NCBI GenBank assembly: GCA_963753035.1 | Contig: CAVWAW010000026.1 | Span: forward strand, 2,838 to 66,837 | Source of the DNA: an uncultured Acidobacteriota bacterium | Lineage (GTDB): Bacteria > Acidobacteriota > Thermoanaerobaculia > Thermoanaerobaculales > Sulfomarinibacteraceae | Length of the DNA stretch: 64,000 nucleotides | Direction: 5' to 3' | The notes under the pieces: model-generated | The model's database searches: none | The model's input: the letters and a program-made list of their open reading frames with translations, nothing else | What the model was told of the DNA's origin: nothing | Position numbers and translations under genes: made by a program | In this document: positions 1 through 64,000 of the stretch, in pieces | Layout: every line of letters starts with the position of its first letter | Position numbering within the stretch: the first letter of the stretch is position 1

Positions 1-258
1 TGATTCTCCGCAGCTCGGCGGACATTCGTCTTCCAAAGGAACTCATATCACATCCCGATGTCTTTCTGAGGTCCTCGGAGCCACTGCCCGAAACATCCCC
101 AAGCAGCTACGTGAGACGACCAAGCGCGCCATCAGTGGCCACCGCCATCCGTTCTCTTCCGGGCCACGGACTTCCATGACCCTCTCGGTCAATATGACCT
201 GTGGGACCACCCCCCGGAACTGATCGCAGACCGTCAGCAGCGAGTGCTGCAACCATCG

Positions 259-1320
259 ATGAAGACGACGCACACTGACCTTGTTGCCCGCGCCAAGAGC
301 GCGCTGAAACCGCATGTGCTGTCGTGGCTCGGTCGTCTGCCCTTAACGGCCAGATTCTCTGGTCTCGGCCATATTCTGATGTTCCATCGGGTGATTCCTC
401 GAGCCGAATTGAGCCCCTACGGGATGGCGGCCTTCGAGATCACCCCCCAGACATTGGAAATGATCCTCAAGTTCTTCCTCTCGGACATGGCTACAGGGTC
501 ATCTCATTGGACGAGATGTGTGACTCCCTGGCCAGCGATCTTGTACCGAAGAAGTTCGTAGTGCTCACGTTTGACGATGGATATAGGGACACCCTGATCC
601 ACGCATATCCCGTTTTGAAGGATCACTAGAGATCTTTCACGATTTACATCACCTGGAACTATGCAGAGCGTGCAGCGATCAAGTGGGATTACCTTGCCGA
701 AGACGTCGTTCAGGAGAACACCACTGTCTCGGCGAAGTTGGGCCGCGGCAAAATCGAGCTGGATTGCTCAACAAATAAGGCGAAACGGCAGGCCTGCGGT
801 GTGTTGCAGGAAGCCCTGTACCAGCTAAATCAGGACGAGGCCGACAACGAACTGCTGACCTTTTTCGAGTCGGTGGGTAAGGACGTGTACCAAAAGACCG
901 ATGAACTCATGCTTGACTGGAGGGAAATTGAGCAGCTCGCTAGAGATCCATTGGTAACGGTGGGGGCGCACACCATCAACCACCGCGTCTTGAGCCGGCT
1001 CGGGGCATCTGCGGCGAGCGACGAGATACGCCTTTCAAAGACCAACCTCGAAAACCGTCTCGGTATCGAAATATCCCACTTTGCTTATCCGTTCGGTCGG
1101 TTCCACGAGGCAGGAGAACGAGAGTTTGACACCGTAACGCAGGTCGGCTTCAGAACCGGCACGACCGGAATGAAGGGCAATATCTTCAAGGCCCACGCGA
1201 ACCGATTCGTCACTCCCGAGGTTCTGCATCGGGTCCGAGGTTGGCACAGGCCACCTGGCCGCGATCGCAAACGGCACACTGCCTCTCCTCGCCAACCGGT
1301 TTCGTCGCCTAGCTGGTTGA
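259..1320 (+). CDS. polysaccharide deacetylase (NodB/CE4 family); reading frame disrupted as sequenced
   Basis: Joins ORF pieces 244-561, 324-629 and 738-1649. KKFVVLTFDDGYRDT, VGAHTINHRVL and HFAYPFG are CE4-type motifs. It needs a frame change near 480, read-through of the in-frame TAG at 627-629 and a frame change near 1200. The 3' end (TGA 1318-1320) is inferred. Confidence 0.7.
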
Positions 1321-1361
1321 CGCCTCCAACGACCACCTCCCATCTCGAACGGGATCCAGAT

Positions 1362-3194
1362 CTACGGGACTGCCGCAGTTGGGGCGGCCGAGCAACCGGA
1401 TCTCTCAGAACACGGGAAACCAAGCTGACGAATCCGCACTCTCGAATCCATCGGCGTAGTATGAGCACAGGTTGTGTCGGAGCCGCATTCATATGCGCCG
1501 ATATCATGACTCAATCCATGCGGACGGGGCTGGCCCACATAATCCTCAATAACCTCTGGCACATTGAGACCGGAATCGATGGCTGGGCTGGCCACCTGCA
1601 GCGAATAATCGTCAGCCGTTGGCCGAACGAATCTTGGGTTCTCGGCTAGGGGACTGAGATCCTCGCCTCGGTTAGCCTGCCAATCGGCAAGGTCCCAGTA
1701 CTCGTAGCCATAGATGTTCGGTACGTCCGGAAAAATGATCGTCACCGCATTGTCGAAGTAGAGGTTGTTATCGAAATGGTGAGACCCGACCCTGGGTTCC
1801 TGTATCGCAGTCCCCCAAAGCCACTCAATACTCACCGCCGCTCTGCCCGAATTCACGATGATGTTGTTGTTTGTCACTGTGTTATCAACATGAAAGAAAA
1901 TACCACCGGTATTTCGGGAATCTCCAGCGATCGAAATGCCAGGACCGCTTGACGTCGTCAGAATCCCGTGTCGTCGGTGATTCTCGTGTCGTTGGAGTCG
2001 AACACGATGATTCCGGCGCCGTCGATAGCGTGGCATCTCCGGTCCTACTTTTTGTGTCCCGACAATCACGTTGTTGGTGGCCCAGTTTGGACCGAGAGCT
2101 GCCTCGGATTCGATCGCGCCGAAGAAGTTCCCGTTGAAAAAAGAGGCGTCGACCACATTTCCCGAGCCGATCGAGTCAAACCAGAGTCCGATCCCATTGT
2201 TGAACGAGGATTCATGACGCACAAACCGATTTCCCGTGGGGACGGCGCCCGTCACCTTGATGCCACCGGCGTCGAACCGAGGCCCGTATCGCCACGAATT
2301 GTGACTGGTTTCACTCGAATCCAACAGAGAATTGTCACCATTGAGAGCGATCCCGAGCCTGCCGTTGTGATTTGATACGCTTTCCAGGAAAGTCAGAGAC
2401 GAGTACGCCACCACCCCATAGCCGTTGTTGTTCTACCCTGCATCCCTCGACCGTCTGGTTGGGTCCGAGGTGCATGGCGCCAATCCAGATTGTAGTCGTT
2501 ACGTGCTCAAAACTCCTCAATCCGCGAAATAGATTGTAGCTTCCCGTCGCCATGACCCCACGGTCTCGGGTGGCAATCTCGACAAGGCTGCCATTGGGGT
2601 TGCTGGGCACGTGAATCCGCATCCGATGGGCAGCGTCGTCCATCCAGAGACCGGCCGCTCGAAAGCTCCGCGGACGACATCACCTGGTTGAGCGGGTTGC
2701 CGTCGACGAAGACGATCTCACGCCTCCGGAAAACTCCGTCACATATGGCCAACCAGACGGGAAATTGACCAACGGCAGCGGAGTCCACGGGACGCTCCAG
2801 ACATCAGCCCCATCGTTCGACCAACCCTGGATCAGATCACTCCCGCGAATGACGACCTGACCTTCATCTCCCGGATAGGCGCGAATCAGAATCCGGACTC
2901 GCCGCCGCCCCCGATCTGGCCGAAGTCAGTGACTCCCGGGTAGACGCCCGCCTTGATGGACAAAGTGTCTCCCGGCCACAGCTCTTGTACGGCTCGACCC
3001 AGGGTCTTGAACGGCTGAGAGAGCGATAACCCGTTGTTCGAGTCCGAAGCGTCGGGGTGATCGACCGCTACAAAAAACTCCGTGGCCTCGATGGTCTGGA
3101 CCGCGAAACCTGAGCAGGCGAACACAACAAGAAGACAGACGGCCGATGGTCTCCATCCTGTCCCGACGCGCGATAACCAATTACCGGATTTCAT
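1362..3194 (-). CDS. secreted right-handed parallel beta-helix repeat protein; frameshifted as sequenced
   Basis: The N-terminal piece (ORF 2886-3194) has a signal-peptide-like MKSGNWLSRVGTGWRPSAVCLLVVFACSGFA followed by ...SNNGLSLSQPFKTLGRAV. The C-terminal ORF 1362-2414 has N/I/V-rich helix turns and ends near ...HDIGAYEC. Middle pieces lie in ORFs 2335-2643 and 2507-2788. Confidence 0.65.
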
Positions 3195-3638
3195 TTTGCC
3201 CCCCTACTCGCTGCGATCTCAATGCCGCAACTCGCGCCGAAACCATCAATCCTTCGGTCCGGAGGGTGCCGATGCTGTGCGCGGATCCATCGAATTACCG
3301 GGGACCTCCTTCATTCTGAGTTTGGATGACCTCAGGGAAGATCTCCATCGTACGCCTCCTGCCGCCTCCCTCCGGCTCCCCAGCGTTCGAGAGGTGGCGT
3401 CAACGAGAGTAGTTTTATGCCGACTGTGACGACGGTGACTCGAGTCACAACCACAGCCGAGGCCTTGATGAATATGTATCGCAAAATCTTGTCGCAATTT
3501 CAGAAGGGTCGATCCTTCAGGCAGCAGCACACAAAGCGCAACCGACCTCTCGGGGTACCCCAGAGTTCAGGCGACACTAATTTCGGATCTGCGAGGAGCG
3601 TAATAGCCGATCAGACCGAAGAGTCACGACGGGACATT

Positions 3639-5132
3639 ATGAGAGTTCTTTTTGTCTATTCTGTTTACGACGTCCACTCGATCAAGAAACCCCTCCGCAG
3701 TCCCGACCATATTCAATTCGGTATTTCCTACATCTCCGCCCTCCTTCAGAATCACGAACACGAGACGAGCCTGATCGTGATGGGGAGGCATCTCGGCCAA
3801 CGAAACCTCGATGTCCTCGATCGACGAATGGCCAACTTCAAACCGCAGGTCATCTGTTTTTCTGCGGTGAGCAGCGAATACCCATTTATCGAAGAGATCG
3901 CCCGCTATCTCAGAGAGCACGCCATCCCGAAACCTATCTCGTCGTCGGTGGCGTCCACGTAACACTCAATCCGAGTGACAGATTGCTCGACGTCTTCGAT
4001 GCAATCTGCATCGGGGAAGGCGAATTCCCCACCCTCGAACTGATCAGCCACCTGGAACAGAACCGGGAACCGCTGGCGATTCCAAATCTGTGGATCCGCC
4101 ACAACGGCACGATTCAGAAATCGCCAACCCGGCCGTTTCTCGAGGATCTCGACTCTCTACCGCTCCCCGATCGCCAGATGTGGGATGAATGGCTTGACGT
4201 CGGGCCGGAGTCCCGCCGAACCGTTCTCATGGGCCGCGGCTGTCCGTTTGGCTGTACCTTTTGTTCCAATCATGCGCTGAAAAGGGTATCGCCGGGACGA
4301 TACGTACGGCTCAGGTCGGTCGGGAGCATCGTCGATGAGGTTCGCGGTCTCAAATCCCAAAATCCAAAACTCGACGGAGATCTACCTCGAGGTCGAGAGC
4401 ATCATTACCACCGTCGAAGGGACTAACTCCGGAACCAGTTCTGATTGGGCCCTGAGCCTCTGCGATGCCCTTGAATCTCTCAACGACTCGATGAATGAGC
4501 AGCGATTTCGTTCGGCGTCAATCTTCGAATCTCGCCGCACGTGCAGTTCGATCAGCTGTTCGCAGCCTTCAAACGGGCGAATGTCACCCTCGTCAACGTC
4601 GGGGTGGAATCAGGAAGCGAACGAATCGACGCGAGGTGCTCAAACGCAATTACTCGAACGACGACATCAGGACAGCCGTGGCGTCTGCCCGAGAACACGG
4701 GCTGCGAATCGTGTTTTACAACATGGTCGGTCTTCCCGGTGAAACTCTGGCCGAATTCGCCGAAACGGTGGCCATCAACCGGGAATGCGAACCCGACTGG
4801 TACTACCTTGAGATCTTCTATCCCTACCAGGGAACAGAGCTGCATCATGTTTGTGAGGCGAAAGGATGGGCGCCCCACGACCTGAACGACATTCGGATGG
4901 AAAGAAGCGCTGCCCGTACCGGAGTTTCGCAGGCTTCAGCCGCCGGCAGATTCAGTCCAGCTACGAGTGGTTTGACTACCACGTCCACCGCGGCAAGAAA
5001 CCTCTCTGGAAGATTCTCCCCCATGTGGCCGCGAGAAAACTGAAGTCGCATCCGGGTCTGTTCTATCTCTATCGGAGAGCAACCAGGTATGGTCCCTTGC
5101 GGAGCCTGAAGGGCGCAGCAAAGAGAGCATAG
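3639..5132 (+). CDS. B12-binding domain radical SAM protein; frameshifted as sequenced
   Basis: The ATG at 3639 opens MRVLFVYSVYD..., an N-terminal Rossmann-like B12-binding region. The CxxxCxxC cluster GRGCPFGCTFCS lies in ORF 3983-4426. Later pieces are in ORFs 4335-4742, 4495-5043 and 4866-5132. At least 4 frame changes are needed. Confidence 0.7.
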
Positions 5133-5177
5133 GAAAGAGGCGACACACCGACGAATCTCGGCGAGGGCTCGACTACA

Positions 5178-6368
5178 ATGGGCCTCGCATGCGAATTCCT
5201 GGTCCACAACAGATATCAGCAAAAAGGTGGTGAAGACGTCGTTTTCGACACCGAACGCGCCTTGCTTGAAAAAGCCGGGCACGAGGTTTCGGTCTATGAG
5301 CGCGACAACCATGAAATCAAGAATTACTCCAGCTTGAGGCTCCTCGATCTCTCACGCCGCACGATCTGGGCTACCGACAGCGTAGCGGCGCTGCGGGGAA
5401 TCCTCTCCCGCCACCGACCCGAGGTTGCCTATTTCTTCAACACTTTCCCTCTGATTTCGCCCGCGCACACCAGGTTTGCGCATCGTTTGGGGTCCCCGTC
5501 ATTCAAAACCTCGCAAACTACCGTCTCATCTGCCCCGGAGGAAACCTCTCTCGAGACGGAGAGAACTGCGAACTCTGCATCTCGAAGACGATTGCGTGGC
5601 CTGGGATTCGACACCGTTGCTACAGAGGTTCCCTTCCCGGTTCTTCCGTGGTGGCCGCCATGCTCGCATTCCACACCATTGCAGGTACCTGGCGCCTCAA
5701 GGTCACTCAGCTACATCGCACTGACCGAGTTTGCGCGAAAGAAATATATTGCAGGCGGCATTCCTGGGGGACAAGAAGATCGTCAAACCCAACTCTATCA
5801 ACCCTAGACCCGAGCCAGCGGATCGATGAATCCGACTACGCTCTCTTTGTCGGTCGACTATCCGAGGAGAAGGGTATTTCCGTGCTATTGGACGCGTGGG
5901 AGCAGCTTCCGTTCATCCCTCTAAGATCGCCGGAGAAGGTCCACTGATGAAGGATGTAGAGGTTGCATCGCGACGTTCCGGCGGCGCGGGAATCGAAGCG
6001 TTCGGATGGCGATCAAGGGACGAGATCATCAGGTTGGTCAAAGGGGGCGCGGTTTCTCGTCGTGCCATCGACGTGCTACGAAGGTTTCCCCGTCGTCAAC
6101 CGTCGAGGCATTTGCCTGCGGGGTTCCGGTGGTCGGATCGCGGACTCGGAGGCATCGGCGAAGTCGTCCGCCACGAAAGATCGGGCTTGCTTTTCGAGGC
6201 GAACAAACCAACCGACCGGCGACGACAGCGAAACGACTTTGGTCCGACAATGAGCTTCGTCATCGGCTGGGTGAAGGAGCACGTATCCAGTTTCTCGAAT
6301 CCTATACCGCCGAGAGAAATTATCGGATGCTCATGGAGATATTCGAGAAAGCGTTGAGGCTTGATTGA
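5178..6368 (+). CDS. glycosyltransferase family 4 (GT-B, GT1-like); heavily frameshifted as sequenced
   Basis: N-terminus VHNRYQQKGGEDVVF. Later pieces are YIALTEFARKKYIAGGIP, DYALFVGRLSEEKGI, LVVPSTCYEGFPVV, VEAFACGVPVV and a C-terminus ...YTAERNYRMLMEIFEKAL. These are spread over ORFs 5178-5807, 5648-5947, 5896-6357, 5963-6253 and 6006-6368. Confidence 0.7.
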
Positions 6369-6470
6369 GACTGGGATTAATCTACACGTTGAGCGTGCCC
6401 TACGCTGCCGGATTTGCTTGCCTCGGCGGGCCAATGGTCGGGGGATTCAGATTGACCGGTCTGGGTTTTC

Positions 6471-7486
6471 GTGATCATGTTGGCGGCAGCTCCATTTGTG
6501 TTTCTACTCGACAGGACACCGAGTCGATTTCCTGCCTGGATCTGGCTGCCGTGGATCACGATCGTCATTCTTAGCCTAATGTGGGAGACGGTTCTGTTCG
6601 CAAGAGCGTGCAAGATGTCAGTCAGATTCTGACGCCTTTTGTCATCGCGCCGATCGCGTCAAAGGCAATCAAATCCACCACGGACGTCGACGCCTTGTTG
6701 AGATCATTCACTCATTGCTTGTTGCTTCTCTTGACGGGGCTGACCCTCAACTCCGCAATCGGGGTTGGGATATTGGCCCGCCCAATGGCGATGACAGCTG
6801 CCGTCACCGGGTTGTTTTCGCTCAGATTCATCGGCGACGAACCTGGCCATCATCGGCTGGTGCGGTTGCCTCGTCGTTGCCGGCATGACCGAAGCCGCAT
6901 GGCCACGATCGCTATTCTCTTGGAGTGGCTGCTCCTGCCGACCTACCGTCGGCATGCGGCTCGAGTTCTCGCAGCAGGATTTATGGCTGCGCTTGCGGTT
7001 GCCCTCTTCCACACGCCGGTGTTTCAGGATCGCTTCTTTCCTGATGGGGAGGGAACACTGTCGGATGTTGCGAAGGCGAGTTTTCCGACACGGGTCGATT
7101 CGAGGTCTGGCGCGAGCTCTGGCCTGAGGTATCCCGCCGTCCGCTTCTTGGTGCAGGGGCCAGAGGATCGGCATCGCTTGTCAGACAGGCGTGGGATGGC
7201 TTGGACAAACCGCACAACGATTTTCTGACGAATTCTCCTCGAACAGGGCATCATCGGGTTTTCGCTGTTCATGCTTGGGGTCTGGGTTAGCTCATCAGTC
7301 TCTGGAAACAGCGATTCTCTCAACCGACCCTCGGGCCGTGTTTCGATCCGCGGCATACATGGGGATCATGGTGTTTCTCCTCATGGTGCGCTGACCGACA
7401 ACCCTATCGTCTACGGCGTCTGGTTTACGCACCCCTTGTTTGTGTTGATCGGAGCGTCTTACTCACAGGTGCAAGAGACCTCTTAG
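6471..7486 (+). CDS. O-antigen ligase / polymerase-like (Wzy_C family) membrane protein; frameshifted, 5' end uncertain
   Basis: Multiple hydrophobic segments are spread over three frames. KPHNDFL followed (after a shift) by ILLEQGIIGFSLFMLGVWV at 7205-7290 matches the HN-x-[FY]L motif of O-antigen ligase-like proteins. Confidence 0.5.
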
Positions 7487-8922
7487 CTTGCGCCCGATCC
7501 TCGGATAACCGCCGGAACTGTCTTCAACAGAATGTCAAAATCCAGGGACATCGACCAGTTGTCGATGTATTCGAGGTCCACCTCCATCCAATTTCGAAGT
7601 CGATCTTGTGGCGTCCGTTGATCTGCCAGAGACAGGTCAGTCCCGGTTTGACGCTGAAACGGCGAATCTGCCACTGGCTGTCAAATAGATCGACGTCCCT
7701 GGTCGGTAACGGGCGGGGGCCAACAAGACTCATCTCTCCCCGAGCCACGTTCAAGAACTGTGGCAACTCGTCAAGGCTGAACTTCCTGAGAATCCGGCCC
7801 ACCCGAGTGATCCTTGGGTCGTCCTTGATCTTGAAGGCCGCACCCTTGACTTCATTCCGATCTTCCAGGTCCCCGAGCCTCTCCTCGGCATCGATCTGCA
7901 TGGTCCTGAATTTGATCAATGGAAACCCGTGACGACCCAAACCGACACGCCGCTGAACAAAAAAGATTGGGCCTCGAGAGTCGATCTTGATCGCTGCGGC
8001 GATGACCGCAAAGAGTGGACTCAGCACCACGATGGCAAGAACCGAACCAACGAGATCGATGCTTCGTTTGAGAAGAGCACTCCAGCCAGGGGGGCCCGGC
8101 GCGCGCAGCGTCAATACCGGTGATGTCCTGAAACTCATCGACAAAAGCATTGATGAGTCGTGATTCGAAGAAATCAGCCGGCAGCCTGACAACCAGGCCC
8201 ATTTCCTGGCAGATTGTGATGAGATTCGAGATAGTCTCGTAGAACGACTTGATCGGCAAAGTGATGACGACCTCATCGACCTCCAGATCACCGAGAATCT
8301 CCCTCGCCTTGCTCGGATGGCCCAGGAGATTCTCGGCCTCTCCATGCAGAGGATTCGTCGGGGGGTCGATGTGGTCGATGTAGCCAAGCAGCATATATCC
8401 CAGTTCCGGCTTACTGCGGACCTCTTTTCCAAACGCGGTTCCGCGGGGTCCGCAGCCGACGATCACCAGGTTTCTGAGGTTCCGTCCATTGCGACGTGCC
8501 TCGCCGAGAATAACCCTAAGACAGGTTCGCACGGCGATGGTTCCTACCACCGCGGTTAAAAAAAACGTCAGCACAAACGCCCGATTTACGGCTGAGAGAC
8601 TCAGAATGGGAGCAAACCCGGAAAGCACCAGCGTTCCGATGGAAACCGCCTTGACGATGTCCCACCATTCGGCGGAGATGAGACCAATCCGTCTCGACCG
8701 ATAGAGGCCGAATAACCGGAAGAGAAGATGCCAGGCTATGGCAATGCCGACGACAAACGCAATGTTAACCAGTTTGATTCGCACCGCCAGGAATTGATCC
8801 AGGCTCCCGCCACTGGAAAGGTGACCGGAGACGATCAACCCAATGCCCACCGCGACAGCCATCACGATCAGATCGGCAGCACGAAGAGAATCGAGCAAAA
8901 ACCGACGTTTCAGGTCATTCAT
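7483..8922 (-). CDS. exopolysaccharide polyprenyl glycosylphosphotransferase (WbaP/bacterial sugar transferase family); 2 frame changes
   Basis: An N-terminal multi-TM region plus a Rossmann-like segment (LVIVGCGPRG). The C-terminal sugar transferase domain reads PIFFVQRRVGLGRHGFPLIKFRTM, KIKDDPRITRVGRILRKFSLDELPQ, MSLVGPRP, PGLTCLWQINGR. The tail ...EYIDNWSMSLDFDILLKTVPAVI is in ORF 7483-7674. Confidence 0.85.
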
Positions 8923-8938
8923 TCGCCACCTCCCCTCG

Positions 8939-9913
8939 TCACAGCCGCCGATAGATGAAGTCCGGAATATGAAATTTCCTGCGATTCAACACAGCGCCCA
9001 GGACTTCGACGCCCGAATCCTGCAACACACGTTGGCCTCTTCGGCGACTTCCTGTCTGGTCCGTTCCGCGCGAATAACCAACAGAGCACCCACTCGAGGC
9101 GGTTGCCAGGCTGGCCGATTCCGGATACGCCGTAACCGGAGGACCATCGATGATGACCCAGTCAAAAAGTGACGTCAGAGCCATCGCCACACCCTGCATT
9201 GCCGACATCGTCAGAAGCTGGGGGGGAGCTTGGTCGGTTTTCCCCGCAGTCAGGAGTGATAGTCCGGGTGCCACGTCAGGCCTCACCGCCGAGGTCAATG
9301 CAGCGCCACCCCTCAAAACATCGCTGAGACCTCTGGAGAGCTCAACTTGAAATGCCTGATGCTGACTGGGAGTCCGGACGTTGGAATCTACCAGAACAAC
9401 CTGCTCCCCCTGGGCGCGGCCCAAGGCAAGGGCCGTGTTTCTCGCAACCGTGCTGGCACCCTCCCCCGAAACGGCACCCGCAACCAGTATGACTCCTTGG
9501 CTCGGAGATCGACGAAACGTGACGAGTTTCTGGATGACCCTCTCATAGGCAGGATGAATGGACTGATCCATCAGCGTTAATTCTGCCGGTTCGGAAGTCT
9601 TCATCCACTCAGCATCGAAATCGTCAACCATTGTGTCAAGAAGCTCGTCTGCCAAGATCGGCTGTGCTGGCTCACCGGCCGTGTCTGTTGTCGGAACGCT
9701 CTCGTTGGCCTCCGCCTCCATCTTGCGGATCGCCGAAATCAGCTGTTCCTGCTGGATCGACTTTTCAGCAAGGTGCGGCCCGGGCTCGGCCATCCTGTTC
9801 GCGGCTCGCTCCATTGCGTCGTGGAACTTACTCACGTCTTCCCCCTGGACTATTTGCTGCGGCCCTCTCCGGTTCGATCGATCCCGAGGACTCATGGATT
9901 GAATCGAACTCAC
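8939..9913 (-). CDS. CpsD/CapB-type (BY-kinase-like) P-loop protein of polysaccharide co-polymerase systems
   Basis: VILVAGAVSGEGASTVARNTALAL (Walker-A-like), VVLVDSNVRTPS, DWVIIDGPPV (Walker-B-like), C-terminal ...VLGAVLN. The 5' end overlaps the upstream gene by ~86 nt, so the start is uncertain. There may be local compensating shifts near 9060-9110. Confidence 0.65.
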   Translation of the reverse strand: MSSIQSMSPRDRSNRRGPQQIVQGEDVSKFHDAMERAANRMAEPGPHLAEKSIQQEQLISAIRKMEAEANESVPTTDTAGEPAQPILADELLDTMVDDFDAEWMKTSEPAELTLMDQSIHPAYERVIQKLVTFRRSPSQGVILVAGAVSGEGASTVARNTALALGRAQGEQVVLVDSNVRTPSQHQAFQVELSRGLSDVLRGGAALTSAVRPDVAPGLSLLTAGKTDQAPPQLLTMSAMQGVAMALTSLFDWVIIDGPPVTAYPESASLATASSGCSVGYSRGTDQTGSRRRGQRVLQDSGVEVLGAVLNRRKFHIPDFIYRRL

Positions 9914-10829
9914 TGACGAGATAAGGTCCAGGCCTCATCGCCTGCTTGTCGACTCTTTGGACACAGAGCACATCCTGAACTGCCTCTTGTGCCGAGCATG
10001 CGTTGACATGGTCAAGCCCAATGGCAAAAGCATTGACCAGAGCGTGGTCGCAAAGAACGTTGATGGTCCGCGGGGAGCCCTTGGAGGCATTCCAGATGCA
10101 GTGCAGTGCCGCCTGGCTGAACAGCTCGGCGCCATTGGAACACCCCGCCTTCTCCAGACGAAAGACGATGTACTCGACGGTTTCTTCGAGCGAGAGCCGA
10201 TCGAGGCGCGCGTGGACGGCGATGCGTTGCCTGAGTTGACGCAAATCGGACCTCTGGAGGATTCTCTCCAGTTCGGGTTGGCCGGCCAGAAGGACCTGGA
10301 GCATCTTGCTCTTCGGATCTTCCAAATTGGTCAGAAGACGGACCTCCTCCAAGACATCCACTGTGAGATTCTGTGCCTCGTCGACGATCAGGAGGGGCGG
10401 CGGTTGATATGCCATGAACTCCCCATTGACGAAAGCGTAGAACTCGTTGATGAGATCTCCCCTTGAGAGACCATGCAGACGCGAGTCCGACATCAGTCCG
10501 GTTTCCGCTCGTTGACCGGCCGGCCGGCCAGGTCCGTAGGCCTCGAGCAGGTTGTTCAATATGAGTTTCAGCAACTCTTCTCGATCAATGGTGGTATGCC
10601 TGACATGGATCGTGCACGTCGAGCGATCGAGCGTTTCGATGAGAGCGTTAATGAGCGTTGTCTTGCCTGTGCCGACTTCGCCGACAAGGGTCATGAATCC
10701 CCTTCTTTGGCGAATACCGTAGGTCAGCGCGGCGAGCGCCTCGCGGTGAGCGGGGCTCTGATAGTAGAAATTCGGATCGGGTGTCATTCCGAATGGGTTT
10801 CCGCCGAGTCCAAAATATTTTTCGTACAT
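9828..10829 (-). CDS. ExeA-like AAA ATPase (general secretion protein A family, of the type found in EPS / PEP-CTERM-type loci)
   Basis: Intact ORF. YFGLGGNPFGMTPDPNFYYQSPAHREALAAL, Walker A GEVGTGKTT, Walker B LLIVDEAQNL. Confidence 0.85.
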   Translation of the reverse strand: MYEKYFGLGGNPFGMTPDPNFYYQSPAHREALAALTYGIRQRRGFMTLVGEVGTGKTTLINALIETLDRSTCTIHVRHTTIDREELLKLILNNLLEAYGPGRPAGQRAETGLMSDSRLHGLSRGDLINEFYAFVNGEFMAYQPPPLLIVDEAQNLTVDVLEEVRLLTNLEDPKSKMLQVLLAGQPELERILQRSDLRQLRQRIAVHARLDRLSLEETVEYIVFRLEKAGCSNGAELFSQAALHCIWNASKGSPRTINVLCDHALVNAFAIGLDHVNACSAQEAVQDVLCVQRVDKQAMRPGPYLVSEFDSIHESSGSIEPERAAANSPGGRRE

Positions 10830-10835
10830 CAGTTC

Positions 10836-12378
10836 TTATCCAAGCACTTCGCCGTCGGGGATCGATGCGATGTGCGGAATCCCCAACCGTTTTTCCAGGT
10901 CTTCTGCGGTGGTGAACGAGCGGTCAAAAAACACCTCCACGCCAAAGGCCAGACCCATGGCAGCCCAACAAACCGAAAGAAAACGGAGAGCACAAGCCGT
11001 TGCTCCAAGCCCTCTCGGTTCGGCACGAAGGGGCATCTGAGCCGGTTGGGCGACGGTGACATTGATGAACTTTTCCTGGTCCATAGCCGCCGAGAGTCGC
11101 GCTTCCTCGTGCTTTTTCCTGTACCTCAGGTAGTCCTCCTCGGCGGTTCGTGCGTTGCGCTGCAGGCTCTCGAGCGCAAACGCGTAGGCGTTGAGGGGAT
11201 CGAGCTGCTTCCTGTACTCCTCCACCTGTGAGTTCAACGATGCAACCTGAGCACGGGTTCCTTCGAGTGACGACCTCGGCGCGAAGGAGTTCGCCCTTGA
11301 GTTCCAGATAAACCGGATTGGCTTCGGTGCCACTGACCTTCGAGGTTTCCGTCGCGACTGCGCAGCCGCTCCTCCGCCAAACTTGATCTGCGAGTCGATG
11401 ATCTCGAACGTGGCGGCTGTCGGGTTTGAAATCCTGAAGAAGCCGGTCTCGCTCCGAGCTTGAGAGCCATCAGGGCACGCTCGATTTCGCTGGTCGTCGG
11501 ATCCTGATTCAGTTGACTCGAGCTCTCGAGACGCTCCGGCTCGTTTTGAAGCATCTCTCTGCAGCCGTTCCACCTGCCGGGTTTGGGATTCGAGGTCGAC
11601 TTCAGCGGTGCCGAGACTGCTTTCGAGACCGGAGAGACGCTCCATCACGAGGTGTTTCTGTGCCGCAAGCGAGTCCGAATCCAGCGGAGCCCTCGACCAA
11701 GGTGATCGAGGCGTTCTCCACGAAATCCTCCAGAGTCCTCTGCTGCTGTTTCATCCGAGGTCGGCCTCAGTCATCTGCTGTTCAAGAAGAACACGGCCTG
11801 GGGCGATTGGTACCGTTCGGCGCGTGTTTGAGATACTCATCGGTCAGCGTCTCAACCACCCGGGTGGCCCACACAGGATCCGTGGACACATAGCTCAACC
11901 GAGGACGTTGGATTTCTTGACCGCCGAAATTTCGAGGTTTCGCTGAAGATCCATCACGAGCTTGTCGAGTTTCGGCGACCGCACCACTGCACCATCGGAA
12001 GTTCCGGAGGCGGAGGCTTCTTGACCGGCGATGGGGACGAATCCAGCCCGAAGTCGTTACTCTCGATCAGGTGAGATGCGACGTTCTCGATCAGTTTTCG
12101 GCTCTTCAAGACCTCGATTTCCGAATTCAAATCTTCTTCGCTCACCCGATTGACGAAGAGCTGCGTCGATTCAGTCGGCGCGATCGGCATCTCAACCCGT
12201 GCTTCATTTACCAAAAGGGTCGCTTCGACCTTGTACATTCTTGGCGTCTGTCAAGGTCGAAACGACCACGACAGAAACAACGGCTAACAGAACCACCAGA
12301 ATCAACACGCGTCTCTTGAACACCGTCGTCAAGAGATCTCGCAACGAGTACGGGACGAAGATTCTCCTGCATCAACAT
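10836..12378 (-). CDS. polysaccharide chain-length determinant (GumC/Wzz family); frameshifted as sequenced
   Basis: N-terminus ...YSLRDLLTTVFKRRVLILVVLLAVV (TM) then MYKVEATLLV. A long coiled-coil-like middle is spread over ORFs 11234-11554 and 10836-11648. The C-terminal TM and tail read ...AAMGLAFGVEVFFDRSFTTAEDLEKRLGIPHIASIP. The start (12378 or 12372) is inferred. Confidence 0.65.
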
Positions 12379-12542
12379 GTTTGTTCGACGGCGTTGTCAT
12401 ACGTATTCCCTACCGCAACCGATCACCAGAGGAAAAGGAACAGCCGAAAACAAGCGAGCATGATGAAAAACCAGGCTTGAACTCCAGCCGTTTATTGCCG
12501 AATCAAGTCGTCCGAGCATGATCAATCCGAACTTCACCATAT

Positions 12543-13283
12543 CTACTGCCCCTGATAACCCGGCAGATACCACATCCAGGCCCCGAAACGTGGGAGGTTG
12601 TCGGATATGTACTGCTGCACGAAGATATTCACGTTGACGATCTTCTTGTGGTGGACATAGACAATATCCAGAGGTGCAAGCCGGAAGTCGTTCGCAATCT
12701 GGCCCTTCCTCAGAATCTGTTTGACATCGACGATGGTCCCCACGGGCTTGGAGTCGGGACCAGGCCTGATGAGCAATACCTCTTTTATCCGTGCTCTTTG
12801 GGTGAATCCGCCGGCATCCATGATGGCTTGGACGAGGGACATCCCACCTCGATAGTCCAGCATTCCGGGGCGGTTGACCTCTCCTCCTACATAGACCGAC
12901 AGGCCCGAAAACTCACTGACGCTGACCGTGATCTGGGGATTGACCATCTCTCGGCCGAAGCCATCCATCAACTCCGCAGTCACATCGTCGACCGTTCGGC
13001 CAACAACGTTGATCCGACCGACCAAAGGCAGGTGGATTGCTCCATCGGGTCCTACGGTGCTGGTCTGGCTGAAGTCGGTCGTTTTGTAGAAGTCGATCGC
13101 GAGAACGTCTCCGACATTGATCTTGTATGGGCCCGTGAGGATCGGTGGGAGATCTTGGGAGGGCACCATCAGGGGTTCTTGAGCTATGGCGTACGTGGTC
13201 ATGAGCATGGCCAGACAGGTCAGCAACACCAATACCAGAGTCGATGACAGACCCACCCCGCGAGATTGATCGCTGGTATTCAT
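12543..13283 (-). CDS. polysaccharide biosynthesis/export protein (Wza-like, Poly_export + SLBB domains)
   Basis: Intact ORF. Signal/TM LVLVLLTCLAMLMTTYAIA, then YKINVGDVLAIDFY, VGPDGAIHLPLVGRINVVGRTVDDV, VYVGGEVNRPG, SLVQAIMDAGGF. Confidence 0.85.
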   Translation of the reverse strand: MNTSDQSRGVGLSSTLVLVLLTCLAMLMTTYAIAQEPLMVPSQDLPPILTGPYKINVGDVLAIDFYKTTDFSQTSTVGPDGAIHLPLVGRINVVGRTVDDVTAELMDGFGREMVNPQITVSVSEFSGLSVYVGGEVNRPGMLDYRGGMSLVQAIMDAGGFTQRARIKEVLLIRPGPDSKPVGTIVDVKQILRKGQIANDFRLAPLDIVYVHHKKIVNVNIFVQQYISDNLPRFGAWMWYLPGYQGQ

Positions 13284-13732
13284 ACCTTCCCCCGTAATCT
13301 GCAATTGAGTATCAATTTTAAACAACTTGGAAGCCGCTCTTGCTCAACGGGTGGACACACCCAGTGGGCAACAGACACAGGAACCTGCGCTGGTGGGAAC
13401 ATAGGGCCGATTGGGTTCACCCAACCGTCTCTCATCCCGATATCAAAGGACTCATTCACGGCCATCTTCGCTTCTCCAGACACCCCTGTCGCCCGCCTTT
13501 GGGGCGACTTCCGGATCGCTTAAATTTTTCGGCCCTCCGAGGACCTTGCATTTTAGCACAAAATCCGTTTCCTGTCTGCGCCCACGCTCACGATTCTCGG
13601 TTCAACACCGCGAATTGACGTACACCGGCTCAGAGCGAGCAACTGAACAAGTGTTTGGATCCATGTAACATACTTATTCAACAGTGGTTTGATGATTGTC
13701 AGCCCCGGTGAGTCTCAACCGGTGTGAACACA

Positions 13733-13762
13733 GAAAAACGCCCGGCGTCACCGCCGGGCGTC
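13733..13762 (-). terminator. rho-independent terminator downstream of the secreted protein gene
   Basis: On the minus strand ACGCCCGGCG-GTGA-CGCCGGGCGT (10-bp GC stem) is followed by TTTTT. It lies 28 nt after the stop at 13790-13792. Confidence 0.75.
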
Positions 13763-13789
13763 TTTGTTTGGGGTTGATTCCGTTGTCGA

Positions 13790-15098
13790 CTATGGCTCGA
13801 CGGTACTCCAGCCACTGGTGTCGCCCGACTCGAAATCGTCGGTGAAGAGCGGGATGAGATTGGTCGCCGGCGCTTGGACGTAGACCGCCACAGCGGACGG
13901 ACCACCCGTTTTGAACATCCCGATACTCGCGAGAGCGTTCTCCGGCGGGCTGTCGGCATCGAAGCTGAAGTTGTACATGGTCGACCAACGCAGGGCGTTG
14001 GCGTTTTCGGGAGATCGGTCGGAAGTCGACCGACGACCAGCTCAGCAACCCGCTCGCCGTATCGACGTCAACGGCCCAATCGGTGAGGTCATAGGGCTCC
14101 CCCGAGTGGTAGTCGACATCGCGGAAACCGATGTTGGTGATCACCGAATCCGACCGAATCGGCACCGAGAAACTCCGGCCGCTGAGGTCGGAGTTGAGGT
14201 TGAAGACCGCATACTCGTAGTGCCAGGTCCCATCACCGTTGTCACCGACTTTGTAGCCGGCGACAAAGAGACCTTCGTTGGGAACCAGAACCTCGCGGAT
14301 GGTCACCGTGGGGTCGAGATCCTGCCACGCATAGATGGCCGGACGCCCCTCCTGGGTCGCTCCCGTCGTGTCGAGGTTCGTGCCGCTGACAAGCACCTCA
14401 CGGTAGGAGGCGTTGTTCATGCCGTTGTTCGGGCCGGTGTTGACGCCATCCGGCCAACCGGCGTCATCGGGGGCGATGTACTGACCCTCGACAAAATAGC
14501 TGTAGGTGGTCGGATCGCTGACGATCTCCGAAGGTCTTGACCTGAAGCCTTCCCCGGCACGGTCGGGTTTCCCGTCGGTTGAGGATGGGGATAGACGAAA
14601 TACCCGGTGAAGGCGTTCACATCCGAGCGCGGGCCGAGACGGTCATGGCTGCCGTTGAGGCTGGCAGAGTATGGGTCGGTGCATCCGACGCCGAGTTGCG
14701 AACCCGGGGGATTGCCCGGGCAGGTCCCGCACCCGGCGGTTCGTGAGATTGATGGAAACAAATCCGTTCTTCAACCACGACATCCCGAGCATCTCGATCT
14801 TGCCGTGCTCCGCCGGCGGATCGGCCAAGGTCACCCGATAGAGATTCTGGGCGATCACCGGATGCTGGTTGGTGTTCGAAATCCAAGCGAGGGGGGTGTC
14901 CCCTCGATTGCATGAAGTCGTCCCGACCGAGTAGGCGCGGACGGTCCCATCGGTCCCCCAGTTATAGGTACTCGGCAGTTCGAAGACCACGACATCCGGT
15001 CCCGATGGACCCTCAGGAACGTCGCCAGCCACCGGTCCCGCCGCCAAAACGGCCGCACAGATCATCACCGCCGCAAGCACCTTCGTCCGCCCGAGCAT
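13790..15098 (-). CDS. secreted protein of unknown function with C-terminal ...LFTDDFESGDTSGWSTVEP tag; frameshifted as sequenced
   Basis: Signal peptide MLGRTKVLAAVMICAAVLAAGPVAG. Pieces lie in ORFs 14643-15209, 14417-14761, 13674-14420 and 13790-13978 (e.g. GSQLGVGCTDPYSASLNG, GTWHYEYAVFNLNSDLSGRSFSVPI). I recognise no family. Confidence 0.6.
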
Positions 15099-15254
15099 CG
15101 TCGTCTTCGTTGTCACCGAGGCCTCCTCCAAAAAGATCGTCTCGCGAGGCAACCGTGATTTATCAAAATTAATTCCGACTCTCAGTATCAAATCAACGGT
15201 CGAGTTCAACCGTGGACGCCTTGAGATGCACGGGCTTCCCGACCGGACTTCCGC

Positions 15255-17297
15255 TCAGTCGAGCAATCGACGAGCGGGTTCCAGGGAGGGGTCAAGACCG
15301 ATGGCGGTCTCGATGTGCTCCTCGGCCCGAGCACGCCGGCCCGCTCCGAGACAGGCGCGGGCCGCCATGATCCGAAGCTGCGGGTCTGTCGGTGACCGCC
15401 GCACCGCCTCTTCGAAGACCGGCACCGCTTCGGAAAATCGACCCGCCGCAGCCAGAACACCCGCGAGGTTCTCCCGAGCGGGAAGGTAGTCCGGGTCATC
15501 ATCGAGGACTCGTTCAAACTCACCGGCCGCTCCATCGAAGTTGCCGAGAAGGGCGAGTGAGAGACCCCGGTTGTATCGAAGTTCGAGCGAGGCCGGGTTC
15601 AGTTCCAGACCCCGGGTGAATACATCGAGAGCCTCGGCGTACCGACCGCTCGATCCGAGGACCGTACCGAGTCCGAGATAGCCCGCCGGATCGGCGGGAT
15701 CGAGAGTCCACAGCCCGGGAGTACGCTCCGGCCGCATCCTGCCACCGGCCATCCTCGACCAGAAGTCGGCCGGCAAGCAGATGGCCGCTCACCTCTGACG
15801 GGCGCTCTCTGAGAGCGCGGTCGACGCGGGATTTCGCCTCACTCGGATCGCCATCCAGGAATGCCAGTCCACGCGAGTCTGAGCTCGCGATCGGGGGAGT
15901 CCACCGGACTCCAACGATCAAGTCTTTCGACCGCCAGTCGCGTATCGGGAGACCAGTCGTCGATCGGATTCGGACATCGGCGATCTCGGCTCTTGGATCT
16001 CGAGGGCGGTCCTCCTGAGGTTCACGGTCTGATCGAACAGGCGATCCGCTCGCCGGGAGAGTTCCTGAACGACTGCGCTGTGGGCCCAGAACCCCATGAT
16101 GGGGACCATGACCATGACAAAGACCCACCCCGAGCGCCGCAGGCGACCTTCCGTCTTGAGTCGGATCGGGCCCAACCACGCGTCCCGGTTTCCGGAACAA
16201 TCTCCACAACGCCAGCACGAGGCCTGCGAGGATCGCGGCGATGCCCAGAGCAAAAAGGAACGGAACGAGGCCATAGAGCCCACGAAAAGAGACGAATCCG
16301 AGCACGAACGCCAGCCCGACCAGCGCTTCTTCCGACCAACTCAGAGCCCCCGGAGCGGACCGCCCCCCTCCCCTGCCCACGGCCGGGCGTCCGGCGCCGA
16401 CATAGAGAGCGTCGTTGGGACAGTTGGCGACGCAATCGAGGCACTTCATGCAGCCGGGATCGACCACCATCTGGTGATCCCGGACCTCTTCGTGGACCCG
16501 CACGTTCGAGGTGCACACCGAGGTGCAGGTTGCGCAGCCCTGGCACGCGTCGGTGACCCGGATTCTGATGGGCGCCACCCGATCGGCCATCCCGAACGCC
16601 GCCCCATAGGGGCAGCCGTAGGTGCAGTAACCCTTGGAGCCGAGCACGAAGACCACCGCGAACCCGCACACCGCAAAGGTCAGAACGGCCACGGTGACAC
16701 CCGGGAAGGTCGCCCAGAAATCGGTCGTCAAGAATTCAGTTTTGACCGGACCCAGGGGTTGCCCGACGCCGATCTTGTAGATCGCGGGCCAGAGGAACAT
16801 GTAGACGAACGCCACGAGGGGCACCAGTCCAAGCACCCGTGAACGCAACGGCTTCGGTTTGATCCCGACCTTGATCAGCAGCCAACGACTGAGATCCTGC
16901 AACGCGATGAGGTGGCATCCCCAGCCGCAGAAAAATCGACCGAAGACCGCGGTGAGGAGAATCGCGACAACGAAGAAGACCAGACCGGTGTTGACGATCC
17001 CGTGTTTGGCGAATTCCATGCCCTCGGATGGCTCGACCGGACTGAGCGTCACACCCCCAGGATCCACTGGGTAAAATGGGCGATCATGATCAGATGCACC
17101 GCGATCAGAGTCATGGTCCGCCAGAGCGAAGGGTTCCTCGGTCGAAGACCGCGCGGTTGGATCACCGGGAGGCTCACCGCAGGTGACGCTGCGCTGCCCG
17201 GGGCGGTGTTCTTGCGACCTTGCTTCGGCACTCGGACACGGTAGCAGAGGCGCCACTGTGGGAGCCGGAATCCACCGGCGGCACCAACCGACAACAT
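15255..17297 (-). CDS. membrane 4Fe-4S ferredoxin-type protein (CcoG/NapH-like) fused to C-terminal TPR repeats; frameshifted, 5' end uncertain
   Basis: FGRFFCGWGCHL, two cluster motifs CQGCATCTSVC and CMKCLDCVANCP, and several TM segments (ORF 15520-17256). The C-terminal TPR-like repeats are in ORF 15255-15776 (...AEALDVFTRGLELNPASLELRYNRGLSL...). An N-terminal TM lies in ORF 17049-17297. Confidence 0.7.
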
Positions 17298-17379
17298 TTC
17301 AGCCCTCTGGGGGTGGCTGTCGGCGGAGCCTCATGCAAAATTCCGCAACAGGACGAGGTGCCAGCCTCACCACGTCGGT

Positions 17380-17453
17380 CCATCGCAGGCGGGGACGCCT
17401 GCGCTACAAGGCAGTTCGCGTTCTTGTAGCGCCCGCGTCCCCGCGGGCGATGG
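17380..17453. repeat. REP pair (BIME-like single unit)
   Basis: CCATCGCAGGCGGGGACGCCTGCGCTACAA is followed by CTTGTAGCGCCCGCG-TCCC-CGCGGGCGATGG. The two-REP organisation in opposite orientation matches the tandem units at 47027-47479. Confidence 0.8.
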
Positions 17454-17507
17454 TCCCACGGGCGTCGATTCCTGCCGCAATCCCGAACTTCAAAAGAAGC
17501 TGGGCGG

Positions 17508-18389
17508 TCACCTCTTCGAGCGTCGAATCTGGTCGGTGGTGAAGATCGCAAGGGCGAGCCAGATACAGACGAAGGTGATGATTCGGCCCGGATTCAACAC
17601 CTCGCCGTAGGCAAGAACCGCGAGGAGAAACTGGCCACTGGGTGCGAGGTACTGGAGGAAGCCGAGCGTCGTCAGCGGGAGCAACCGCGCAGCGCTGGTG
17701 AAGCACAGCAGCGGCACAGCAGTCACCGCACCGGCCAGGACGAGAAGGACATCAGTCGAAAGATCACCGGTCCCCAGATACAGACCACCGGTTCGGCGAG
17801 CCCACACCAGGTAACCGGCCGCCGGCAGCATCAGCATCGAGGTCTCCACGGCGAGACCGACAACGGCGCCGACCGCGGCGGTTTTTCTGAGAAGTCCGTA
17901 AATCCCGAAACTGAACCCCAGGGCCAGGGCGATCCACGGCAACTCCCCCACCATCACAACCTGAACCGAGACCCCCAACCCCGCCAGTACCACGGCGACC
18001 GCGGCGGGCCGGCTCAGTTTCTCGCCGAGAAAGACCATCCCGAGCATCACGTTGATCAGCGGGTTGATGAAGTAACCCAGACTCGCCTCGAGAACCCGAT
18101 CGTGGTCGACCGCCCAAATAAAGAGATACCAGTTGATGGCGATCAGAACGGTGGTGACTACAAGGGTTGCCAGGGTCTTTCTGCTGGAGAATACGCGCCG
18201 AAGCTCGGGCCACTGCCCACGTACCAGGACCAACGGCACAAGGAGAACCACCGACCACACGATGCGATGGGCGAGAACCTCGAGAGCCGGCACACCCGTC
18301 AACGCCTTGAAGTAGATGGGGATCAGACCCCACATCCCGTACGCCGCGACGCCATACGCCACTCCCTTACGGAAGTCCTCCCGGCTCAT
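17508..18389 (-). CDS. rarD: EamA-family transporter RarD
   Basis: Intact. GVAYGVAAYGMWGLIPIYFK..., 10-TM profile, YFINPLINVMLGMVFLGE. The start is taken at the internal ATG (MSREDF...) of ORF 17508-18476. Confidence 0.8.
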   Translation of the reverse strand: MSREDFRKGVAYGVAAYGMWGLIPIYFKALTGVPALEVLAHRIVWSVVLLVPLVLVRGQWPELRRVFSSRKTLATLVVTTVLIAINWYLFIWAVDHDRVLEASLGYFINPLINVMLGMVFLGEKLSRPAAVAVVLAGLGVSVQVVMVGELPWIALALGFSFGIYGLLRKTAAVGAVVGLAVETSMLMLPAAGYLVWARRTGGLYLGTGDLSTDVLLVLAGAVTAVPLLCFTSAARLLPLTTLGFLQYLAPSGQFLLAVLAYGEVLNPGRIITFVCIWLALAIFTTDQIRRSKR

Positions 18390-18560
18390 CTCGGAACCGA
18401 CGATGTCACGCGAGTTGCGTTCCCACAGGTGCTGGAACCCCAAATCCCTCGGTCTTCTTTCCAAGATCCCTACCATTGCACAAAAATACCGGCCCGGGGT
18501 CGTGCCCCGGGCCGGCGGATGGGATCGGATCGGGTGTGAGTGGATGCGACCCGCCGACAG

Positions 18561-19568
18561 CTATTCGAGGGGTGCAGGTGATTGTTGAATGGATGTGAGT
18601 ATGGGAGAGTTCATCCCCCAGGCGGTCGAATCGACGACGATCACGGCGGGCGGGACCATCGGCGAGAAGGCGGCGCTCTCTTGAGCCTGTGCTTCCGGGC
18701 TCTCGACCACGACCTCGGCGATCACGATCGGCTCGAGTGTCTCGGGCGTCTCGATGTCATCCACCGCCTGCTGAACGGCCGCCGGCGCTTGCGGGGCCGG
18801 CCAGCCGAAGACGGAGCGGATGTCACTCAGTTTTGCCTGCACCGCCAGGGCGTTCTGCCGCCCCATTCTCAGGAGGTGCCGCTGCGCGTCGCTCATCCGC
18901 TCGAAGTCATCGTCGGCGAAGGCATAGGTCCGTGTTCGCTGCTCGACCTCGATGGCGCCCAGGGGAACCTCCACCTCGAGGAGGTGGTCGATGGCCTGCC
19001 GCAGACGATCCTCGAAGCTGCCCCGATGCCATGCGACATCCTGGCGCGCCTCTTCGATGGCAGGCTCGAGTTCCCTCAGGATGGCCACGGCGGCCGCCGC
19101 ATCAACCGAACCGAGCACCTCGACCGCCAGGTTGTAGCGGCGATAGGTCCCGGCCGCGATGACGAGCCGCCCCTCGTCCTCGCGAACGAGGAACGGGTGT
19201 TCAGTGGCGACAAAGCCGAGCTCACCGCTCGGGCTGTAGCCGTCCGCGACTGCCTCGACCGAAGCGACAAAACTCTCGATGAGGCCATCGGTGACCAGCC
19301 AGGACGCCCACTCGGGGTGGGCCGAGATCCGGCTCGCCACGGTCCGGATGAATTCGTCGCCCATCGGAGGCGCCGGCTCCTCGAAACTCGCCGGCACGAA
19401 AGCGGACGGCTCCTGAGGCGTCTTCTCAGCCTGAATCGGAGCCACCCTGATGGTGGGTCGGTCCTCGATCGTGCCGGTGATGCCGCCGGCGAACACGAGG
19501 AAGACGGTGGCGGCCGCAGTCACGATGGTGCCGCCGATGGTGGCAAATAAGCGATCGTCTCTGTTCAT
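18561..19568 (-). CDS. DUF3014 domain-containing membrane-anchored protein
   Basis: Intact 335-aa ORF with an N-terminal TM, then ...HPEWASWLVTDGLIESFVASVEAVADGYSP...YRRYNLAVEVLGSVD..., which is typical of DUF3014 proteins (recognised from memory). Confidence 0.65.
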   Translation of the reverse strand: MNRDDRLFATIGGTIVTAAATVFLVFAGGITGTIEDRPTIRVAPIQAEKTPQEPSAFVPASFEEPAPPMGDEFIRTVASRISAHPEWASWLVTDGLIESFVASVEAVADGYSPSGELGFVATEHPFLVREDEGRLVIAAGTYRRYNLAVEVLGSVDAAAAVAILRELEPAIEEARQDVAWHRGSFEDRLRQAIDHLLEVEVPLGAIEVEQRTRTYAFADDDFERMSDAQRHLLRMGRQNALAVQAKLSDIRSVFGWPAPQAPAAVQQAVDDIETPETLEPIVIAEVVVESPEAQAQESAAFSPMVPPAVIVVDSTAWGMNSPILTSIQQSPAPLE

Positions 19569-19682
19569 GATCGGCCTCCTTTTTCGATCCCACAGCCATG
19601 GTGCTGGACCGGCGCGGTGAGAAGAGGACCGAATTGAGGCTGATCGAGGGCGGACCGTGGCGGTGCTTGGGCACCGCCACGG

Positions 19683-19921
19683 AATTATGAATTTTGAATT
19701 ATGAATTTTGAATTTCGGACCCCGTGCTCGAGCGCCAAAGGACTGTCGTACGAGGTCAGACCTGCTCGAATACCTCTGAAGAGCAGGCTGTGAGTCCGCC
19801 CCTAAACTCCATCACATCATTGACATGCATCACGCGTGATCGTTTGCGATGGTGCGATGTCACAATTCATGAATCAATCATAATTCATAATTCATAATTC
19901 ATAATTGAGAATTCATAATTC
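19683..19921. repeat. heptad-armed inverted-repeat element, copy A
   Basis: The left arm TTATGAA/TTTTGAA x4 (19683-19715) and the inverted right arm TTCATAA x4-5 (19864-19921) flank a GC-rich core. The core is ~80% identical over ~100 nt to the core at 42300-42442. Confidence 0.85.
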
Positions 19922-19931
19922 TGCGCTGTGG

Positions 19932-20435
19932 TCAGTCAACGGTCCCGGGAGAGACGGTGTCGAGGGCGTCGGCTTGTGCGGCTTCGCCGCGGAGATCGAG
20001 CTGGCCGTGGCTTTCAAAGCTCATTCCGCGGACACTTCCCGAGGGCCGGACGACATAGACCTTGCCGGTCACGCCGTAGTTGAGGACCTTGGCTTCGATG
20101 ATCCCTTTGATTCGGGTGGCCAATGCCAGGTGGTTCATATGGAGCTCGACCCGTCGGACCACCGAACCGAGACGGGGCAACTCCAACCGCTCGTCACTCG
20201 CCCCTTTGCCCACCTTGATGCCGTTGAGTTCGAGTTTGATCACCGCACCATCGATGATGATGGGTTCGGGGTTGTCATTGGAGATCCGGACCGCCACGTC
20301 GAGGGTCGACTCGAAGAGCGTCGCGTCGACGATATCGAGATCAACCAGGGTCACACCCGGCGGCTCCATCGGTTCCGTCGTGACGCAGCCGGAAGCGGCG
20401 AAAGCTGCGATGACCAGCAGGAGGATCCCCTGCAT
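19932..20435 (-). CDS. LEA type-2 (NDR1/HIN1-like) family lipoprotein
   Basis: Lipobox MQGILLLVIAAFAASGC, then a beta-rich region VTLVDLDIVDATLFESTLDVAVRISNDNPEPIIIDGAVIKLELNG typical of LEA_2. The start is chosen at an internal ATG. Confidence 0.7.
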   Translation of the reverse strand: MQGILLLVIAAFAASGCVTTEPMEPPGVTLVDLDIVDATLFESTLDVAVRISNDNPEPIIIDGAVIKLELNGIKVGKGASDERLELPRLGSVVRRVELHMNHLALATRIKGIIEAKVLNYGVTGKVYVVRPSGSVRGMSFESHGQLDLRGEAAQADALDTVSPGTVD

Positions 20436-20538
20436 CGAGCCGGATCGGCAGTTCAACAACGCTCCACCATGGATCTTTGTCGAGTTTGACATCTCTCGAA
20501 GTGTAGCCCAGCCCGGTGTGCGCGTATAAAATATCGGC

Positions 20539-20721
20539 ATGGACGCAATTTTCATCATCGCGGCTGTCGTGGCCCTGACCGGGCTCGTCATCGCCGGGCG
20601 TTTTCTCTGGTCAGCCTGGTCGGACTTCCGTTTCCGCCGGCAGAAGCGAATGGAAGAGGACCGGCGTCAGACCAACCTGCCCGTCCCCATGGAGAGACGC
20701 AAGCGGGACAGGCGTCAGTAA
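20539..20721 (+). CDS. small hypothetical membrane protein (60 aa)
   Basis: One TM (IFIIAAVVALTGLVIAG) followed by an Arg/Lys-rich tail. There is no homology evidence, only the ORF and its position upstream of the KAS-III gene. Confidence 0.35.
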   Translation: MDAIFIIAAVVALTGLVIAGRFLWSAWSDFRFRRQKRMEEDRRQTNLPVPMERRKRDRRQ

Positions 20722-20810
20722 CCCGCACCTGCCGCTGGTGTTAAGATGCCACTCCGGATCTGCACCTGGAACCCGGGCGTTCACAGGTGCGTATATTTAT
20801 GGGGGGCGAT

Positions 20811-21827
20811 ATGAAATTCGACAACGTACAGATCCTGAGCGTAGCGCACATCGACGCGCCGCACGCTGAGCGTTCCGATGAAATCGAGTCGAGACTCGAA
20901 GCCACCATGAAGCGACTGGGCGTCCCGCCGGGAATGCTCGAGAGATTTTCGGGGATCAAGAGCCGCCGCCAATTCGATGAGGAGATGCCGCCGAGCGAAG
21001 CGGCCGCCAAGGCCGGCGAGCGCGCCATCGAGAAAGCGGAAATCGACCGGGCACAGCTCGGAATCGTGGTCAACACCTCGGTCTGCCGTGATTTTGTCGA
21101 ACCATCGACCGCCTCCATCGTGCACCGCAGCCTCGGCCTCTCGCCGAACTGCCTCAACTTCGACATCTCCAACGCATGCCTCGCCTTTATCAACGGCATG
21201 GAGATGGTGAGCAACATGATCGAGCGGAAGCAGATCGAATACGGCATCGTGGTCAACGCCGAGAACACAAAACACGCCACCAGGAGCACGATCGAGCGGC
21301 TGAGTCGGCCCGACGCCACGATGGAGGCATTTCGCGATGCGTTTGCAACCCTGACCCTCGGGTCCGGAGCGGTGGCGATGGTCCTCGCCCGCGCCCAGGG
21401 CAAACCCGGCGAGCACCGATTCCTCGGTGGTGTCAACCTCTCGGCGACCGAGCACTGCCGGTTGTGCTACGCCTCGGTCGACAACATGGTCACCAACGCC
21501 AAGAAACTCCTCACCCACGGTTTGGAACTCGCATTCAAGACCTGGTCGCGGGCGCGGGAGGTTCTCGCATGGACCCCGGACAATATCGACCACTTCATCA
21601 TCCACCAGGTCGGCAAAGCCCACACCGAACGCTTCGCCCGGACCCTCGGCATCGATCTTCAGAAGATCTTCCGTCTCTATCCGAACCACGGCAACATCGG
21701 GCCCGCCGGTGTTCCCATCGTTCTGTCGAAACTCATCGAAGAAGGAAAACTCAACGCCGGCGATCGAATCGCGCTCATGGGAATCGGCAGCGGCATCAAC
21801 TGCACCATGTCCGAGATCGTCTGGTAG
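20811..21827 (+). CDS. 3-oxoacyl-ACP synthase III (KAS III / FabH-like) family protein
   Basis: Intact. Active-site Cys context DISNACLAFINGM, His in FIIHQVGKAH, Asn in YPNHGNIGPAGVPI, thiolase-fold length (~338 aa). Confidence 0.85.
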   Translation: MKFDNVQILSVAHIDAPHAERSDEIESRLEATMKRLGVPPGMLERFSGIKSRRQFDEEMPPSEAAAKAGERAIEKAEIDRAQLGIVVNTSVCRDFVEPSTASIVHRSLGLSPNCLNFDISNACLAFINGMEMVSNMIERKQIEYGIVVNAENTKHATRSTIERLSRPDATMEAFRDAFATLTLGSGAVAMVLARAQGKPGEHRFLGGVNLSATEHCRLCYASVDNMVTNAKKLLTHGLELAFKTWSRAREVLAWTPDNIDHFIIHQVGKAHTERFARTLGIDLQKIFRLYPNHGNIGPAGVPIVLSKLIEEGKLNAGDRIALMGIGSGINCTMSEIVW

Positions 21828-21886
21828 TTGACACTGGTCCGGTGAAGGGGCAAAGTTCCACATCTTGACACGGTAGCGGAGGCACC

Positions 21887-22359
21887 ATGGCTCTCAAGGT
21901 AGATTTTTCAAAGATGGACGGTCGGGACGCGCTCGACATTGCCATCGTCATCGAAGACGAAGCCCAGCTCGCGTATGAACACCTGGCGGACTGGGTCGGG
22001 AGCGATGGAAACACCGAAGCTGCGGACTTCTTCAAACGAATGGCGGTGCGCGAGAAGCGCCACAAGGAGGAGATCACCGAGCGCCGTGCCGAGCTCTTTG
22101 GAGATGTCCCCGCCCGCCACGACGAGGCCGCCCCATGGGAGGCGGAAGTGCCGGACTATGAGTCCCTCGGCCGCAATGTGAGCCTCGAGGACGCGTTCAA
22201 CGTCGCCATGGGCGCCGAAACCAGGGCCCACGATTTCTACGCCGAGGCCATCGACTACATCGAGGCCGAGGAAGTCGTCGAACTCTTCGACTGGTTGGGA
22301 AAGCCGAGATCGAGCACCAGCGGATGTTGGCCGAGGAGATGAAGCGGCATCTGGGTTAG
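21887..22359 (+). CDS. ferritin-like / rubrerythrin-family protein; last ~12 codons in another frame
   Basis: Two E-x-x-H type helices (VIEDEAQLAYEHL, AMGAETRAHDFY). The terminal ...KAEIEHQRMLAEEMKRHLG* is read after a shift near 22300. The stop TAG is at 22357-22359. Confidence 0.7.
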
Positions 22360-22434
22360 AGGTTAGGAGTAAGAGAGTTAGGGGCGAGGGTCGCACGTCC
22401 GACGTCTGACTCACTCCTCACTCCTCAGTTTAGG
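22354..22434. repeat. heptad-armed inverted-repeat element, copy F (short)
   Basis: GGTTAGA GGTTAGG AGTAAGA GAGTTAG, then core CGAGGGTCGCACGTCCGACGTCTGAC, then TCACTCC TCACTCC TCA (imperfect inverted arms). The rubrerythrin-like stop is the first TAG. Confidence 0.7.
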
Positions 22435-22484
22435 CATAGGGGTCGGAGGATTGCCATGGGAGCCCTAGGATAGACTCTGAGGCC

Positions 22485-22865
22485 ATGGCGATCATGGATC
22501 CCGCCCTGCTTCCCGCCGATCGGAATCATCTCGATCCCGAAGATCGCAATCAACTGTTGCGTTTCGAACTTCTGCTTGTTCAGGGTCGTTTCGATCAGGC
22601 CCAGGAAGTTGTCGAAGACCTCTGGATCGAGGCCACCGATGCGCACAGGGAACTTTACAGGGGGCTGTCCAACGCCGTGACAGCCGTTTGCGCGAGCGAA
22701 GCACAAAAGCACAGGGGCGCCGGCGAGATCGCGCACCAAAGCCGCGTCATCCTGGCCCCATTTCCCCGCCGAGTACTCGGAATCGACATCGACGCGCTCC
22801 TCGACTCCGTGAGTGACCATGTGGAACGAGGAGAGGGTCCGATCCTACTTCTACGTCAAGGATGA
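22485..22865 (+). CDS. DUF309 domain-containing protein
   Basis: LLVQGRFDQAQEVVEDLWIEA...ELYRGLSNAVTAV fits the DUF309 helical pattern (F-x-EAHE-x-LE-x-x-W ... QGLIQ). The antisense ORF 22425-22820 is judged spurious. Confidence 0.6.
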   Translation: MAIMDPALLPADRNHLDPEDRNQLLRFELLLVQGRFDQAQEVVEDLWIEATDAHRELYRGLSNAVTAVCASEAQKHRGAGEIAHQSRVILAPFPRRVLGIDIDALLDSVSDHVERGEGPILLLRQG

Positions 22866-22982
22866 GGCTTTTCCTTGGTGGTATTCTGGTTTTGTAGACA
22901 GACCCGCGGATAATTCACCGGTCTGTACGATGGTTTCTGAAACGATTGATCGGAGGTTTGCGGACGCTGTGAGCGGGGTATT

Positions 22983-23807
22983 GTGACCGATCTGAGTTTC
23001 TGTTCCGTCGCTGATCGCCGAATGGCGTACCGTCGCTCGGGCCAGGGCGAAACCGTGCTTCTGGTCCACGGGATCACGACCAACTCCTTCGTCTGGGAAG
23101 AGCTCGTCCCACGGCTGACCGAGAGCTTCGATGTGATCTCCATCGATCTTCAGGGCTGCGGTGGTTCCGATCTCGGTCTCGATGCGGACTACTCCATCGC
23201 CGCCCAGGCCGAATCGACCGCGGAGTTCATCCGCACCCTCGACATCGGCCCATGCCATCTGGTCGGGCACGACATCGGCGGTGGGATCGCCCAGATTCTG
23301 GCTGTCCGTCACCGTGACCTCCTCCGGTCGCTGACCCTCATCAACCCGGTGGGATACGATTTCTGGCCGGTCCAACCCATCATCGCCATGCGGACGCCTA
23401 TCCTGCGCCAGCTGGTCATGGCCACCCTCGATTTCGGCATGCTCCGGTTGGTCGTCAAGCGCGCCCTCTATCACCGCGAACTTCTCGATGACGATCTCAT
23501 GGCCTGCTTCTGGGACCAGATGAACACCGGCGAGCGGCGCAAGGCCTTTCTCAAGCTCGCCCGCTCGCTCAACAACGAACAGCTTCTGGAAATCGAAGAC
23601 GAGTTGAGCGATCTGGATCTTCCCACCCTCATTCTTCGGGGAGACGCCGATATCTACCTGAGCGCGAAGATCTGCGAACGACTGCGGGAAGACATCGCGG
23701 GCAGCCGACTCGAACGGATCGACACCGGTGGGCATTTTCTCCAACTTGATGAGCCGGACTGGGTCGCCGATCACCTCCTCGGCTTCTGGCCGGAGAGTTC
23801 CCGGTGA
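22983..23807 (+). CDS. alpha/beta-fold hydrolase
   Basis: Intact. TVLLVHGITTNSFVWEE, nucleophile elbow LVGHDIGGGIAQ, C-terminal ...IDTGGHFLQLDEPDWV. Confidence 0.85.
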   Translation: MTDLSFCSVADRRMAYRRSGQGETVLLVHGITTNSFVWEELVPRLTESFDVISIDLQGCGGSDLGLDADYSIAAQAESTAEFIRTLDIGPCHLVGHDIGGGIAQILAVRHRDLLRSLTLINPVGYDFWPVQPIIAMRTPILRQLVMATLDFGMLRLVVKRALYHRELLDDDLMACFWDQMNTGERRKAFLKLARSLNNEQLLEIEDELSDLDLPTLILRGDADIYLSAKICERLREDIAGSRLERIDTGGHFLQLDEPDWVADHLLGFWPESSR

Positions 23808-25980
23808 ACCGGAAGGACCGATCGGAGAAGCTCTCTCCTGACGAGCAGATCCGGCTTCTCGAGGCCGAGAACGACATCCTCAACGAACGCGCCGAGGATG
23901 TCCTCCTTCTCGGACTGGTCGCCGAGAACCATCACCCCGCTTCGAGATATCGACGCCATTGTCGAGACTCTCTTGGAGAGAGTCGGGATCCTCTACGAGA
24001 TCCCCTATTGCGGGTTCGCTCGAATCGACGGCCCGTCACCGGTTTTCCATCAGGAGTTCGTTCCCCATGTGAGCACAGTGGAGGGATCGTTTTTACGTCT
24101 GGCGCCGAATGCGATGGCGGTTCTCGCCGAGGGCGCGATCGTCTGTTCCGCCGAGGATGCCGCCCACGAGGGCGTCGAACTCGGGCTCCGTGACGTCGAA
24201 CCCAACCAGATCCTGCTCATCCCCTGCGCCTGCAGATCCCAACTCCGCGGTGTTTTCATTTTTGCCCACGACACGTTGGACTCGTCCGTTCTCGTCCGCA
24301 AGCTCATCGTCTTACAACAGGTGACCGGTTTGGCAACCGCGAGGATGGACAATATCCATCTTCTCGACGAACTCACACTCCTCAACGTGGACCTCGAAAC
24401 CCGGGTGAAAGAACCGCACGGCGGAGCTCCATCGGGCCGCGCGGGCTCTCGAAATCGAGATTTCCGAGCGCCGCCGAGCCGAAGAGATCGTCGCTGGCGA
24501 ACGGCACCGCCTGAGAACCGTGGTGGAACACCTTCCAGAAGGCGTGATCGTCCTTGATGCCGAAAACCGCGTGGTCCTGGCAAACCACGCTACTTCGGTC
24601 GCCCAACCGCTCATGGGCCCCATCGAAAACGGTGACGAGCTTGGATCCATCGGGGGCCGCCCATTGGCGGATTTCGAATCTGACGCCAGCGAAGCGCGGT
24701 GGCTGGAGGTCTCTTCCGACTCCGCACCCTCCTCGATCTTCGAGGTGGCGGTCCGCAGGCTTGGAAGCCATCACAAGGGTTCGGTTGTCGTGCTGCGCGA
24801 CATCTCCGAACAGCGGAAAGTTGCGGACCAGCTTCTGAGACAGGAGCGAATCGCCGCCATGGGACATCTCGCCGCCGGGATCGCCCACGATTTCAACAAC
24901 CTGATCCAGGCCATCACGATTCTGGCCGAGAGCCTGCTGCTCGACGAATCCGGCGATCATTCATCCAGAAAACACAAGACCCGCGAGATCCTCGCAGTCA
25001 GCGAACGGGCGGCGACGCTGATTCGGCAGATTCTCGACTACTCGAGACAGACCGCGACCAGCCCGCAGATCATCGATCTTCGTACATTTCTCGTCGAAAC
25101 CCTGACCATGCTTGATCGGCTGATACCCGAGACGGTCCGCATCGAGATCGATGCGGCGCCCGGAGAACACACGATCCGTTTCGACCCCGTCCAGCTCCAA
25201 CAGATCCTGACCAACCTCACCGTCAATTCCAGCCAGGCCATGCCGAACGGCGGCGAGATCAGGGTTCGACTATGGAATCCGAGCGCAACTCGGATCGGAC
25301 CCGGCTCGATTGGCGGATCCGAAGGACGGGACTGGGTCTGTCTGAGCCTCACGGACACCGGTTGCGGGATTCCACCAGAGGCCCGGCCGCATATCTTCGA
25401 GCCGTTCTTCACCACCAAGGAACGCGGTCAGGGCACCGGTCTCGGTCTCGCTCAGACCTACGGCATCATCCGGCAGAACCACGGGCGAATCACCTTCGAG
25501 ACCAACGTCGGTCAGGGGACGACCTTCACCCTGTACCTTCCCGTCGAACACGAAGATGCGGAGATTTCCGAACCGATAACCGAGATCCCCCCAACTCCCC
25601 ACGGAAATCGGGAAACGATTCTGGTGGTCGAGGACGACCCCACGGTTCGGGAGCTCACCGGCGAGCTCGTCGAGGCCCTCGGCTATCGACCCCTCATCGC
25701 CCGCAACGGGATCGAGGCGTTGGAGGTGATGGCGACCACTGAGGAGGAGATCCGCCTGGTGCTCTCCGATGTCGCCATGCCGACCATGGGGGGTGTGGAA
25801 CTCGCGGTCGAGCTGGGGCGGCGCAACCCTTCGGTCCCGGTCGTGCTCATGAGCGGCTATGCACCGGATCCCATGGGCGGCGGGTTTTCGAGCCCCAATC
25901 TCGCCGCATGGCTCCAGAAGCCCTTTTCGGTCGATGCTCTCGCCACCACCCTGGCGGAGATCCTGTCGAAGAGTTCTTAG
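23804..25980 (+). CDS. hybrid sensor histidine kinase (GAF-PAS-HisKA-HATPase_c-REC); 2 frame changes in the 5' third
   Basis: The GTG start overlaps the hydrolase stop (GTGA). The GAF-like region is in ORF 23898-24557. ORF 24520-25980 has the H-box AAGIAHDFNNLIQ, N-box LTNLTVNSSQAM, G-boxes DTGCGI / GTGLGLA and the receiver ILVVEDD...VLSDVAMPTMGG...KPF. Confidence 0.85.
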
Positions 25981-26147
25981 TTCTTAGTTCTTAGTTTTTA
26001 ATTACATCGCATCCGGTCTTCGTCGCTCTGACCGGCACAGGCGACGAACGCACCATTGGGGACCCTGTTTTCATCACCGGTAACCAGCAACCTCTCCAGG
26101 TCGATGTGATGGAACTAAGAACTCAAAACTCAAAACTGAGAACTTTT
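25974..26147. repeat. heptad-armed inverted-repeat element, copy C
   Basis: The left arm TTCTTAG x3 + TTTTTAA (stops at 25978, 25985, 25992, 25999) includes the kinase stop codon. The core begins ACATCGCA and ends GATGTGATGG. The right arm is AACTAAGAACTCAAAACTCAAAACTGAGAAC. Confidence 0.8.
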
Positions 26148-26167
26148 CATTTTGCTAAGCTCTCAAC

Positions 26168-26909
26168 GTGAGTTCAACGACGTTATCTATCGTCCTTCTC
26201 TTTCTTTTGAATCTCGCACCCGTCGTGGTCGGCCGGCGCCGCCGATATCCAGACCATCACCCACGGACGCGAGGTCGAGATCGAGGAGCACCTGGTCCCC
26301 GGAAAATACGTTCTCTTTGATTTCTATGCCGATTGGTGCGGACCGTGCCGCGCCCTCGAACCACAGATCCGCGAGCTCGCGGGTCGATATGGCGACCAAC
26401 TCGCGGTTCGGAAAATCGACATCATCAACTGGGACAGCGCGGTGAGTCGTCAGTTCCGCATGTCCTCGATCCCGTACATGATTCTCTATGGTCCCGACGG
26501 AGAATCGATCACCGCCGGTGACGCCGGTTCGGTCATGCACCGGCTCCGTTCGGCCCTCGGCTCGCCGAGCGGCCGACCGGCGTCCGAAGACGGCGGTTTT
26601 GCCCCGGTCCCGGTGCTCGCGACGGCCGCGATCCTCGCCGCTGCGGTGGCGCTGGTTGTTCGACGACGCCGTCGGGAACCGGTTGGGTCGATGCGGGCCG
26701 CCTCGGTCACGAACCTTCCGCCGGTCGACACCGCCGCCGATCCCGGCGATCCCGCGATCTGGTTTGCGGTCCTTCAGGGGAGCATCGACGGTCCCTTCAC
26801 CCGCCGACAGCTCGGCGAACTCGTCCAACGACGTCTCTTGGATGCCTCCTCCACCGTCCGCCGCCGGGGAGATGCTTCCTGGACCGAAGTCAGCAATGTC
26901 CTCGACTGA
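26168..26909 (+). CDS. thioredoxin-domain protein with C-terminal TM segment and GYF_2-like domain; 1 frame change near 26235
   Basis: GTG 26168 opens signal-like SSTTLSIVLLFLLNLAPVVV. After the shift comes YVLFDFYADWCGPCRAL...IPYMILYGPDG (WCGPC thioredoxin). Then a TM (VLATAAILAAAVALVV) and ...IWFAVLQGSIDGPFTRRQLGELV (GYF_2/DUF4339-like). Confidence 0.75.
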
Positions 26910-28176
26910 GCCCGCGACAACCGAGCGGGGATCTGCAGGCCGTTGGCTCCTGCTCATCGGGCCGGGTCTGGCCGTCGCCGCGACCGGAGTCGGCGCCGGA
27001 GATCTCCTTGCCGCCATGCTCGCCGGAGCCGAGTTCCGAGAGACCCTGCTCTGGGTCATCGTTCTCGGAGCCCTGCTCAAGTTCGCCCTCAACGAGGGTG
27101 TGGCTCGATGGCAGCTCGCAACCGGCACCACCCTGATCGAGGGCTGGGGCACGCACATCGGGATGATCTTCCAGACCGGGTTCTTGATCTATCTCGTCAT
27201 CTGGAGTTTTATCGTCGCCGGTGGCCTCATGAGTGCCTGCGGAGTCGCCGCCCACGCTCTTGTTCCCTCTATCGGCATCGGGGCATGGGGTGTTCTGCAC
27301 TCCATCGCCGCACTGATTCTGGTGTGGTTCGGTCGCTACGATCGCTTCGAGGCGACCATGAAAGCACTCATCGCGCTGATGGTCCTCACCCTGTTGGCCA
27401 GCGTCGTTCTCGTCGGACCGGATCTCGCCAGGGTCTTTCGGGGGCTCCTGATTCCGAGGCTTCCACCGGGTTCGGCGACCACGATCCTCAGCCTGATGGG
27501 CGGCGTCGGCGGCAGCGTAACCATGCTCTCGTACGGATATTGGATCCGCGAGAAGGGCTGGGATGGAAAATCCTGGATCACGACGGTCCGGCGCGATCTC
27601 GGTATCGGATACCTCCTGACCGCGGTCTTCGGTGCGGCCATGCTGGTCCTCGCCGCTACCGCACTTGTCGGACTCGGCGGAATGCCGGCGGGCAGCCAGG
27701 GTCTGGTGGCCTGCGCCGACGCGCTCGAGGCGGGAACGAGCCAACGCCTCGGCGAGACCGTCGCCGAGATCGCCCGCGCCACCTTTCTCATCGGCCTGTG
27801 GGCTGCGGTCTTCACCAGCACCCTTGGAGTCTGGCAGGGGGTCCCGTATCTTTTTGCCGATTTCACTCAAGTTCTGAGAAGACGAGTCGGAAAGGTGGAC
27901 GAGACCGCCTGGACCTACCGCGGTTATCTCCTCTACCTCGCGCTGCCGCCGATGGTGCTCCTGGTCCTCGACCGCCCGGTGTGGGTGATCAAGCTCTACA
28001 CCCTGACCGGTGGTCTCTTCATGCCGTTCCTCGCCGCGAGCCTGCTCTGGCTGACCACCAAGAACTCGCTCATGGGCGGGCTCCGCACCGGCAAGCTCAG
28101 CATGGCAGCCATGATTGCCGCCTTGGCGCTCTTCGCAGCCATCGCCTTGCGGCAGATAGTGGATCTACTGAGCTAG
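26896..28176 (+). CDS. NRAMP-family (divalent metal cation) transporter
   Basis: Intact from ATG 26896. LLLIGPGLAVAATGVGAGDLLAA..., ~11 TM segments, ~426 aa. It overlaps the thioredoxin gene by 14 nt. Confidence 0.75.
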   Translation: MSSTEPATTERGSAGRWLLLIGPGLAVAATGVGAGDLLAAMLAGAEFRETLLWVIVLGALLKFALNEGVARWQLATGTTLIEGWGTHIGMIFQTGFLIYLVIWSFIVAGGLMSACGVAAHALVPSIGIGAWGVLHSIAALILVWFGRYDRFEATMKALIALMVLTLLASVVLVGPDLARVFRGLLIPRLPPGSATTILSLMGGVGGSVTMLSYGYWIREKGWDGKSWITTVRRDLGIGYLLTAVFGAAMLVLAATALVGLGGMPAGSQGLVACADALEAGTSQRLGETVAEIARATFLIGLWAAVFTSTLGVWQGVPYLFADFTQVLRRRVGKVDETAWTYRGYLLYLALPPMVLLVLDRPVWVIKLYTLTGGLFMPFLAASLLWLTTKNSLMGGLRTGKLSMAAMIAALALFAAIALRQIVDLLS

Positions 28177-28227
28177 CAACACGTCGGCCGTCGACCCCAT
28201 GAGCGGTGTTCGTCACCGAGAGGATGA

Positions 28228-28380
28228 TTGAAACCGCCAAGGCGCAATGGTCGCCAAGGCTCCGCGAAGTTCACTATTGACCCATCGCAGAATGCGATGG
28301 AGGTCTTGAGTCGGAAAGGGTTCGGGTCAAATGATGATCTCTGCGGATTCTTGGCGTGTTTCGCGTCTTGGCGGTTTCAA
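28228..28380. repeat. long imperfect inverted repeat with CCATCGCAG-AA-TGCGATGG hairpin core (copy G)
   Basis: The outer 14 bp TTGAAACCGCCAAG (28228-28241) are perfectly complementary to CTTGGCGGTTTCAA (28367-28380). The CGCCAAG / CTTGGCG sub-repeats occur twice per arm. The core hairpin is at 28282-28300. Confidence 0.8.
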
Positions 28381-28471
28381 TAAATGTTGCTGGCTTCAGG
28401 ACCGTTGACCTGGGTCTGGGGCTTCGCCGCGGCGCGATCTCAGTTACACTAACGTTGGTTCGCTACAAAAC

Positions 28472-30301
28472 ATGCAAAGCTTTGGCAAATACGTGTTGGT
28501 CGATCACATCTCCTCCGGGGGCATGGCTGACGTGTATCGCGCCAAGGTCCAGGGCATCCGGGGATTCACCAAGACCGTCGCCATCAAGAGAATCCACGAG
28601 CACCTCCTCGAGCGCACCCGATTCCTGAGGATGTTCACCGACGAGGCCAAGATCGCGTCGCGCCTCGTCCACCCGAACATCGTCCAGATCTACGACCTCG
28701 GCGAGGTCGAGTCCATGCCGTTCATCGCCATGGAATACGTGTCCGGGCGAGACCTCTACCGGGTTCTCAAACGCCTCGCCGCCATGAACCGAAAATTCCC
28801 GTGGCGTCTCGCGACCCTGGTCATCAGCGATGTCTGCACCGGCCTCCACTACGCCCACGATTTCCGATCGCCCGACGGCCAGCCGCAGGAGATCGTCCAC
28901 CGGGATGTGAGCCCGAGAAACGTCGTCCTGGCCTACGACGGTGACGTCAAGCTCACCGATTTCGGCGTCGCCCGCGCTCGCGACCGCGAAGAACACACCG
29001 AACACGGCGTCATCAAGGGCAAGGTCCGGTACATCAGCCCCGAGGGCGCCAAGGGCGAGGAGGTCGACCGACGATCCGACATCTTCTCGCTCGGAATCGT
29101 CTTCGCCGAGATGCTCACCATGGCGCCGCTCCGCGACGCGCCCAATGAAATGGTGATGCTGCTCGACATCCGCAAGGGCAACTTCGATCGCGGTCGAATC
29201 GACGAACTCCCCGAAGCCCTGCGAACCGTCATCGATCGAGCCATCGCCACCGATCCCGATGACCGCTACCCCACGGCAGCGGCCATGCGTGACGATCTGC
29301 TGTCGCGGGTCGATGCAGCCACGCAGCCCATGACCAAGGCCGAAGTGGCCACCTTCATGCACGCGCTCTTCACCGATGACATCGAGCGTGAGAAACGCAG
29401 CGACCACAAGGCCGAATTGGATCTGGTCAAAGAGATCCAGGAGCAGGCCGATCTGGCGAGCGGAAAACCGGTCCCGAGCAAGGTCGAGATGCCGACTCAG
29501 GGAAACCCACTGAACATTTTCGGCGGCCGTGAACCGGGCCCGGTGGCGATTCCCGCAAAGTCAAGTCAGATCGAGGAGGAAGGCCCACCCGACCTCACCG
29601 GTAATCTCATGTCGCAGTCGTTGAGCAGTCTCTTCCACTGGCTTGCCGAAACCCGCGAGGACGGTCGCCTCGATCTCATTCGTGAGCCCATTCGCAAATC
29701 GGTCTTCTTCGAAGAGGGCCACCCGATCTTCGCCACCTCGAATATCGAGAGCGAGCGTTTCGGTGAGTTCCTTGTTTCAGACGGGCAACTCTCACGCGAA
29801 CAGCACGCCGAGGTGCTCGATTTCGCGGCCCGCAAGGGGATGCGGTTCACCGAAGCACTTCTCGCCCTCGATTGCTGCACCCCGAATCAGCTCTTCACAT
29901 CCCTTGGAGCCCAGGTCAGGGATCGAATCTATGAACTCTTCACCTGGGGCTCGGGCACCTTCGAGTTCTACCACGACTCCAAACCTGCGGACCCCGTCCT
30001 TCCGCTCAATCTCCGCAGCCACACCCTCATCCACGAGGGAATCCAGGAGCGTCTGCCCCTCGGCGGCGTGCGAAAGATGATGCGGGAGGCTTTTCAACGC
30101 CAGGTGGTCCGCTGCGGCAGCGGCATCCCCGCCGATCTCCACCTCTCGGGCCGGCAGCTCCGAATCGTCCGCACCATCGAGGACGAGCGCCCGACGGTGG
30201 CCGAACTGGTCCAACGGGAAAAAGACGAGGAGTGGATCTTCCGACTGCTCTACATGCTGAGCCAGATCGAGCGGGTGGAGTTGGTGGAAGCGGCGAATTG
30301 A
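28472..30301 (+). CDS. serine/threonine protein kinase with C-terminal DUF4388 (PatA-like) domain
   Basis: Intact 609 aa. GGMADVYRA...VAIKR, HRDVSPRN, DFGVAR, SPEGAKG. The C-terminal part reads SLSSLFHWLAETREDGRLDLIRE...KSVFFEEGHPIFATSN...FGEFLV. Confidence 0.9.
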   Translation: MQSFGKYVLVDHISSGGMADVYRAKVQGIRGFTKTVAIKRIHEHLLERTRFLRMFTDEAKIASRLVHPNIVQIYDLGEVESMPFIAMEYVSGRDLYRVLKRLAAMNRKFPWRLATLVISDVCTGLHYAHDFRSPDGQPQEIVHRDVSPRNVVLAYDGDVKLTDFGVARARDREEHTEHGVIKGKVRYISPEGAKGEEVDRRSDIFSLGIVFAEMLTMAPLRDAPNEMVMLLDIRKGNFDRGRIDELPEALRTVIDRAIATDPDDRYPTAAAMRDDLLSRVDAATQPMTKAEVATFMHALFTDDIEREKRSDHKAELDLVKEIQEQADLASGKPVPSKVEMPTQGNPLNIFGGREPGPVAIPAKSSQIEEEGPPDLTGNLMSQSLSSLFHWLAETREDGRLDLIREPIRKSVFFEEGHPIFATSNIESERFGEFLVSDGQLSREQHAEVLDFAARKGMRFTEALLALDCCTPNQLFTSLGAQVRDRIYELFTWGSGTFEFYHDSKPADPVLPLNLRSHTLIHEGIQERLPLGGVRKMMREAFQRQVVRCGSGIPADLHLSGRQLRIVRTIEDERPTVAELVQREKDEEWIFRLLYMLSQIERVELVEAAN

Positions 30302-30344
30302 GGGCCGTTGGGATCGGTTCCCGATCGGCCGGGATTGCCGGGCA

Positions 30345-32565
30345 ATGGGATTGACATCAGGCACACCGTATGATGAACCGGTGAACCCGAGACACGCCCA
30401 TCGATGGCGCTCGACCCTCCTCTGGTTGCCGGCGGCGGTGCTGATCTGGCTGGTTGCCGCCATCGTCGATCGACCCACCGAGGTCACCATCGAGAATCTC
30501 GGCGGTCACCTGCGGTTCAACGTCGCCGGCACTGAGATCGTTCTTGCCGAGCCATGGGTGTCGGTCGAGCGGATCACCATCCACGCCGCCGACCCCATCG
30601 AGCGATCGGGCGCCGTGGTCGTCGAGATCGACCACGATGGCGTCATCGAGCGCCTGCCGCTCAACGGGGATCCTACCGCCCTCCTCGATGCACCGGCGCG
30701 GGTGGGCGACTGGTGGGTGGATCACCGGAATGAACTCCAGCTCATCTTCGATGGAAAAGTGAGAATCGGAGCCCCTTTCACCATTCACACGGTTCTCCAC
30801 GGACGATTCACCAACGAATTCACCATCAGTCTTCACGGCGACCCGACTCTCCATTTCGCTCTGCGCCGGGGGATGCTCGACAACTACCTCGCGATCCGGG
30901 ACTCCGACGGCGCGGTCCGCGACGCGACCACGCTCTATCCCGACCCGACTCGGGACACCAACGCCACCATCGCCCAGCTTCTCAGAGCCATCGCGGCGGC
31001 CTGCCTGGTGATCGCGTTCATCGGGACCATCGCGGCCACGTTCGGCAACGTAGATCGCCTCTCGGGCTTTCAGCCGCCGCGGGCCCGAACGACCGCCCCG
31101 CTTTCCACCGAGGCGCGTCGCCGTGGCTGTCGCGATTGTCCTCGCCGTCATGGGAGCCGCCATTTCGACCTGGGTCGCCATCGACATCCTCGGCGGACTG
31201 CCGCACCAGATCGATGAGGTGGTCTATCTGCTCCAGGCAAGGTGGCTGCTCGACGGTGAGGTCGCTCCTCCAGCATCGGTCATCCAGGAGCACCTGAGGG
31301 TGCCGTTCACCTATCTCATTGATGATCGCTGGGTGGGTCACTATCCCATCGGTTGGCCGGCCATTCTCGCCGGAGGTCTCGCAGTCGGCGTCCCGCATCT
31401 CGTAACGCCGGTTCTCGGTTTCGCCTTCATCCTGCTGCTCTTTCTGGTAGGACGCGAGATGGACGACGAGATCACCGGTCTCGCCGCGGCGTCGTTAGCG
31501 GTAGTTTCGCCGCTGGCCCGAATTCTCAGCGGATCGATGTTTCCCCACACAGCATGCGCCGTCCTCGTTCTCCTCGCGCTCTGGTTTGTGTTGCTGGCCC
31601 GACGGCTGCCCGGGTGGTGGCCCGGCGCCTGCGCCGGGGCCGCCATGGGTTGTTGTCTCGCGGTTCGGCCGATGACCGCGGTTGCGGTGTCGGCGGTCCT
31701 CGGTGGTTGGCTTGTCCTCGATGCGCTCTTTGAAGAGCAGGGAGCGCGATCGAAGTGGCTGAGCGTCGCCGCGGCTGTGGGTACCGGTCTCGTGGCAAGC
31801 GTGCCCACCCTGGTGCACAACGCCGTGGTCACCGGAAGCTGCTGGTCGCTCCCCTATTCGTTCGCGCAGGGATCGATGTACGGCCTCGACAACATCCCGT
31901 TCGGGATCCGCAATCTCGACGCCATCCTCCGCGCCGCCTCCTCGAGTCTCACCGGTTGGGGTTGGCCCGTTTGGATCGGCGGATTCGCACTGGCTCTCTC
32001 GCTCGCCTTTGTCGCGATCCCGTTTCTTCTGCGCCGCTCCCGACCCGAAGACCGTCTCCTTCTGGTTCTCTTTGTGGTCGTCGCCCTGGCCCACCTTCCG
32101 ACCAAGGCCAACGGTCTGCACGGCTATGGCGCCCGCTACTACTTCGACGTAGCGGCATGTCTCTATCTCTTGTCCGCGCGTGGTTTCCGCGAACTCGCCC
32201 GTTGGGCCCGGCCGTCTCAAAGCGCCGTGACCGCCGTCGTCGCGGTCTTTGTCGCCCTCAACCTGACCGCGGTTGCGGTGCTCCCCGCGCGCCTGGCTCT
32301 GTATCGCGGCTATTACAATGTGAGCGGCGAACTCGAACGACAGCTCGAGGTGACCGGGTTGAAAGAGGCGGTCATTCTCGTCGATGAAGAGAGCTGGGAA
32401 CCGTGGGGTGAGGGCGCCCGCCTCATGACCGGGCCTAAACGGCACGAGATCATCCTCGCCATCGACCTTGAAGACAACTCGGCCTTGGAGAACGCCTACC
32501 CCGGATGGCCCGTGATGCGCTGGGACGGAGAGCACCTGCGACTCAAAGACGCCGGAGGCCCTTGA
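30345..32565 (+). CDS. GT-C fold glycosyltransferase (family 39 / ArnT-PMT-like) with ~250-aa N-terminal extension; 1 frame change near 31100
   Basis: ORF 31123-32565 has ...LPHQIDEVVYLLQARWLLDG (DE motif in the first loop) and >=10 TM segments. ORF 30345-31217 supplies a TM plus a ~200-aa soluble domain of unknown type. Confidence 0.7.
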
Positions 32566-32735
32566 TTCGCCGCCGCTGCGCGTCGCGAACCTCCGATGTC
32601 GTACCAGCTTGCTTCTCAGGACGGATGTGAGCGGGCGGCACCCTTTTGCGGCAGAAAGAGGCCCCAGTACCGGACCCTCGTGACTTCAGGGCGCCCTCGA
32701 CCATCGACGGTTTCGGCCCGCGCCCCTGGTCCGGG

Positions 32736-35700
32736 CTAGCGTTCGATCCAGGTCCACCCCCGGTTGTCTTCCGCCGTGTCCCAGTCCACGACAACGACGT
32801 AGGCCGGACCCGCATCGCTGACATCTTCCAGGCTCGACCCGTGCCGCATTACCACCGCTCGCTGAACCGGGGACGCCCCCCGAATGTCGTTGTAGATGAC
32901 CAATGCCTGCGGCGGGAAATCGGCGGTGCCTAGATCTCCGCTGGTCACGCAGTTCCAATTTCCTCCACCGTCACCATCCAGCGGCCGGGCGCCGGCCAGG
33001 GTGCTGACGACAACGCAGTTCGCCTCGTTGTCGAGTTCGAAGACCCTGTTTCCGCTCGGCCCGGAGAGCTCGAGTCGAACCCAACCGGTGTTGTCGGCAC
33101 AGGTTCCGAGATCCGGCACCACACACCAGAACGGCTCGCTTCCGAGGATGCCGGTCGCGGTTTCTCCGGTGCGCAGGACTTCGGCCCGCACCTGTCCGTC
33201 GATCCGGCGCCACAGGCAAAGCACCTGCAACGGCCGATCGGCCCCGCCAAGAGCGCCGCTGCCGTCGACGGCGAGATCGAGTTCCCCGGGCGGCAGGGTC
33301 GCCGTTCCCTCCGCTTCCGTCAGCCGGTCGATGACAACCGCCTGTCCGTTGTCGAGCTCGAGCCCGCCGGGCCGCGCGATGACCTCGGATGAACCCACCG
33401 GCAGGGCTTGGAGAAAAACCGGATCGTCGGTGCCGTTGTCCACCAACGACGCCCAAGCGGCGAAGACGCAACCGGGCGTCGCCGAGGTGAGAGCGAGGGT
33501 CACCGGCTCACCGTCATCGGCGCCGACCCCGGCGAGCACGCGGTTACGCTGCATCGCCTCGAAGGGCCGGAGGTCATACGACCGGCTCACGATGACCTCG
33601 CCGCCCGTGCCGAGGAAATCCACGTCCACGGTCATGGGCTGCCGACACAGACTGACGAGCCCGAGGTTGGATCGTCGACCCGCGTCGGGATCAGGACTCT
33701 CGATGAGCGCCGACAGGACAGCTGCCTCGAAGGAGTGGATCGCCTCCTCGAGACCCCCGACGGCGACGCCCTGGCCGTACGACCCGGCGTCGACGGTCGT
33801 GAAGGTGCGGCTGGCGCCGGCGACGGTCGCGGGTGAGCAGGCGATCCGCATCGCCCCCGCCCGCTCGATCCCGAAGAGATCGCCCACCGCATCGGCGATA
33901 ACCAGCGTCGCGCCCGGATCGAGTTCGCGGACCACGCTGGTCGGGTTGGAATTTTCGCGACCCCGCTCGAGGAGATCGATCCGGCATGTCGACGCCGTGC
34001 CCGCTGTCTCGGTGAGGATGAGTTCCGACCGCCAACGAGCGGATTCGACACCCGGCAGGCTCGCCACGGCCGGGACGAGCAAGTCGTCATTGCCATTGAC
34101 CAACCAGCCCAACTCGCCCGACCAGCCGAGGATCGCCACACGCCCGTCCCCGAAGGCCCGCAATACGGCGTCGGTCTGTGGGAATCCCGGCACCGCCACC
34201 GGCGCCCACGTGATCCCGTCGAAGCTCTCGCTGAAACCAGCTTCGTTGTCCCAGTCATTCTCGACCGTCGTGGCGAGGAAACGATCACCGGTCCAGACGG
34301 GAGAACCGTAGACATCGCTGACCTTGGTCCAAGCCTCACCATCCGAGCTGAACCAGAGCCCACGGGTTCCGTACTGCGGACTGGCGACGACATAACCGAC
34401 CGGGCCGGCGGCAACGCCGTCAAGGTAGGCCCCGGTAGCGACTTGGCTGCTTTGCCACTCGACGCCGTCGGCGCTTCTCGCGAAGAACTCGCCTCCCACC
34501 GCCGCGACCTCGGACTCGCCCCGGACGATTCGGATCAAGGTTCCCGGCAACACCCCGTTGTGGGTCTGCCAGTTCAGACCATCGCGCGAGGTCATCACTG
34601 TTGCTCCCCCGGCTACCGCGACCCAGCGGACTCCGCTCCACGCCGCATCCCAGATCGACTCGGCGCCCTCCACGCTTCGCCTGGTCCAGGTCTCGCCGCA
34701 GTCGTCGCTGACAAAGAGTCTGGTCGGCCCGTACGAAATCACCTGGTCGCCGTTTCCTGCCAGAAATCGGAACCTCACTTCGCCGTCAAACGACCGCGGA
34801 AGCCACTGCCGAAGATTCTCGGTCAACGCCATGCCCCCCCTTCCGGCGGCGACGGCGCCCTCGCCACAGGGGACGATCTCTCCTGCGATCCCAACGACGG
34901 AGAGGCGGGGTCCGATGGAGAGACGCCACCCGCCGGGCGGACGGGCCGGCGCCCGGTAGACCGGGTCACCGGTACCGTTGTCCACCACCGAGGCGTAGGC
35001 GGCGACGGCAGCGACGGTTGGATCGAGATTGATCGACGCGTGGGCGCCGTCCAACGGCGCGTTGCCGCCGAGCACGTCGGTGCGCTGGAGGAAGCCGCCG
35101 GGCGGCAGGAGATCCAGGAGTTCGCCGATGAAGCCTCCGTCGGACGAGATGAAACTCGTCCGGGCCGTGACCGGAGCCGTCGATGCCGAGGCGAAACCGA
35201 GGTTGGTGCGAAAGGCGTTGTCGCGGACGAGTCCAAGCAGCCGTTTCGTCCCCCCCGTCAGGGTAGCCGGCTCGTACGCCGGGATGAGCTGGCCGAAACC
35301 GCCGGCAGCGGTCGTGGTCACCGTGCGGGAACTCGCCACCAGCGGCAGATCCGACGACAGTACCAGGCTCCCGACTGCGTCGTTGGGCGTGAGCTCGCCG
35401 ACCACATCCTCAACCACCGTGGTTTCACCGGCTCGCAGGTGCAGGCTCAGCGCAGCAGGGTCACCGCCACTCAGCCCGACGCCGACGGTGGCGGCCTGAG
35501 GGTTCGAATTGAAGACGACGAGATCGGTGGACCATTGGGTTTCGCCGATCCCCGGGGCGTGCGCCGCAGCCGGGATCAGCAGCCGCGTCGCGCCGGGGGC
35601 GTCGGCCCGGGGTTCGAGCACGATCAACTGGGGATTGGATCTCGGCGAACTGATCGAGCCCGAGTCGCAGGCTCGCCTCGCCCTCACGTCAGCCAACCAG

Positions 35701-37925
35701 GTTCTCGACACCGTCCAGTCGAGCTCGAACGTGTGTTCGAGCACGTCGAGGTTCTCGGTGATCCAGTGGCCGACGGCCTCCGTCGGCCGGACCCAGAGGG
35801 AGTAGTTCGAGGCGCCGGGGTCGGACCACCTCAGAGTCACCGCGCCGGTGTCGGGGTTGATCTCGGGTGGCGCCAGGATGGGCGCCTCGACCTCCTCGCA
35901 CGGATCTGCGACCTCGACCACCGCGGACACGGCATCGACGCCATCCGGACCGGTGACCGTCAGCTCCACGGTGTATCGGCTCTCGGCAGAGAACACGTGA
36001 TCCTCCGTCGGCCCATCACCGCCGGTCCCGTCCCCGAAGCTCCATTGGTACCCGTCCACCTCACCGAGGCTCCGGTCGAGGAAACGCACCGACTCTCCGG
36101 GACTGGGCTCGACCGGCCGCCAGGTAAAAGCGGCATCCGGCGCCGAACCTGTTGTCGATCCGCCCTCGCGGGAGATCAGCCCGTCGCGACCGACCACGAT
36201 CAATCGCCCCTCGGGCTCGACCAGGTCGATGAGGTCGTGTCCGGGTGGAACGATCTCCATCTCCCACGCCAGCCCGTCGGCGCTGGTCATCAGCACCCCG
36301 CCGGCGCCCACCGCTGCGAAGCCACCTGCCACCGCCCGCACCGATTGCAGGGCGCGGCTTGTGCCGGACGCGACCGTCTGCCAGTTCACCCCGTTGGTGC
36401 CTGTCAGAATGGTCCCTGCGTTTCCCACGGCCACGAACCGTCCTCCGGCCCACGCCACCGACCACAGGTCGACCGAGGTCGGTGGGGCGATCCGGGTCCA
36501 TACGGCGCCATCGTCACTCCACGCCATCTGCCCGTCGATGCCGACCACCACGAGGCGGCCATCGCCCGTCGCCAGGTCAGCCATCCGGCGCGCCTGCCAT
36601 GGGAGCTCGCGGAAGATCCAGGTCCGGCCGTCGGCGCTGGAGCCAAGATCGGAGTCTGCGAGGACCAACCACCGGGATCCGTCCCACTCGACGGCGTTGA
36701 CCCATCCCGCCACGTCCCACACCCGTTCCCAGGCCAGACCGTCCGGGCTCAGAAAGAGGTCGGTCCTGCCACCGAAGCAATGATCAAACTCGGTTGCGGC
36801 GACGAGAAAGCCACCGTTCCCGGCGCCCACGGTTCCAACGAGCCGGTCACTGATCTCGGCGCGATCCGCCTCGCGCCAGGCCACGCCGTCGGTCGAGGTC
36901 AGAACGGATCCGTATCCGTAGGGATAGACGCCGCAGTAATCGTTGGAGAGCTCGATGATGCGACCGCCGCCAACCACCACACCCGAAGGACCCGCGGCTG
37001 CAGAAACCAGGTCAACCCCACCGAATCCGGTGAGCCCACGCCAGACGAACGTCTCACCGGCCTCGGAGATCAATCCCCCTCTGCCGACACCGATCACCCT
37101 CTCGCCAGCGCAGGCGAGATCGCGAAGTCCAGGTCCGTAGGAATCGCTCCACAGACGGTTCCAGTGGATCCCGTCACGGCTCGACGCGCCGCTGAAAGCA
37201 TCGGACGTCACGACGAATCGTCCCCAACAGTGGGTCACGGCAGTGGCGGCGTCCATGAGATCAGCCCGTGTCCAGGACATCCCGTCGGAGCTGACCCAAC
37301 CATCACCTTCGGCGTCCCAGACCACGACGAGGCCGGCGCCGGTATCCACAACGGTTGGGCGCGAGAAGCTCGCCGCCGGCTCCGGCATCCAGTTCACGCC
37401 GTCAGCGCTCCACAGCACCCGGCCGCCGTCACCCACCACCAACCACCGATCGGTGAGCCACACCACTCCGCGGAGAGTCCCGCCGCCGAATTCGGTCACC
37501 GTCCACGCGAGCCCGGCCCGGCTGAACGCCACCGTGCCGCCGGTTCCGACAGCGACGAAGCCCAACGGTCCCGCCGCAACCGCCACCAGGTCGGCCCCGG
37601 ACAAGGGCGGCTGCGACCGCCAGAGACCTGGGGCCTCGCTCGCCATCACGGTCCCGTCCTCGCCCACCGCCACGGCAAGGTCACTGCTGCCCGCGACCGC
37701 TACAAGATCGACGTCGGTACCGCTGGAGACAATCGACCACGGGTCGTCCGCCTGCCGCTCGAGGATTGTCCCGAATTCGCCGACCGCAATCTGGCGACCA
37801 TTCGCGAGGACCGCAACGCCCTCGAGATCGGCCTGGGTGGGCAGAGGGTTGACGGCCTGCCAGTCGTTCGCAGCGGCGGCGGTCGTCAGCAGGACCACCG
37901 CGCAAGTAACGAGCATTCGCGTCAT
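32736..37925 (-). CDS. giant secreted protein (1,729 aa): two Ycf48/BNR-like beta-propeller regions, a PKD domain and two copies of an uncharacterised ~215-aa module
   Basis: Intact ORF. Signal peptide MTRMLVTCAVVLLTTAAAA. There are >=14 blades with [ST]-x-DG-x-x-W (SADGVNW, SSDGMSW, STDGVAW...). PKD: YQWSFGDGTGGDGPTEDHVFSAESRYTVELTVTG. The modules end ...AYASVVDNGTGDP and ...AWASLVDNGTDDP. Confidence 0.85.
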   Translation of the reverse strand: MTRMLVTCAVVLLTTAAAANDWQAVNPLPTQADLEGVAVLANGRQIAVGEFGTILERQADDPWSIVSSGTDVDLVAVAGSSDLAVAVGEDGTVMASEAPGLWRSQPPLSGADLVAVAAGPLGFVAVGTGGTVAFSRAGLAWTVTEFGGGTLRGVVWLTDRWLVVGDGGRVLWSADGVNWMPEPAASFSRPTVVDTGAGLVVVWDAEGDGWVSSDGMSWTRADLMDAATAVTHCWGRFVVTSDAFSGASSRDGIHWNRLWSDSYGPGLRDLACAGERVIGVGRGGLISEAGETFVWRGLTGFGGVDLVSAAAGPSGVVVGGGRIIELSNDYCGVYPYGYGSVLTSTDGVAWREADRAEISDRLVGTVGAGNGGFLVAATEFDHCFGGRTDLFLSPDGLAWERVWDVAGWVNAVEWDGSRWLVLADSDLGSSADGRTWIFRELPWQARRMADLATGDGRLVVVGIDGQMAWSDDGAVWTRIAPPTSVDLWSVAWAGGRFVAVGNAGTILTGTNGVNWQTVASGTSRALQSVRAVAGGFAAVGAGGVLMTSADGLAWEMEIVPPGHDLIDLVEPEGRLIVVGRDGLISREGGSTTGSAPDAAFTWRPVEPSPGESVRFLDRSLGEVDGYQWSFGDGTGGDGPTEDHVFSAESRYTVELTVTGPDGVDAVSAVVEVADPCEEVEAPILAPPEINPDTGAVTLRWSDPGASNYSLWVRPTEAVGHWITENLDVLEHTFELDWTVSRTWLADVRARRACDSGSISSPRSNPQLIVLEPRADAPGATRLLIPAAAHAPGIGETQWSTDLVVFNSNPQAATVGVGLSGGDPAALSLHLRAGETTVVEDVVGELTPNDAVGSLVLSSDLPLVASSRTVTTTAAGGFGQLIPAYEPATLTGGTKRLLGLVRDNAFRTNLGFASASTAPVTARTSFISSDGGFIGELLDLLPPGGFLQRTDVLGGNAPLDGAHASINLDPTVAAVAAYASVVDNGTGDPVYRAPARPPGGWRLSIGPRLSVVGIAGEIVPCGEGAVAAGRGGMALTENLRQWLPRSFDGEVRFRFLAGNGDQVISYGPTRLFVSDDCGETWTRRSVEGAESIWDAAWSGVRWVAVAGGATVMTSRDGLNWQTHNGVLPGTLIRIVRGESEVAAVGGEFFARSADGVEWQSSQVATGAYLDGVAAGPVGYVVASPQYGTRGLWFSSDGEAWTKVSDVYGSPVWTGDRFLATTVENDWDNEAGFSESFDGITWAPVAVPGFPQTDAVLRAFGDGRVAILGWSGELGWLVNGNDDLLVPAVASLPGVESARWRSELILTETAGTASTCRIDLLERGRENSNPTSVVRELDPGATLVIADAVGDLFGIERAGAMRIACSPATVAGASRTFTTVDAGSYGQGVAVGGLEEAIHSFEAAVLSALIESPDPDAGRRSNLGLVSLCRQPMTVDVDFLGTGGEVIVSRSYDLRPFEAMQRNRVLAGVGADDGEPVTLALTSATPGCVFAAWASLVDNGTDDPVFLQALPVGSSEVIARPGGLELDNGQAVVIDRLTEAEGTATLPPGELDLAVDGSGALGGADRPLQVLCLWRRIDGQVRAEVLRTGETATGILGSEPFWCVVPDLGTCADNTGWVRLELSGPSGNRVFELDNEANCVVVSTLAGARPLDGDGGGNWNCVTSGDLGTADFPPQALVIYNDIRGASPVQRAVVMRHGSSLEDVSDAGPAYVVVVDWDTAEDNRGWTWIER

Positions 37926-38060
37926 CACGGACCTTCCTGTCCCCGGAAGCACCTGCCCATAGTACGGATGCACCCGGGGAGACGTCTACCGCCAACGGCC
38001 ACCCCTGATCAACACCATTCGGCACGTCCGACGCGCCGCCGCAATTCGTCCGACGAATTG

Positions 38061-39264
38061 CTAAGGCTCGACGAGGCTCCAGGCACCGGTGGTCCCGTCC
38101 TCGAAGCCGTCGGCGAAGAGCGGCGGATCGACTTCGGGCACGTGCATGACGATGCAGTGGATGGCCCCCGCGAAGGTGGATGATGGACGAACAGTCGACC
38201 GGGATGATGGTCTTGCCCGGGAAAGGCGCTCTGGAAGACGGCCACCGCCTGGGCGTTCTCGGTGGCGTAGCCCGAGAACTCGGGGATCGAAGACCATGTC
38301 GTTGAAGACAACCGCGTTGGTGTAGGTGTAGTGGGTGCCGCCCGAGCTCCACCCGGCGTGCGGTGGATGGTGTAGCCGCGGCTTGTCGAGTTCGGTGACC
38401 CAGGTTTCGGTGACGGTGTAGGCGTGCGGTCGCCGTCTGGCGTACTCGCCGATGATGACCTCGCGGTCGGCCACCGGCAGCATCCACATGTCGATGTGCT
38501 GGGTCGAGTCGAACCACGACGGCAGCGGGTCGGTGATGGTGAGATCGAGGCCCTGGTAGTCGAGATAGCGCTGCTCGATCTCGGCCGGGGTCAGAGACGG
38601 ATTCTCGTTGACGATGAGTTCGGACATGAAGGCGTCGTCGTCATCGAAGAGGTGGAAATTGCCGCCACCGTGTGAGAGCCCGATGTCGTAGGACGGCTCT
38701 CCCCAGAGCCCGGCGATGTAATCCGGGATCTGGTTGTCCAGCGGGCGGGGCCGATTGTAGGTGTGGTCGACGATGGCCCGAGATCCGTCCTCGGAGATGA
38801 ACCGTGGGCCGTAGTCGCGGATCCACACCGAGTCGGTGTCGACGACGATGAACTCCACCTGGCTCATGTCGGCGCCGGCGTTGGTCAGGGTGTTGGTGGC
38901 GCTGGTTTGAAGCGACGGCGCTCCAGACCAAGATATAGACGATTCCGTCGGGATCGCCGGTCGTGATCGGTACGGTCATGGCGGTGAGGACATCGTTGAA
39001 CGATCCCCAGCGGATGAGCAGACCCTCGTTGTGCGCGTACTCGGAGGGGCAATCCACCTCGCCGGCCGGCGGCGCCAGGAGCGCTTTCGGCAGCTCGAGT
39101 GGGGGCAGCGTCAATTCGTTAGGAGTGGCGTAACGGGGAAGAGGGTTGAGTTCCTGATCGACGATGCCGTCAAGGACCTCGCGAGGAACGATGACCATCT
39201 CCTCAGCGACCAGCGGAAACGCGAAAACCGCGAGTAAGAGCACGAACAGAAAGGATCGTTTCAT
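38061..39264 (-). CDS. secreted agmatine deiminase / Porphyromonas-type peptidyl-arginine deiminase family protein; 2-3 frame changes
   Basis: Signal peptide MKRSFLFVLLLAVFAFPLVA. VWIRDYGPRF, LSHGGGNFH, HIDMWMLPV, and catalytic Cys context GAIHCIVMH. The C-terminus is ...PPLFADGFEDGTTGAWSLVEP. Confidence 0.75.
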
Positions 39265-39592
39265 CAAGCCTCCGTCGGGGTCGGAGCGTAACACGACCTC
39301 GATCGGACGTGCCGTCTCAAACCGATTTTGGGATCGAGGACACCCCGGAATGCAAAACCTCTCGGGCCCAAACATCGTTTGAGGGGGCACTCTCGGCCAC
39401 CCGCAATGTCAGAACCAGGCTCAGAGGCGCGTTTCTGAACCCGATTCCTTCCACGATCTTCCCGTGAGTTGCCAGGCACCTTTTCGTCGGACGAAAAGAG
39501 AGCCAGGCACGCTCCGCTGAACGCGCGAGTCCGCGTTCCCTCAACGACATCGTGCGCGGGAAAGGGAGAGGGGGCAAGTTACACTCTCACGC

Positions 39593-42264
39593 ATGACGGA
39601 AAGAAAGAAGCTCTACCTCATCGACGGGCCGAACATCGCGTTCCGGGCGTTCTTCGCCATCGGCGGGATGACCAACTCCGCCGGGCTGCCCACCAACGCC
39701 CTCTTCGGCTTCACCAACATGCTGCTCAAGCTCATCCGCGACGAGCGCCCCGACTACCTGGCCATCACCTGGGATCCCAAGGGCGGCTCGTTCCGCGAGC
39801 GTGAGTTCCCCGACTACAAGGGAACCCGACCCGATATGCCGGAAGCCCTCCGCACCCAGATGCCCCACTTCTCACGCGTCGCCGAGGCCTTCGACATGCC
39901 CTTCCTCTGCATCGACGACTTCGAGGCCGACGATGTCATGGGCACCCTCGCCCGCCGTCACGAAGACGAACTCGACGTCGTTCTCGTCACCTCGGACAAG
40001 GACCTCATGCAGCTCGTCACCGACAACGTCACCCTCCTCGACACCATGAAGGACCGCCGGATCTCGTTTCCTGAGGTCGAGGAGAAATTCGGCTGCCCAC
40101 CCGAGCTCGTCCCCGACGCCCTCGGGATCTGGGGCGACTCGTCGGACAACATCCCCGGTGTCAAGGGCATCGGAGAAAAGGGCGCCAAGGCGCTCCTGGC
40201 CAAATGGAAGGGCCTCGACGAGATCTACGCCCACATCGACGAGGTGACACCGCCCGGCGCCAAGGCCAAGCTCGAACGCGACCGTGAGCAGGCCTTCCTC
40301 TCGCGCGACCTCGCCACCATCCGCGACGACGCCCCGGTCGAGGTCGCCCTCGATCAACTCGCCCTGGTCTGGCCGCCCGACGAGGACCGGGCACGCGATC
40401 TCTTCACCGAGTTCGAGTTCCGCGGTCTGCTGCGCGAGTTCGGCGGTGAGATGACCAGCATCGACCGCAGCAAGTACCGGCTCGTCACCGACGACGACGA
40501 GTTGGCGGAGCTGGTGACGTTTCTCGAGGGCGTGCCGCGCTTCGCCCTCGACACCGAGACCACATCGCTGGATTCCATGCGCGCCGAACTCGTCGGGCTC
40601 TCGTTCTGCGCCGATGACGAGGTCGCCTGGTATGTTCCCGTGGCCCACGCGGTGCTCGAGCCCCAGCTCGACTGGGCGACGGTGCGACCCGCCCTCGCTG
40701 CGCGTCCTCACCGATCCCGCCAAGGGCAAGACCGGTCAGAACCTCAAGTACGACCTCGAGGTCCTCGCCAACCACGGGGTCGAGCTCGCCGGAATCGACG
40801 GCGACACGCTGCTCGCCGACTATCTCCTCAACCCCGACCGCCGTTCACACAAGCTCGACGATCTCGCGCTGGTCTATCTCAACCACAAGATGATCTCCTT
40901 CGCCGACGCGGTCGGCAAGGGCGGGACCTTCGACTCAGGTGCCCCTGGACACGGCCCGCGACTACGCCGCCGAGGATGCCCACGTCACCTGGCTGCTCGA
41001 CAACAAGCTCCATCGAGCGGCTCGAGGAAGAGGACCTCGACGAGCTCTACCGCGACCTCGAGCTGCCCCTGATGCCGGTGCTGGCGCGGATGGAGATGAA
41101 CGGCATCGCGGTGGATGTCGCCGCCCTCGCCGAGCTCTCGATCGAGCTCGAGACCGGGATCGCCGAAGCCGAGACAACGGTGCTTCGAGGCCGCCGGACG
41201 CGAGTTCAACATCGGTTCGGTCAAACAGCTCCGGGAGGTTCTCTTCGAGGAGCTGGGGCTGCCGGTGATCAAGACGACCAAGACCGGGGCCTCGACCAAC
41301 GAACAGGTCCTCACCGAGCTGGCCGATCCAGCACCCGCTGCCCCGCGCCATCCTCGACTACCGGTCGCTGGTCAAGCTCAAGAACACCTATGTCGATCCC
41401 CTGCCCGAGCTCGTCCACCCCGAGACCGGCCGGATCCACACCTCGTACTCACAGACGACGGCCGCCACCGGGCGGCTGTCCTCCACCGATCCCAATCTGC
41501 AGAACATCCCGATCCGAACCCCCGAAGGACGGCGAATCCGGCGGGCCTTCGTCGCGCCCCCGGGACGGGTGCTCGTCGGCGCCGACTACTCGCAGGTCGA
41601 GCTGCGGATCCTCGCCCACCTCTGCGGCGGAATCGGCGGTTTCGCCGATGCCTTCGCCGCCGGCGCCGATGTCCACTCGGAGACCGCCGCGGGGCTCTTC
41701 GAGATCCCGCCGGAGGAGATCGACCGGCAGCAGCGGACCATCGCCAAGGCGGTCAACTTCGGCATCGTCTACGGTCAGAGCGCCTTCGGTCTCGTCCCAG
41801 CAGCTGCGGATTCCGCGCAGCGAGGCCAACACGCTACATCAAACGCTTCAAGGAGCGCTTCCCCGAGATCGAGGAGTACCGCGAACGAACCCTCGCCGGA
41901 GCGGCGGAGACCGGCTACGTGGAGACCCTCCTCGGTCGCAAACGACCGGTGCCCGATCTGAGATCGGGCAACTTCAACGCCCGCGCCGCCGCCGAGCGCG
42001 TCGCCATCAACACCCCGGTCCAGGGCTCGGCCGCCGATCTCATCAAGAAGGCCATGCTCACCGTCGATGCCCGACTCCGCGCCGAGTTCCCCGGCCAGCT
42101 GCATGCTGCTCCAGGTCCACGATGAACTGCTGCTCGAGGTCGACGAGGATCAGGCCGATGCCGTCGGCGAGATGGTCCGCGAGGAGATGATCGGCGCCAT
42201 CGAACTCTCGGTCCCGCTCGTCGTCGATCTCGGAGTCGGCAAGAACTGGGATGAGGCGCACTAG
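39593..42264 (+). CDS. polA: DNA polymerase I; reading frame broken 8 times as sequenced
   Basis: 5'-nuclease LYLIDGPNIAFRAFFA, GIWGDSSDNIPGVKGIGEKGA. 3'-5' exo ALDTETTSL, GQNLKYD. Polymerase motifs DYSQVELRILAH (A), RTIAKAVNFGIVYGQSAFGL (B), LQVHDELLLEV (C). The pieces cycle through frames 2-0-1-2-0-1-2-0-1. Confidence 0.9.
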
Positions 42265-42265
42265 G

Positions 42266-42475
42266 ATAATTATGAATTTTGAATGATGAATTTTGAATTG
42301 CGGACCTCGTCCTCGAGCGCCAATGGACTATCGTACGAGGTGTGGACTGCTCGAGCAGCTCTGAAGGGCAGGCTGGAAGCCCATCCCACAATTCATCACA
42401 TCGTTTTTTGAAGAACCCGTGGTCGCTGCGATGGTGCGATGTAATTCAAAATTCATAATTCATAATTCATAATTA
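42266..42475. repeat. heptad-armed inverted-repeat element, copy B
   Basis: Left arm ATAATTATGAATTTTGAATGATGAATTTTGAATT, right arm AATTCAAAATTCATAATTCATAATTCATAATTA. The core is homologous to copy A and ends GCTGCGATGGTGCGATGT. It fills the whole gap between the polA and NUDIX stops. Confidence 0.85.
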
Positions 42476-43093
42476 CTATCTCGGGTCCATCCACCGCCCG
42501 CCTCCTTCTCTTCCTTCGAGCAGGGTGACGAGTTCGTCGACCATGCCGAAGGTGAGGCCCCAGATGACGTGGTCTTGATACCGATAGCACGGCAGATTGA
42601 CCGAGACCTCGCCGTGTTGCCAGGGGATGGTCGAACGGTTGCTGACCGGTCGAGGAGGAAGTCGAGGGGCACCCAGACCACATCGGCGACCTCGTGGTTG
42701 GGATCGAGGGTCGGGCGATCCTCGATGGAGAAGACATAGGGCTCGACGACCAGCGACAGCGGTCTGCCCCGCCCCACCGCTGCCACATCGGACAGCCGGC
42801 CGAGCAGGGTGCCGGCCTTCTCGAGATCGAGGCCGACCTCCTCCCGGGTCTCACGCACCGCCGCTGCCAACGAGTCGGCGTCGCGGTCTCTCCACCCGGC
42901 CCCCGGGAAAGGCCATGTGGCCGGACCACGGGTCCTTGGGATCTTCGGCCCGGTGGATGAAGAGCACCTCGACTCCGTCGCCGGCCTGGCGTACCACCGC
43001 CGCCACCGCCGCGACCTTGAGATCCTCGGTGCGATCGAGGAGACGCGGCTCGTGGGTCCCAGCGACCCGTCGGATATCGTCAATAGTCGGCAT
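42476..43093 (-). CDS. NUDIX hydrolase (CoA pyrophosphatase-like); 2 frame changes
   Basis: Nudix box GGRVE(R)DRDADSLAAAVRETREEVGL. The N-terminus is in ORF 42851-43093. The C-terminal ...VIWGLTFGMVDELVTLLEGR is read in a third frame, with stop TAG at 42476-42478. Confidence 0.75.
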
Positions 43094-43098
43094 CGGAG

Positions 43099-43994
43099 CT
43101 ATTGTCTCAGAACCTTTCCCTCTCGATCAGGCTCGTGCAGCACCGCCGCACGGACGAAGTTGATTCTGCTGAACTCGCCCTGGGTGAGGAACTCGAATCG
43201 TGCGGTCCCGGCGGTGGCCGTTGCCGGAAGACCTGGTGGACGATCTCGCGATCCGGCATCCCCCTGCCGTGGAGCTCCACGGCCTGGGCCGCCGCGGCCT
43301 CGACCTGGTCAGCCTTGGCGCGAAGCCGCGGCGAGGGGTTCTCCACGACCGAGCCCGTGACCGGTCAGCATCAACCGCGGTTCGACCGCCGCCACCCGTC
43401 GAAGCGACTCGACGAGATCATAGGGGTTTTCCTGGGTCATCACGGCCGATGCTCCGGGTGCGATGAACAGATCGCCGGTGAAGACCGTGCCCGTCGCCTC
43501 CTCCCACAGCGCCACGTGGGTGATCGAGTGGCCGGGCGCCGGCAGGGCGCGAAGCGATCGCTCCGAGCCGCGAATCTCGTCCGGCATCTCCTCGGCATCG
43601 AGACCAGCCCGGTGATCCCCAAAACCATGCCGGTAGGGCTTGAGCCGGCGAACTCCCTCGCCCCACCGCAAGCCCCTGGTTTCTCGGATAAGACGGGACA
43701 CCGGTGCCGCTCGGCCAGCGGCTGACAGTTGCCGGTGTGATCCTCGTGGTTGTGGGTGAGACAGATGGCACTGATTTCACGCCCGTCGAGGGCGCTCAGC
43801 AGCTGCCGCCGAACATGGGCGAATCCGGTGTCAACAAGCAGATCATCCACGAGATAGGCGGACACCTCGAAACCGAGCATCCGCGCCCACCGGCTCGTGA
43901 TCCGAATGCGAATGATGCCCTCACCCACCTCGTCGGTCCAGACTCGGGCGTTCTGAATCGACTTCCAGACTCGGCTCGGTGTAGCTTGCCGCAC
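43099..43994 (-). CDS. MBL-fold metallo-hydrolase; ~3 frame changes
   Basis: LVDTGFAH...ICLTHNHEDHTGN (HxHxDH motif) in ORF 43440-43994. ...GHSITHVALWEEATGTVFTGD is in ORF 43309-43701. The stop (43099-43101) lies 5 nt before the NUDIX start, so this is probably an operon. Confidence 0.75.
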
Positions 43995-44074
43995 CTTGGC
44001 ATTCTACTGTGGCCGACCCGATTTGTTCCGGCAGGATCTGGATCTCAACCCCAATTCCGGATTATGATTCGAAT

Positions 44075-44550
44075 ATGAACATCGTCAAACCACACCGTGT
44101 GACCCGGACCTACACCCAACACCTCAATGCCCCGCCCGATCAGGTCTTTCCCCTGCTCTGTCCGGTGCGGGAGTCGGAATGGGTCAACGGCTGGCATCCG
44201 CGACTGGTGGCGACGATTCGGGCTTCGCCGAACTCGACTGCGTTTTCGTCACCGCCGCCGGTCCGCAGGAGGCGATCTGGATGATCAGCCGATCACGAAC
44301 CCGAGGACCACCACATCGAGATCGTCAAGGTCATCCCGGGCATCGTCGTCGGGAAGAATCGTGATCCAGCTCGAGGCGGCTGCCGGGAGGGTCCACGGCC
44401 GAGATCAGCTACAGCTTCACCGCCCTCGGACCCGACGGCGACCGGGTGGTGAACGAATTCACCCAGGAGCACTTCGACGAGTTCATGCTGACCTGGGAGA
44501 CCGAACTCAACCATTTCATCGCCACCGGTGAACGGCTGACCAAGAACTGA
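44075..44550 (+). CDS. SRPBCC (START/polyketide-cyclase-like) family protein; ~3 frame changes
   Basis: MNIVKPHRVTRTYTQHLNAPPDQVFPLLCPVRESEWVNGW, ...ISYSFTALGPDGDRVVNEFTQEHFDEFMLTWETELNHFIATGERL. The family assignment rests on pattern only. Confidence 0.5.
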
Positions 44551-44603
44551 CCAGCTCGATCCCAATCGGGACTCGGTTCCGAATCGAGCAAAGGAGACAC
44601 GGT

Positions 44604-44964
44604 TTGACCCCCAACGTGTTTGTTCTCGCCCTCTTCGGCATCCTCGTCGGCATCGGCGCGGCCTTCACCGGTCTCGGCGGCGGTTTCCTCGTGGTTCCCT
44701 TCCTGCTCTATCTCGGGTATCCGGCGCAGAAAGCGGTGGGAACCTCGTTCGTCACCATCCTCGTGGTCGGCGCTGTCGGCGCTCTTCGCCCACAACAAGC
44801 TCGCCAACGTCGATCTCAGGGTCGGGCTCCTCCTCGGGGTCGGCGGCATCATCGGCGCCCAGGTCGGCGCCCGACTGGTCGAGCACGTCTCCACGGCTCA
44901 GTTCCGCAAGGTCTTCGCGGTCATCCTCATCGGTCTGGCGGCGTTTCTCTTTTTCAAGAAATGA
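44604..44964 (+). CDS. half-size TauE/SafE (TSUP, DUF81) family membrane protein; 1 frame change
   Basis: GILVGIGAAFTGLGGGFLVVPFLLYLGYPAQKAVGTS... then ...GLLLGVGGIIGAQVGARL...FAVILIGLAAFLFF. TTG start. Confidence 0.6.
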
Positions 44965-44982
44965 CCTGGCGTGAGTTCTCAC

Positions 44983-45363
44983 TCAGATTTCGTAAAGAGC
45001 AGCGACCGCACCCGCGGGATCCTTGACGACGCAGAATCGCCCCTCGCCGAGGGTTCGCGGGCCAACAACCACCTCGCCGCCGAGTTCGCTGCAGTGTGCG
45101 ATGCTCTCGTCGAGATCGGCGACAGCGAAGTACGGCATCCACGCCGGCGGCATGTCCTCGTTGACGCCCCGCGCATGGCACACCCCGGTGATGGTGGTCC
45201 CGCTGTCCGGCGTGTTCATGGAGAAGTCGGAATAGCCCCCCATGTCCACTTCTTCGGACGTCCACCCCACCACCGCGCTGTAGAAATCGCGGACGGTCTC
45301 CGCGTTGTCAACGGTCAGATCGATCCACACCATGGATCCGATTTCCGGTTGTTCGTTGCTCAC
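44983..45363 (-). CDS. VOC (glyoxalase/bleomycin-resistance fold) family protein
   Basis: Intact 126 aa. MVWIDLTVDNAETVRDFYSAVVGW...WMPYFAVADLDESIAHCSELGGEVV...FCVVKDPAGAVAALY. Confidence 0.8.
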   Translation of the reverse strand: MSNEQPEIGSMVWIDLTVDNAETVRDFYSAVVGWTSEEVDMGGYSDFSMNTPDSGTTITGVCHARGVNEDMPPAWMPYFAVADLDESIAHCSELGGEVVVGPRTLGEGRFCVVKDPAGAVAALYEI

Positions 45364-45519
45364 GCTGCCTCCTTTTCCGCTGGTATTGAAGACCGCTTGT
45401 TCTCTCCAGGTATTCCGAATCGAGGAGATACCACGCTTTTCGGTCGAGTTCGTGGCTGAAGCCGATGCTCGACAAGCCGCCCTTCTGATCTATCATCGTC
45501 TCAAGAACGGAGGTCGATC

Positions 45520-46153
45520 ATGACGGAGTCCGCACAACAGGCCATGAGCATTCTTCGCGACGGATCGCAATTCAGCTGGTATGTCATTCCCCTCTTCGCC
45601 TTCGTCGTCTATGTCTATGCCAACGAGATCGAACGCCGCAACTGGAACCTCGTCCTCGCCGGGCTCGCCTTCTGGGGGATGGACTGGTTCAACGAGATCT
45701 GGAACTCGATCTTCTTCCACCTCAACGGCACCGCACCCATGTGGGGCGCGCCAGGGGACACCGCCTATCTCATCATGATTGGTCTCAACATCGAGATCAT
45801 GTTCATGTTCTCCATCGCCGGGATCGCGTTCTGCAAGATGCTGCCGGCGGACCCGAAGATGAAGATCCTCGGGGTCCCCAACCGGATCTTCCTCGCCGTC
45901 GCCAACTCGATCTTCTGCGTCATCGTCGAGATCTGGCTCAATTCGGTCAACGCCCTGACCTGGGACTGGTCATTCTGGAACGCCGGCACTCCATGGCTCA
46001 TCATCGTCTTCGGCTATCTCCATTTCTTCCTCGTCTCCTACTGGGTCTATCGACATGAAGACCATGCGTTCGAAGTTGATCACCGTCGGCGCCATCTGGG
46101 CCGTCGATGCGGTAGCCGTCCTGGTCTTTGGAGTCACTCTCGGCTGGCTCTAG
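45520..46153 (+). CDS. hypothetical Trp-rich multi-pass membrane protein; 1 frame change near 46050
   Basis: About 6 hydrophobic segments (YVIPLFAFVVYVYA, LVLAGLAFWGMDWF, YLIMIGLNIEIMFMFSIAGIAF, IFLAVANSIFCVIVEIWL, WLIIVFGYLHFFLVSYWVY, VGAIWAVDAVAVLVFGVTLGWL). I recognise no family. Confidence 0.55.
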
Positions 46154-46285
46154 GGACGCCTCTTTCGGATTGCGGTACCGAACCCGTTTCCTTCCACGAT
46201 GTACCCGTGCGGTGCCAGGCAGCTCTACCACGCGATTTCGAGGATGAGAGGACGAGGCGCGTCCCAGAATAGTGTAAGAGACCCT

Positions 46286-46967
46286 CCAACGGGGTGCCGG
46301 GCATGGCTTTGTGCCGGAAGAACCTCGCGGCGACGCGTCCCGCCCCGCACAAGGTCCATGCCGGGCTCCCTCGGGGAGCGCGATGCGGTCTGTTCTCCCG
46401 GCTACGAAGCAGGCCGCCGGCGCGCCATCGGCGTGGTCGCAGCCCTCTCAATCAACCCACGCGCGACCACGCCGATGGTGCGACGCTGGGTCGCCGGGAC
46501 GCCAATGCGTCACAGCGGCCCAGAAGGCCGGTGTCGAAGGAAAGTCCCGCCACAGCAACCGGAAATCCCGCCAATCCCAAACTCTCCGCACTCTCTCGGA
46601 AACGCCCAACCAACTTCAACAATACTGACGGACAGGCTGGAAGCCCGCCCCCACAATATCCGCCCAACCTGGTGTGGAACCGACACCGAGGCCGACCAGG
46701 ACACGCGAAAAACCGCGCCCCAACGGGGTGCCGGGCATGGCTTTGTGCCGGAAGAACCTCGCGGCGACGCATCCCGCCCCGCACAAGGTCCATGCCGGGC
46801 TCCCTCGGGGAGCGCGATGCGGTCTGTTCTCCCGGCTACGAAGCAGGCCGCCGGCGCGCCATCGGCGTGGTCGCAGCCCTCTCAATCAACCCACGCGCGA
46901 CCACGCCGATGGTGCGACGCTGGGTCGCCGGGACGCCAATGCGTCACAGCGGCCCAGAAGGCCGGTG
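46286..46967. repeat. 1.6 tandem copies of a 433-bp non-coding unit (248-bp module X at 46286-46533 and 46719-46967; 185-bp module Y between)
   Basis: The two X copies differ at a single position that I could find (GCGTCC vs GCATCC). X contains a perfect 15-bp stem, CATCGGCGTGGTCGC ... GCGACCACGCCGATG. A diverged inverted copy lies at 63219-63467. Confidence 0.9.
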
Positions 46968-47026
46968 CTGAGGGCATGGTCCGCAACAACGGCAGAAACC
47001 TGGACAGGGGCCGTATCCGTTTCCAT

Positions 47027-47479
47027 GGGCGATGGAACCAACCCGCGTCGGTACACCAACATCGCCGGCGGGACGCCGGCGCTACAAACATCGCAGCGCC
47101 CCTTGTAGCGCCCACGTTTCGTGGGCGATAGAACCAACCCGCGTCGGTACACCACCATCGCCGGCGGGACGCCGGCGCTACAAACATCGCAGCGCCCTTT
47201 GTAGCGCCCCCGTCCCGGGGGCGATGGAACCAACCCGCATCGGTACACCACCATCGCCGGCGGGACGCCGGCGCTACAAACATCGCAGCGCCCTTTGTAG
47301 CGACCACGTCTCGTGGGCGATGGAACCAACCCGCGTCGGTACACCACCATCGCCGGCGGGACGCCGGCGCTACAAGCATCGCAGCGCCCTTTGTAGCGCC
47401 CCCGTCCCGGGGGCGATGGAACCAACCCGCGTCGGTACACCACCATCGCCGGCGGGACGCCGGCGCTACAAACATCGCA
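47027..47479. repeat. BIME-like tandem array: 4.7 copies of a ~96-bp unit made of two oppositely oriented REP hairpins
   Basis: Units start at 47027, 47123, 47218, 47315 and 47411. Each has ATCGCCGGCGGGACGCCGGCGCTACAA + ACATCGCAGCGCCC + TTGTAGCGCCC-hairpin-GGGCGATGG. The second hairpin alternates between two variants. Confidence 0.9.
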
Positions 47480-47685
47480 TTCTTGACCCGGACTCCCTCC
47501 AAGTCTGAACAAATATCACTCCTGAACGCTGCGATGGGTCAAAGAATGACTTGGCGGCGCCTTTGCGGCCTCCGCGGCTTTGCGGTTTCATTGTGCTCTC
47601 CAGCAGCCGATCGCGGTCCAACGAATTCCAGTGACGACGCGACCGTACGATGACCCGGTCGATAGGCTTTGCTATCGTCAAGACG

Positions 47686-48075
47686 ATGCAGAACGTTGTC
47701 AGTCAAACACTCCTGGTCGGTGCCGGCGGCTTTGTCGGCGCGGGGCTTCGCTTCCTGGTTTCCGGTTGGGTCTATCAACTCGTGCCCAACGCCGGTTTTC
47801 CTTGGGGCACCCTGGTCGTCAACGTGGTCGGATGCCTGCTTCTCGGGCTTTTGGGCGGTCTCGCCGAGGTCCGCGGCGTGCTTTCGGCCACGACCCGGCT
47901 CTTCCTCTTCATCGGTGTTCTTGGGGGATTCACAACCTTTTCCACCCTCGCATTCGAGACCGTGACCCTGGCTGCGGGGTCGCAGATGCTGCGCGCCGCC
48001 GCCAACGTCGCCGCCCATGTTTTTCTCGGACTCGCCGCCGCCTGGCTCGGGTTCAATCTGGCCAGATTGGTTTGA
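47686..48075 (+). CDS. crcB: fluoride ion channel CrcB
   Basis: Intact. LLVGAGGFVGAGLRF, FPWGTLVVNVVGCLLLG, GVLGGFTTFSTLAFE. About 129 aa from the internal ATG of ORF 47650-48075. Confidence 0.9.
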   Translation: MQNVVSQTLLVGAGGFVGAGLRFLVSGWVYQLVPNAGFPWGTLVVNVVGCLLLGLLGGLAEVRGVLSATTRLFLFIGVLGGFTTFSTLAFETVTLAAGSQMLRAAANVAAHVFLGLAAAWLGFNLARLV

Positions 48076-48083
48076 GGTGAATC

Positions 48084-48431
48084 ATGACCCTTCCTGAAGA
48101 CGGACATCTGCTGCGGATCTTCATCGGCGAGAGCGACCGCCACGAACGGACGACCCCTCTATCAGTGGATCGTCCGCGAGGCGCGGCGGGTCGGGCTGGC
48201 CGGGGCGACGGTGCTGCGCGGCATCGAGGGTTTCGGCGGCCGAAGCCGGCTCCACACGGCCAAGTTCCTCCGCCTCTCATCGGATCTTCCCGTCATCATC
48301 GAGATCGTCGACACCATCGACAAGATCGAGGCCTTTCTGCCGATCATCGACGAGGTCATCACGGGAGGTCTGGCCACGGTCGAGAAGGTCCAGATCCGTT
48401 TCTACCGCGGTGCGGAGGAGGAGACGAATGA
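48084..48431 (+). CDS. DUF190 domain protein (commonly partnered with crcB); 2 frame changes
   Basis: LLRIFIGESDRH then (shift) PLYQWIVREARRVGLAGATVLRGIEGFGG...LPVIIEIVDTIDKIEAFLP. The 3' end is taken at TGA 48429-48431, which forms an ATGA overlap with the next ORF. Confidence 0.7.
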   Translation: MTLPEDGHLLRIFIGESDRHERTTPLSVDRPRGAAGRAGRGDGAARHRGFRRPKPAPHGQVPPPLIGSSRHHRDRRHHRQDRGLSADHRRGHHGRSGHGREGPDPFLPRCGGGDE

Positions 48432-48598
48432 ACCTGCTGCTCCTCACCGCCGCAGTCCTGACCGTCGCAATCGGTGCCATTCGCCGGCGAACACTCATAC
48501 CTCGGCCGAACGCTACATCGATCCGTTCCCGAGCTCCTGAGGTCGCTCACCCCGATCTCCCGAAGCTCTTCGGCGACCGACTCTCTTCACCCGTCTGA
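48428..48598 (+). CDS. hypothetical small membrane protein (may extend further through frame changes)
   Basis: MNLLLLTAAVLTVAIGAI... begins in an ATGA overlap with the DUF190 gene. More TM-like segments appear in other frames up to ~48850. This is a weak call. Confidence 0.25.
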   Translation: MNLLLLTAAVLTVAIGAIRRRTLIPRPNATSIRSRAPEVAHPDLPKLFGDRLSSPV

Positions 48599-48905
48599 CC
48601 TCGGGTGTCGTCTTCGCCTCGGGTCATCTCACTGACCGTCGCCGTGGCTCGGTCTCGCTCGCGCGTTCTGCCTCGTCGTCGTCGCGGGAGGTCCTGCGTG
48701 ACCGGTGTTCAGTCAGTCGACCTCCCGCTCGGCCATCATCTTCGCCGTACGCCCAGATCCCTTCGTCATCAGCGCGGTCCTCGCCTTGGTCCTCACCCGC
48801 GCGCGACGACACCTCTCGTGGATCGTATTCACCATCATCTCAGACCCTCTGCCAATGCATCGCTCTTCTTTGAGCTCGGCCAACCCTAATATCAGGAGGA
48901 ACGAT

Positions 48906-49296
48906 ATGACCCGAGACATCATCGCCACCACCAATGCGCCCGGCGCGGTCGGACCCTACTCCCAGGGCATCCGCACCGAACAGTTCGTCTTCACCGCCGG
49001 GCAGGTGCCCCTCGACCCCGCCACCGGAACCCTGGTCACGGGTTCCATCGAGGACCAGACGCGGCGCGCTCTCGAGAATGTCAAAGCCGTTCTCGAAGCT
49101 GCGGGCACCGGCCTCGACAGGGCCGTCAAGATGACCGTCTTCATGACCGATCTCGGCGACTTCAAACGCATGAACGCGGTCTACGCCGAGTATCTTCCCC
49201 GAAGCTCCACCGGCGCGCTCCGCATTCGAGGTCAGCGCGCTCCCCCTCGGCGCCGACATCGAGATCGAGGCGATCGCGCTGACGCGCAATTCTTAG
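48906..49296 (+). CDS. RidA/YjgF/TdcF family reactive-intermediate deaminase; 1 frame change near 49195
   Basis: APGAVGPYSQGIRTEQFVFTAGQVPLDP, VKMTVFMTDLGDFKRMNAVYAEY, and a C-terminal ...PARSAFEVSALPLGADIEIEAIA read after the shift. The stop TAG is at 49294-49296. Confidence 0.85.
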
Positions 49297-49401
49297 TTTT
49301 CAGTTCTTAGTAGTTCAGTTTTAAGTTTCCATCGCAACAGAAGTGCTAGGCAAGGCGGGCGCTGCGATGTAATTCAAAACTAATAACTTAAAACTAAGAA
49401 C
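49289..49401. repeat. heptad-armed inverted-repeat element, copy D
   Basis: Left arm ATTCTTAG TTTTCAG TTCTTAG TAGTTCAG TTTTAAG. Core CCATCGCAACAGAAGTGCTAGGCAAGGCGGGCGCTGCGATGT. Right arm AATTCAAAACTAATAACTTAAAACTAAGAAC. Both flanking convergent genes stop inside the arms. Confidence 0.8.
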
Positions 49402-50180
49402 TCCCTCCGTCTTCACCGGATTCGACAGCGTCCCCACGCCCTCGATCTCGACGGTCACCTCGTCGCCGGGATTGAGCGGGCCCGACCCCTGCCGGTGTGC
49501 CGGTGAGGATGAGATCGCCGGGCTCCAGGGTCATGACCTGGCTGATGTACGAGATCAAATAGGACGGGTTGAAGACCATCTCGCTGGTCCGGCCCTGTTG
49601 GCGGAGTTCGCCGTTGACCGAGCACCGGATCTCGAGATCGGCGACAGCTGCGCGGTCGATCCCGGCGACGATCCACGGACCGACCGGGCAGAAGGTGTCG
49701 AAGCCCTTGCCACGGGTCCACAGCTTCTCCGCTCGTTGGATATCCCGGGCGGTGACGTCGTTGGCGCAGCTGACACCGAGAACGGCGTCCCATGCCTCAT
49801 CCTCGGCGATACGTCGGCACCGCCGGCCCATGACCACGGCGAGCTCGCCCTCGTGCTCGACCTGAGTCCGATTCTGCCGGCAACTCGATGGCGTCGCCGG
49901 GCCCGATCACCGCGCTCGGCGGCTTGAAGAAGAGCAGCGGCGTCGAGGGCACCTCCGCCGCGTGCTCCGCTGCGTGGGCAACATAGTTCCGGGCGACGCA
50001 GATCACCTTTGACGGGGCAACCGGCGCCAGGAGACTGCAGCTCGATCAAGACGGCCGAGGACAGCCCCGCGTCTCGGTTCTTCGCCGAACGGTCCACCGG
50101 GCAGGTGGACGATCTCGTCGCCTTCGACCATGCCCCAAGCGGGTCGTCCTTCGATCTCGAACGCGGACGATTCTCCTCAC
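49394..50180 (-). CDS. fumarylacetoacetate hydrolase (FAH) family protein; ~3 frame changes, 3' end uncertain
   Basis: GTG 50180 is preceded by GGGAGG. RFEIEGRPAWGMVEGDEIVHL, KVICVARNYVAHAAE...PLLFFKPPSAVIGPGD, HEGELAVVMG, KGFDTFCPVGPWIV, MTLEPGDLILTGTPAGVGP. Confidence 0.8.
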
Positions 50181-50194
50181 ACCACACCTCCCGT

Positions 50195-53100
50195 TCAGCG
50201 AATCACTACCGGGACGGTGGTCGGATCGCCCGAACCGTTGTCCACGACGGACGCGTAGGCCCAGACCTCACATCCCCCCGTCAGGACCTTGACGATGGCG
50301 TAACCGAGGGGGCACGGCGCCGACACCCGATGGCTTCGAAGACCCGATTGACCTGGCTCCAACCACCCGCCGGCACCGAGGCATAGAACTGCCCCTTTTG
50401 CGCGCCCTGATCATCGTGGAGAAAGACCCGGACCGTGCACGTATTCGCACCATAGTTGGTGAAACCGATGTTGGTGCGGAAATCGTCGGTGCTCTTGAGT
50501 TGGCTCAAGATAACCATCTTCACCGGGGGTCAGGGCGGCTGACGCACCGAGTCCCGGCAGGAACTGGCCGAAGGTCCCATCGGGCGAGTCGTTGAAGGTC
50601 CGCGCCGTCACCACCAGCGGTCCATCGGCTTCGACGTCGACCGCACCCGACCGAACCCGGAGCCCCGAAGAGATCGGCGGCGATGTTCGCGAACTCGCGG
50701 AGTTCGCCGTCGGCCAGGGTCACCGAGGTGGCCTCGGAGTCCACCACTGTGGCGATAGGTCAGATCGGCCGTAACGCCCTGACCCGGAGAGATTGAGCAG
50801 AGCGAGGTTGGATTTCCATTTGGTCTGGTTGGCGCCGTCGGTCTCGGCGATACCGGCCATCAGATACCTCTCGTCGCCGGTCATCGTCGCGACCTCGGCC
50901 GGAGATCCTCGGGGATGGTCGTGGGATCGCCCGAAGACGTTGTCGACCACCGATGCGTAGGCCCAGACCGGGCCGTTTCCGCCCAGCCAGGTCGACCAGG
51001 GCGTAACAACCGCTGCAGGCGCCGGCGCCGGCGGCCTGAAAACCCGGTTGACCTGAAACCAACCTCCGGCGGGAACGATCTCGGCGAGTTCCGAAACCCA
51101 CCGCTTCCCCGGCGCCGTCGAAGAGCCGAATCCGGACGACCGCCCCCTCTCCGCCGAGATCGACAAAGCCGATGTTGGTTCGGAAGCCGGAACCGCTGTT
51201 GAGCTGGGACAGCACCGCGACCGCGTCACCGGCCAGACCCTCGTCTTCGGTGACACCCGGCAGGAACTGACCAAAAGTACCATCGGGCGATCGTTGAAGG
51301 TCCTGGCGGTCACGATCAATTCGGTGGAGGCCGTCAACTCCACGGCGCCGGCCGAGTTCGGGCACGCCGAAAGTGCCCGCGGCCACGTTGGGAAGTTCGA
51401 CGATCCCGCCCGGCCCCACCGCCACCGATGCCATTGCCGTACCGAGGTCGTGCCGGTACTCGAGATCGACCTGCGCCGAAGTCTCTCCGGGGTTGAGGAT
51501 CGCGAGATCGGATTTCCAGCGAGTCTGGGCCGCGCCCTCGGTCTCCGCGATCCCGGCCACCAGGTAAACACTGTCCGTTTCGACTCCATCCTGGATGACC
51601 GAAAAACTCTGATCGGAAACTGAGATCGAGCCGATCCGCTGCACCTCGGATAAATTGGCGCTCACGCTGAAGACCACACTGCCCGATCCCGTACCGGTTC
51701 CGGCGGTCACGGTGATCCACGCATCGGTGGTGGTCGCTTCCCACCCGCACCCGGAATCGGTCGCGACGGTGAATACTCCACCTCCCCCGGCGTCGGTAAA
51801 GGTCTGGGATGCGGGCGAGAGAAGATAATCACACTCGCCGCCGGCCTGGGTACACCACAAAGGCGAGACCGGCGATGATGAGCTGTCCGGTGCGGGGCGG
51901 GCCTGGGTTGGCCTGGACGGTGAACCCGGCGATGCCGTTGCCGGACCCCGATGCGGGCGCCACGGTCAACCACTCGGCCTGGCTCGAAGCGGTCCAGGGA
52001 CACCCCTCGTCGGTCGTCACATGGATGATCCCACCCCCACCTGAAGCTGACACCGAAGCCGATGCGGGACTGATCTCGAACGTGCAGTTGGAGCCGGGGG
52101 ATCTGACCCAGGAAGACCCGGCCCCAGCCATAGTCGTTGTCTTTGCCGGTGGAACCGAGATCGAACGCGCGAGCCTCGAGAAAGGCCTGGGTTTCGGCAT
52201 GGTCGAAACCCGGTTCGGCCTGCCTCACCACCGCTGCCGCGCCTGCTGCGTGCGGCGAGGCGGCCGAGGTTCCGAAGAAACTCCGGGTTCCATATGACAC
52301 GGTGGAGACGCCATCATAAGCGGAAAGATCCGGTTTGGTCTCGCCGCCCGAAAAGCTGCCACCGGGTCCGTTGACCGGACCGGCCGAGCTGAACGAACGA
52401 TAGCCGTATGGCGAGGTGTAGCTGATGGCGGCGACCGCGACCACGTCTGTGAACATCACTGGGAAGGGTGAGCGAACCCTCGGCCACCCGGTTGTTGAGG
52501 TCGCTGTCGAGGCTGAAGAGTTCCATGTCGTTGATAGCCGGTCACCCCTTGCCCGATTGATCCTGACACCGAAACGACCGCCATCGGGCGCGGTGTACGA
52601 GATGGTCTCGTAGGGCGTTTGATAGCTCAGCCCCGGTCTGCGGCCGATCGGAGACCGCCACCTCCACCGGTTCGTCGCCATCGAGGTTGTAAAGGTGGAG
52701 GCTGTAGTCCGATGTCGGCGAGGTCCAGTCGTTCCAGACGATGTTGACCGCAACACGATCACCTTCGGACATGGTGGAGCTGAGGTCGTTGAGATCGTCG
52801 CCGGGGGCGAATTCCACCCAGTTGTCGGAGTTGTCATCGACGACTGACGCCCTGCCAATGCGAGCGCCGTTCGTTCCCCGCCGAGGTGAGAAAGAGTGCG
52901 TCGGTGGCGGCGATGAAAGGCGTTGATCTCGTTCGCCATCTGACCGGTGCCGTCCCCGGGCCCGGTGCCGTACCACCCGAGCGACATGGTGACCACGTCG
53001 ACACCCTGACCGGCGAGCCAGTCCAGCGCGGAATAGAAATCGGTGGTGGTGCGAATATGCGCGAGGAAGAGTTCGGCATCGGGCGCGATGTCGTGGACGA

Positions 53101-53721
53101 TCTCGGCGCAACCGGTGCCGTGCACTTCGTCATCCGACCAGACTCGCACCACCGAACGCCTGATAGGTCGTCTCGCCGGCGGGCGGAAGCTCGACTCCGA
53201 GGAGATCCTCCCAACCCCCGAACTGGACATCGATGATGCCGACCTGGATCCCGTCCCCGGTCAGACCCTCGGCGTGCCAGGCATCCGAGCATTCATCACG
53301 GCTACCCCTTCCGAGGTCACTGCGAGGGTGGTCCATTTGGCGTGGCGCAGCCGGAGGCGCGGGTTCGGGAAGCTCGGCGTAGATCGGCCGTTCCACGAAC
53401 ACGACATCGGAACGCTCTGCGAGGTCGGTCAGAAGTGTGGGCGGAACAAACGCCTGCACGCGGCCTCGCGCCGCGAGCACGTAGGTCGCACCGTTTTCGC
53501 GAAGCCAGTCTTCGATGGCCGCCGTACCGGCGCCGTCGCTCACCGCGACCACCTGGACTCGTCCGTCGCGAACCGCGAGCCCGAGGCTCTCGGCGATCTC
53601 GAGCGGGCTCGAACTGGTAACGACAGCCCGCACTGAGTCGTCGAATCGATCGACCGCCTCCACGTCAACGATTGCGGTAATGATCGAGGATCAAACACAG
53701 CGTCAGGTACCGAAACTTCAT
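50195..53721 (-). CDS. secreted subtilisin-like (S8) serine protease with two BACON-like Ig domains and two copies of the ~215-aa '...ASVVDN-x-x-GDP' module; >=9 frame changes
   Basis: Signal MKFRYLTLCLIL.... Triad contexts VGIIDVQFGG (D), HGTGCAEIV (H), FGTSAASPHAAGAAAVV (S). BACON-like: C-x-[FY]-x-[IL]-SP...GG-x-G...C-x-W-x-A...W[IL]TV...G-x-G-x-G. Module ends are WAYASVVDNVFG and WAYASVVDNGSGDPTTVPVVIR*. Confidence 0.8.
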
Positions 53722-53839
53722 GGGTCTCCCTCTCCGACCGGCGGCTCTATGGTCACAAACCGGGGCGAATCCCGATTCGACCCGGGACTCATTGTAGGCG
53801 CAACAACACCCGGCGTGCGAGGCTTCCCTCTTCGCTGAT

Positions 53840-56073
53840 ATGCTCCACCTCACGAGCCGTTCCGGAGGCCGCACATTGAAACTCACCCATCAACGACGGA
53901 AAATCACCATCGGACCAACCCGATTCGAGGCCTCCCGGACTGCCGACGGGGTCGCCGAACTCTGGGCGGACGACGACGACGCTCTCGCCTGCGCCCTCGG
54001 CGCCGCCCACGCCACCGACCGTCTGGTCCAGATGGTCATGGCCCGGATCGTCGGTCAGGGCCGGATCTCGGAGTGCCTCGCCGATGACGAAACGACCTTC
54101 GCCATCGATCTCTTCATGCGGCAGATGGGTTTTCGCCGCGAGGCGGACCGCGAGGTCGCGGATCTCGATCCGGAGGCGCGCCGTTTCGCCGAGGCCTATG
54201 CAGCCGGGGTCAACCACGTCATCGCAAACCGGCGGCGGCCGGTGGAGTTTGTCCTCGTCGGACACCGGCCCGCCGAGTGGACCCCGGCCGATACGCTCCT
54301 CACCATCAAACTCATGTCCTACCTCGGTCTCGCACAATCCCAGCAGGATGCGGAGAAGCTCATCATCCAGGCGATCCACGGCGGGACACCCATCGAGGCT
54401 CTCACCCGCCTGTTCAGCCCTCACCTCGACGGTCTCGATGACGAAACCGTCGATGCCATCCGCAACCTCGCCCACCTCGAACCCCTGCTACCCCCTGCCC
54501 TCCGGTTCCTACCCGGAGCGCCCAAAGTCGCGGCGAGCAACAACTGGGCGGTCAGCGGCGCCCGATCGGCATCGGGCAACCCCATCCAGTGCAATGACCC
54601 CCATCTCGAAATCAACCGCCTGCCTGCCATCTGGTACGAGGCGGTCATGCACACCGCCGACGACGATCGGGTCGGCGCCACCATGCCCGGAGTCCCGGGG
54701 ATGGTCATGGGCCGAACCCGGAACCTGTCGCTCGGATTCACCTACGGTTTCATGGACATGGCGGACTTTTTTGTCGAGGACTGCCAGAACGGGCGCTGCC
54801 GCCGTGGCGACGAATACCACGCACTCGACAGCCGGGCCGAGACCATTAGACGGAAAGAAGCACCCCGACGCGGAGATCACCATCCGCGAAAACGACCTGG
54901 GTGTTCTCGAGGCCGACCCTCTGCAGAGCGAACTCGCCGACGGGATCTATCTGACCCGGGCATGGTCGGGACACCGGGAGGGAACCGCCAGCTCTCTCGA
55001 CGCCATTCGGCGGGTTGTCCGATCGACCACCGTACCCGACGCGCAGGCCATCCTCCGCAAGGTTTCCATCTCGTGCAACTGGGTGCTCGCCGACCGCCTC
55101 GGCAATATCGGATACCAGCAGTCCGGGCTCCTTCCCGACCGCTGCCACTCCGGAGTCCATCCGGTCCCCGCCTGGCGGGGAGAAAACCACTGGCGGGGCC
55201 TGGTCGATCCGGATCGACTCCACTCGGAACTCAATCCGGCCGACGGCATCGTGGTCACGGCCAACAATGAAATCAACGCCCCCTCAGGCCCCATGGCCGT
55301 CAACCTGCCCATGGGCTCCTACCGCCACGATCGGATTCGAGCCCTGCTCGAAGCGAACAGCGAACACACCCCGGAGACCATGAAGGCCATCCAGCTCGAT
55401 CTCATGTCCCTTCAGGCCGAAGCGCTCATGGAGATCTGGCGCCCGCTGCTCCCGGACAGCCTGGCCGGGCGACTACTCGCGCGTTGGGACCTCCACTACG
55501 ATCTCGACTCACGCGGAGCGACCCTCTTCGAGGAGGCCTATCAACGGATTCTGCTCGAGGTCTGCGGCGAACGGATCTTCGGCCGAGACGTCTGGGACGC
55601 CCTGGTGGAAGAGACCGCCATCGTCGCCGACTACTATCACTTCTTCGACCGGATCCTGTTATCGGAAGATCCCTACTGGTGGGGCGAGGAGGGCCGCGAA
55701 GCGGTGCTGACGAGGATCCTCGGCGACCAGCTCACCCACCTCGATCTCTATCACGTGATGCCCTGGGGACGCCGCCGCCGGACGATGATGACCAATATCT
55801 TCTTCAACGGCAAACTGCCGCGAATGCTTGGCTTTGACCACGGACCCATCTCGATGCCGGGCAGCCGCGCCACCGTGATCCAGGGCGGCCTCTTCACCGC
55901 CCACGGCCGCGACCACCACCTTCGCTCCGTCCTGGCGGTTTATCACCGACATGGGCGCCGACACCGTGGAAACGGTGCTCGCGGGCGGTCCGTCGGGGAG
56001 CCGGTTCTCGAGCTGGTACACCACCGATGTCGAGCGCTGGTTGCTCGGGGAGTACAAGACACTCGAATTATGA
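53840..56073 (+). CDS. penicillin acylase family (Ntn-hydrolase, S45) protein, possibly an acyl-homoserine-lactone/beta-lactam acylase; 2 frame changes
   Basis: Self-processing site ...APKVAASNNWAVSGARSASGNPIQCNDPHL. NIGYQQSGLLP, ...IVVTANNEI. The tail ...SWYTTDVERWLLGEYKTLEL* is read after a shift near 55920. Confidence 0.8.
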
Positions 56074-56160
56074 ATGATGAATGATGAATTTCATCGCAGG
56101 TGCCTTTGGCTGCAGAGTTCTTAGTTTTTAGTTCTTAGTTTTTAATTCCATCGCAGCAGT
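56066..56160. repeat. heptad-repeat element, copy E (two different heptad blocks, each followed by CATCGCAG)
   Basis: AATTATGAA TGATGAA TGATGAA TTT-CATCGCAGG... then TTCTTAG TTTTTAG TTCTTAG TTTTTAA TT-CCATCGCAGCAG. The acylase stop TGA at 56071-56073 is the first rung. Confidence 0.75.
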
Positions 56161-56381
56161 TCTTTCCTCTCGATGACCTCTGGATCACCGCGAGATGACC
56201 CATTCTCGAAGGATCTCGACGCAGGCGAGACGCCCGCGCCACAACAGGACCATCGTCATTGTGGTGCGGGCGGCCCGCCCGCAAGATGACAGTAGTTGAT
56301 CAGCATCCACGAGCCACCCTGCGATGGCCTTTGCGAAGTTCCTAGCGTTCTTTACGCTCTTTGCGGTCAAACTGCGATGGG

Positions 56382-56828
56382 TCAGTCGCCTGGCTTTTCC
56401 TTCTCGCCTACCCGCCGTCGTCCCATGCGAATGACGAACCAGCTCCCGATGACTCCGGCTGCGACGATGGTTGCGGCCAACGCCTGTTGCGGTTCGGGAG
56501 CAATCATGACCATCGTGGCGCTGGCTGCGATGGCGAGCCACATCACAACGAGGGTCCAGACCACCACCTTGCGCGGCATCTGGGCGCCCTGATCGAGATA
56601 GATGAGAAATGGCCGGAATAGCGGGATCCGAATCAGCCGTTCCTCGAGCCAGGGGCAACTTCGAGTGAAGCACCACGAGGCCCCGAGGAGGAAGATCGTG
56701 GTCGGCAAGCCCGGGAGAAACACCCCCACCGCTCCGATGCCGACCAGAGACACACCGCCAGCCACCAAAAACCACCGGTGGAGACGGCTGCGGACGGGAC
56801 GAACACCAGCTGGATCCGTTACTTCCAT
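56382..56828 (-). CDS. DUF454 (YbaN) family inner-membrane protein
   Basis: Intact. VGIGAVGVFLPGLPTTIFLLGASWCFTRSCPWLEERL is the hallmark N-terminal region of YbaN-like proteins. Confidence 0.8.
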   Translation of the reverse strand: MEVTDPAGVRPVRSRLHRWFLVAGGVSLVGIGAVGVFLPGLPTTIFLLGASWCFTRSCPWLEERLIRIPLFRPFLIYLDQGAQMPRKVVVWTLVVMWLAIAASATMVMIAPEPQQALAATIVAAGVIGSWFVIRMGRRRVGEKEKPGD

Positions 56829-57020
56829 TATCTCTTGGAGTTCAACGTCTCGGAAACCGGATCATTCCCCGATGGATTCTCGGGCCACCCCAAGCAGGAG
56901 CCTGAAGCCTCATGCCAAAATCTCCTTCATTGATGATTCGTGGTCTTTGTGCCGGCGAGACGCCGGCACTACAAATGGCGGAGATCCATTGCGGGAACGG
57001 GGTCTCGCCGACCTTCGGCG

Positions 57021-57788
57021 TCACGTCCTCAAATACGACGCTCCGTTGACATCGATAATCGCGCCAGTCGAAAACTCGGCGCCGTCGGAGGCGAGGAAGA
57101 TGACCGCCGCCGCGACCTCCTCGGGTTTGGCGATCCGGCCGAACGGGCTCTGGGTCGTGATGTCCGCCCACATGGGCGTGTCGTGATACCGCGCCGCCAT
57201 GTCGGTATCGACAAAGCCCGGCGCTACAACACCGACGGCGATCCCATGCGGCGCAAGCCGTTTGGCCAGACTCTGGCTCATGGCGTTGAGTCCGGCCTTG
57301 CTGGCTCCATAGGCCGGGCCGTTGGGTTCACCGCGGAACGAACCGCGCGACGAGACGTTGACGATTCGGCCGCCGCCGCGTTCGATCATGTGGCGCGCGG
57401 CGCAGTAACTGATATTCGCTGGGCCCAGTAGATTCGCCTCGAGCACCCTTTTCCACGCGTCCTGCCACTCGTCGTAGTCGACGTCCTCGAGGACGTGGTC
57501 GACCCAGATGCCGGCGTTGTTCACTACGATGTCGAGTCCGCCCAGGGCCTCGATGGCCGCCGCCACCAGATCTTCCACGGCCACGGGATCAGTCACATCC
57601 GCCTGCAGCATGATGTGGCCGTCGCCAGGGAGTTCGGCAAGGGTCGCCTCGGCCGCACTCGTGTTGCCGCGGTAGTTGATCGCCACCCGAGCCCCGCGTT
57701 CGGCGAAACCCACGGCGCAGGCCCGTCCGATCCCTCGCGACCCACCGGTGACGAGAACGTTCTTTCCCTTGAAATCCATCTTTGACAT
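57021..57788 (-). CDS. SDR-family oxidoreductase (3-oxoacyl-ACP reductase-like)
   Basis: Intact 255 aa. VLVTGGSRGIGRA (TGxxxGxG), NNAG, catalytic YGASKAGL (YxxxK). Confidence 0.9.
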   Translation of the reverse strand: MSKMDFKGKNVLVTGGSRGIGRACAVGFAERGARVAINYRGNTSAAEATLAELPGDGHIMLQADVTDPVAVEDLVAAAIEALGGLDIVVNNAGIWVDHVLEDVDYDEWQDAWKRVLEANLLGPANISYCAARHMIERGGGRIVNVSSRGSFRGEPNGPAYGASKAGLNAMSQSLAKRLAPHGIAVGVVAPGFVDTDMAARYHDTPMWADITTQSPFGRIAKPEEVAAAVIFLASDGAEFSTGAIIDVNGASYLRT

Positions 57789-58048
57789 CCTCCATGACCT
57801 TGATCCCGCTCGATTCTACACGGCGTTGAATCTCCCCCGAGAACACGACAGAGACTTCAGGCGTCCGTCGTGCGGACCCTGTGGCCAAAAATGGAATTCA
57901 CAGGCATTTCGTGATAGAACACCCCCCTCGGTTATACCCAACAAAGAGGGATGCGAGGCCGCAGGCCTTCACTGAGAATAAACACCCGTGAGTCACAGTT
58001 CTTAATTCTGAACACGCGCGCGCACCACTTGACCTGAGGGGCGATGAG

Positions 58049-59182
58049 ATGGACTACACGAATCCGCAACAGAACGAGGGGCCGGGCATCGACCTTCGTA
58101 GCGGAGAAAGCCACAGTCTGAAGCACGACGATTCGTGGCACGAGAACCTGCTTTCAGGTGTTTCGCGGACCTTTGCTCTGACCATTCCCCAACTCCCGAG
58201 CGGTCTGCGGGAGGCGGTCACCAACGCCTACCTCCTGTGCCGAATCGCCGATACCATCGAGGACGATCCGCTCCTCGATCCCGACACCAAGGATCGATTC
58301 CACAGCGCGTTCCTCGAGGCGGTCACGACCGGTCGCGGAGCAGATGATTTCGCGGCCGAACTCGCGCCGCTTCTGGCGCCGAGCACATTGGCGGCTGAAG
58401 TCGAGCTGATCGAAGAAAGCCCGCGGGTACTGCAGGTCACCCGAGGGATGCATCCAAGGCAACGCATCGCCATCCAACGATGCCTCGACACCATGAGTCA
58501 CGGGATGGCCAGCTTCGCACGGAGCAGAACCCGCGATGGGCTGGCCGACGTGGTCGAGTTCGAACGCTACTGCTATTTCGTAGCAGGGGTCGTCGGGGAG
58601 ATGCTCACCGAGCTCTTCTGCGACTACTCACCCGAGATCGACGCCATTCGCGATCAGCTCACGCCAAGGGCTGTCGGCTTCGGACTCGGGCTCCAGATGA
58701 CCAACATCCTCAAGGACATCTGGGATGACCTCGAGCACGACACCTGCTGGCTCCCACGCGACGTTTTCGAGCGCCACGGATACGATCTCACAACACTGGC
58801 GCCGAACCACAACGGAAACGGCCCGGCGTTCGCAGCATCGATGCACGAACTCATCGACATCGCCCAGGGTCATCTGCGCGAAGCTCTGGCCTACACGCTG
58901 GCGATGCCTCGCAACGAAACCGGAATCCGGCGCTTCCTGATCTGGGCCGTTCTGCTCGCAGTTTCCACCCTTGGAAAGATTTCGGATCATCCGCTGTTTA
59001 CCTCTGGTACGCAGGTCAAGGTTTCTCGACCCCGCGTCGCCGCCATCATCGCCGGCTCGAGCTCGCTCATACGCAGCAATGAAGGACTGAAAAAGCTGTT
59101 CAACACCGCCGCCCGGAGGCTCCCTCTGGATAGCGCCAACCAATTTTCCGCCGTGATCCGAAAGGAATCTGCAAACCCTTGA
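58049..59182 (+). CDS. sqs: squalene synthase (farnesyl-diphosphate farnesyltransferase; squalene/phytoene synthase family)
   Basis: Intact 377 aa. GVSRTFALTIPQLPSGLREAVTNAYLLCRIADTIEDD parallels the SRSF...YLVLRALDTLEDD region of eukaryote-type SQS. The second Asp-rich region is NILKDIWDD. Confidence 0.8.
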   Translation: MDYTNPQQNEGPGIDLRSGESHSLKHDDSWHENLLSGVSRTFALTIPQLPSGLREAVTNAYLLCRIADTIEDDPLLDPDTKDRFHSAFLEAVTTGRGADDFAAELAPLLAPSTLAAEVELIEESPRVLQVTRGMHPRQRIAIQRCLDTMSHGMASFARSRTRDGLADVVEFERYCYFVAGVVGEMLTELFCDYSPEIDAIRDQLTPRAVGFGLGLQMTNILKDIWDDLEHDTCWLPRDVFERHGYDLTTLAPNHNGNGPAFAASMHELIDIAQGHLREALAYTLAMPRNETGIRRFLIWAVLLAVSTLGKISDHPLFTSGTQVKVSRPRVAAIIAGSSSLIRSNEGLKKLFNTAARRLPLDSANQFSAVIRKESANP

Positions 59183-61416
59183 CCAGTTCCGCCTTCTCAT
59201 CGTTCCACAAGCTATCGGTCCAGGAACGCCTCCGGACCGTCCGTGACCGGGGCCTGCTCTCCTCGCAGGAGTGTCGGGCTCTGGGTAACGGCGAAACCCT
59301 CCTCGACATCAACGACGCCGACAATATGATCGAGAACGTCATTGGCGTCATGGGCATCCCCGTCGGTCTCGGGCTCAACTTCCTCATCAACGGCAAGGAC
59401 CACGTCGTGCCGCTCGCGGTGGAGGAGCCCTCCATCGTCGCCGCCCTGAGCTTCGCCGCCAAGACCGCCCGGCTGTCGGGCGGATTTACCGCATCGAGCT
59501 CGGATCCTATCCTCATCGGCCAGATCCAGCTGGTGGATGTCCCCCACCCGGTCAAGGCTCGGCATATCCTCGAAAGCCGCAAGGAGGAAGTCATCAACCT
59601 CGCCAACGGCCTCCACCCGAGGATGGTCGCGCGGGGCGGCGGCGCCGTCGATATCGAGGTGATCCTCCATCCCGCCACCCCCGACACATCCGAGATGCTG
59701 GTGGTCCACCTCCTCGTGGATACCCGAGACGCCATGGGCGCCAACCTGGTGAACACCATGTGCGAAGGGGTCGCCTCGTTTATCGAGAGCCTCACCGGCG
59801 GCAAGGTTTTTCTCCGCATCCTTTCGAATCTCGCTGATCGCTCCCTGGTCCGCGCCTCAGTGAGAATACCGGCCGAGAATCTGAAGACAAAAGGCCACGA
59901 TGGCGAGCAGGTCCGCGACGGCATCATCATCGCGAGTCAGTTTGCAATGGTCGACCCCTACCGCGCGGCAACCCACAACAAGGGCATCATGAACGGGATC
60001 GATGCGGTGGCCCTGGCCACCGGAAACGATTGGCGCGCAGTCGAAGCCGGCGCCCATGCCTTTGCCGCTCGCGGCACCCGTTACACCTCGCTCTCGCGCT
60101 GGACCAAGGGCGACGACGGGGCCCTCGTCGGCGAGATCGAGCTGCCGCTGCGGGTCGGCATCATCGGTGGACCGCTGAGCGCCAACCCTTCGGTCAGTAT
60201 GAATCTCCGGCTTGTCCGGGTCGACTCCTCACGTGAACTCGCAGAAGTGATGGCCGCCGTCGGGCTGGCGCAAAACTTCTCGGCGCTGCGAGCCCTCGTC
60301 ACCGATGGGATCCAACGCGGACACATGACCCTCCACGCCCGGAGCGTCGCGACCGCCGCCGGCGCTACACCCGAGATCTTCGACTCGGTGGTCGACAGGC
60401 TCGTCGCATCGGGCGAGATCAAGATCTGGAAGGCCAAAGAACTCGTCACCGAGGTCAGGGACCAGATGGGCCAAGGCATGGCCCCGGAAGAGCGCGAAGA
60501 GATGTCCGCCGGCAACGGCAAGATCATCCTCTTCGGCGAACACGCCGTGGTCTACGGCAGCCGCGCCATCGCCGCCCCGATCCCCCTCGCGGTACGGGCG
60601 CGGGTGGTCGACGAGAATGATGGTGTCTGGCTGGTGATTCCCCGCTGGGGCGTCGAACAGCGCCTCCGTCTGAATCCGGAGAAACAGATGTCGTTCGAGG
60701 TTCCGGCGGCGTTGATTCTCCGCAAACTCGGCCTCACCGACCGTTCGATGCGGATCGAGGTCTTCTCCGAGATCCCGCGCGCCATGGGTCTCGGCGGTTC
60801 CGCCGCGGTGGCGGTGGCCATCATCCGGGCCATCGACCGCCACTTCGATCTCAAGCTTACCGACGATCAGGTCAACGCCCTCGCCTTTGAGTGTGAGTGC
60901 GTCGCCCACGGCACCCCGTCGGGGATCGACAATACCGTTGCCACCTTTGGCAAACCTCTGGTCTACCGCAAGGCCGACCCGCCGGTCATCCGACCGCTTG
61001 AACTCTCAAAGCCCATCACCTTCGTGGTCGGGATGACCGGGGTCGAAGGGCTCACCGCCAAGATGGTCGCCCGGGTGCGCAACGGCCGCGACCGAAACCC
61101 GGATGTCTACGACACCGTCTTCCGCGGAATCGACGCCGTGACCCTTCAGGCCCTCGAGGCGCTCAAGCAACACGATCTCGAGCGACTCGGCGAGCTCATG
61201 AATATCTGTCAGGGGCTGCTCAACGGGCTCCAGGTATCGAGCTGGGAGCTCGAAGAGCTCATCCAGGTCTCGCGCGAAAACGGCGCGCTGGGGGCCAAGC
61301 TCACCGGCGGCGGCGGCGGCGGATCCATGATCGCCCTCTGCCCGGACAACGCCGACGCGGTCATCGAAGCAATCCAGGGAGCCGGCTATCAGGCCATGGA
61401 GGTCCGCATTGGCTGA
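59179..61416 (+). CDS. bifunctional class II HMG-CoA reductase :: mevalonate kinase fusion protein
   Basis: Intact 745 aa. The N-terminal ~430 aa match class II HMGR (VEEPSIVAA, DAMGANLVNTM, RAATHNKGIMNGIDAVALATGNDWRAVEAGAHA, GIQRGHMTLHAR). The linker is QMGQGMAPEEREEMS. The C-terminal GHMP kinase has GKIILFGEHAVVYG, PRAMGLGGSAAVAVA, KLTGGGGGGSMIAL. Confidence 0.9.
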   Translation: MTSSAFSSFHKLSVQERLRTVRDRGLLSSQECRALGNGETLLDINDADNMIENVIGVMGIPVGLGLNFLINGKDHVVPLAVEEPSIVAALSFAAKTARLSGGFTASSSDPILIGQIQLVDVPHPVKARHILESRKEEVINLANGLHPRMVARGGGAVDIEVILHPATPDTSEMLVVHLLVDTRDAMGANLVNTMCEGVASFIESLTGGKVFLRILSNLADRSLVRASVRIPAENLKTKGHDGEQVRDGIIIASQFAMVDPYRAATHNKGIMNGIDAVALATGNDWRAVEAGAHAFAARGTRYTSLSRWTKGDDGALVGEIELPLRVGIIGGPLSANPSVSMNLRLVRVDSSRELAEVMAAVGLAQNFSALRALVTDGIQRGHMTLHARSVATAAGATPEIFDSVVDRLVASGEIKIWKAKELVTEVRDQMGQGMAPEEREEMSAGNGKIILFGEHAVVYGSRAIAAPIPLAVRARVVDENDGVWLVIPRWGVEQRLRLNPEKQMSFEVPAALILRKLGLTDRSMRIEVFSEIPRAMGLGGSAAVAVAIIRAIDRHFDLKLTDDQVNALAFECECVAHGTPSGIDNTVATFGKPLVYRKADPPVIRPLELSKPITFVVGMTGVEGLTAKMVARVRNGRDRNPDVYDTVFRGIDAVTLQALEALKQHDLERLGELMNICQGLLNGLQVSSWELEELIQVSRENGALGAKLTGGGGGGSMIALCPDNADAVIEAIQGAGYQAMEVRIG

Positions 61417-61987
61417 TGTTGCGAACCACCCAACCAACGAGGTGGTTTCGAGTGAGGAAGAGCCGCTCATCCTTGTTGACGAATCCGATCGCGAGATCGG
61501 CCATCTCAGCAAGGGCGAGTGCCACGATGGCGAAGGCGTACTCCACCGCGCGTTCTCGCTTTTCATTTTCAACTCGGATGGCGAACTTCTGCTCCAGAAG
61601 CGCAGCGCCGAGAAACGCCTCTGGCCGATGTTCTGGTCGAACTCGTGCTGCAGCCACCCTCGCCGTGGCGAGTCCATGAACGTGGCCACCCGGCGCCGAC
61701 TGGAGCAGGAACTCGGAATGGCCGCCGATTTTCACCACCTCTTCACGTTCCAGTACCAGGCGCCGTACCTCGACCTCGGATCTGAGCACGAAATCTGTTG
61801 GGTCTATGTCGGGCTCTGTGATGATCCGCCCCGACCCAACTCAACCGAAATTTCCGCGATCCGATGGATCACGCCGGATGAACTCGACCGAGAGTTCGTC
61901 GATCGCCCCGAGGCCTTCACGCCATGGTTCGCCCAGGAATGGCCGCGGGTCCGCGATGTTTTTCACCGGGTACTGCGTTTGACCTGA
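61409..61987 (+). CDS. idi: isopentenyl-diphosphate delta-isomerase, type 1 (Nudix fold)
   Basis: Intact. HRAFSLFIFNSDGELLLQKRSAEKRLWPMFWSNSCCSHPRRGES...RRRLEQELGM. The TTG start overlaps the upstream stop. Confidence 0.85.
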   Translation: MADVANHPTNEVVSSEEEPLILVDESDREIGHLSKGECHDGEGVLHRAFSLFIFNSDGELLLQKRSAEKRLWPMFWSNSCCSHPRRGESMNVATRRRLEQELGMAADFHHLFTFQYQAPYLDLGSEHEICWVYVGLCDDPPRPNSTEISAIRWITPDELDREFVDRPEAFTPWFAQEWPRVRDVFHRVLRLT

Positions 61988-61995
61988 GGAGACCC

Positions 61996-63099
61996 ATGGG
62001 CATCCCACTGATTCAACAGCTCCGCATCGGCGGATACCTGATCAAACAGAAACTGAAGGGCCGCGATCGGTACCCGTTGGCGATGATGCTCGAGCCGCTT
62101 TTCCAGTGCAACCTCGCCTGCTCGGGCTGCGGCAAGATCGACCATCCCGACGAGATCCTCAAAAAGCGCCTCAGCGTTGAACAGGCCCTCGCCGCGGTTG
62201 ACGAGTGCGGCGCGCCGGTGGTATCGATTCCCGGCGGGGAGCCGCTTCTGCACGATGAGATGCCCGAGATCGTCAAGGGACTTGTGGCACGCAAGAAATT
62301 TGTTTATCTCTGCACCAACGCGCTGCTCCTCGCGCGCAAGATGGACGACTACGAGCCCTCCCCCTACCTCAACTTCTCGGTCCACCTCGATGGCAATCGG
62401 GAGCGCCACGACGCATCGGTCTGCCGCGACGGAGTCTACGATCGGGCGGTCGCCGCCATCAAGCAGGCCCTCGAACGCGGATTCCGGGTGACGATTAACT
62501 GCACCCTCTTCAACGGCGAGGACCCCGACGAGGTGGCGCTGTTCTTCGACGATGTCATGGAGATGGGGATCGAGGCCATCACGATCTCACCGGGCTACAG
62601 CTACAGCCGCGCGCCGCGCCAGGACGTCTTCATGAACCGGCGCGAGAGCAAACAGCTTTTCCGCGATATCTTCAAGCGTGGCGCCGAACGCAAGAAGAAA
62701 TGGGCCTTCAATCAGTCATCGCTTTTTCTCGATTTCCTCGCCGGCAACCAGGGTTACCAGTGCACGCCGTGGTCGAACCCGACCTACAACATCTTCGGCT
62801 GGCAGAAACCGTGTTATCTGCTCGTCGATGAGGGCTATGCCGAGACCTTTGCCGAGCTGATGGAAGAGACCGAGTGGGAGCGCTACGGAACCGGCCGCAA
62901 CCCCAAGTGCGACAACTGCATGGCCCACTGTGGCTTCGAGGGCACCGCGGTCGACGACACCTTCGCCCATCCGCTCAAAGCCCTCAAGGTCGCAATCATG
63001 GGGCCGGACACCGACAAACCGATGGTCGAAGATCCGCCGATCCAGTACCTGGACGATCACCGTGAGTCCAAGAAACTGCCGGTCAAACAGGCGGGGTGA
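61996..63099 (+). CDS. hpnH: adenosyl-hopene transferase HpnH (hopanoid side-chain radical SAM enzyme)
   Basis: Intact. YPLAMMLEPLFQCNLACSGCGKIDHP (CxxxCxxC), VSIPGGEPLLH, FVYLCTNALLL, SSLFLDFLAGNQGYQCTPW, GWQKPCYLL. There is a near-colinear match to HpnH sequences recalled from hopanoid producers. Confidence 0.9.
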   Translation: MGIPLIQQLRIGGYLIKQKLKGRDRYPLAMMLEPLFQCNLACSGCGKIDHPDEILKKRLSVEQALAAVDECGAPVVSIPGGEPLLHDEMPEIVKGLVARKKFVYLCTNALLLARKMDDYEPSPYLNFSVHLDGNRERHDASVCRDGVYDRAVAAIKQALERGFRVTINCTLFNGEDPDEVALFFDDVMEMGIEAITISPGYSYSRAPRQDVFMNRRESKQLFRDIFKRGAERKKKWAFNQSSLFLDFLAGNQGYQCTPWSNPTYNIFGWQKPCYLLVDEGYAETFAELMEETEWERYGTGRNPKCDNCMAHCGFEGTAVDDTFAHPLKALKVAIMGPDTDKPMVEDPPIQYLDDHRESKKLPVKQAG

Positions 63100-63218
63100 C
63101 GTCGATACTGGATACTGTCCCGGACGCTGAATCCTGTCGTTGGTTCCTGCCGCTGTTCCGGTCGCTGGTTTCTGACGCTGTCCCTGCCCCGGTCGCTGTC
63201 CCGGAATAGGTTCCCTCA

Positions 63219-63467
63219 GGCCCGGCCTTCTGGGCCGCTGTGACGCTCGGGCGTCACAGCGGCCCAGCGTCGCACCATCGGCGTGGTCGCGCGTTGGTTG
63301 CTTGGGAGGGCTGCGACCCCGCCGATGATGCGCCGGCGGCCTGCCTCGTTGCCGGGAGAACAGACCGCATCGCGCTCCCCGGGGGAGCCCGGCAGCGCCA
63401 TTGTGCGGGGCGCGGGGCGGAGCCGGGTGGTGGTTCCAGCACAATAGCGTGCCCGGCACCCCGTTGG
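63219..63467. repeat. inverted, diverged third copy of 248-bp module X (see 46286-46967)
   Basis: The reverse complement aligns with module X end to end (roughly 85% by eye) and includes the CATCGGCGTGGTCGC...GCGACC(C)CGCCGATG stem. It is followed (63468-63650) by sequence resembling module Y and a REP at 63541-63572. Confidence 0.8.
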
Positions 63468-63716
63468 GGCGGGGTTTTCCGCTTGTCCTGAATCGGTTGG
63501 GTGGCTCGTTGTTTACCCCGGATTTCGGGGGCTCTGATGGGCCGGCGGGACGCCGGCCCTACAATCATCGCAATCAGGGTTTCAAATCGTTTGGGCGGAC
63601 ATTGTGGGGGCGGGGTTTTCCGCTCGCACGGGAAGGAATCGGGTCGGCAGGGGCAGCGAGCAGCGGCGGTGAGGCTGTTCCGGACGCTGATTCCTGCCCC
63701 TGCCGCGGATGCTGAC

Positions 63717-64000
63717 CTATGACTCGTCCGGCTCTAAAAGCGTCTGCTTCTTCACCTGGCTTCTGGTGAAGCCAGGCGCGAGGGCCTGGGCGATATAGCC
63801 CGACGCGATCCACTTCGGATACGTGAGTTCGCGTTTGCCGCGGGCCAACGCGTCCATGATCGCCTCGACGAGGCCTTCCGGCTCGGCCATCTGCCGGTGG
63901 GCCACCGCCGGCAGCCTCGCCAACGCATCTTCGTCGAAGAACGGGGTCCTGATGGCGCCGGGGCAGACGGTGAGTACGTGGACACCGGCGTCCTCGATCT
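63717..64000 (-). CDS. SDR-family oxidoreductase, C-terminal part (gene continues beyond window end)
   Basis: The reverse-frame reading ...HVLTVCPGAIRTPFFDEDALARLPAVAHRQMAEPEGLVEAIMDALARGKRELTYP... is typical of the C-terminal third of classical SDRs. The stop is at 63717-63719. Confidence 0.6.
   Translation of the reverse strand, partial: IEDAGVHVLTVCPGAIRTPFFDEDALARLPAVAHRQMAEPEGLVEAIMDALARGKRELTYPKWIASGYIAQALAPGFTRSQVKKQTLLEPDES

Follow-up and report, generated by a model that had tools for sequence, protein, structure and literature searches.

The window analyzed here, a stretch of 64,000 nucleotides, carries at 19682-19921 an inverted repeat, copy A, whose AT-rich arms have a period of 7 nt. 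The left arm (19682-19714) is GAATTATGAATTTTGAATTATGAATTTTGAATT, a T-rich reading in which GAATTWTG units place five AATT cores at a spacing of 7 nt and a TGA at positions 19688, 19695, 19702 and 19709. It has no CATCGCA box, its inner junction being TTCGGACC. The arm is followed by the A-type core (19715-19844), a dispersed module of ~150 nt that has another copy in the window (42300-42426) and is found in at least eight related loci. This core terminates in TGCGATGGTGCGATGT (19845-19860), the site of two tandem inner boxes on the plus strand, TGCGATG-G-TGCGATG (19845-19859). The right arm (19860-19921), in its A-rich reading, is built from TCATAAT units; it is irregular, with ~9 units instead of the usual five, and its portion 19878-19921 has TAA at 19881, 19888, 19895 and 19902. 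The two arms show 91% complementarity across 33 nt.

As for the flanks, a GC-rich hairpin (19656-19681; CGTGGCGGTGC-TTGG-GCACCGCCACG) sits directly outside the left arm and is kept in the related loci L047, L003 and L010. It separates the left arm from the DUF3014 gene, whose 5' end faces the arm at a distance of 113 nt. On the other side, the LEA_2 gene (19932-20591, minus strand), identified by a Pfam match, has its stop codon 10 nt beyond the right arm. The inverted repeat, its heptad arms, the stop codons in them and the end of the core all lie where the original prediction for this locus had placed them, and the 10-nt distance to the LEA_2 stop was likewise borne out. Copy A is an atypical, long-core member of the element family described below, with an expanded right arm.

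Related elements in the window

In Tandem Repeats Finder, each arm of copy A is called as a period-7 array, as are four other sites in the window; 7 is the only one among the periods from 4 to 12 to give runs of this kind. When compared with shuffles, the window is strongly enriched in AATTNANAAYTNANAAYT (13 occurrences vs 0.00 expected) and contains 31 copies of TGCGATG where 13.7 ± 3.8 are expected. Alignment of all TGCGATG/CATCGCA sites in the window reveals that TGCGATG-N-AATT opens most arms on their inner side.

Five further elements had been predicted in the window, and those at 25972, 42267 and 49290 are indeed inverted-arm elements. The first of these (25972-26144) is of an AACT flavor, with an arm at 25972-26003, CATCGCA at 26005-26011, a unique 93-nt core, the variant box TGTGATG at 26105-26111 and the second arm at 26113-26144; the TAG stop of a histidine-kinase gene falls in its first heptad. 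The second (42268-42474) is another A-type copy, which begins 3 nt past the polA stop and consists of an arm (42268-42299), the core, TGCGATGGTGCGATG (42427-42441) and a five-unit arm (42443-42474). The third (49290-49402) is a short canonical element and the cleanest standard copy of the window, with CATCGCA at 49330-49336, a 26-nt loop, TGCGATG at 49363-49369 and a five-unit arm at 49371-49402. It occupies the entire spacer between two convergent genes, each of which stops within an arm. The inverted arms of the window copies are 84-94% complementary.

The two remaining predictions turned out differently. At 56066-56155, there are two arms in the same orientation, each ending in CATCGCA (56092-56098 and 56149-56155), and no inverted partner was found for them; a 666-amino-acid open reading frame upstream stops within the first arm. 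At 22354-22427, the heptads (GGTTAGR and CTCACTC) are unrelated and belong to a mosaic module without AATT arms, in which no inverted repeat was detectable. This module is homologous to a mosaic module that adjoins a canonical arm in locus L019, is missing from L010 and has been deleted in L003. The window also has separate, true GTAG REPs (47026-47479 and 63541-63572), and GTAG-type REP hairpins joined to TGCGATG occur in it.

Occurrence in other genomes and metagenomes

Scanning one genome per species for TGCGATGNAATTMAAAAYTMAKAAYT yielded 53 loci (the genome set), while an independent scan of metagenomes with a box pattern requiring one AATT per side yielded 52 (the metagenome set). All but two of the source metagenome-assembled genomes (MAGs) in the genome set are labeled as Acidobacteriota or as its classes/orders (Thermoanaerobaculales, Holophagae), the exceptions being one "uncultured bacterium" bin and one Methylomirabilota MAG. 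The metagenome loci are on JGI contigs and mostly have a GC content of 56-66%. Several genome-set loci share synteny with the window (nucleotide identity of 75-94%), which places the window in this acidobacterial clade. Since the same architecture is seen in independent MAGs and in JGI metagenome contigs, the repeat is not an assembly artefact, and the proposal that it represents a real family, recurring both within the window and outside it, is upheld.

A scan of viral contigs for the arm found none, and a BLAST search of plasmids returned no match. Similarly, Rfam had no match to any part of the window at gathering thresholds, nor to 19640-19960 at E <= 1. The arm strings are absent from the searchable literature, in which we found no description of such elements, in line with the original prediction that they belong to no described class. 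This family is, apparently, undescribed.

A fixed arm consensus

The genome-set loci and the window define an arm consensus, TGCGATG-N-(AATT-N-A-N)4-AATT. A standard element is a dyad of ~100 nt with the order (N-T-N-AATT)x5, N, CATCGCA, loop, TGCGATG, N, (AATT-N-A-N)x5. In these loci and the window, exactly five AATT-like cores are present in 94 of the 117 arms, a 1-nt offset from GCGATG is kept in 98 of the 117, and the middle base of the spacer is an A in 454 of 456 spacers. The other two spacer bases are freer, with C > A > G > T at the first position and T, A or G at the third. The arm units have a GC content of 12-25%. The patterns used for fetching loci themselves contained the box and one to three AATT cores; five cores were counted in 72 of 95 arms of the metagenome set, in 174 of 224 arms when arm detection ignored the box, and in 70 of the 99 arms overlapping no search pattern, among which 55 (56%) have GCGATG. 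The five-unit rule is robust, and the TGCGATG box, though common, is missing from some arms. Arms follow a sequence pattern of fixed length and are not variable microsatellites. The original criterion, by which the period and an embedded stop codon are conserved and the sequence is not, has to be revised accordingly: every heptad is AATT (or AACT) followed by N-A-N, there is usually a TGCGATG, and the units usually number five.

The loops, for their part, fall into narrow length classes. They measure 17-33 nt across short elements, 19 nt being the commonest value; genome-set loops are either 18-23 or 28-33 nt long, and those of the metagenome set are mostly exactly 19 nt, with lesser groups at 22 and 31. 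The loop sequences of short elements are unrelated, save for a weak central dyad, TCC-N-GGA, which in 19-nt loops is unable to pair in a hairpin tip. In the A-type copies (copy A and 42268-42474), the ~150-nt core replaces the short loop, the left CATCGCA is absent, and there are two tandem boxes on the right. The A-type core with its arms is present twice in the window and at least 11 more times in related loci. Internal sequence is shared through this core and is not shared by the elements at 25972 and 49290 or by 22 short elements. Terminal inverted repeats are evident in the window copies, but family-wide the arms are only pattern-complementary. Judging from these sequences, only the long-core A-type subfamily behaves like a dispersed repeat.

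Orthologous copies appear old and constrained at specific positions

At the copy A locus, the core lies between the same pair of genes in L047 and L010 but is oriented the other way round. In L003, only the arm and box next to DUF3014 remain, and another dispersed repeat takes the place of the rest. Since the box is on the DUF3014 side in all three relatives, it is copy A that was flipped, in the lineage of the window, probably by recombination between its inverted arms. The copy at the polA locus (42268-42474) has the same orientation in L053, L005 and L018, and in L018 the A-type core is tandemly duplicated.

We compared orthologous arm pairs with flanks that are 76-94% identical. Substitutions, whose counts are not independent because the pairs overlap phylogenetically, were found at 0/105 positions in the TGCGATG box (a value that is partly due to ascertainment, since both partners had to be recognizable arms), 10/300 in the AATT cores and 0/60 at the A in spacer position 2, vs 16/60 at spacer position 1 and 21/60 at spacer position 3. 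The free spacer positions 1 and 3 therefore change in ~30% of the comparisons, and the AATT changes in the pairs that we inspected are AATT/AACT switches. The window, which was not selected by any pattern, retains every TGCGATG box of its relatives (and the variant TGTGATG at 26105). Hundreds of copies undergoing gene conversion could produce what looks like site-specific constraint of this kind.

One explanation for such a family is that it is selfish, of a MITE or REPIN kind, with the 40-bp heptad arms acting as terminal inverted repeats for a transposase encoded elsewhere; the location at gene ends would then reflect sites where insertion is tolerated, or AT-rich, stop-containing targets. 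The dispersal of the A-type core with its arms would agree with this, as would the tandemly duplicated core in L018, the different repeat that replaces core and right arm in L003, arms lying inside a decayed UDP-glucose dehydrogenase gene in L033, and GTAG-type REP hairpins joined to TGCGATG in the same window. However, a search for target-site duplications, made at the window copies and at 22 short elements with sharp boundaries, detected none. Among 29 syntenic comparisons, from a sample biased to repeat-carrying loci, there was no empty orthologous site, and the element was always there, mostly at near-equal length. In the ~740 kb of loci, no transposase lies between arms. Divergence among A-type cores is similar for paralogs (77% identity) and orthologs (73-83%), indicating no recent activity. 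Moreover, the loops of short elements are unrelated, viral contigs and plasmids are without matches, and neutral decay would not spare the box, AATT and the middle A while neighboring positions change in ~30% of comparisons. We consider a selfish element unlikely. The same observations speak against the original idea of a MITE-like family that inserts at, or creates, gene termini; only the A-type subfamily is dispersed.

The arms preserve a sequence pattern and not a stem

Copy A folds as a whole element with a free energy of -89.4 kcal/mol, at z = -7.8 (plus strand) and z = -4.6 (minus strand) relative to shuffles, and the element at 49290-49402 folds at z = -3.3. These values would suit a function in RNA, where a 3'-untranslated or intercistronic hairpin, its long imperfect stem closed by CAUCGCA/UGCGAUG, might shield the upstream mRNA from 3' exonucleases, as REP sequences do, or present phased sites to an RNase or RNA-binding protein. 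The position of many elements straight after stop codons, and also within operons, would suit this role. In Xanthomonas, transcripts begin or end at analogous heptamer arrays more than at controls (PMC4692102). Likewise, a toxin-antitoxin island in L033 has at least 13 single arms, all on the sense strand, which would fit an RNA-level or a promoter-related role equally well.

The details of pairing point the other way. In 22 short elements, the free spacer positions match from arm to arm in 43-45% of cases, vs 38-39% with shuffled partners (p ~0.14), i.e., they are not complementary beyond chance. The constrained positions never swap to other complementary pairs. The AACT variant tends to occur in both arms of one element, but there is no position-by-position matching. 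The free positions being unmatched and pair swaps absent, what is preserved is the sequence pattern of each arm and not a stem. Apart from one hairpin with compensatory changes, the A-type core shows weak covariation (-0.62 kcal/mol), and no covariation specific to pairing was found. Hairpins of -15 kcal/mol or less outside the arms are more frequent (16% vs 4%), but they are a minority and there is no overall shift. In addition, the loops are long (mostly 19 nt), their lengths fall into narrow classes, and shuffled versions fold just as well; no U tract follows the stem; and Rfam has no match even at E = 1. An RNA hairpin is, on balance, as improbable an explanation as a selfish element. Together, the non-complementary free positions, the fixed number of units and the narrow loop classes indicate a factor that reads sequence.

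Many arms abut gene ends and supply stop codons

We determined the position of stop codons relative to the arms using a strict test, based on codon-position coding criteria, and a lenient one, in which a long open reading frame enters and has its stop near the arm edge. By the strict test, 97 of 198 arms have a stop at between -28 and +20 nt relative to their edge, vs 2.3% of random positions. The lenient test finds, for 142 of 200 arms, a long open reading frame that runs towards the arm and stops near its edge. Stops peak at -1, where a T is completed by the AA of the outermost AATT, and at +5/+6, where a TGA or TAA falls in the first heptad. The stop of the neighboring gene lies in or overlaps the arm in 82 of the 142 gene-abutting arms (~58%, lenient; ~46%, strict), supporting the earlier observation that arms often supply it. 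Both arms are at gene 3' ends in 15/58 (strict) to 32/58 (lenient) of the short elements, and neither arm is in 3/58 (lenient) to 11/58 (strict). The predicted association with gene 3' ends is therefore strong in the family, although the left arm of copy A, which faces the 5' end of the DUF3014 gene, does not follow it.

The elements are extragenic and lie at gene 3' ends, where they often occupy the entire spacer between convergent genes, or inside operons rather than in the promoter regions of divergent genes, a placement characteristic of REP/BIME sequences. For some arms, a start codon or ribosome-binding site follows 0-40 nt downstream, which places these elements within operons and means that transcripts must cross the arms. 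As for transcription termination, every strand reads a T-rich arm, then the stem, then an A-rich arm, with no U tract after the stem. An intrinsic terminator requires the opposite order, and a scan of 19400-26400 found no terminator-like sites at elements. The polarity is thus wrong for the bidirectional terminator that had been proposed. In or beside the arms of copy A, there are three outward-facing sigma-70-like promoter matches (TTCAAA-17-CATAAT), the only ones in 7 kb. We rejected them as promoters, in view of the AT richness and 14-nt spacer alternation of the arms, most of which point into gene 3' ends.

It had also been proposed that the arms are selected as stop codons in all frames. 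On the strand that reads inward, 109 of 200 arms have a stop in each of the three frames, vs 30% for the pattern when its spacers are uniform. Nevertheless, an abutting gene makes no difference to this rate, which is 55% (78/142) for gene-abutting arms and 53% (31/58) for the others. The spacer base that gives no stop, G, is not depleted next to genes (14% vs 10%), and the base that gives a stop, T, is the rarest. Frame blocking being equal and the stop-deciding base unconstrained, the ladder of stops is a by-product of T-N-AATT. Selection for three-frame translation termination in a GC-rich genome is therefore highly improbable, despite the excess of blocked frames and the many gene stops within arms (with peaks at -1 and +5/+6), because constraint falls on AATT, the middle A and TGCGATG and not on the stop-deciding base, and because the analogous Xanthomonas arrays hug stop codons with a unit, GGGAATC, which by our reading of the motif in PMC4692102 contains none, again suggesting that stops are not the point. 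The defining criterion of the original prediction and both of its mechanisms were only partly right.

Discussion

Among known systems, REP/BIME sequences are extragenic palindromes that lie at 3' ends and between cotranscribed genes, bind host proteins and stabilize upstream mRNA. REPs are GC-rich hairpins of 20-40 nt with a GTAG or CGTC head. Like REP, BIME and REPIN sequences, the elements described here are short, 3'-terminal or intercistronic, present in high copy number, mosaic with other modules and retained at orthologous sites. Their arms, in contrast, are AT-rich, 32 nt long, phased in heptads and poorly complementary at one-third of positions, and they are not GC-rich palindromes with a GTAG or CGTC head. 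REP/BIME sequences are the best functional analogy. A second comparison is with MITEs and foldback elements, the latter having arms made of tandem short repeats. Here, the likeness consists of terminal inverted repeats around a short noncoding core and of a dispersed A-type subfamily. The differences are that neither target-site duplication, autonomous partner nor insertion polymorphism was found in the loci compared, that most cores are unique, and that single copies show position-specific constraint. Integron attC sites, Xer/dif sites and the ends of IS200/IS605 were considered and rejected; their conserved boxes do not match.

A precedent for phased reading of duplex DNA comes from ribbon-helix-helix (RHH) proteins. 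Omega of pSM19035, and MetJ on its metboxes, are small dimers that wrap the duplex and cooperatively read tandem boxes of 7 bp (or 8 bp) in direct or inverted orientation. To our knowledge, phasing at 7 bp on DNA has been studied well only for heptads of the omega type. Omega and MetJ arrays occur at a few promoters on plasmids or in regulons, and the box sequence (WATCACW) is different, whereas the present elements extrapolate to hundreds of gene ends. We know of no function for any chromosomal family of heptanucleotide arrays.

The cyanobacterial STRR heptamers and the TAACTGA repeats of Beggiatoaceae resemble the elements in being lineage-restricted, intergenic heptanucleotide repeats with 2-6 copies per set, but their copy number is variable and they have no flanking box. 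TAACTGA repeats are mostly direct and lie just upstream of start codons, with only one inverted case in 170 sets (MacGregor 2015, PMC4679880). As far as the work of Mrazek (2007) is reported in PMC4679880 and PMC4692102, heptanucleotide arrays are the most overrepresented long simple repeats in bacteria.

The closest precedent is in Xanthomonas, where GGGAATC heptamers form tandem arrays, preferably of four units, in a genome of ~65% GC, with 70-75 inverted pairs per genome (Rehm et al. 2015, PMC4692102). These arrays lie within 50 bp of a stop codon or overlap it, and their position and type are conserved between species; they have no link to insertion sequences and no known function (PMC4692102). 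Their G-rich units could form G-quadruplexes, and the arrays are not reported to have a fixed loop or an inner box resembling TGCGATG (PMC4692102). The two families have in common tandem 7-nt units, a preferred number of units (four vs five), inverted pairs, proximity to stop codons and conservation. Unlike in the Xanthomonas arrays, the units of the present family share only AATT-N-A-N, with free positions, and contain no G-tracts, and the family belongs to another phylum.

The best reading is that of a REP/BIME-like, lineage-specific palindromic cis element, read by a putative sequence-specific trans-acting factor, probably on DNA; its main rivals are the purely selfish element and the RNA-level hairpin. 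We give this reading a probability of about one-half. The factor would recognize the pattern of AATT, middle A and TGCGATG. It would most likely be a small oligomeric DNA-binding protein that coats the five phased boxes of each arm on the duplex, in a manner that, by analogy, would resemble RHH proteins such as omega on its 7-bp heptads and MetJ on its tandem boxes. Formed where transcription units end, such a nucleoprotein complex could serve as a roadblock, as a topological barrier or as a determinant of mRNA ends. The ladder of stop codons would follow from T-N-AATT, and neighboring genes would have co-opted its stops. Past duplication may have spread part of the family (the A-type subfamily), the present copies being presumably old and fixed.

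A bolder form of this reading of a cis element with its factor is possible, although we hold it only tentatively. The elements might be the assembly sites of a putative protein that polymerizes on the five AATT boxes of each arm, is anchored by TGCGATG and, by extrapolation, occupies hundreds of gene ends per genome. They would then be part of a new insulating, terminating or chromosome-organizing system, whose sites have been co-opted to provide a large share of neighboring genes with their stop codons.

The fixed number of units, the box, the loop classes and the split between constrained and free positions give the family a precise consensus, and they argue against an explanation by slippage only. 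The family further illustrates how housekeeping genes can, as a matter of routine, take stop codons and C-terminal residues from a repeat. Should a factor that binds these elements exist, it would establish a new cis/trans system at transcription-unit ends, in a phylum that has received little study, and it may also explain the parallel arrays of Xanthomonas.

The TGCGATG box also flanks repeats other than heptad arms

Window positions 47026-47479 hold a tandem array of a 96-bp unit (4.7 copies, 94% identity), in which each unit contains a GTAG-type REP-like hairpin (GTAGCGCCGGCGTCCCGCCGGCG) linked to CATCGCA/TGCGATG. Since the box is carried both by this array unit and by the related single copies at 63541-63572 and 17381-17438, TGCGATG flanks non-heptad repeats as well. 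An isolated box palindrome, CCATCGCA-GAA-TGCGATGG, lies at 28275-28300 without heptad arms, flanked by two plus-strand genes. Among the related loci fetched by pattern scans, TGCGATG is also tandemly repeated, three to eight times per run and with the period ranging from 7 to 9 nt, immediately 5' of single arms (L035 2236-2330 and 5640-5720; L011 11-48; L023).

Other repeats, a toxin-antitoxin island and a possible genomic island

A separate family of dispersed intergenic repeats, ~280 nt long, was found at at least 12 loci, with copies at window 46286-46564, 46705-46967, and 63146-63483 and at 827-1284 of L003, a relative with a locus syntenic to the window. At the copy A locus in L003, this repeat stands in for the core and right arm. 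The 1.4-kb window spacer at 46273-47650 is a repeat mosaic, which includes an A-type core fragment at about 46630-46665.

The related locus L033 carries a same-strand island of toxin-antitoxin cassettes at 1700-8000 (RHH+PIN, RHH+ParE, Phd+ParE, and a 23S-IVP/Avd-like gene), between which lie single TGCGATG+AATT arms, all in one orientation, and CTAACCC-type heptads. A decayed UDP-glucose dehydrogenase gene in L033 is likewise broken up by arms.

Window 1-14000, which has a GC content of 53-59% compared with 60-69% in the remainder, mostly short ORFs, and no heptad arms, may be a different genomic island.

Gene ends and starts near arms

Compared with L003 and L010 (a second syntenic relative), the window shows apparent single-base frameshifts close to the 3' terminus of polA (42067-42264 versus 39593-42190) and to that of the rubrerythrin gene (22300-22360). 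This sequence comparison suggests assembly indel errors, possibly of long-read origin. ORF ends adjoining arms require a homology check.

In arm flanks, a GCTACAAT/TACAAT motif recurs 7 nt 5' of ATG (L030 2794-2823, L076, L041, L012, and L038, all related loci), which suggests that leaderless mRNAs occur in the clade of the window, with TACAAT as their -10 box.

Follow-up and report, generated by a model that had tools for sequence, protein, structure and literature searches.

A family of palindromic intergenic repeats with four-heptad arms at gene 3′ ends in Thermoanaerobaculales-like Acidobacteriota

The REP, BIME and REPIN–RAYT systems of Enterobacteria, Pseudomonas, Stenotrophomonas and other bacteria are abundant extragenic palindromes that lie mainly downstream of genes, and GTAG REP termini supply stop codons to flanking open reading frames (Di Nocera 2013, PMC3733652). 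They combine modules as mosaics, occur in clusters and persist for a long time at orthologous sites. The repeats described here are like them in all of these respects. The difference is in the building blocks: REPs are GC-rich hairpins of 20–40 nt, whereas here the outermost parts are AT-rich arrays of four 7-bp units.

Arrays of heptamers are also known. TAACTGA direct repeats occur in Beggiatoaceae, Cyanobacteria and Bacteroidetes as short, intergenic, AT-rich arrays of 2–6 units with no assigned function, and since they have stops in all three frames in one orientation, they overlap only the very end of an ORF (MacGregor 2015, PMC4679880). They are single direct repeats mostly ending a few nucleotides upstream of start codons. 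The family described here has a different heptamer in different phyla, sets it in inverted pairs around a GC clamp and a loop, and abuts stop codons, and so it falls outside the TAACTGA type. The STRR heptamer arrays of cyanobacteria are a further comparison. Three other known kinds of sequence share parts of the design. Bacterial MITEs (Correia, ERIC/IRU, RUP, Nezha) are likewise non-coding sequences of 100–300 bp with terminal inverted repeats (TIRs) and many copies, often co-transcribed with their neighbours and folding into long hairpins. Bidirectional intrinsic terminators likewise set an A/T tract, a GC stem and a second A/T tract right after both stops of convergent genes. Finally, as in invertons, a segment of ~150 bp is flanked by inverted repeats, and one orthologous locus shows it in either orientation.

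The sequence analysed, here called the window, is a stretch of 64,000 nucleotides from a contig of an uncultured Acidobacteriota bacterium. The element that concerns us, copy B (42267–42475), exactly fills the gap of ~210 bp between the convergent stop codons of polA and a NUDIX (CoA pyrophosphatase-like) gene. The sequence-only reading had described this fit, and all of its coordinates for it held up on inspection. The polA stop is a TAG at 42262–42264 on the plus strand, 2 nt 5′ of the left arm. The left arm (42267–42299, plus strand) consists of AA, the heptads TTATGAA, TTTTGAA, TGATGAA and TTTTGAA, and TT; a repeat scan reports it as 2.2 copies of a period of 14. It has TGA at 42273, 42280, 42284, 42287 and 42294, and these, leaving aside the one at 42284, cover all three frames. 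The right arm (42443–42475) reads on the minus strand as AA, three copies of TTATGAA, one of TTTTGAA, and TT, with the corresponding tca at 42446, 42453, 42460 and 42467. Directly adjoining it is the NUDIX stop, a minus-strand TAG that is the complement of 42476–42478. An inverted-repeat search returns the arms as 33 nt each, 94% complementary and 143 nt apart.

The identity of polA is given by Pfam 5′–3′ exonuclease domains in the window and by DNA_pol_A in the called polA genes at orthologous loci. The NUDIX stop shares its frame with the conserved C-terminus, ending in GGRWMDPR; at loci L001 and L004, the arm itself makes the stop, as TAA. Both window genes have apparent frameshifts relative to four orthologues, which are probably assembly indels, and because of those in the NUDIX gene its true stop is missing from the ORF list.

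Between the arms, the interior of copy B has several parts. A 5′ domain (42300–42365, plus strand) reads GCGGACCTCGT.CTCGAGCGCCAA.GGACTATCGTACGAGG..CTGCTCGAGC.GCTCTGAA. It is followed by a REP unit on the minus strand (42366–42391), seen on the plus strand as the hairpin GGGCAGGCT-GGA-AGCCCATCCC and then CCACAA, so that the minus strand reads TTGTGG (42386–42391, containing the GTGG tag) and then the hairpin. A CATCACA motif that is part of the REP unit (42394–42400, plus strand) pairs with the TGCGATG clamp by the right arm. Then come a variable spacer (42403–42426), with 59–64% identity between distant orthologues, and two 8-nt clamp units, TGCGATGG TGCGATGT (42427–42442, plus strand), at the inner junction of the right arm. 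The number of these units ranges from 1 to 6 in relatives, and the window has 13 instances of TGCGATGG, where 3.5 would be expected.

Copy B belongs to an abundant family of intergenic palindromes found in Thermoanaerobaculales-like Acidobacteriota. The family is apparently new to the literature; a literature search found no paper containing the arm sequences. The earlier suggestion that copies A and B are a dispersed element and not local low complexity was right but understated, since there are five heptad-armed elements in the window. Two sequence scans found about 20 distinct copies of the core shared by A and B, plus many elements that have only the arms. No family members were found in viral contigs or in plasmid and phage records. 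Copy A (19682–19921, plus strand) lies 10 nt past the minus-strand stop of an LEA_2 gene and upstream of a DUF3014 gene. Its likeness to copy B, put at ~80% over the first ~100 nt of the core in the sequence-only reading, is 83% over 127 nt and also 83% over the whole alignment, and the two share TGCGATGGTGCGATGT, which occurs exactly twice in the window against 0.10 expected. Element E2 (25971–26142, plus strand) has TTCTTAG-type arms around an unrelated loop of 113 nt, and a hybrid histidine kinase takes its TAG stop from the first heptad. Element E4 (49290–49403, plus strand) has arms of the same type around a short loop, and convergent RidA and FAA-hydrolase genes both stop within those arms. 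Element E5 (56065–56157, plus strand) has two arm modules in the same direction, one of TGAATGA type and the next of TTCTTAG type, both with CATCGCA after them; the first contains the stop of a penicillin-amidase gene, and REP dimers lie further on at 56220–56290.

To describe the arms, we took a census of the window together with 31 non-redundant loci from related contigs, which gave 90 arms. The heptad consensus is TTNTNAR, with subtypes that include TTATGAA, TTTTGAA and TTCTTAG. Positions 1, 2, 4, 6 and 7 are conserved across the subtypes, and positions 3 and 5 vary freely. Exactly four heptads are present in 70 of the 90 arms. In 64, CATCGCA follows the arm, and in 14, it is the CGGRCC that starts the A/B core. 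When (TTNTNAR)x4 is searched with at most one mismatch, there are 10 matches in the window, compared with 0.00 in 100 shuffles. The basic module is AA-(TTNTNAR)x4-TT followed by ACATCGCACC, a loop, GGTGCGATGT and the inverted arm. A GC clamp stands inside each arm (TTACATCGCACC / GGTGCGATGTAA), and this clamp, CATCGCACC/GGTGCGATG, is palindromic in its own right. The loop between the clamps is variable, either 32–71 nt or a core of 140–220 nt, and whole elements measure 90–330 bp. Several subfamilies coexist, and arms in the same direction and solitary arms also occur. Arms like these break short-read assemblies, are mistakable for low complexity or RNA genes and mis-set ORF ends in annotation.

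The elements are placed at the ends of genes. An incoming ORF with high GC3 faces 57 of the 90 arms, and its stop falls within the arm in 19 cases and abuts it in 7. Measured on 54 sides, the distance between stop and arm is 2 nt at the median, while arm sides that face the start of a gene keep a gap of at least ~80 nt. By context, 16 elements are between convergent genes, 19 between tandem genes and 4 between divergent genes. The arms often supply the stop codon of the incoming gene. Selection for stop codons in the heptads was not demonstrable; in TTNTNAR, any base at position 5 other than C gives a stop, and therefore, ~75% are expected from the pattern alone.

Among five orthologous polA–NUDIX loci, the arms are 88–100% identical (left arm 97–100%, right arm 88–100%), compared with 81–97% for the flanking coding DNA. 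The 5′ domain of the A/B core is 77–96% identical, and the 5′ half of the core is about as conserved as coding DNA. In relatives at 84%, 73% and 68% NUDIX identity, the site still has a heptad-armed palindrome, with other heptad subtypes and with other loops, either unrelated cores or short ones. No empty polA–NUDIX site was found among the relatives; L042 has no element, but its locus is rearranged, and the distant relatives have no synteny there. Elsewhere, the interior has been rearranged. At the copy A locus, the core is inverted in orthologue L003 between collinear flanks, and three assemblies of the L003 locus agree on that orientation. The orientation of the core relative to incoming transcription is mixed. 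Cores are tandemly duplicated at L022, and at one gene end, L024, L030 and L033 have different nested architectures. Copies within one genome are 75–85% identical rather than near-identical, and core pairs within a contig are mutual nearest relatives (L013a/c at 92%, L011a/b at 76%).

The A/B core is made of a conserved domain of ~70 nt and one REP hairpin with a GTAG/GTGG tag. In our alignment of 20 core copies (A3), GACT..CGT.C.A.G is invariant, and CTACAA or CCACAA is found in 18 copies. The REP hairpin is 92% paired, with UA as the closing pair in 12 copies, GC in 6 and AU in 2; there are double changes at 3 pairs (A3 columns 68–77/105–113), and pairing is complete on the GTAG strand, every mismatch becoming a G-U there. 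The pairing of CATCACA with TGCGATG (pairs 30–35/86–91) is G-U in 15 copies and G-C in 3. With pairing kept across copies and an unpaired GTAG/GTGG tetranucleotide at one end, the core hairpin, a short, GC-rich, imperfect palindrome, is a genuine REP of the type that flanks RAYT genes in related contigs, present as one REP where a REPIN has a doublet. The element as a whole is not a REP, its arms being AT-rich heptad arrays and not REP hairpins or doublets, and most family members have no REP. Related contigs do contain a RAYT gene (NF047646, scoring 88.5 bits where the cutoff is 80), and the RAYT flanks in L013, L046 and L047 have REPs with the same type of hairpin, GCGGGCGGGACGCCCGC-ACCACAA. 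We considered whether the arms could be RAYT-associated TIRs of the TIRYT type (PMC3733652), and found no support for it. REP doublets, and not heptad arms, flank the RAYT genes examined, so that nothing links the arms with RAYT.

We favour, at roughly even confidence, a reading in which the family consists of palindromic mosaic repeats of REP/BIME-like type. Each would serve as a symmetric hairpin at the 3′ end of a gene, with every reading frame closed. We infer this function from the position and the symmetry of the elements. Copy B is predicted to fold with its arms paired on both strands (plus strand, z = −6.1; minus strand, −5.4), and for 28 of 33 elements z is −4 or lower whichever strand is folded. 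At variable heptad positions, partner arms are more alike than non-partners (0.673 against 0.547; 1 of 5000 permutations). We propose that transcription of an element would be passive, coming from either flanking gene that runs into it, so that the element forms the 3′ end of that transcript. Its 28-nt A/U arms and GC clamp could then pair as a long hairpin, identical on the two strands, which might mark and protect the mRNA 3′ end, or impede read-through between neighbouring genes. A gene that ends inside an arm would be harmless if the heptads close all frames. Near-identical arms may recombine with one another, giving swaps and inversion of the cargo, and single-strand DNA transposition of the RAYT type may move the REP cargo. 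Should this reading hold, a poorly studied group of uncultured Acidobacteriota of sediment and soil would have extragenic repeats built on a principle unlike that of GC-rich REPs, distinctive in their fixed-length heptad modules, a stop in any frame, deep persistence, and an interior that is swapped, duplicated or inverted. The family would be a natural system for the question of what extragenic palindromes do at 3′ ends and bears on local rearrangement driven by dispersed inverted repeats.

Against the favoured reading, there is no U-tract after the hairpin, and some partner arms are poorly matched. The sequence after the clamp, AAUUCAAAAUUCAUAAUU, is A/U-rich but is not a U-run, and copy B is not an intrinsic terminator, which has a GC-rich stem, a loop of 3–8 nt and a U-run; here there are loops of 8–50 nt or cores of about 150 nt, and a terminator scan found 0 sites in 42150–42600 and matches at chance level across 40 kb. 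A canonical terminator does exist elsewhere in the window, at 18516–18488. As to the arms, some partners are only 67–71% identical, and at the polA site of L041, TTCTCAG faces TTATGAG and the fold is no better than that of shuffles.

The alternative that survives best, although we still consider it unlikely, gives the hairpin potential a secondary role. The heptad arrays would be operator-like binding sites for a putative dedicated protein acting on duplex DNA or single-stranded RNA, with a protomer on each 7-bp unit and four on each arm, and the element would be a protein-dependent boundary, such as a roadblock terminator, an insulator or a nucleoid anchor. Contiguous 7-bp heptads are bound cooperatively by ribbon-helix-helix proteins, as in the omega repressor of inc18 plasmids. 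The constancy of four heptads, the conserved TT.T.AR and the solitary and same-direction arms, as in E5, are more in keeping with protein recognition than with a plain stem. Conservation of the arms above that of the coding DNA on either side, and the retention of poorly complementary partners at the polA site of L041, point the same way. CspB is noted to bind heptamer repeats (MacGregor 2015, PMC4679880). However, no candidate protein was found, partner arms resemble each other significantly more than they do non-partners, the predicted folds of most elements far surpass those of shuffles on either strand, and the GC clamp is itself a palindrome. A stronger form of the proposal, in which these protein-bound arrays and the GC clamp together make up a lineage-wide system that physically marks gene 3′ boundaries, is distinctly doubtful. 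If it were true, this would be a bidirectional protein-dependent terminator or insulator set directly on stop codons, with the same sites kept across the lineage down to 68% NUDIX identity while cargo and heptad subtype co-evolve.

We regard it as quite improbable that these are classical cut-and-paste MITEs, with the arms as TIRs for a transposase encoded elsewhere, the loops as arbitrary cargo, and the position at stop codons as the outcome of a preference for AT-rich targets where the genome is GC-rich and of insertions being tolerated there. Conserved inverted arms around a variable interior, a size of 90–330 bp without coding capacity, subfamilies side by side, nearest relatives within a contig, and different elements at the same site in different lineages are all as expected of MITEs. 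However, no target-site duplication was found at copies A, B and E2 or at the polA-site orthologues, the base before the conserved AA is variable, and neither an autonomous partner with the same arms (in ~300 kb of sequence) nor a parent IS nor an empty orthologous site was found. A TA duplication was considered and rejected: the TA by copy B belongs to the palindrome, and there is none at copy A. The copies within a genome are not near-identical, the elements persist at orthologous positions across deep divergence, and a fixed number of tandem heptads is not the make-up of MITE arms. Movement of the element as a unit therefore stays hypothetical, as neither a target-site duplication nor an empty orthologous site attests to it.

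It is very unlikely that the core is a discrete structured non-coding RNA, such as an sRNA or a cis-regulatory one, with arms that merely insulate it. The sequence-only reading had allowed for this and named two stems. In its favour, the 16-nt block GGACTATCGTACGAGG is nearly invariant in the 20 core copies, the 5′ half is conserved about like coding DNA among orthologues, and double changes occur at 4 pairs of the ACCTCGT/ACGAGGT stem. That stem came through the covariation check on the 20 copies only weakly, being paired in 76% of cells and broken in the other 24%, with many uncompensated breaks; the CCTGCTC/GAGCAGG stem did not come through, showing no covariation and competing with the better supported REP hairpin. 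RNAalifold yields the REP hairpin and clamp only, on either strand. Rfam 15 gave no match at gathering score in the whole window, none at E ≤ 10 on copy B, and chance-level matches alone around copy A, far below gathering scores; no tRNA or tmRNA was found in the window. The core has no associated terminator and no promoter, the sole sigma-70-like matches being outward-facing TTCAAA-17-CATAAT, a by-product of the four TTCAWAA heptads. The mixed orientation of the core, its inversion at one orthologous locus, and the unrelated loops at the same site in relatives also argue against an RNA gene. No conserved ORF was found in the core in alignment A3, where the other copies do not retain the ATG of a small ORF in copy B.

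Finally, the idea of a programmed inverton, in which a recombinase flips the core between the arms and so changes the expression of a neighbouring gene, is scarcely credible: inverted repeats of 28–36 bp do surround a 147-nt segment, the core is found in opposite orientations at orthologous loci with collinear flanks, and copy A is upstream of a gene, but all five polA-site orthologues have one orientation, the three L003 assemblies share theirs, the opposite orientation is seen between species only, a single inversion over this much divergence would be expected if inverted repeats recombine in the ordinary way, a promoter switch is senseless between convergent stop codons, the usual position being between gene 3′ ends, and the core has no internal promoter and no adjacent recombinase, with no transposase, invertase, recombinase or RAYT among the 30 window ORFs scanned.

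The TGCGATG junction is common to both kinds of repeat, which suggests that REP/RAYT elements might use other repeats as landing pads.

Copy B, the palindromic repeat between the polA and NUDIX genes, fills the space between two convergent stop codons. Re-reading the sequence bore out every position assigned to it in the sequence-only reading. The polA stop TAG is at 42262–42264 on the plus strand. TGA occurs in the left arm at 42273, 42280, 42284, 42287 and 42294, and the four at 42273, 42280, 42287 and 42294 close all three frames. The right arm has tca at 42446, 42453, 42460 and 42467 and is followed by the NUDIX stop (complement of 42476–42478, minus strand), in frame with a conserved C-terminus, GGRWMDPR-stop. 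A repeat finder places the arms at 42267–42299 and 42443–42475, each 33 nt and 94% complementary, with 143 nt between them. The likeness to its paralogue copy A (19682–19921), first put at ~80% over the first ~100 nt, is confirmed at 83% identity, and TGCGATGGTGCGATGT occurs exactly twice in the window against 0.10 expected. Both flanking genes show apparent frameshifts relative to four orthologous loci. Single-base indels at 41790–42110 in polA (e.g., an additional A near 42103) and at 42580–42880 in NUDIX disrupt both reading frames, and the related contig L001 has similar ones. These look like long-read assembly errors, not pseudogenes, and because of them the true NUDIX stop is missing from the ORF listing.

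A dispersed element had been proposed from copies A and B, and the elements turn out to belong to a large and modular family of extragenic palindromic repeats that have arms of four 7-bp units (heptads) and a GC clamp. The window contains five: the two copies (copy B at 42267–42475), E2 (25971–26142), E4 (49290–49403) and E5 (56065–56157). When up to one mismatch is allowed, (TTNTNAR)x4 has 10 matches in the window versus 0.00 in shuffles. Outside it, scanning a genome collection for a core pattern yielded four loci, in Acidobacteriota MAGs, and a right-junction pattern found 34 loci in a metagenome scan, one of the 34 being a chance match. NCBI assigns a NUDIX homologue with 68% identity to a Thermoanaerobaculales bacterium, and this is the probable lineage.

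The arms were surveyed in the window and 31 non-redundant loci, 90 arms in all. Exactly four heptads are present in 70 of them. The heptad consensus is TTNTNAR, preceded by AA, and the commonest units are TTATGAA (139), TTTTGAA (84), TTATGAG (30), TTCTTAA (19) and TTCTTAG (15). A CATCGCA-type junction, typically TTACATCGCACC, lies on the inner side of 64 arms, and TT.CGGRCC, the start of the interior common to copies A and B (the A/B core), is next to 14. Pairing of the arms gives 33 palindromic elements in two loop groups, 32–71 nt and ~140–220 nt. The 8-nt clamp unit TGCGATGG is present in 1–6 copies, differing between elements, and is enriched in the window (13 versus 3.5 expected). Extreme expansions occur at L014 4952–5070, a 17-heptad array of the form TTGAGAG/TTAAGAG, and at L030 ~340–400, where six tandem CATCGCAC units stand at the arm/core junction. 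Therefore, heptad and clamp modules can slip like microsatellites, though four units per arm are usual. Another imperfect palindrome, at 28227–28381 and 47529–47590, has ATTGAAACCGCCAAGGCG... arms and the clamp CCATCGCAGAATGCGATGG at its centre, so three or more repeat types of this genome share the TGCGATG clamp.

The elements are placed on stop codons. An incoming ORF (at least 60 codons, high GC3) faces 57 of the 90 arms; its stop is inside the arm in 19, abuts it in 7, and lies 4–20 nt before it in 21 and 21–45 nt before it in 10. In a second, stricter count, the median gap from stop to arm was 2 nt over 54 sides, and on sides facing a gene start the median was ~80 nt to the first possible start codon. 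Of the contexts, 16 are convergent, 19 tandem and 4 divergent, the divergent assignments being doubtful. The genes flanking the window elements are ordinary housekeeping genes, and their Pfam domains reach the gene ends. The receiver domain of a hybrid kinase ends 9 residues before a TAG supplied by E2, and the arms of E4 contain both stops, of RidA and of FAA hydrolase. The all-frame stops follow largely from the T.A core of the heptad, and separate selection for them could not be demonstrated. Such arms would permit genes to end within the element, and loss of non-functional spacer by deletion would bring arms up against stops and not starts.

The family persists at orthologous sites while the interiors are exchanged and inverted. 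We aligned the polA–element–NUDIX region of five orthologous loci (the window, L001, L004, L016 and L032). The arms are 88–100% identical (left arm 97–100%) versus 81–97% for flanking coding DNA, and the core is 77–96% identical in its 5' half and down to 59–64% in distant pairs in its 3' half. In both L001 and L004, the arm's opening bases form a TAA that serves as the NUDIX stop. In three more distant relatives the two genes are still convergent neighbours, and a heptad-armed palindrome lies exactly between the stops, with other content: L039 (NUDIX 84%) has TGAATTA arms, 8 units facing 3, that enclose an unrelated ~150-nt core, L040 (73%) has TGAGTTC/TTAGTTT-type arms and a 62-nt loop, and L041 (68%) has TTCTCAG x4 facing TTATGAG x6 across a 49-nt loop. 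In L042 (60%), there is no element, and a different gene occupies the site. The flanks of copy A are collinear with L003 (87% over 1213 nt and 82% over 839 nt), but its core aligns to the L003 core on the opposite strand: the stretch enclosed by the arms is inverted. A GC hairpin, GGCGGTGC-TTGG-GCACCGCC, adjoins the left arm of copy A on its outer side, between the element and the DUF3014 gene start, and is kept in the orthologous locus (window 19659–19678, L003 6640–6656). L022 has two cores in tandem versus one in its orthologue L002. An orthologous gene end, GGGATTAC followed by GTTTGAA, carries a simple hairpin in L024, whereas its versions in L030 and L033 are nested and contain the core. 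Core copies group mostly by orthologous locus, and some same-contig pairs are mutual nearest relatives (L013a/c 92%, L011a/b 76%). Recombination among many near-identical arms could produce both the cargo swaps and the inversion.

Copies A and B carry, as cargo, a REP of the type associated with the REP-associated tyrosine transposase (RAYT) of this lineage. Some 20 distinct core copies were found with nhmmer and aligned, and the block GGACTATCGTACGAGG hardly varies among them. Of the structures considered, a GC hairpin, GGGCAGGCG-GGA-CGCCCGCCC, has the best support; it is 92% paired and has a closing pair of UA in 12 copies, GC in 6 and AU in 2. Two other stems had been suggested for covariation analysis. 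ACCTCGT/ACGAGGT is paired in 76% of cells and has four pairs with double changes, but many breaks are uncompensated; CCTGCTC/GAGCAGG has no two-sided changes in the alignment. CTACAA or CCACAA follows the GC hairpin, so in the opposite direction TTGTAG or TTGTGG precedes it, which makes it a GTAG-tagged REP. Every hairpin mismatch turns into G-U when the GTAG strand is folded, and on that strand a second small helix pairs the arm-side CATCGCA with the REP-side TGTGATG.

This REP type recurs in the window in the layout TGCGATG-N-TTGTAG-hairpin. There are REP dimers near 17.4, 56.2 and 63.6 kb and a tandem array at 47026–47479 (96-nt unit x4.7). Each unit of the array is a tail-to-tail GTAG REP pair, hairpin-CTACAA-A-CATCGCAGCG-CCC-TTTGTAG-hairpin, and the array is a BIME-like cluster. 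Beside it, a 269-nt segment is present twice, at 97% identity (46286–46554 and 46720–46988), and an inverted copy, 85–86% complementary, lies ~16 kb off at 63211–63490. RAYT genes are present in three related contigs, L013 (14–650, minus strand), L046 (154–786) and L047 (349–981). The first scores 88.5 bits to NF047646 (cutoff 80) and matches Pfam Y1_Tnp, and the others are its homologues. On both sides they are flanked by REP doublets, TTGTGG-GCGCGCGTCTCGCGCGC ... GCGGGCGGGACGCCCGC-ACCACAA, and then by runs of (G)CGCCCGCACCACAA-like units; the doublets are of the A/B-core hairpin type, and these flanks have no heptad arms. Nearly all RAYT genes are on very short contigs, as expected where assemblies break at repeats. 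Since the core contains the RAYT-associated REP type, it is cargo consisting of one REP and a conserved 70-nt domain. It is sense to incoming transcription in L003, L002, L013c and L030 and antisense in copy A, L037a and L011a.

With the arms paired, copy B folds with z = −6.1 (plus strand) and −5.4 (minus strand), and z is −4 or lower on both strands in 28 of the 33 elements, the exceptions including L039 and both L041 elements. At variable heptad positions, likeness is 0.673 between partner arms versus 0.547 between non-partners, reached by 1 of 5000 permutations; partner arms are nonetheless often just 67–81% identical. The element would be co-transcribed as the 3' end of the flanking genes, and a long hairpin identical on either strand may serve there as a 3'-end barrier or boundary. 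A terminator scan found no intrinsic terminator at copy B; terminator-like sites over 40 kb are at chance level, with one convincing case at 18516–18488. The main rival is that the heptads are recognised by a protein. The unit number fixed at four, the conserved TT.T.AR positions, the retention of arm pairs that are yet poorly complementary and the existence of solitary arms all speak for it. A classical MITE is less likely, as are a discrete RNA gene (for the proposed structured RNA, Rfam had no match at copy B and only chance-level matches around copy A) and a programmed inverton.

Four TTCAWAA heptads automatically yield an outward-facing sigma-70-like match, TTCAAA-17-CATAAT (9/12). Such matches are at 42445–42473 (+), 42297–42269 (−), 19712–19684 (−) and 19891–19919 (+), each in a TTCAWAA x4 arm, and we regard them as a by-product of the heptads. 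If active, they would transcribe antisense into the 3' ends of flanking genes, and one at copy A would produce sense transcripts running toward the DUF3014 gene.

The closest known relatives are the REP/BIME/REPIN systems, whose REP termini are also reported to supply stop codons (PMC3733652). All-frame stops are likewise a property of the TAACTGA heptamer arrays in Beggiatoaceae and Cyanobacteria (PMC4679880), but those are single direct arrays just upstream of start codons. Among the papers searched, none contains the arm sequences, and viral, plasmid and phage records had no match. Extragenic palindromic mosaic repeats are known, and we rate the heptad-array arm as the novel part.

Heptad arms are absent from window positions 1–14000, where GC is 0.55–0.58 versus 0.60–0.68 elsewhere in the window. 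The genes there are of exopolysaccharide type (Poly_export/SLBB, polysaccharide deacetylase, CoA_binding_3 sugar transferase and AAA_22 ATPase). At 59134–61413 (+), a single 760-aa ORF combines an HMG-CoA reductase domain with GHMP-kinase (mevalonate-kinase-like) N and C domains, and it is followed by a radical-SAM/DUF3463 gene at 61882–63096.

Follow-up and report, generated by a model that had tools for sequence, protein, structure and literature searches.

A coupled operon joining mevalonate-pathway enzymes to squalene synthase and HpnH in an uncultured acidobacterium, a probable arm of a hopanoid gene cluster

Described hopanoid and mevalonate gene clusters

Hopanoids are the classic lipids of the MEP pathway, which was itself discovered through them, and precursor-supply genes are sometimes embedded in hpn clusters, such as ispH or dxs in Alphaproteobacteria and the extra copies of dxs and ispG in the hopanoid cluster of Streptomyces coelicolor. 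Complete six-gene mevalonate (MVA) clusters are found in Streptomyces, where they serve secondary metabolites in organisms having the MEP pathway. The canonical hpn clusters (Zymomonas, Rhodopseudomonas, Bradyrhizobium, SD1/SD3 Acidobacteria) combine shc, hpnG, and hpnH with the genes of squalene-forming enzymes, which in these clusters are the three-step HpnC/D/E set, and go together with the MEP pathway. In genomic surveys of hopanoid producers, MEP genes are reported for essentially all strains (PMC5462960, PMC12583986). The canonical bacterial MVA cluster, for its part, is transmitted as a syntenic set (Hoshino & Gaucher 2018, PMC6107057).

A described acidobacterium with a different gene content is Mor1 (SD22), an associate of Moorea producens. 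According to a 2017 report (Sinninghe Damsté et al.), it has MVA genes, shc, hpnH, and a single SQS-like gene in place of hpnCDE, but no MEP genes, and was considered by its authors to make BHPs probably "in a rather different way" (PMC5462960).

The present analysis concerns a stretch of DNA of 64,000 nucleotides (the window) from an uncultured member of the Thermoanaerobaculia (Acidobacteriota) that is close to Ca. Sulfomarinibacteraceae. Four intact genes on its + strand (58049–63099) are predicted to encode an SQS-type squalene synthase, a class II HMGR::MVK fusion, a type 1 IDI, and HpnH. As in the canonical hpn clusters, side-chain and squalene-forming functions go together here, while a one-step SQS-type enzyme and MVA genes take the place of HpnC/D/E and the MEP pathway. 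Class II HMGR, MVK, and IDI are likewise found together in the canonical MVA cluster; in the window, however, HMGR and MVK form one polypeptide, sqs occupies the usual upstream place of MDD and PMK, and hpnH follows idi. The Streptomyces MVA clusters that lie beside terpenoid gene clusters are similar in that a pathway-linked MVA copy adjoins IPP-consuming genes (PMC13001223), whereas the window links only HMGR, MVK, and IDI, and the predicted product is a membrane lipid.

Mor1 shares with the window the phylum, the MVA genes, shc, hpnH, and the single SQS-like gene, but it belongs to another class (SD22/Polarisedimenticolia, as against SD23/Thermoanaerobaculia). The accessible text on Mor1 gives presence and absence of genes rather than a coupled sqs-HMGR::MVK-idi-hpnH operon, and mentions neither a fusion gene nor paralogous copies (PMC5462960). 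The MVA/SQS/shc/hpnH gene content is therefore already reported, and the combination is uncommon but not unprecedented. In a literature search of incomplete coverage, we found no description of the HMGR-MVK fusion, the operon layout, the paralogous fusion copy, or the clustering of MVA with hopanoid genes.

Operon anatomy and predicted products

The features of the locus are as follows.

56382–56828 and 57021–57788, − strand: DUF454 and SDR genes, divergent from the operon (Pfam; synteny in the related loci L001, L002, and L088)
57789–58048: intergenic region flanked by two divergent genes, the SDR gene upstream (− strand) and sqs, with an SD-like GAGGGG at 58036–58041
58049–59182, + strand: sqs, ORF of 377 aa, enzyme of the SQS/PSY family, one-step squalene synthase type (Pfam SQS_PSY, 191 bits)
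59179–61416, + strand: HMGR::MVK fusion, ORF of 745 aa, TTG start
59218–60339, + strand: HMGR domain, aa 14–387 (Pfam PF00368, 370 bits, profile positions 2–368 of 368)
60517–61338, + strand: MVK domain, aa 447–720 (TIGR00549, 260.2 bits, cutoff 163.05)
61409–61987, + strand: idi, ORF of 192 aa, TTG start
61996–63099, + strand: hpnH, 367 aa counted from the ATG (the mechanical ORF begins at 61924)
63200–63480, − strand: structured repeat, about 250 nt long and present three times in the window, this copy lying where hpnH and the SDR gene converge (blastn, alignment)
63712–64000, − strand: 3′ end of an SDR gene running off the window, last 289 nt (tblastn, blastn, gene tables of relatives)

The end of sqs (...aac cct TGA) shares the four nucleotides TTGA (59179–59182) with the TTG start of the fusion gene at 59179. 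The fusion stop and the idi start overlap by eight nucleotides, TTGGCTGA (61409–61416, reading a TTG GCT GA), and the idi TGA (61985–61987) is separated from the hpnH ATG at 61996 by an 8-nt spacer with a GGAG, GGAGACCC. Read directly from the sequence, with the families assigned by profiles, these features bear out the gene order and the three junctions given in a preliminary description of this DNA. The same four products (377/745/192/367 aa) are present on a 223,843-nt NCBI/ENA contig, so the same starts were picked by an independent gene caller.

The operon recurs in three independent assemblies, L002 (fusion 95% identity), L088, and L084 (84%). The overlaps in L002 and L088 are identical to those of the window, and the idi/hpnH junction of L084 is a 1-nt overlap. 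Start codons and SD sequences are conserved as well: gGAAAGGAA precedes the fusion TTG/GTG, GGAGG lies 7 nt before the idi TTG (both conserved in five relatives), GAGGAG precedes the hpnH ATG, and the GAGGGG ahead of sqs is kept in L002. The genes thus lie on one strand with overlaps or short SD-bearing spacers that are conserved in relatives, as in translationally coupled genes. Together with the identities of the products, these junctions and ribosome-binding sites in L002, L084, and L088 uphold the earlier statement that committed MVA enzymes are wired to squalene synthase and HpnH.

From this arrangement, the four genes probably form one transcript, the promoter of which should lie in 57789–58048. 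A consensus scan for sigma-70 promoters and for terminators gave no promoter in this region and nothing above chance; internal terminators were no more frequent than chance predicts (3 found, 4.7 expected), and the same holds for the single promoter-like site, within the fusion gene (59303–59330; 1.2 expected by chance). The divergent DUF454 and SDR genes are kept in relatives with and without hopanoid genes and are therefore probably outside the pathway. The repeat downstream of hpnH folds with 74 pairs (RNAalifold), and 14 of these show compensatory changes; its only Rfam match is naRNA4, below threshold, and it may be a terminator or insulator.

The best NCBIfam model for the sqs product is squal_synth (TIGR01559), with 120.6 bits, under the cutoff of 286.75, followed by HpnD, CrtB, and HpnC with 81, 51, and 46 bits, respectively. 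In comparisons with PDB entries, eukaryotic SQS enzymes match best, that of T. cruzi over aa 30–351 and the human one over aa 119–331 (E 1e-19 to 1e-18), whereas CrtM (E 1e-7 to 1e-12) and PSY match only over aa 170–283. The similarity to solved SQS structures is thus full length and includes the C-terminal region that CrtM, HpnC, and HpnD lack. The motifs DTIED68, QMTNI216, DIWDD223, and VKVSR323 are found, two Asp-rich motifs among them. Although below the TIGR01559 cutoff, the protein resembles one-step SQS more closely than any other family. The gene tables of L002, L084, and L088 contain neither a second SQS_PSY gene nor an HpnE-type amine oxidase within 10 kb, and the enzyme would be a putative NADPH-dependent SQS that converts presqualene diphosphate to squalene on its own.

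In the fusion protein, the HMGR half scores 408.6 bits against TIGR00532 (cutoff 259.95) and has the motifs VEEPS81, HNKG266, GNDW282, and GHMTLH381. In 16 homologues, both paralogue types included, the residues E83, K268, D284, and H382 do not vary; the catalytic Glu/Lys/Asp/His of class II HMGR are E83, K267, D283, and H381 in P. mevalonii numbering. The GHMP motifs of the MVK half (GEHAVVYG453, GLGGSAA537, GIDN582, and KLTGGGGGG707) are invariant across the same number of fusion homologues, and the linker of some 30–40 aa (about aa 410–445) is poorly conserved in the alignment. More than 120 full-length homologues of the fusion have 70–95% identity.

The best NCBIfam model for the HMGR carries the name "hydroxymethylglutaryl-CoA reductase, degradative", and stand-alone homologues on plasmids adjoin TRAP transporters and Atu genes, which would suit an NAD-dependent mevalonate oxidiser such as that of Pseudomonas mevalonii. 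We consider a catabolic role of this kind extremely improbable, as the HMGR is covalently fused to MVK and followed by IDI, while the operon encodes no HMG-CoA lyase or transporter. The plasmid search returned no plasmid with the fusion and no match covering the MVK half, and there is thus no evidence for plasmid carriage. Moreover, the fusion is widespread, with MDD-PMK-fusion-IDI as the normal order among 80 species-representative loci; at about 60 of these, MDD and PMK adjoin it, mostly with IDI too, which fixes its role as biosynthetic. The MVK fusion and the MDD/PMK/IDI neighbours together argue for an HMGR running in the biosynthetic direction.

The remaining two products score above the curated cutoffs of their families. 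The IDI is of type 1 (NF002995, 166.1 bits, cutoff 127; TIGR02150, 154.4 bits, cutoff 105.8) and has the active-site Cys and Glu motifs WSNSCCSHP76 and EHE126. HpnH, the radical SAM adenosylhopane synthase, scores 550.6 bits against the equivalog model TIGR03470 (cutoff 225.05) over profile positions 1–318 of 318, with the Radical_SAM and DUF3463 domains (PF11946, 202.7 bits) and the radical SAM motif CNLACSGC at aa 38. The activities of all four products are predicted from such family assignments.

Neighbouring genes and related loci

The SDR fragment at the window end is 91% identical to aa 176–267 of the L002 SDR (tblastn), with 86% nucleotide identity over 63712–64000 (blastn). In L002, L084, and L088, this SDR opens an opposite-strand arm that comes directly after hpnH and continues with an adenine-deaminase-like gene (Amidohydro_1/Adenine_deam_C), a gene for an unknown protein of 498 aa, HpnG (PNP_UDP_1), and squalene-hopene cyclase (SHC, SQHop_cyclase). 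SHC lies 5.5–6.2 kb past hpnH in L002 and L084; in L088 the distance is about 4 kb and the SHC is fragmented. The HpnG-type gene adjoins SHC, and both are at most 7.5 kb away in all three close relatives. Of the side-chain genes, hpnH is thus in the window and hpnG next to SHC in these relatives. By this synteny, the window appears to cut a hopanoid cluster, with the operon as its one arm and the HpnG/SHC arm just past the window end.

This arrangement bears on whether the squalene could instead serve C30 carotenoids or remain free, with HpnH acting on another substrate. A bacterial squalene route to C30 carotenoids is known (PMC9907078), the SQS scores under its equivalog cutoff, and the loci L052 and L062 carry SQS near the fusion with no SHC or HpnH in range. 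We nevertheless find a non-hopanoid destination very unlikely, in view of the full-length equivalog match of HpnH and the proximity of SHC and HpnG in L002, L084, and L088. A CrtN-type desaturase is likewise missing from all the gene tables.

MDD and PMK, which adjoin MVK/HMGR in canonical MVA clusters, do not do so in the window. A tblastn search of the window gave no match to MDD, PMK, SHC, or HpnG, and HMG-CoA synthase (HMGS) was found neither among the window ORFs scanned nor in any gene table, in agreement with the preliminary description, which had noted HMGS, PMK, the decarboxylase, and SHC as absent from the window. A FabH-like ORF (20745–21827) was considered for HMGS and rejected, its score being 438 bits for PRK09258 (3-oxoacyl-ACP synthase III) and 39–63 bits for the HMGS models. 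No MDD from the 223,843-nt contig of the window itself is among the best 120 MDD homologues.

In a sister genome, by contrast, contig_52573 carries a second copy of the fusion (P0111, 71% identity) preceded on the same contig by MDD and a PMK-like GHMP kinase. MAGs of Ca. Sulfomarinibacter are annotated with MDD, PMK, HMGR, MVK, IDI, and SHC (PMC8528874 Supp. Table 8). The possibility, raised in the preliminary description, that HMGR would stand without other MVA genes is thus not what is seen in these relatives, and MDD, PMK, and HMGS are probably encoded in the window's own genome.

No MEP gene was seen in the window or in any locus examined. MVA, rather than MEP, is presumably the IPP source of the host. 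It is conceivable, though in our view doubtful, that a full MEP pathway covers the essential isoprenoids and that the MVA genes are an additional supply for triterpenoids, as in the Streptomyces with MVA clusters. Carriage of two fusion paralogues per genome could point to specialisation, and both pathways coexist in about 2.4% of surveyed bacterial species (PMC13001223). Within SD23, PMC5462960 assigns MEP genes to the MAG RBG_13_68_16 and to the cultured Thermoanaerobaculum aquaticum, the latter having no hopanoid genes, while the same source gives Mor1 as lacking the MEP pathway. MEP enzyme names are also missing from the "unique" lists of PMC8528874 Supp. Table 8, which is uninformative if both taxa share or lack the pathway.

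The preliminary description further saw in the operon an island of intact genes within a contig rich in frameshifts, which holds only in part. Some six frame changes break up polA (about 39.7–42.3 kb) and one, near 54868, a penicillin amidase, but genes that are long and intact are also found at 14–38 kb, among them a 5.2-kb ORF. The idea that genes are decaying while selection preserves the operon was rejected, since the essential polA is struck about six times and the SHC of L088, a related long-read assembly, is fragmented in a similar way. The frameshifts look like sequencing indel errors, and the island remark carries no biological weight.

The locus L001, the closest relative after L002 (fusion 90% identity), has fusion-idi at the same place and shares the DUF454-SDR upstream synteny, but it lacks sqs, hpnH, and shc. 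There is thus no intrinsic tie between the MVA pair and hopanoids. To distinguish a loss of sqs from its insertion, a remnant of the gene was sought in the intergenic region of L001, where only about 30 nt with the fusion SD align, weakly (75%, E 0.08). Fusion-idi also stands alone in L087, and L086 (fusion 80% identity) has the canonical MDD-PMK-fusion-IDI. From these comparisons, fusion-idi appears to be the conserved core of the locus, and the hopanoid genes an accessory layer that is present or absent among close relatives.

The same loci, together with the fusion-IDI adjacency that generally holds in different phyla, whether hopanoid genes are there or not, could suggest a general MVA module around which hopanoid genes were inserted or lost, the coupling being a by-product of compact packing. 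We regard this as rather unlikely. Four assemblies at 84–95% identity share both the 4-nt overlap of sqs with the fusion and the tight junction between idi and hpnH, and the second fusion copy with MDD-PMK in the sister genome means that the hopanoid-linked copy is not the sole one.

MVA and hopanoid genes co-cluster in gammaproteobacterial MAGs too, which also speaks against mere packing. The fusion is within 10 kb of HpnH, SHC, or HpnG at 18 of the 80 species-representative loci, mostly in such MAGs. In Rhodanobacteraceae, Nevskia, Wenzhouxiangellaceae, and other proteobacterial MAGs, the fusion (58–69% identity) is found, as in the window, with IDI, HpnH, SQS, SHC, and HpnG; the Rhodanobacteraceae layout is SQS-SHC-HpnG-x-MDD-PMK-fusion-IDI-x-HpnH-GT2, and the order SQS-fusion-IDI-HpnH in L005 is identical to that of the window. 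Unlike the window, most of these clusters have MDD-PMK directly upstream of the fusion and SHC-HpnG on the same strand, and they are without the adenine-deaminase-like and 498-aa genes of the window's relatives. The layout recurs in many other uncultured bacteria, MAGs of other phyla included.

Proposed route and its meaning

Since sqs, HMGR::MVK, idi, and hpnH are packed in one operon, hopanoids are probably fed by the mevalonate pathway in this organism. Our preferred reading, which we hold with good though not full confidence, is that the window contains the + strand arm of a hopanoid (bacteriohopanepolyol) cluster supplied by MVA through the coupled operon, with PMK and MDD encoded elsewhere.

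One transcript starting in 57789–58048 would encode SQS, HMGR::MVK, IDI, and HpnH, their translation being coupled by the stop/start overlaps of 4 and 8 nt and, ahead of hpnH, by the 8-nt spacer with its GGAG. The fusion protein would reduce HMG-CoA to mevalonate and then phosphorylate it, and PMK and MDD from elsewhere in the genome would complete the synthesis of IPP. IDI would provide DMAPP, and FPP would come from an FPP synthase encoded elsewhere. (FPP synthase is not in the window.) SQS would join two FPP to squalene in a single enzyme, SHC from the opposite arm would cyclize it to diploptene, HpnH would attach the 5′-deoxyadenosyl side chain, and HpnG would take off the adenine.

A bolder proposal, which we offer as speculation and think improbable in its entirety, is that the sqs-linked HMGR::MVK-idi is a lineage-specific paralogue providing a dedicated, separately regulated hopanoid supply. 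Sedimentary hopanoids derived from MVA and made without oxygen would then have an unrecognised source in an abundant sediment acidobacterial family, probably largely anaerobic to judge from its relatives and devoid of the MEP pathway, and the adenine-deaminase-like and 498-aa genes might add side-chain chemistry, e.g., the conversion of adenosylhopane to inosylhopane.

MAGs assigned to Nevskia, Rhodanobacter, and Dokdonella also carry the cluster; as these genera have cultured members, the question may be testable by labelling. If this family indeed makes its hopanoids from mevalonate, the compact sqs-HMGR::MVK-idi would offer triterpenoid engineering a ready-made part with a natural bifunctional enzyme, and a second biosynthetic end-member would have to be allowed for when carbon-isotope and position-specific isotope data on sedimentary hopanes are interpreted. 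The few candidate anaerobic sources of hopanoids would then include the Thermoanaerobaculia, a prominent group in marine sediments (PMC8528874).

The operon and its surroundings

The ORF scan recovers four forward-strand genes, at the positions of the preliminary description:

58049-59182 (+), sqs, 377 aa
59179-61416 (+), HMGR::MVK fusion, 745 aa, TTG start
61409-61987 (+), idi, 192 aa, TTG start
61996-63099 (+), hpnH, 367 aa counted from ATG

The junctions match those described earlier. The TGA stop of sqs is overlapped by the TTG start of the fusion gene (cccTTGAcc), the fusion and idi genes overlap by 8 nt (aTTGGCTGAtg), and idi is joined to hpnH as TGA-GGAGACCC-ATG. Products of the same four lengths are all found on one 223,843-nt NCBI/ENA contig in the public protein collection, so these unusual TTG starts were also picked by an independent gene caller. 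Up to seven related loci keep the start codons together with their Shine-Dalgarno sequences.

According to curated profiles, the fusion protein combines a class II HMG-CoA reductase (TIGR00532, 408.6 vs a cutoff of 260) with a mevalonate kinase (TIGR00549, 260.2 vs 163), the idi product is a type 1 IPP isomerase (NF002995, 166 vs 127), and HpnH is matched over its full length (TIGR03470, 550.6 vs 225), while the sqs product belongs to the SQS/PSY family. Catalytic motifs are found in all four products, and those of the fusion show no variation among 16 homologues. The coupling of mevalonate (MVA) enzymes with squalene synthase and HpnH in one operon is supported, with co-transcription and the enzyme activities predicted from the sequence.

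The assignment of SQS deserves a comment, since it scores under every NCBIfam equivalog cutoff. The best model is squalene synthase (120.6 bits vs a cutoff of 286.75), followed by HpnD (81) and HpnC (46). The best solved-structure matches are eukaryotic one-step squalene synthases (E ~1e-19), the T. cruzi enzyme aligning across aa 30-351, and CrtM and phytoene synthase match the central segment only. Both Asp-rich motifs are present, as is a VKVSR segment in the C-terminal region, and neither a second SQS_PSY gene nor an HpnE-type oxidase is found in the neighbourhoods of the relatives L002, L084 and L088. These features, together with the length of 377 aa, fit a one-step enzyme, and we file the protein as SQS-like and probably one-step in type, its score lying below formal family membership.

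SQS is evolving much faster than the other three proteins of the operon. Between the window and L002 the identity is 87% for SQS, 95% for the fusion, 92% for IDI and 96% for HpnH; the values for L084 are 64-65%, 84%, 75% and 83%, respectively. For L088, SQS is 71% identical, and the fusion shares a 90%-identity cluster with that of the window. Homologues of SQS (47-49% identity) also stand beside an MVA cluster in two Pseudomonadales/Rariloculaceae genomes, with SHC and HpnH absent within 10 kb, which hints at a use of squalene other than for hopanoids:

L052 12302-13300 (-), SQS homologue beside MVA cluster
L062 6908-7915 (+), SQS homologue beside MVA cluster

The operon had been regarded as an island of intact genes in a frameshift-ridden contig. 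The reading frame of polA (~39700-42300, +) changes about six times, and the penicillin amidase gene (53798-56084, +) has one frameshift near 54868. Between 14 and 38 kb, however, there are other long intact genes, so the operon is not unique in this respect and nothing biological can be read from its intactness. Because the breaks affect an essential gene, polA, they are most likely indel errors of long-read assembly, and gene decay was rejected as their source. The SHC gene of the related long-read assembly L088 is fragmented in a similar way.

Directly after hpnH lies one copy of an intergenic repeat of ~250 nt that folds into several long hairpins:

46270-46560 (+), repeat copy
46680-46980 (+), repeat copy
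63200-63480 (-), repeat copy
L001 5580-5830, repeat copy in a relative
L002 290-550, repeat copy in a relative
L002 9650-9920, repeat copy in a relative

RNAalifold predicts a structure of -112 kcal/mol with 74 pairs, of which 14 show compensatory changes. The sole Rfam match is below threshold (REP-derived naRNA4, 28 bits vs 59.5), and the repeat resembles a REP- or MITE-like element belonging to this lineage. Elsewhere in the window, the G+C content steps at ~14 kb from ~0.56 (1-14000) to 0.60-0.68 (14001-64000). In the low-GC part the ORFs are all short, and polysaccharide export/deacetylase and AAA_22 genes are found there. An intact ORF of 1,750 aa (32736-37985, -) has a single PKD domain as its only recognisable domain.

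Extent of the hopanoid cluster in relatives

More than 120 full-length metagenome homologues of the fusion protein were found at 70-95% identity, and the few named ones bear the labels Thermoanaerobaculales or Ca. Sulfomarinibacteraceae (Acidobacteriota). Among the matches listed, a Ca. Sulfomarinibacteraceae MAG with 84% identity is the only close species representative in GTDB. The operon recurs, overlaps included, in three independent assemblies (L002, L088 and L084), L002 being 89% identical in nucleotides across 57909-63117.

In all three, hpnH is followed by an opposite-strand arm encoding an SDR, an Amidohydro_1/Adenine_deam_C protein, a PNP_UDP_1 protein of the HpnG type and squalene-hopene cyclase (SHC). 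The last 289 nt of the window encode an SDR C-terminus with 91% amino-acid identity to that of the relatives' arm, indicating that the window boundary cuts the hopanoid cluster in half. SHC, correctly reported as outside the window, is thus very probably located a few kilobases past position 64000.

The arm of L002 and L084 also encodes a protein of ~500 aa with no Pfam hit, of which none was seen in L088. The gene for the Amidohydro_1/Adenine_deam_C protein (566-576 aa) overlaps that of the ~500-aa protein, both lying between SDR and HpnG-SHC, outside the window:

L002 10830-14044 (-), Amidohydro_1/Adenine_deam_C and ~500-aa gene region
L084 16178-19395 (-), same region
L088 16572-18305 (-), corresponding region, ~500-aa gene not seen

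Inosylhopanes are known lipids for which a hopanoid paper gives no gene, and the Amidohydro_1/Adenine_deam_C protein is a candidate adenosylhopane deaminase making inosylhopane.

Proposed pathway and the role of the fusion

In the proposed scheme, the divergent region 57789-58048 would give rise to one transcript for the four proteins, with translation coupled at every junction. The fusion protein would carry out two consecutive steps, from HMG-CoA to mevalonate and on to mevalonate-5-phosphate, after which PMK and MDD from elsewhere in the genome would provide IPP and IDI would convert it to DMAPP. SQS would then turn FPP into squalene, SHC would cyclise it, and HpnH and HpnG would build the extended side chain.

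The window itself contains no match to MDD or PMK, and HMGS, FPP synthase and MEP enzymes are absent among the ORFs scanned. The sister genome carries the same hopanoid operon (L084) on a 237-kb contig (contig_52573) and, ~100 kb away, a second fusion (P0111, 71% identical to that of the window) with MDD and a PMK-type GHMP kinase upstream. The canonical order MDD-PMK-fusion-IDI is found at L086 (80% identity). Ca. Sulfomarinibacter MAGs have RAST annotations for MDD, PMK, HMGR, MVK, IDI and SHC (PMC8528874 Supp. Table 8), and MDD homologues labelled Acidobacteriota are abundant at 70-94% identity among the matches listed. The family therefore does possess other MVA genes, so that their absence, named in the preliminary description as refuting its reading, does not apply to the family, and we infer that MDD, PMK and HMGS are encoded in the window's own genome as well.

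Two genomes have two HMGR::MVK fusions each: L084 and L085 share one 237-kb contig, in the contexts of the hopanoid operon and MDD-PMK, respectively, and L001 and L003 share one 225-kb contig, as fusion-idi and as a lone fusion adjoining Rieske and acyl-CoA metabolism genes. A neighbour-joining tree (100 bootstrap replicates) groups all of these acidobacterial fusions, including the MDD-PMK-linked P0111 group, in one clade with 100% support, indicating that the paralogues arose within this lineage.

The fusion-idi pair, which stands by itself at L001 and L087 (L003 has the fusion gene alone), forms the conserved core here, with the hopanoid genes as an accessory layer around it. It follows that the pair may simply be a housekeeping MVA module with no dedicated hopanoid role, which is the main rival to the scheme above. 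The MDD-PMK-linked second copy in the sister genome argues, without proof, for some division of labour.

Occurrence of the linkage and comparison with known hopanoid producers

The fusion is widespread, with at least 600 stretches in a one-genome-per-species scan; among the matches listed, the sources include Gammaproteobacteria, Calditrichota, Acidobacteriota, Actinomycetota and Myxococcota. Neighbourhoods were counted in 80 loci kept from these. The order MDD-PMK-fusion occurs in ~60 of the 80, usually with IDI next, which points firmly to a biosynthetic role of the fusion despite the profile's "degradative" label. The plasmid-borne homologues are stand-alone HMGRs adjoining transporters, none with the kinase half.

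Of the 80 loci, 18 have HpnH, SHC or HpnG no more than 10 kb from the fusion. The order SQS-fusion-IDI-HpnH recurs unchanged at L005, the layout in Rhodanobacteraceae MAGs is SQS-SHC-HpnG-x-MDD-PMK-fusion-IDI-x-HpnH-GT2, and parts of this layout are seen in MAGs labelled Nevskia, Wenzhouxiangellaceae and Rhodospirillaceae. All of these hopanoid-linked fusions fall in the portion of a simple NJ tree that contains the acidobacterial clade, a placement without bootstrap. Taken together, the MVA-hopanoid gene linkage is a recurrent pattern across phyla. The Rhodanobacteraceae cluster also has two no-Pfam ORFs, which may or may not be real genes:

L015 6510-7691 (+), 393 aa, HpnG/MDD gap
L015 12787-14646 (+), 619 aa, IDI/HpnH gap

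In surveys of hopanoid producers, MEP genes occur throughout and squalene is usually made by way of hpnCDE (PMC5462960, PMC12583986), whereas the present cluster has MVA genes and a putative one-step SQS-type enzyme instead. The exception described in the former is Mor1, an SD22 acidobacterium without MEP genes but with most MVA genes, shc, hpnH and an SQS-like gene, which was described as probably making BHPs "in a rather different way" (PMC5462960). The same source gives Thermoanaerobaculum aquaticum, a cultured SD23 species, as having MEP genes and no hopanoid genes. The window thus extends the Mor1-type gene content from SD22 to SD23.

No account of the coupled operon, of the HMGR::MVK fusion and its paralogous copies, or of the proteobacterial MVA-hopanoid co-cluster turned up in the searchable literature, whose coverage is incomplete, and the main text of the paper naming Ca. 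Sulfomarinibacter mentions neither hopanoids nor isoprenoids. The gene content already has its 2017 precedent in Mor1, and the layout is common among MAGs. An MVA-using organism would be expected to supply all its isoprenoids from MVA. The cluster is nonetheless relevant to hopane isotope geochemistry, and it draws attention to a likely anaerobic source of sedimentary hopanoids.

Follow-up and report, generated by a model that had tools for sequence, protein, structure and literature searches.

A common in-frame fusion of class II HMG-CoA reductase and mevalonate kinase, predicted to be bifunctional, in a hopanoid gene cluster of an uncultured acidobacterium

The 64,000-nucleotide stretch of DNA from an uncultured Acidobacteriota bacterium that was analysed here (hereafter, the window) encodes a single 745-aa protein in which a complete class II HMG-CoA reductase (HMGR) is fused in frame to a complete mevalonate kinase (MVK), the two halves corresponding to consecutive steps of the mevalonate (MVA) pathway. 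The open reading frame is uninterrupted, with no stop codon or frame change inside it according to both the ORF listing and the raw sequence, as a preliminary description of this DNA had claimed for the junction; the strings quoted there (GHMTLHARSVATAAGA, IKIWKAKELVTEVRDQ, MGQGMAPEEREEMS and GKIILFGEHAVVYG) are all found in the protein in the same order, and its placement of the linker at about 60460-60510 is correct, the length being 17 aa instead of the ~15 aa given. As judged from sequence, the protein appears to be a real, common and uncharacterised bifunctional enzyme, both activities of which are predicted. The reading that accounts best for the data as a whole, namely a bifunctional MVA-pathway enzyme that is a widely kept fusion and is represented in the window by a hopanoid-cluster paralogue, is in our judgement very likely to be correct.

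The two enzyme halves and the tether between them

Pfam searches detect in the 745-aa protein the domains HMG-CoA_red (residues 14-387, E 1e-110, the PF00368 match covering profile positions 2-368 of 368), GHMP_kinases_N (512-590) and GHMP_kinases_C (658-737). The scores with TIGR00532 and TIGR00549 both exceed the respective cut-offs, so that each half clears its curated equivalog threshold. The coordinates of the domains and of the neighbouring genes are given in Table 1. No solved chain that spans both the HMGR and the MVK halves was found in the PDB alignments.

Table 1. The fused gene, its domains and the adjacent genes in the window
Feature	Coordinates	Strand	Details
HMGR::MVK fused gene	59179..61416	+	745 aa; TTG start, TGA stop at 61414-61416 (ORF listing and raw sequence)
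Class II HMG-CoA reductase domain	59179..60459	+	residues 1-427, including the C-terminal flap with catalytic His382
Interdomain linker DQMGQGMAPEEREEMSA	60460..60510	+	residues 428-444, 17 aa
GHMP-family mevalonate kinase domain	60511..61413	+	residues 445-745
Squalene-synthase-like gene (SQS_PSY)	58049..59182	+	Pfam SQS_PSY, E 4e-56
Type 1 isopentenyl-diphosphate isomerase (IDI, Nudix fold)	61409..61987	+	NF002995, 166 bits (cut-off 127); TIGR02150, 154 bits
HpnH, adenosylhopane-forming radical SAM enzyme	61924..63099	+	TIGR03470, 550 bits (cut-off 225)

The N-terminal half belongs to the class II HMGR family according to the curated NCBIfam model (TIGR00532 HMG_CoA_R_NAD, 408.6 bits against a cut-off of 259.95) and is colinear with the HMGR of Pseudomonas mevalonii (residues 5-427 versus 1qax residues 6-426 of 428). 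The catalytic residues E83, K268, N272, D284 and H382, which in the 1qax alignment correspond to P. mevalonii Glu83, Lys267, Asn271, Asp283 and His381, are invariant in 51/51 fused proteins and in 83/83 sequences of an independent alignment. The flap domain is complete, being aligned through 1qax residue 426 of 428 and represented in the AlphaFold2 model by helices at 378-432. The protein has the five catalytic residues and the flap in common with the stand-alone class II HMGRs of P. mevalonii (1qax), Delftia (6dio), Burkholderia (6p7k) and Streptococcus pneumoniae (5wpj) but, unlike these, runs 318 residues past the natural C-terminus. The cofactor segment lacks the Asp146 of NADH-type enzymes and instead contains H146, R148 and R152, which brings it closer to the S. 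pneumoniae enzyme; H146 and R152 are invariant in the 83-sequence alignment, and position 148 is Arg or Lys in most sequences. From these few residues and the mutagenesis of D146 and L148 in P. mevalonii, which reportedly bears on coenzyme preference, it is probable that the HMGR half prefers NADPH.

The C-terminal half is assigned to the mevalonate kinases by the curated equivalog TIGR00549 (mevalon_kin; 260.2 bits, cut-off 163.05), whereas the models of sister GHMP kinases (PMK, galactokinase and homoserine kinase) yield at most 73 bits, far under their cut-offs, and those of PMK only 42-53 bits. In the PDB, mevalonate kinases account for all of its best matches, and it aligns to these enzymes over their full length (Leishmania major 2hfs, residues 16-310 of 332; also 4hac, 6mde, Staphylococcus aureus 2x7i and S. 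pneumoniae 2oi2). All three GHMP motifs and the catalytic Lys, Asp, Glu and Ser are present: motif I (GKIILFGEHAVVYG) contains K448, E454 and H455, motif II (PRAMGLGGSAAVAVA, with the signature GLGGSAA) contains S541, and motif III is KLTGGGGGGS. In 51/51 fused proteins, there is no variation at K448, E454, H455, S541, E573, S581 and D584 or in the GLGGSAA and KLTGGGGGGS signatures; these seven residues are invariant in the 83-sequence alignment as well. The full GHMP fold, the catalytic residues and the three motifs are thus common to this half and the stand-alone mevalonate kinases, the difference being that the N-terminus of the window domain is tethered to HMGR.

Both halves are under purifying selection, with dN/dS of about 0.1 each (0.10-0.12 for HMGR and 0.09-0.10 for MVK), and the mean identity among homologues is 63% for the HMGR domain and 53% for the MVK domain. 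The linker, with a dN/dS of 0.29-0.39, a mean identity of 9% and a length of 13-39 aa across homologues (measured from R427 to G447), showed no homology to either parent enzyme in the alignments to solved HMGRs and mevalonate kinases; it is a short, flexible tether that is hypervariable in both length and sequence. The tether directly follows the final helix of the catalytic flap of HMGR, so that the two catalytic modules would be joined by a segment hanging off the end of a mobile flap.

Occurrence and origin of the fusion

Elsewhere in the window, indel-type damage to conserved genes is apparent (polA is broken over all three frames, a penicillin-amidase gene is split between two overlapping frames and a WbaP-like sugar transferase is split as well), and separate neighbouring HMGR and MVK genes are known in Oceanobacillus and Virgibacillus, with an Archangium metagenome-assembled genome (MAG) carrying the two in the same frame with a stop in between. 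The fused ORF could accordingly be suspected to consist of two adjacent genes that were merged in this assembly through loss of a stop codon or through an indel. The probability of such an assembly artefact is nevertheless negligible, given that the same architecture recurs in many independent assemblies. Public records contain the exact 745-aa protein, in a cluster whose 37 members share >=90% identity and are drawn from JGI, ENA and NCBI assemblies; among the members listed (15/37), 14 are 745 aa long and one is 725 aa. The architecture is also found in more than 240 other 90% clusters: in the best 120 90%-identity clusters, at 70-95% identity, and in 120 more around a Cryobacterium query that include RefSeq isolates. 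At 50% clustering, about 20 of the best 150 representatives are fused. The ORF is uninterrupted in 49 complete and three contig-truncated loci of the best 80 species-genome loci, which include complete chromosomes. Many cultured isolates in RefSeq (Cryobacterium, Salinisphaera and others) carry the architecture too. At the DNA level, the junction aligns without gaps in four independent assemblies, one of them apparently short-read as judged by its contig name (k141_...), and the differences consist of substitutions only. In relatives, the fused gene starts at the identical position and overlaps its neighbours by the same 4 and 8 nt. The artefact explanation is therefore rejected on the strength of recurrence in independent assemblies, of isolates and of the gap-free junction, which rules out the lost stop or indel that the preliminary description had named as capable of refuting the fusion. 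The rarity that it implied does not hold: with hundreds of 90% clusters and RefSeq isolates, the fusion is common. The fused loci come from at least six phyla, with representatives in Acidobacteriota, Gammaproteobacteria, a Rhodospirillaceae MAG, Calditrichaceae, Balneolaceae, Myxococcales and Actinomycetota.

In the neighbor-joining tree of the HMGR domain, the window protein and all genome-derived fusions belong to one clade, in which 66 of the 68 leaves are fused, and about nine fused representatives lie outside this main clade; the tree is unbootstrapped and its internal branches are short. The pairwise divergences of the HMGR and MVK halves are correlated (r = 0.83, Mantel 0/999). Most of the fusion family, including the window gene, appears on this sequence evidence to stem from one fusion event and to have been passed between phyla afterwards. 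In addition, independent fusions in both domain orders as well as triple fusions were found; in two proteins (P0122 and P0123), IDI is fused in frame as the third domain. The unfused pairs in Oceanobacillus and Virgibacillus (Bacillota) and in the Archangium MAG resemble the fusion in that HMGR is followed by MVK, at ~50% identity, with abutting or overlapping genes; they differ from it in that the Bacillota pairs are separate ORFs in different frames and the Archangium pair (L045) retains an in-frame stop. Such unfused adjacent genes plausibly represent the pre-fusion state.

Genomic context and predicted functions

By the usual assignments for these families, the N-terminal half would consume two NAD(P)H in reducing HMG-CoA to mevalonate, and the C-terminal half would convert mevalonate and ATP to mevalonate 5-phosphate; we infer both activities and the biosynthetic direction from sequence and gene neighbourhood. 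In other phyla, and in most lineages overall, the fused gene is part of a compact operon with the order diphosphomevalonate decarboxylase (MDD), PMK-like kinase, HMGR::MVK and IDI. Six loci (L020, L021, L023, L032, L043 and L082) show this operon, and the fused domain is the only candidate there above the MVK threshold. Similarity alone hardly suffices to assign GHMP kinases, and the stand-alone kinase of these operons matches both PMK and MVK models, each under the NCBIfam cut-off, so that the roles of the two GHMP kinases are assigned from HMM scores. The fused domain might accordingly be a PMK, a kinase of some other sugar or acid, or a catalytically silent domain with a regulatory or scaffolding role, with the neighbour being the real MVK. 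This is quite improbable in view of the equivalog scores, the PDB matches and the invariant residues and motifs described above, to which can be added the low dN/dS, which speaks against a decayed domain, and the fact that the neighbour matches PMK best in 5/6 operons scanned (the exception being L082, with a slightly higher score for the MVK model). The combination of MDD, a PMK-like kinase and no other MVK-grade gene in the operon supports the prediction that the fused MVK phosphorylates the 5-OH of mevalonate.

A still less probable alternative is that the enzyme is degradative, with HMGR oxidising mevalonate to HMG-CoA as in P. mevalonii. The name "hydroxymethylglutaryl-CoA reductase, degradative" given by NCBIfam, RefSeq and JGI favours this possibility, as does the presence of the catabolic P. 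mevalonii enzyme among the closest solved structures. The name of the NCBIfam model is, however, historical and covers class II enzymes generally, and the catabolic reaction would lose substrate to the fused mevalonate kinase. Furthermore, the neighbours are all biosynthetic (SQS, IDI, HpnH and SHC, or MDD, PMK-like kinase and IDI), the NAD-determinant Asp146 is replaced as described above, and neither HMG-CoA lyase nor a mevalonate transporter was seen beside the fusion. HMG-CoA synthase and thiolase likewise were not seen beside it in any locus examined.

The biosynthetic reading fits the surroundings of the window copy, which is located in a hopanoid cluster: a squalene-synthase-like gene, whose best NCBIfam match (squal_synth) is under the cut-off, lies immediately upstream, and HpnH is encoded two genes downstream. 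The TGA stop of the former and the TTG start of the fusion lie together in a 4-nt overlap (TTGA), as they also do in L081 and L085, and IDI overlaps the 3' end of the fusion by 8 nt, the same overlap being found in L081, L084 and L085. The true start of HpnH is probably later than 61924, the TIGR03470 match beginning only at residue 25. In relatives at 95% (L085) and 84% identity, the same block goes on to PNP_UDP_1 (HpnG-like) and squalene-hopene cyclase (SHC, SQHop_cyclase); the window ends earlier. Neither SQS nor HpnH accompanies the fusion and IDI in L084, a relative with 90% identity. In the Thermoanaerobaculia-type lineage of Acidobacteriota, the fused gene has been duplicated, with the window copy being the paralogue translationally coupled within a series of SQS, HMGR::MVK, IDI and HpnH, followed further on by HpnG and SHC. 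This copy presumably supplies the mevalonate-derived precursor for squalene and hopanoid synthesis, and its context suggests that, in this uncultured acidobacterial lineage, precursor supply is dedicated to one end product.

Terpenoid gene clusters of Streptomyces embed MVA gene sets that consist of separate enzymes and contain all six MVA genes. They are similar to the window copy in that a precursor-supply module adjoins the genes that make one particular terpenoid end product; the hopanoid cluster differs in that it has only HMGR::MVK and IDI, the remaining pathway presumably being encoded elsewhere.

Known fusions, the proposed benefit of linkage and annotation

HMGR catalyses the committed step of the MVA pathway and MVK the first ATP-consuming one, and the two enzymes are major points of control in the pathway and mainstays of isoprenoid metabolic engineering. 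In agreement with a remark in the preliminary description, the literature search found no published characterisation of an HMGR::MVK fusion. A review from 2026 on the diversity of isoprenoid pathways in bacteria lists MvaE of Enterococcus faecalis as the only MVA-pathway fusion. MvaE is likewise a natural bifunctional protein containing a class II HMGR, and residues 7-415 of the window protein have their homologue in its HMGR half (PDB 7m1z); however, MvaE combines an acetoacetyl-CoA thiolase with a C-terminal HMGR (steps 1 and 3, therefore not consecutive), whereas HMGR::MVK joins an N-terminal HMGR to a GHMP kinase (the consecutive steps 3 and 4). An MvaE-type identity of the window protein was rejected because the thiolase domain is absent (Pfam, NCBIfam), HMGR is N-terminal and its partner is a GHMP kinase. 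The same review describes IspDF of the MEP pathway as a widespread natural fusion of two isoprenoid-precursor enzymes; it differs from HMGR::MVK in pathway and folds and in joining non-consecutive steps.

The proposal in the preliminary description that mevalonate is channelled directly to phosphorylation could not be upheld: with a flexible linker, no predicted interdomain interface and no sign of a tunnel, direct channelling is unsupported. Co-expression, co-assembly and proximity are defensible readings, and the fusion would be beneficial in that it fixes expression at 1:1, lets the two enzymes assemble together and traps freely diffusible mevalonate locally, not in that it forms a physical channel. 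True channelling or coupled regulation, through an HMGR-MVK interface, higher-order assemblies or gating of the HMGR flap by binding of a feedback inhibitor to MVK, is unlikely. The position of the tether next to the catalytic flap is compatible with such coupling, as is the conservation of fusion order and junction position across phyla, and the parent enzymes are both homo-oligomeric. Class II HMGR and MVK form oligomers in solved structures (1qax, 2hfs). Moreover, the existence of independent fusions in both orders, and of triple fusions as well, suggests that a physical link has been selected repeatedly. On the other hand, the linker is unconserved, and the AlphaFold2 model, which represents the monomer only, gives no confident interdomain placement (pTM 0.53; pLDDT 53-70 for the flap and linker).

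Slightly less likely than coupling in general is the specific possibility that a feedback-sensitive dimeric MVK, carried on the mobile flap of a dimeric or hexameric HMGR, forms a regulated supramolecular unit. If so, the two oligomerising domains could build higher-order enzyme clusters that retain mevalonate, or an inhibitor at the MVK domain could gate flap closure and thus impose on a bacterial HMGR a product-feedback control that is not known for these enzymes; duplicated copies such as the hopanoid-cluster paralogue would then be end-product-specific, separately regulated entry valves of the pathway. Being kept in at least six phyla, the fusion offers a test case for the kinetic or regulatory gain from fusing consecutive enzymes, as well as a compact part for pathway engineering.

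The preliminary description had considered that the architecture might prove common and already annotated. It is indeed common, and both Pfam domains are precomputed in public databases, but public records name the fused protein only "HMG-CoA reductase, degradative", that is, after its first half. As a result, pathway reconstructions that go by protein names will count mevalonate kinase as absent from these genomes and underestimate the occurrence of the mevalonate pathway in Acidobacteriota, Gammaproteobacteria, Calditrichota and Actinomycetota.

Integrity of the fused reading frame and of its two halves

On the forward strand of the window, a single ORF that starts with TTG at 59179 and ends with TGA at 61416 encodes a protein of 745 aa, without a stop or frame change in either the ORF listing or the raw sequence. 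Pfam searches delineate HMG-CoA_red (residues 14-387, E = 1e-110), GHMP_kinases_N (residues 512-590) and GHMP_kinases_C (residues 658-737), and among the NCBIfam equivalogs the two halves pass TIGR00532 (class II HMG-CoA reductase, HMGR; 408.6 bits against a cut-off of 260) and TIGR00549 (mevalonate kinase, MVK; 260.2 bits against a cut-off of 163), respectively. In alignments with PDB chains, residues 5-427 are colinear with the whole Pseudomonas mevalonii HMGR (residues 6-426 of 428 in 1qax), and residues 443-738 match full-length mevalonate kinases (2hfs, 4hac, 6mde, 2x7i and 2oi2); no solved chain covering both halves was found in the PDB. The in-frame fusion put forward in the preliminary description is borne out: all the peptide strings quoted there are present, and the linker lies where it had been proposed (see the table).

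Within the window, tblastn detects one locus only and no second copy of either HMGR or MVK, and Pfam scans of about 40 other ORFs yield no HMG-CoA synthase, thiolase, phosphomevalonate kinase (PMK), diphosphomevalonate decarboxylase (MDD) or MEP pathway gene; an Rfam scan of the window gives no hits. A 1745-aa ORF in which only a PKD domain is recognisable lies where the GC content of the window is highest (67-68%). Positions 1-14000, with a GC content of 55-58% versus 60-68% elsewhere, comprise an exopolysaccharide-type locus (polysaccharide deacetylase, Poly_export/SLBB, AAA ATPase and a split WbaP-like gene).

The concern that a lost stop or an indel artificially joined two genes at the junction is legitimate because three other conserved genes of the window, polA, a penicillin-amidase gene and a WbaP-like sugar transferase gene, show indel-type damage. 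In polA, the frame stays intact across the 5'-3' exonuclease and into the 3'-5' exonuclease, up to approximately residue 370, beyond which the polymerase motifs are strewn over all three forward frames, the result of either several assembly indel errors or pseudogenization. The penicillin-amidase gene is split into overlapping ORFs with a frame change near 54860, and the WbaP-like gene into two overlapping frames. The fused ORF, however, recurs in independent assemblies. The exact 745-aa protein is already on record, in a cluster of at least 90% identity with 37 members from JGI, ENA and NCBI assemblies (of 15 listed members, 14 have 745 aa and one has 725 aa), and all three Pfam domains are present, at about 745 aa, in the best 120 clusters at 70-95% identity. 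When stop-to-stop frames were checked in the best 80 loci from one-genome-per-species contigs, 49 complete loci proved to have both domains under a single ORF, as did 3 others whose contigs end past the junction; the fused loci include the complete chromosomes OZ241345, OY762279 and OZ253541 and cultured Cryobacterium. With the Cryobacterium levicorallinum protein as a second query, 120 additional fused clusters were retrieved, among them RefSeq isolates (Cryobacterium, Leifsonia rubra, Rhodoglobus aureus, Parafrigoribacterium humi, several Salinisphaera species and Endozoicomonas sp. G2_2). Finally, the junction DNA aligns without gaps between the window and relatives at 95%, 90% and 84% identity, the first of which is apparently a short-read assembly, judging by its contig name (k141_...). 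These independent fused ORFs rule out a lost stop or indel at the junction, and the artefact hypothesis is refuted.

Neither half of the fusion looks like a decaying remnant. The catalytic residues of HMGR assigned by alignment with 1qax (E83, K268, N272, D284 and H382) and those of the kinase assigned by alignment with the L. major and rat numbering (K448, E454, H455, S541, E573, S581 and D584; motif II is GLGGSAA and motif III is KLTGGGGGGS) are invariant in 51 of 51 fused proteins of different species and also in an independent 83-sequence alignment. Compared with the 84% and 90% relatives, the HMGR half has a dN/dS ratio of 0.10-0.12 and the MVK half one of 0.09-0.10. The pairwise divergences of the two halves are correlated across the family (r = 0.83, reached in none of 999 Mantel permutations), as expected if they are inherited as one unit. 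The window protein displays every defining feature of class II HMGR and of mevalonate kinase that was checked and, judging from its sequence, is very probably a bifunctional biosynthetic enzyme. Its public name, "HMG-CoA reductase, degradative", derives from the history of the underlying model and should not be read literally; the MVK partner domain and all neighbours of the fusion are biosynthetic.

In the fused family, an invariant His occupies the position of Asp146, the residue to which mutagenesis reportedly traces the exclusion of NADP(H) from the P. mevalonii enzyme; most members have Lys or Arg at position 148, and Arg152 is invariant. This pattern is nearer to that of the NADPH-preferring S. 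pneumoniae enzyme (5wpj) than to those of the NADH enzymes 1qax, 6dio and 6p7k, and makes a preference of the fused HMGR for NADPH likely.

Coordinates of features in the window and in homologous loci, and protein representatives of related architectures
Feature	Source	Coordinates	Strand	Remarks
Interdomain linker	window	60460-60510	+	residues 428-444
polA	window	39593-42264	+	broken frame
Penicillin amidase, first ORF	window	53840-55270	+
Penicillin amidase, second ORF	window	54084-56084	+
WbaP-like sugar transferase	window	7524-8922	-	split
WbaP-like, CoA_binding_3 frame	window	7852-8922	-
WbaP-like, Bac_transf frame	window	7524-8432	-
FabH-like KAS III	window	20787-21827	+	ACP_syn_III, ACP_syn_III_C
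1745-aa ORF	window	32736-37973	-	PKD domain
Stand-alone PMK-like GHMP kinase	locus L020	9977-11050
Stand-alone PMK-like GHMP kinase	locus L021	4400-5470
Stand-alone PMK-like GHMP kinase	locus L043	8913-10004
Stand-alone PMK-like GHMP kinase	locus L082	8848-9696		282 aa
Stand-alone PMK-like GHMP kinase	locus L032	8701-9996
Stand-alone PMK-like GHMP kinase	locus L023	8705-9955
HMGR::MVK::IDI triple fusion	P0122, P0123			public metagenomes
Reverse-order GHMP-kinase::HMGR	P0145, P0148, P0157, P0182			public metagenomes
HMGR::SQS::epimerase	P0158			public metagenomes
HMGR::polyprenyl-synthase::SQS	P0175, P0187			public metagenomes; 1162-1453 aa

The interdomain linker

Conservation is strong at the end of the HMGR flap (…SGEIK[VI]WKA.E[IL]) and where the kinase begins (G.GK.IL.GEH.VVYG), but not in the segment between them: the linker varies from 13 to 39 residues across homologues, with a mean pairwise identity of 9% versus 63% for HMGR and 53% for MVK, and its dN/dS is 0.3-0.4. 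An AlphaFold2 model of the monomer, computed with the 83-sequence alignment as input, consists of two confident domains (mean pLDDT 81.6), with a pTM of 0.53 and a pLDDT of just 53-70 in the flap and linker (approximately residues 375-445), such that no defined interdomain packing is predicted, at least for the monomer. The variable linker and the model are the signature of a flexible tether rather than of a tunnel or a fixed interface. The direct channelling of mevalonate to phosphorylation that had initially been suggested is therefore unsupported. The benefit of the fusion might instead lie in obligatory 1:1 co-expression, co-assembly and proximity of the two enzymes, and in fast, ATP-driven trapping of mevalonate, a small diffusible product of a reversible reductase. 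In solved structures both parent enzymes form homo-oligomers, and the tether begins directly behind the final helix of the flap, the mobile element that bears the catalytic His. A regulated supramolecular HMGR-MVK unit seems quite improbable.

Distribution, origin and precedents of the fusion

In an exhaustive HMMER search of 1.84 billion protein representatives at 50% identity, about 20 of the best 150 matches are HMGR-then-MVK fusions. By their labels, the fusion-bearing genome loci come from Acidobacteriota (Thermoanaerobaculia, Ca. Sulfomarinibacteraceae), from many Gammaproteobacteria (Rhodanobacteraceae, Dokdonella, Nevskia, Chiayiivirga, Pseudomonadales, Woeseiaceae and Salinisphaera), from Actinomycetota (Nakamurella and Cryobacterium), and from a Rhodospirillaceae MAG, Calditrichaceae and Caldithrix, Balneolaceae and Myxococcales. 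In a rough neighbor-joining tree of 214 HMGR domains, with short internal branches and without support values, the window protein and all genome-derived fusions fall within one clade of 68 leaves, 66 of them fused (the remaining two, of 432 aa and 566 aa, are possibly partial), and about 9 further fused representatives lie dispersed among enzymes without the fusion. Taken together, the fused proteins are not strictly monophyletic in this tree, which contains one large clade and scattered singletons. We read this topology as suggestive of a single main fusion that then spread widely by lateral transfer, together with probable independent fusions.

Some genome matches that span residues 1-745 are not fusions: in Oceanobacillus, Virgibacillus and Paucisalibacillus, the HMGR gene is followed by an adjacent MVK gene in a separate frame, and in an Archangium MAG the two share a frame interrupted by an in-frame stop. 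Such adjacent unfused pairs are plausible precursors of the fusion. Class II HMGR is generally fusion-prone: several other architectures were retrieved in the same search, which involve isopentenyl-diphosphate isomerase (IDI), squalene synthase (SQS) and other partners (see the table). If the assemblies are sound, the HMGR::polyprenyl-synthase::SQS proteins would join precursor supply and squalene synthesis in one chain.

The precedent named in the preliminary description, the enterococcal thiolase::HMGR MvaE, differs from the window protein, which lacks a thiolase domain, has HMGR at the N-terminus and joins consecutive steps. A 2026 review of the diversity of bacterial isoprenoid pathways lists only MvaE and the MEP pathway enzyme IspDF as fusions, and Hoshino and Gaucher (2018) mention fused partners solely as having been trimmed from their alignments. 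A search of the full-text literature, subscription literature being outside its reach, found no description or characterization of a natural HMGR-MVK fusion, in agreement with the initial statement that no characterized example was known. The architecture is uncharacterized rather than undiscovered because public databases already contain it in abundance, with the two domains precomputed. HMGR::MVK belongs among the bifunctional fusion enzymes of isoprenoid-precursor synthesis and would not deeply surprise a specialist, and it provides a natural test case as well as a compact part for metabolic engineering. In pathway annotation, MVK will be scored as missing wherever names are trusted.

Mevalonate operons and the hopanoid-cluster paralogue

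In several phyla (six loci, those with stand-alone kinases in the table), the fusion is part of an operon with the order MDD, PMK-like GHMP kinase, HMGR::MVK and type 1 IDI. The MDD of these operons scores above the TIGR01240 cut-off; the stand-alone GHMP kinase is divergent and falls under the NCBIfam cut-offs for both PMK and MVK. This kinase presumably is the PMK of the operons and would escape automatic naming as such. The only MVK-grade gene in these operons is the fused C-terminal domain, which supports its assignment as MVK.

The gene neighbourhood in the window is different in composition. An SQS-like gene lies upstream, its stop overlapping the TTG start of the fusion by 4 nt (TTGA, 59179-59182), and IDI follows downstream with an 8-nt overlap (61409-61416), succeeded by HpnH (550 bits). 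The start codon of the fusion is non-ATG, TTG in the window and GTG in relatives. The SQS/fusion/IDI/HpnH block, with both overlaps, recurs in the relatives at 95% and 84% identity, in which the cluster continues with a PNP_UDP_1 (HpnG-like) gene and squalene-hopene cyclase. Conservation of the two overlaps suggests translational coupling along SQS, HMGR::MVK and IDI.

On a 237-kb contig from a Ca. Sulfomarinibacteraceae MAG, the hopanoid-cluster copy is accompanied by a second fused paralogue that is 71% identical to the window protein and belongs to an MDD/PMK-like/fusion operon, and on a 225-kb contig two fused copies lie 35 kb from each other; the fused gene thus was duplicated in this acidobacterial lineage. 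On these contigs of related Acidobacteriota MAGs, one copy of each pair has hopanoid genes or IDI as its neighbours, and the second occurs either in the MDD/PMK-like operon or alone beside a Rieske oxygenase. Of the two kinds of paralogue, the window gene represents the one associated with hopanoid synthesis, and its functional dedication to hopanoids is plausible from this context. The case for dedication is weakened by the 90% relative, in which the fusion and IDI are flanked by neither SQS nor HpnH (L084, 8001-10809, compared with window 58049-63099 and with the 95% relative), although it shares the DUF454 and SDR genes further upstream.

The window also encodes a FabH-like KAS III, 38 kb from the fusion and with nothing linking the two. 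Members of the KAS III family include acetoacetyl-CoA synthases, which in some actinomycetes supply the mevalonate pathway.
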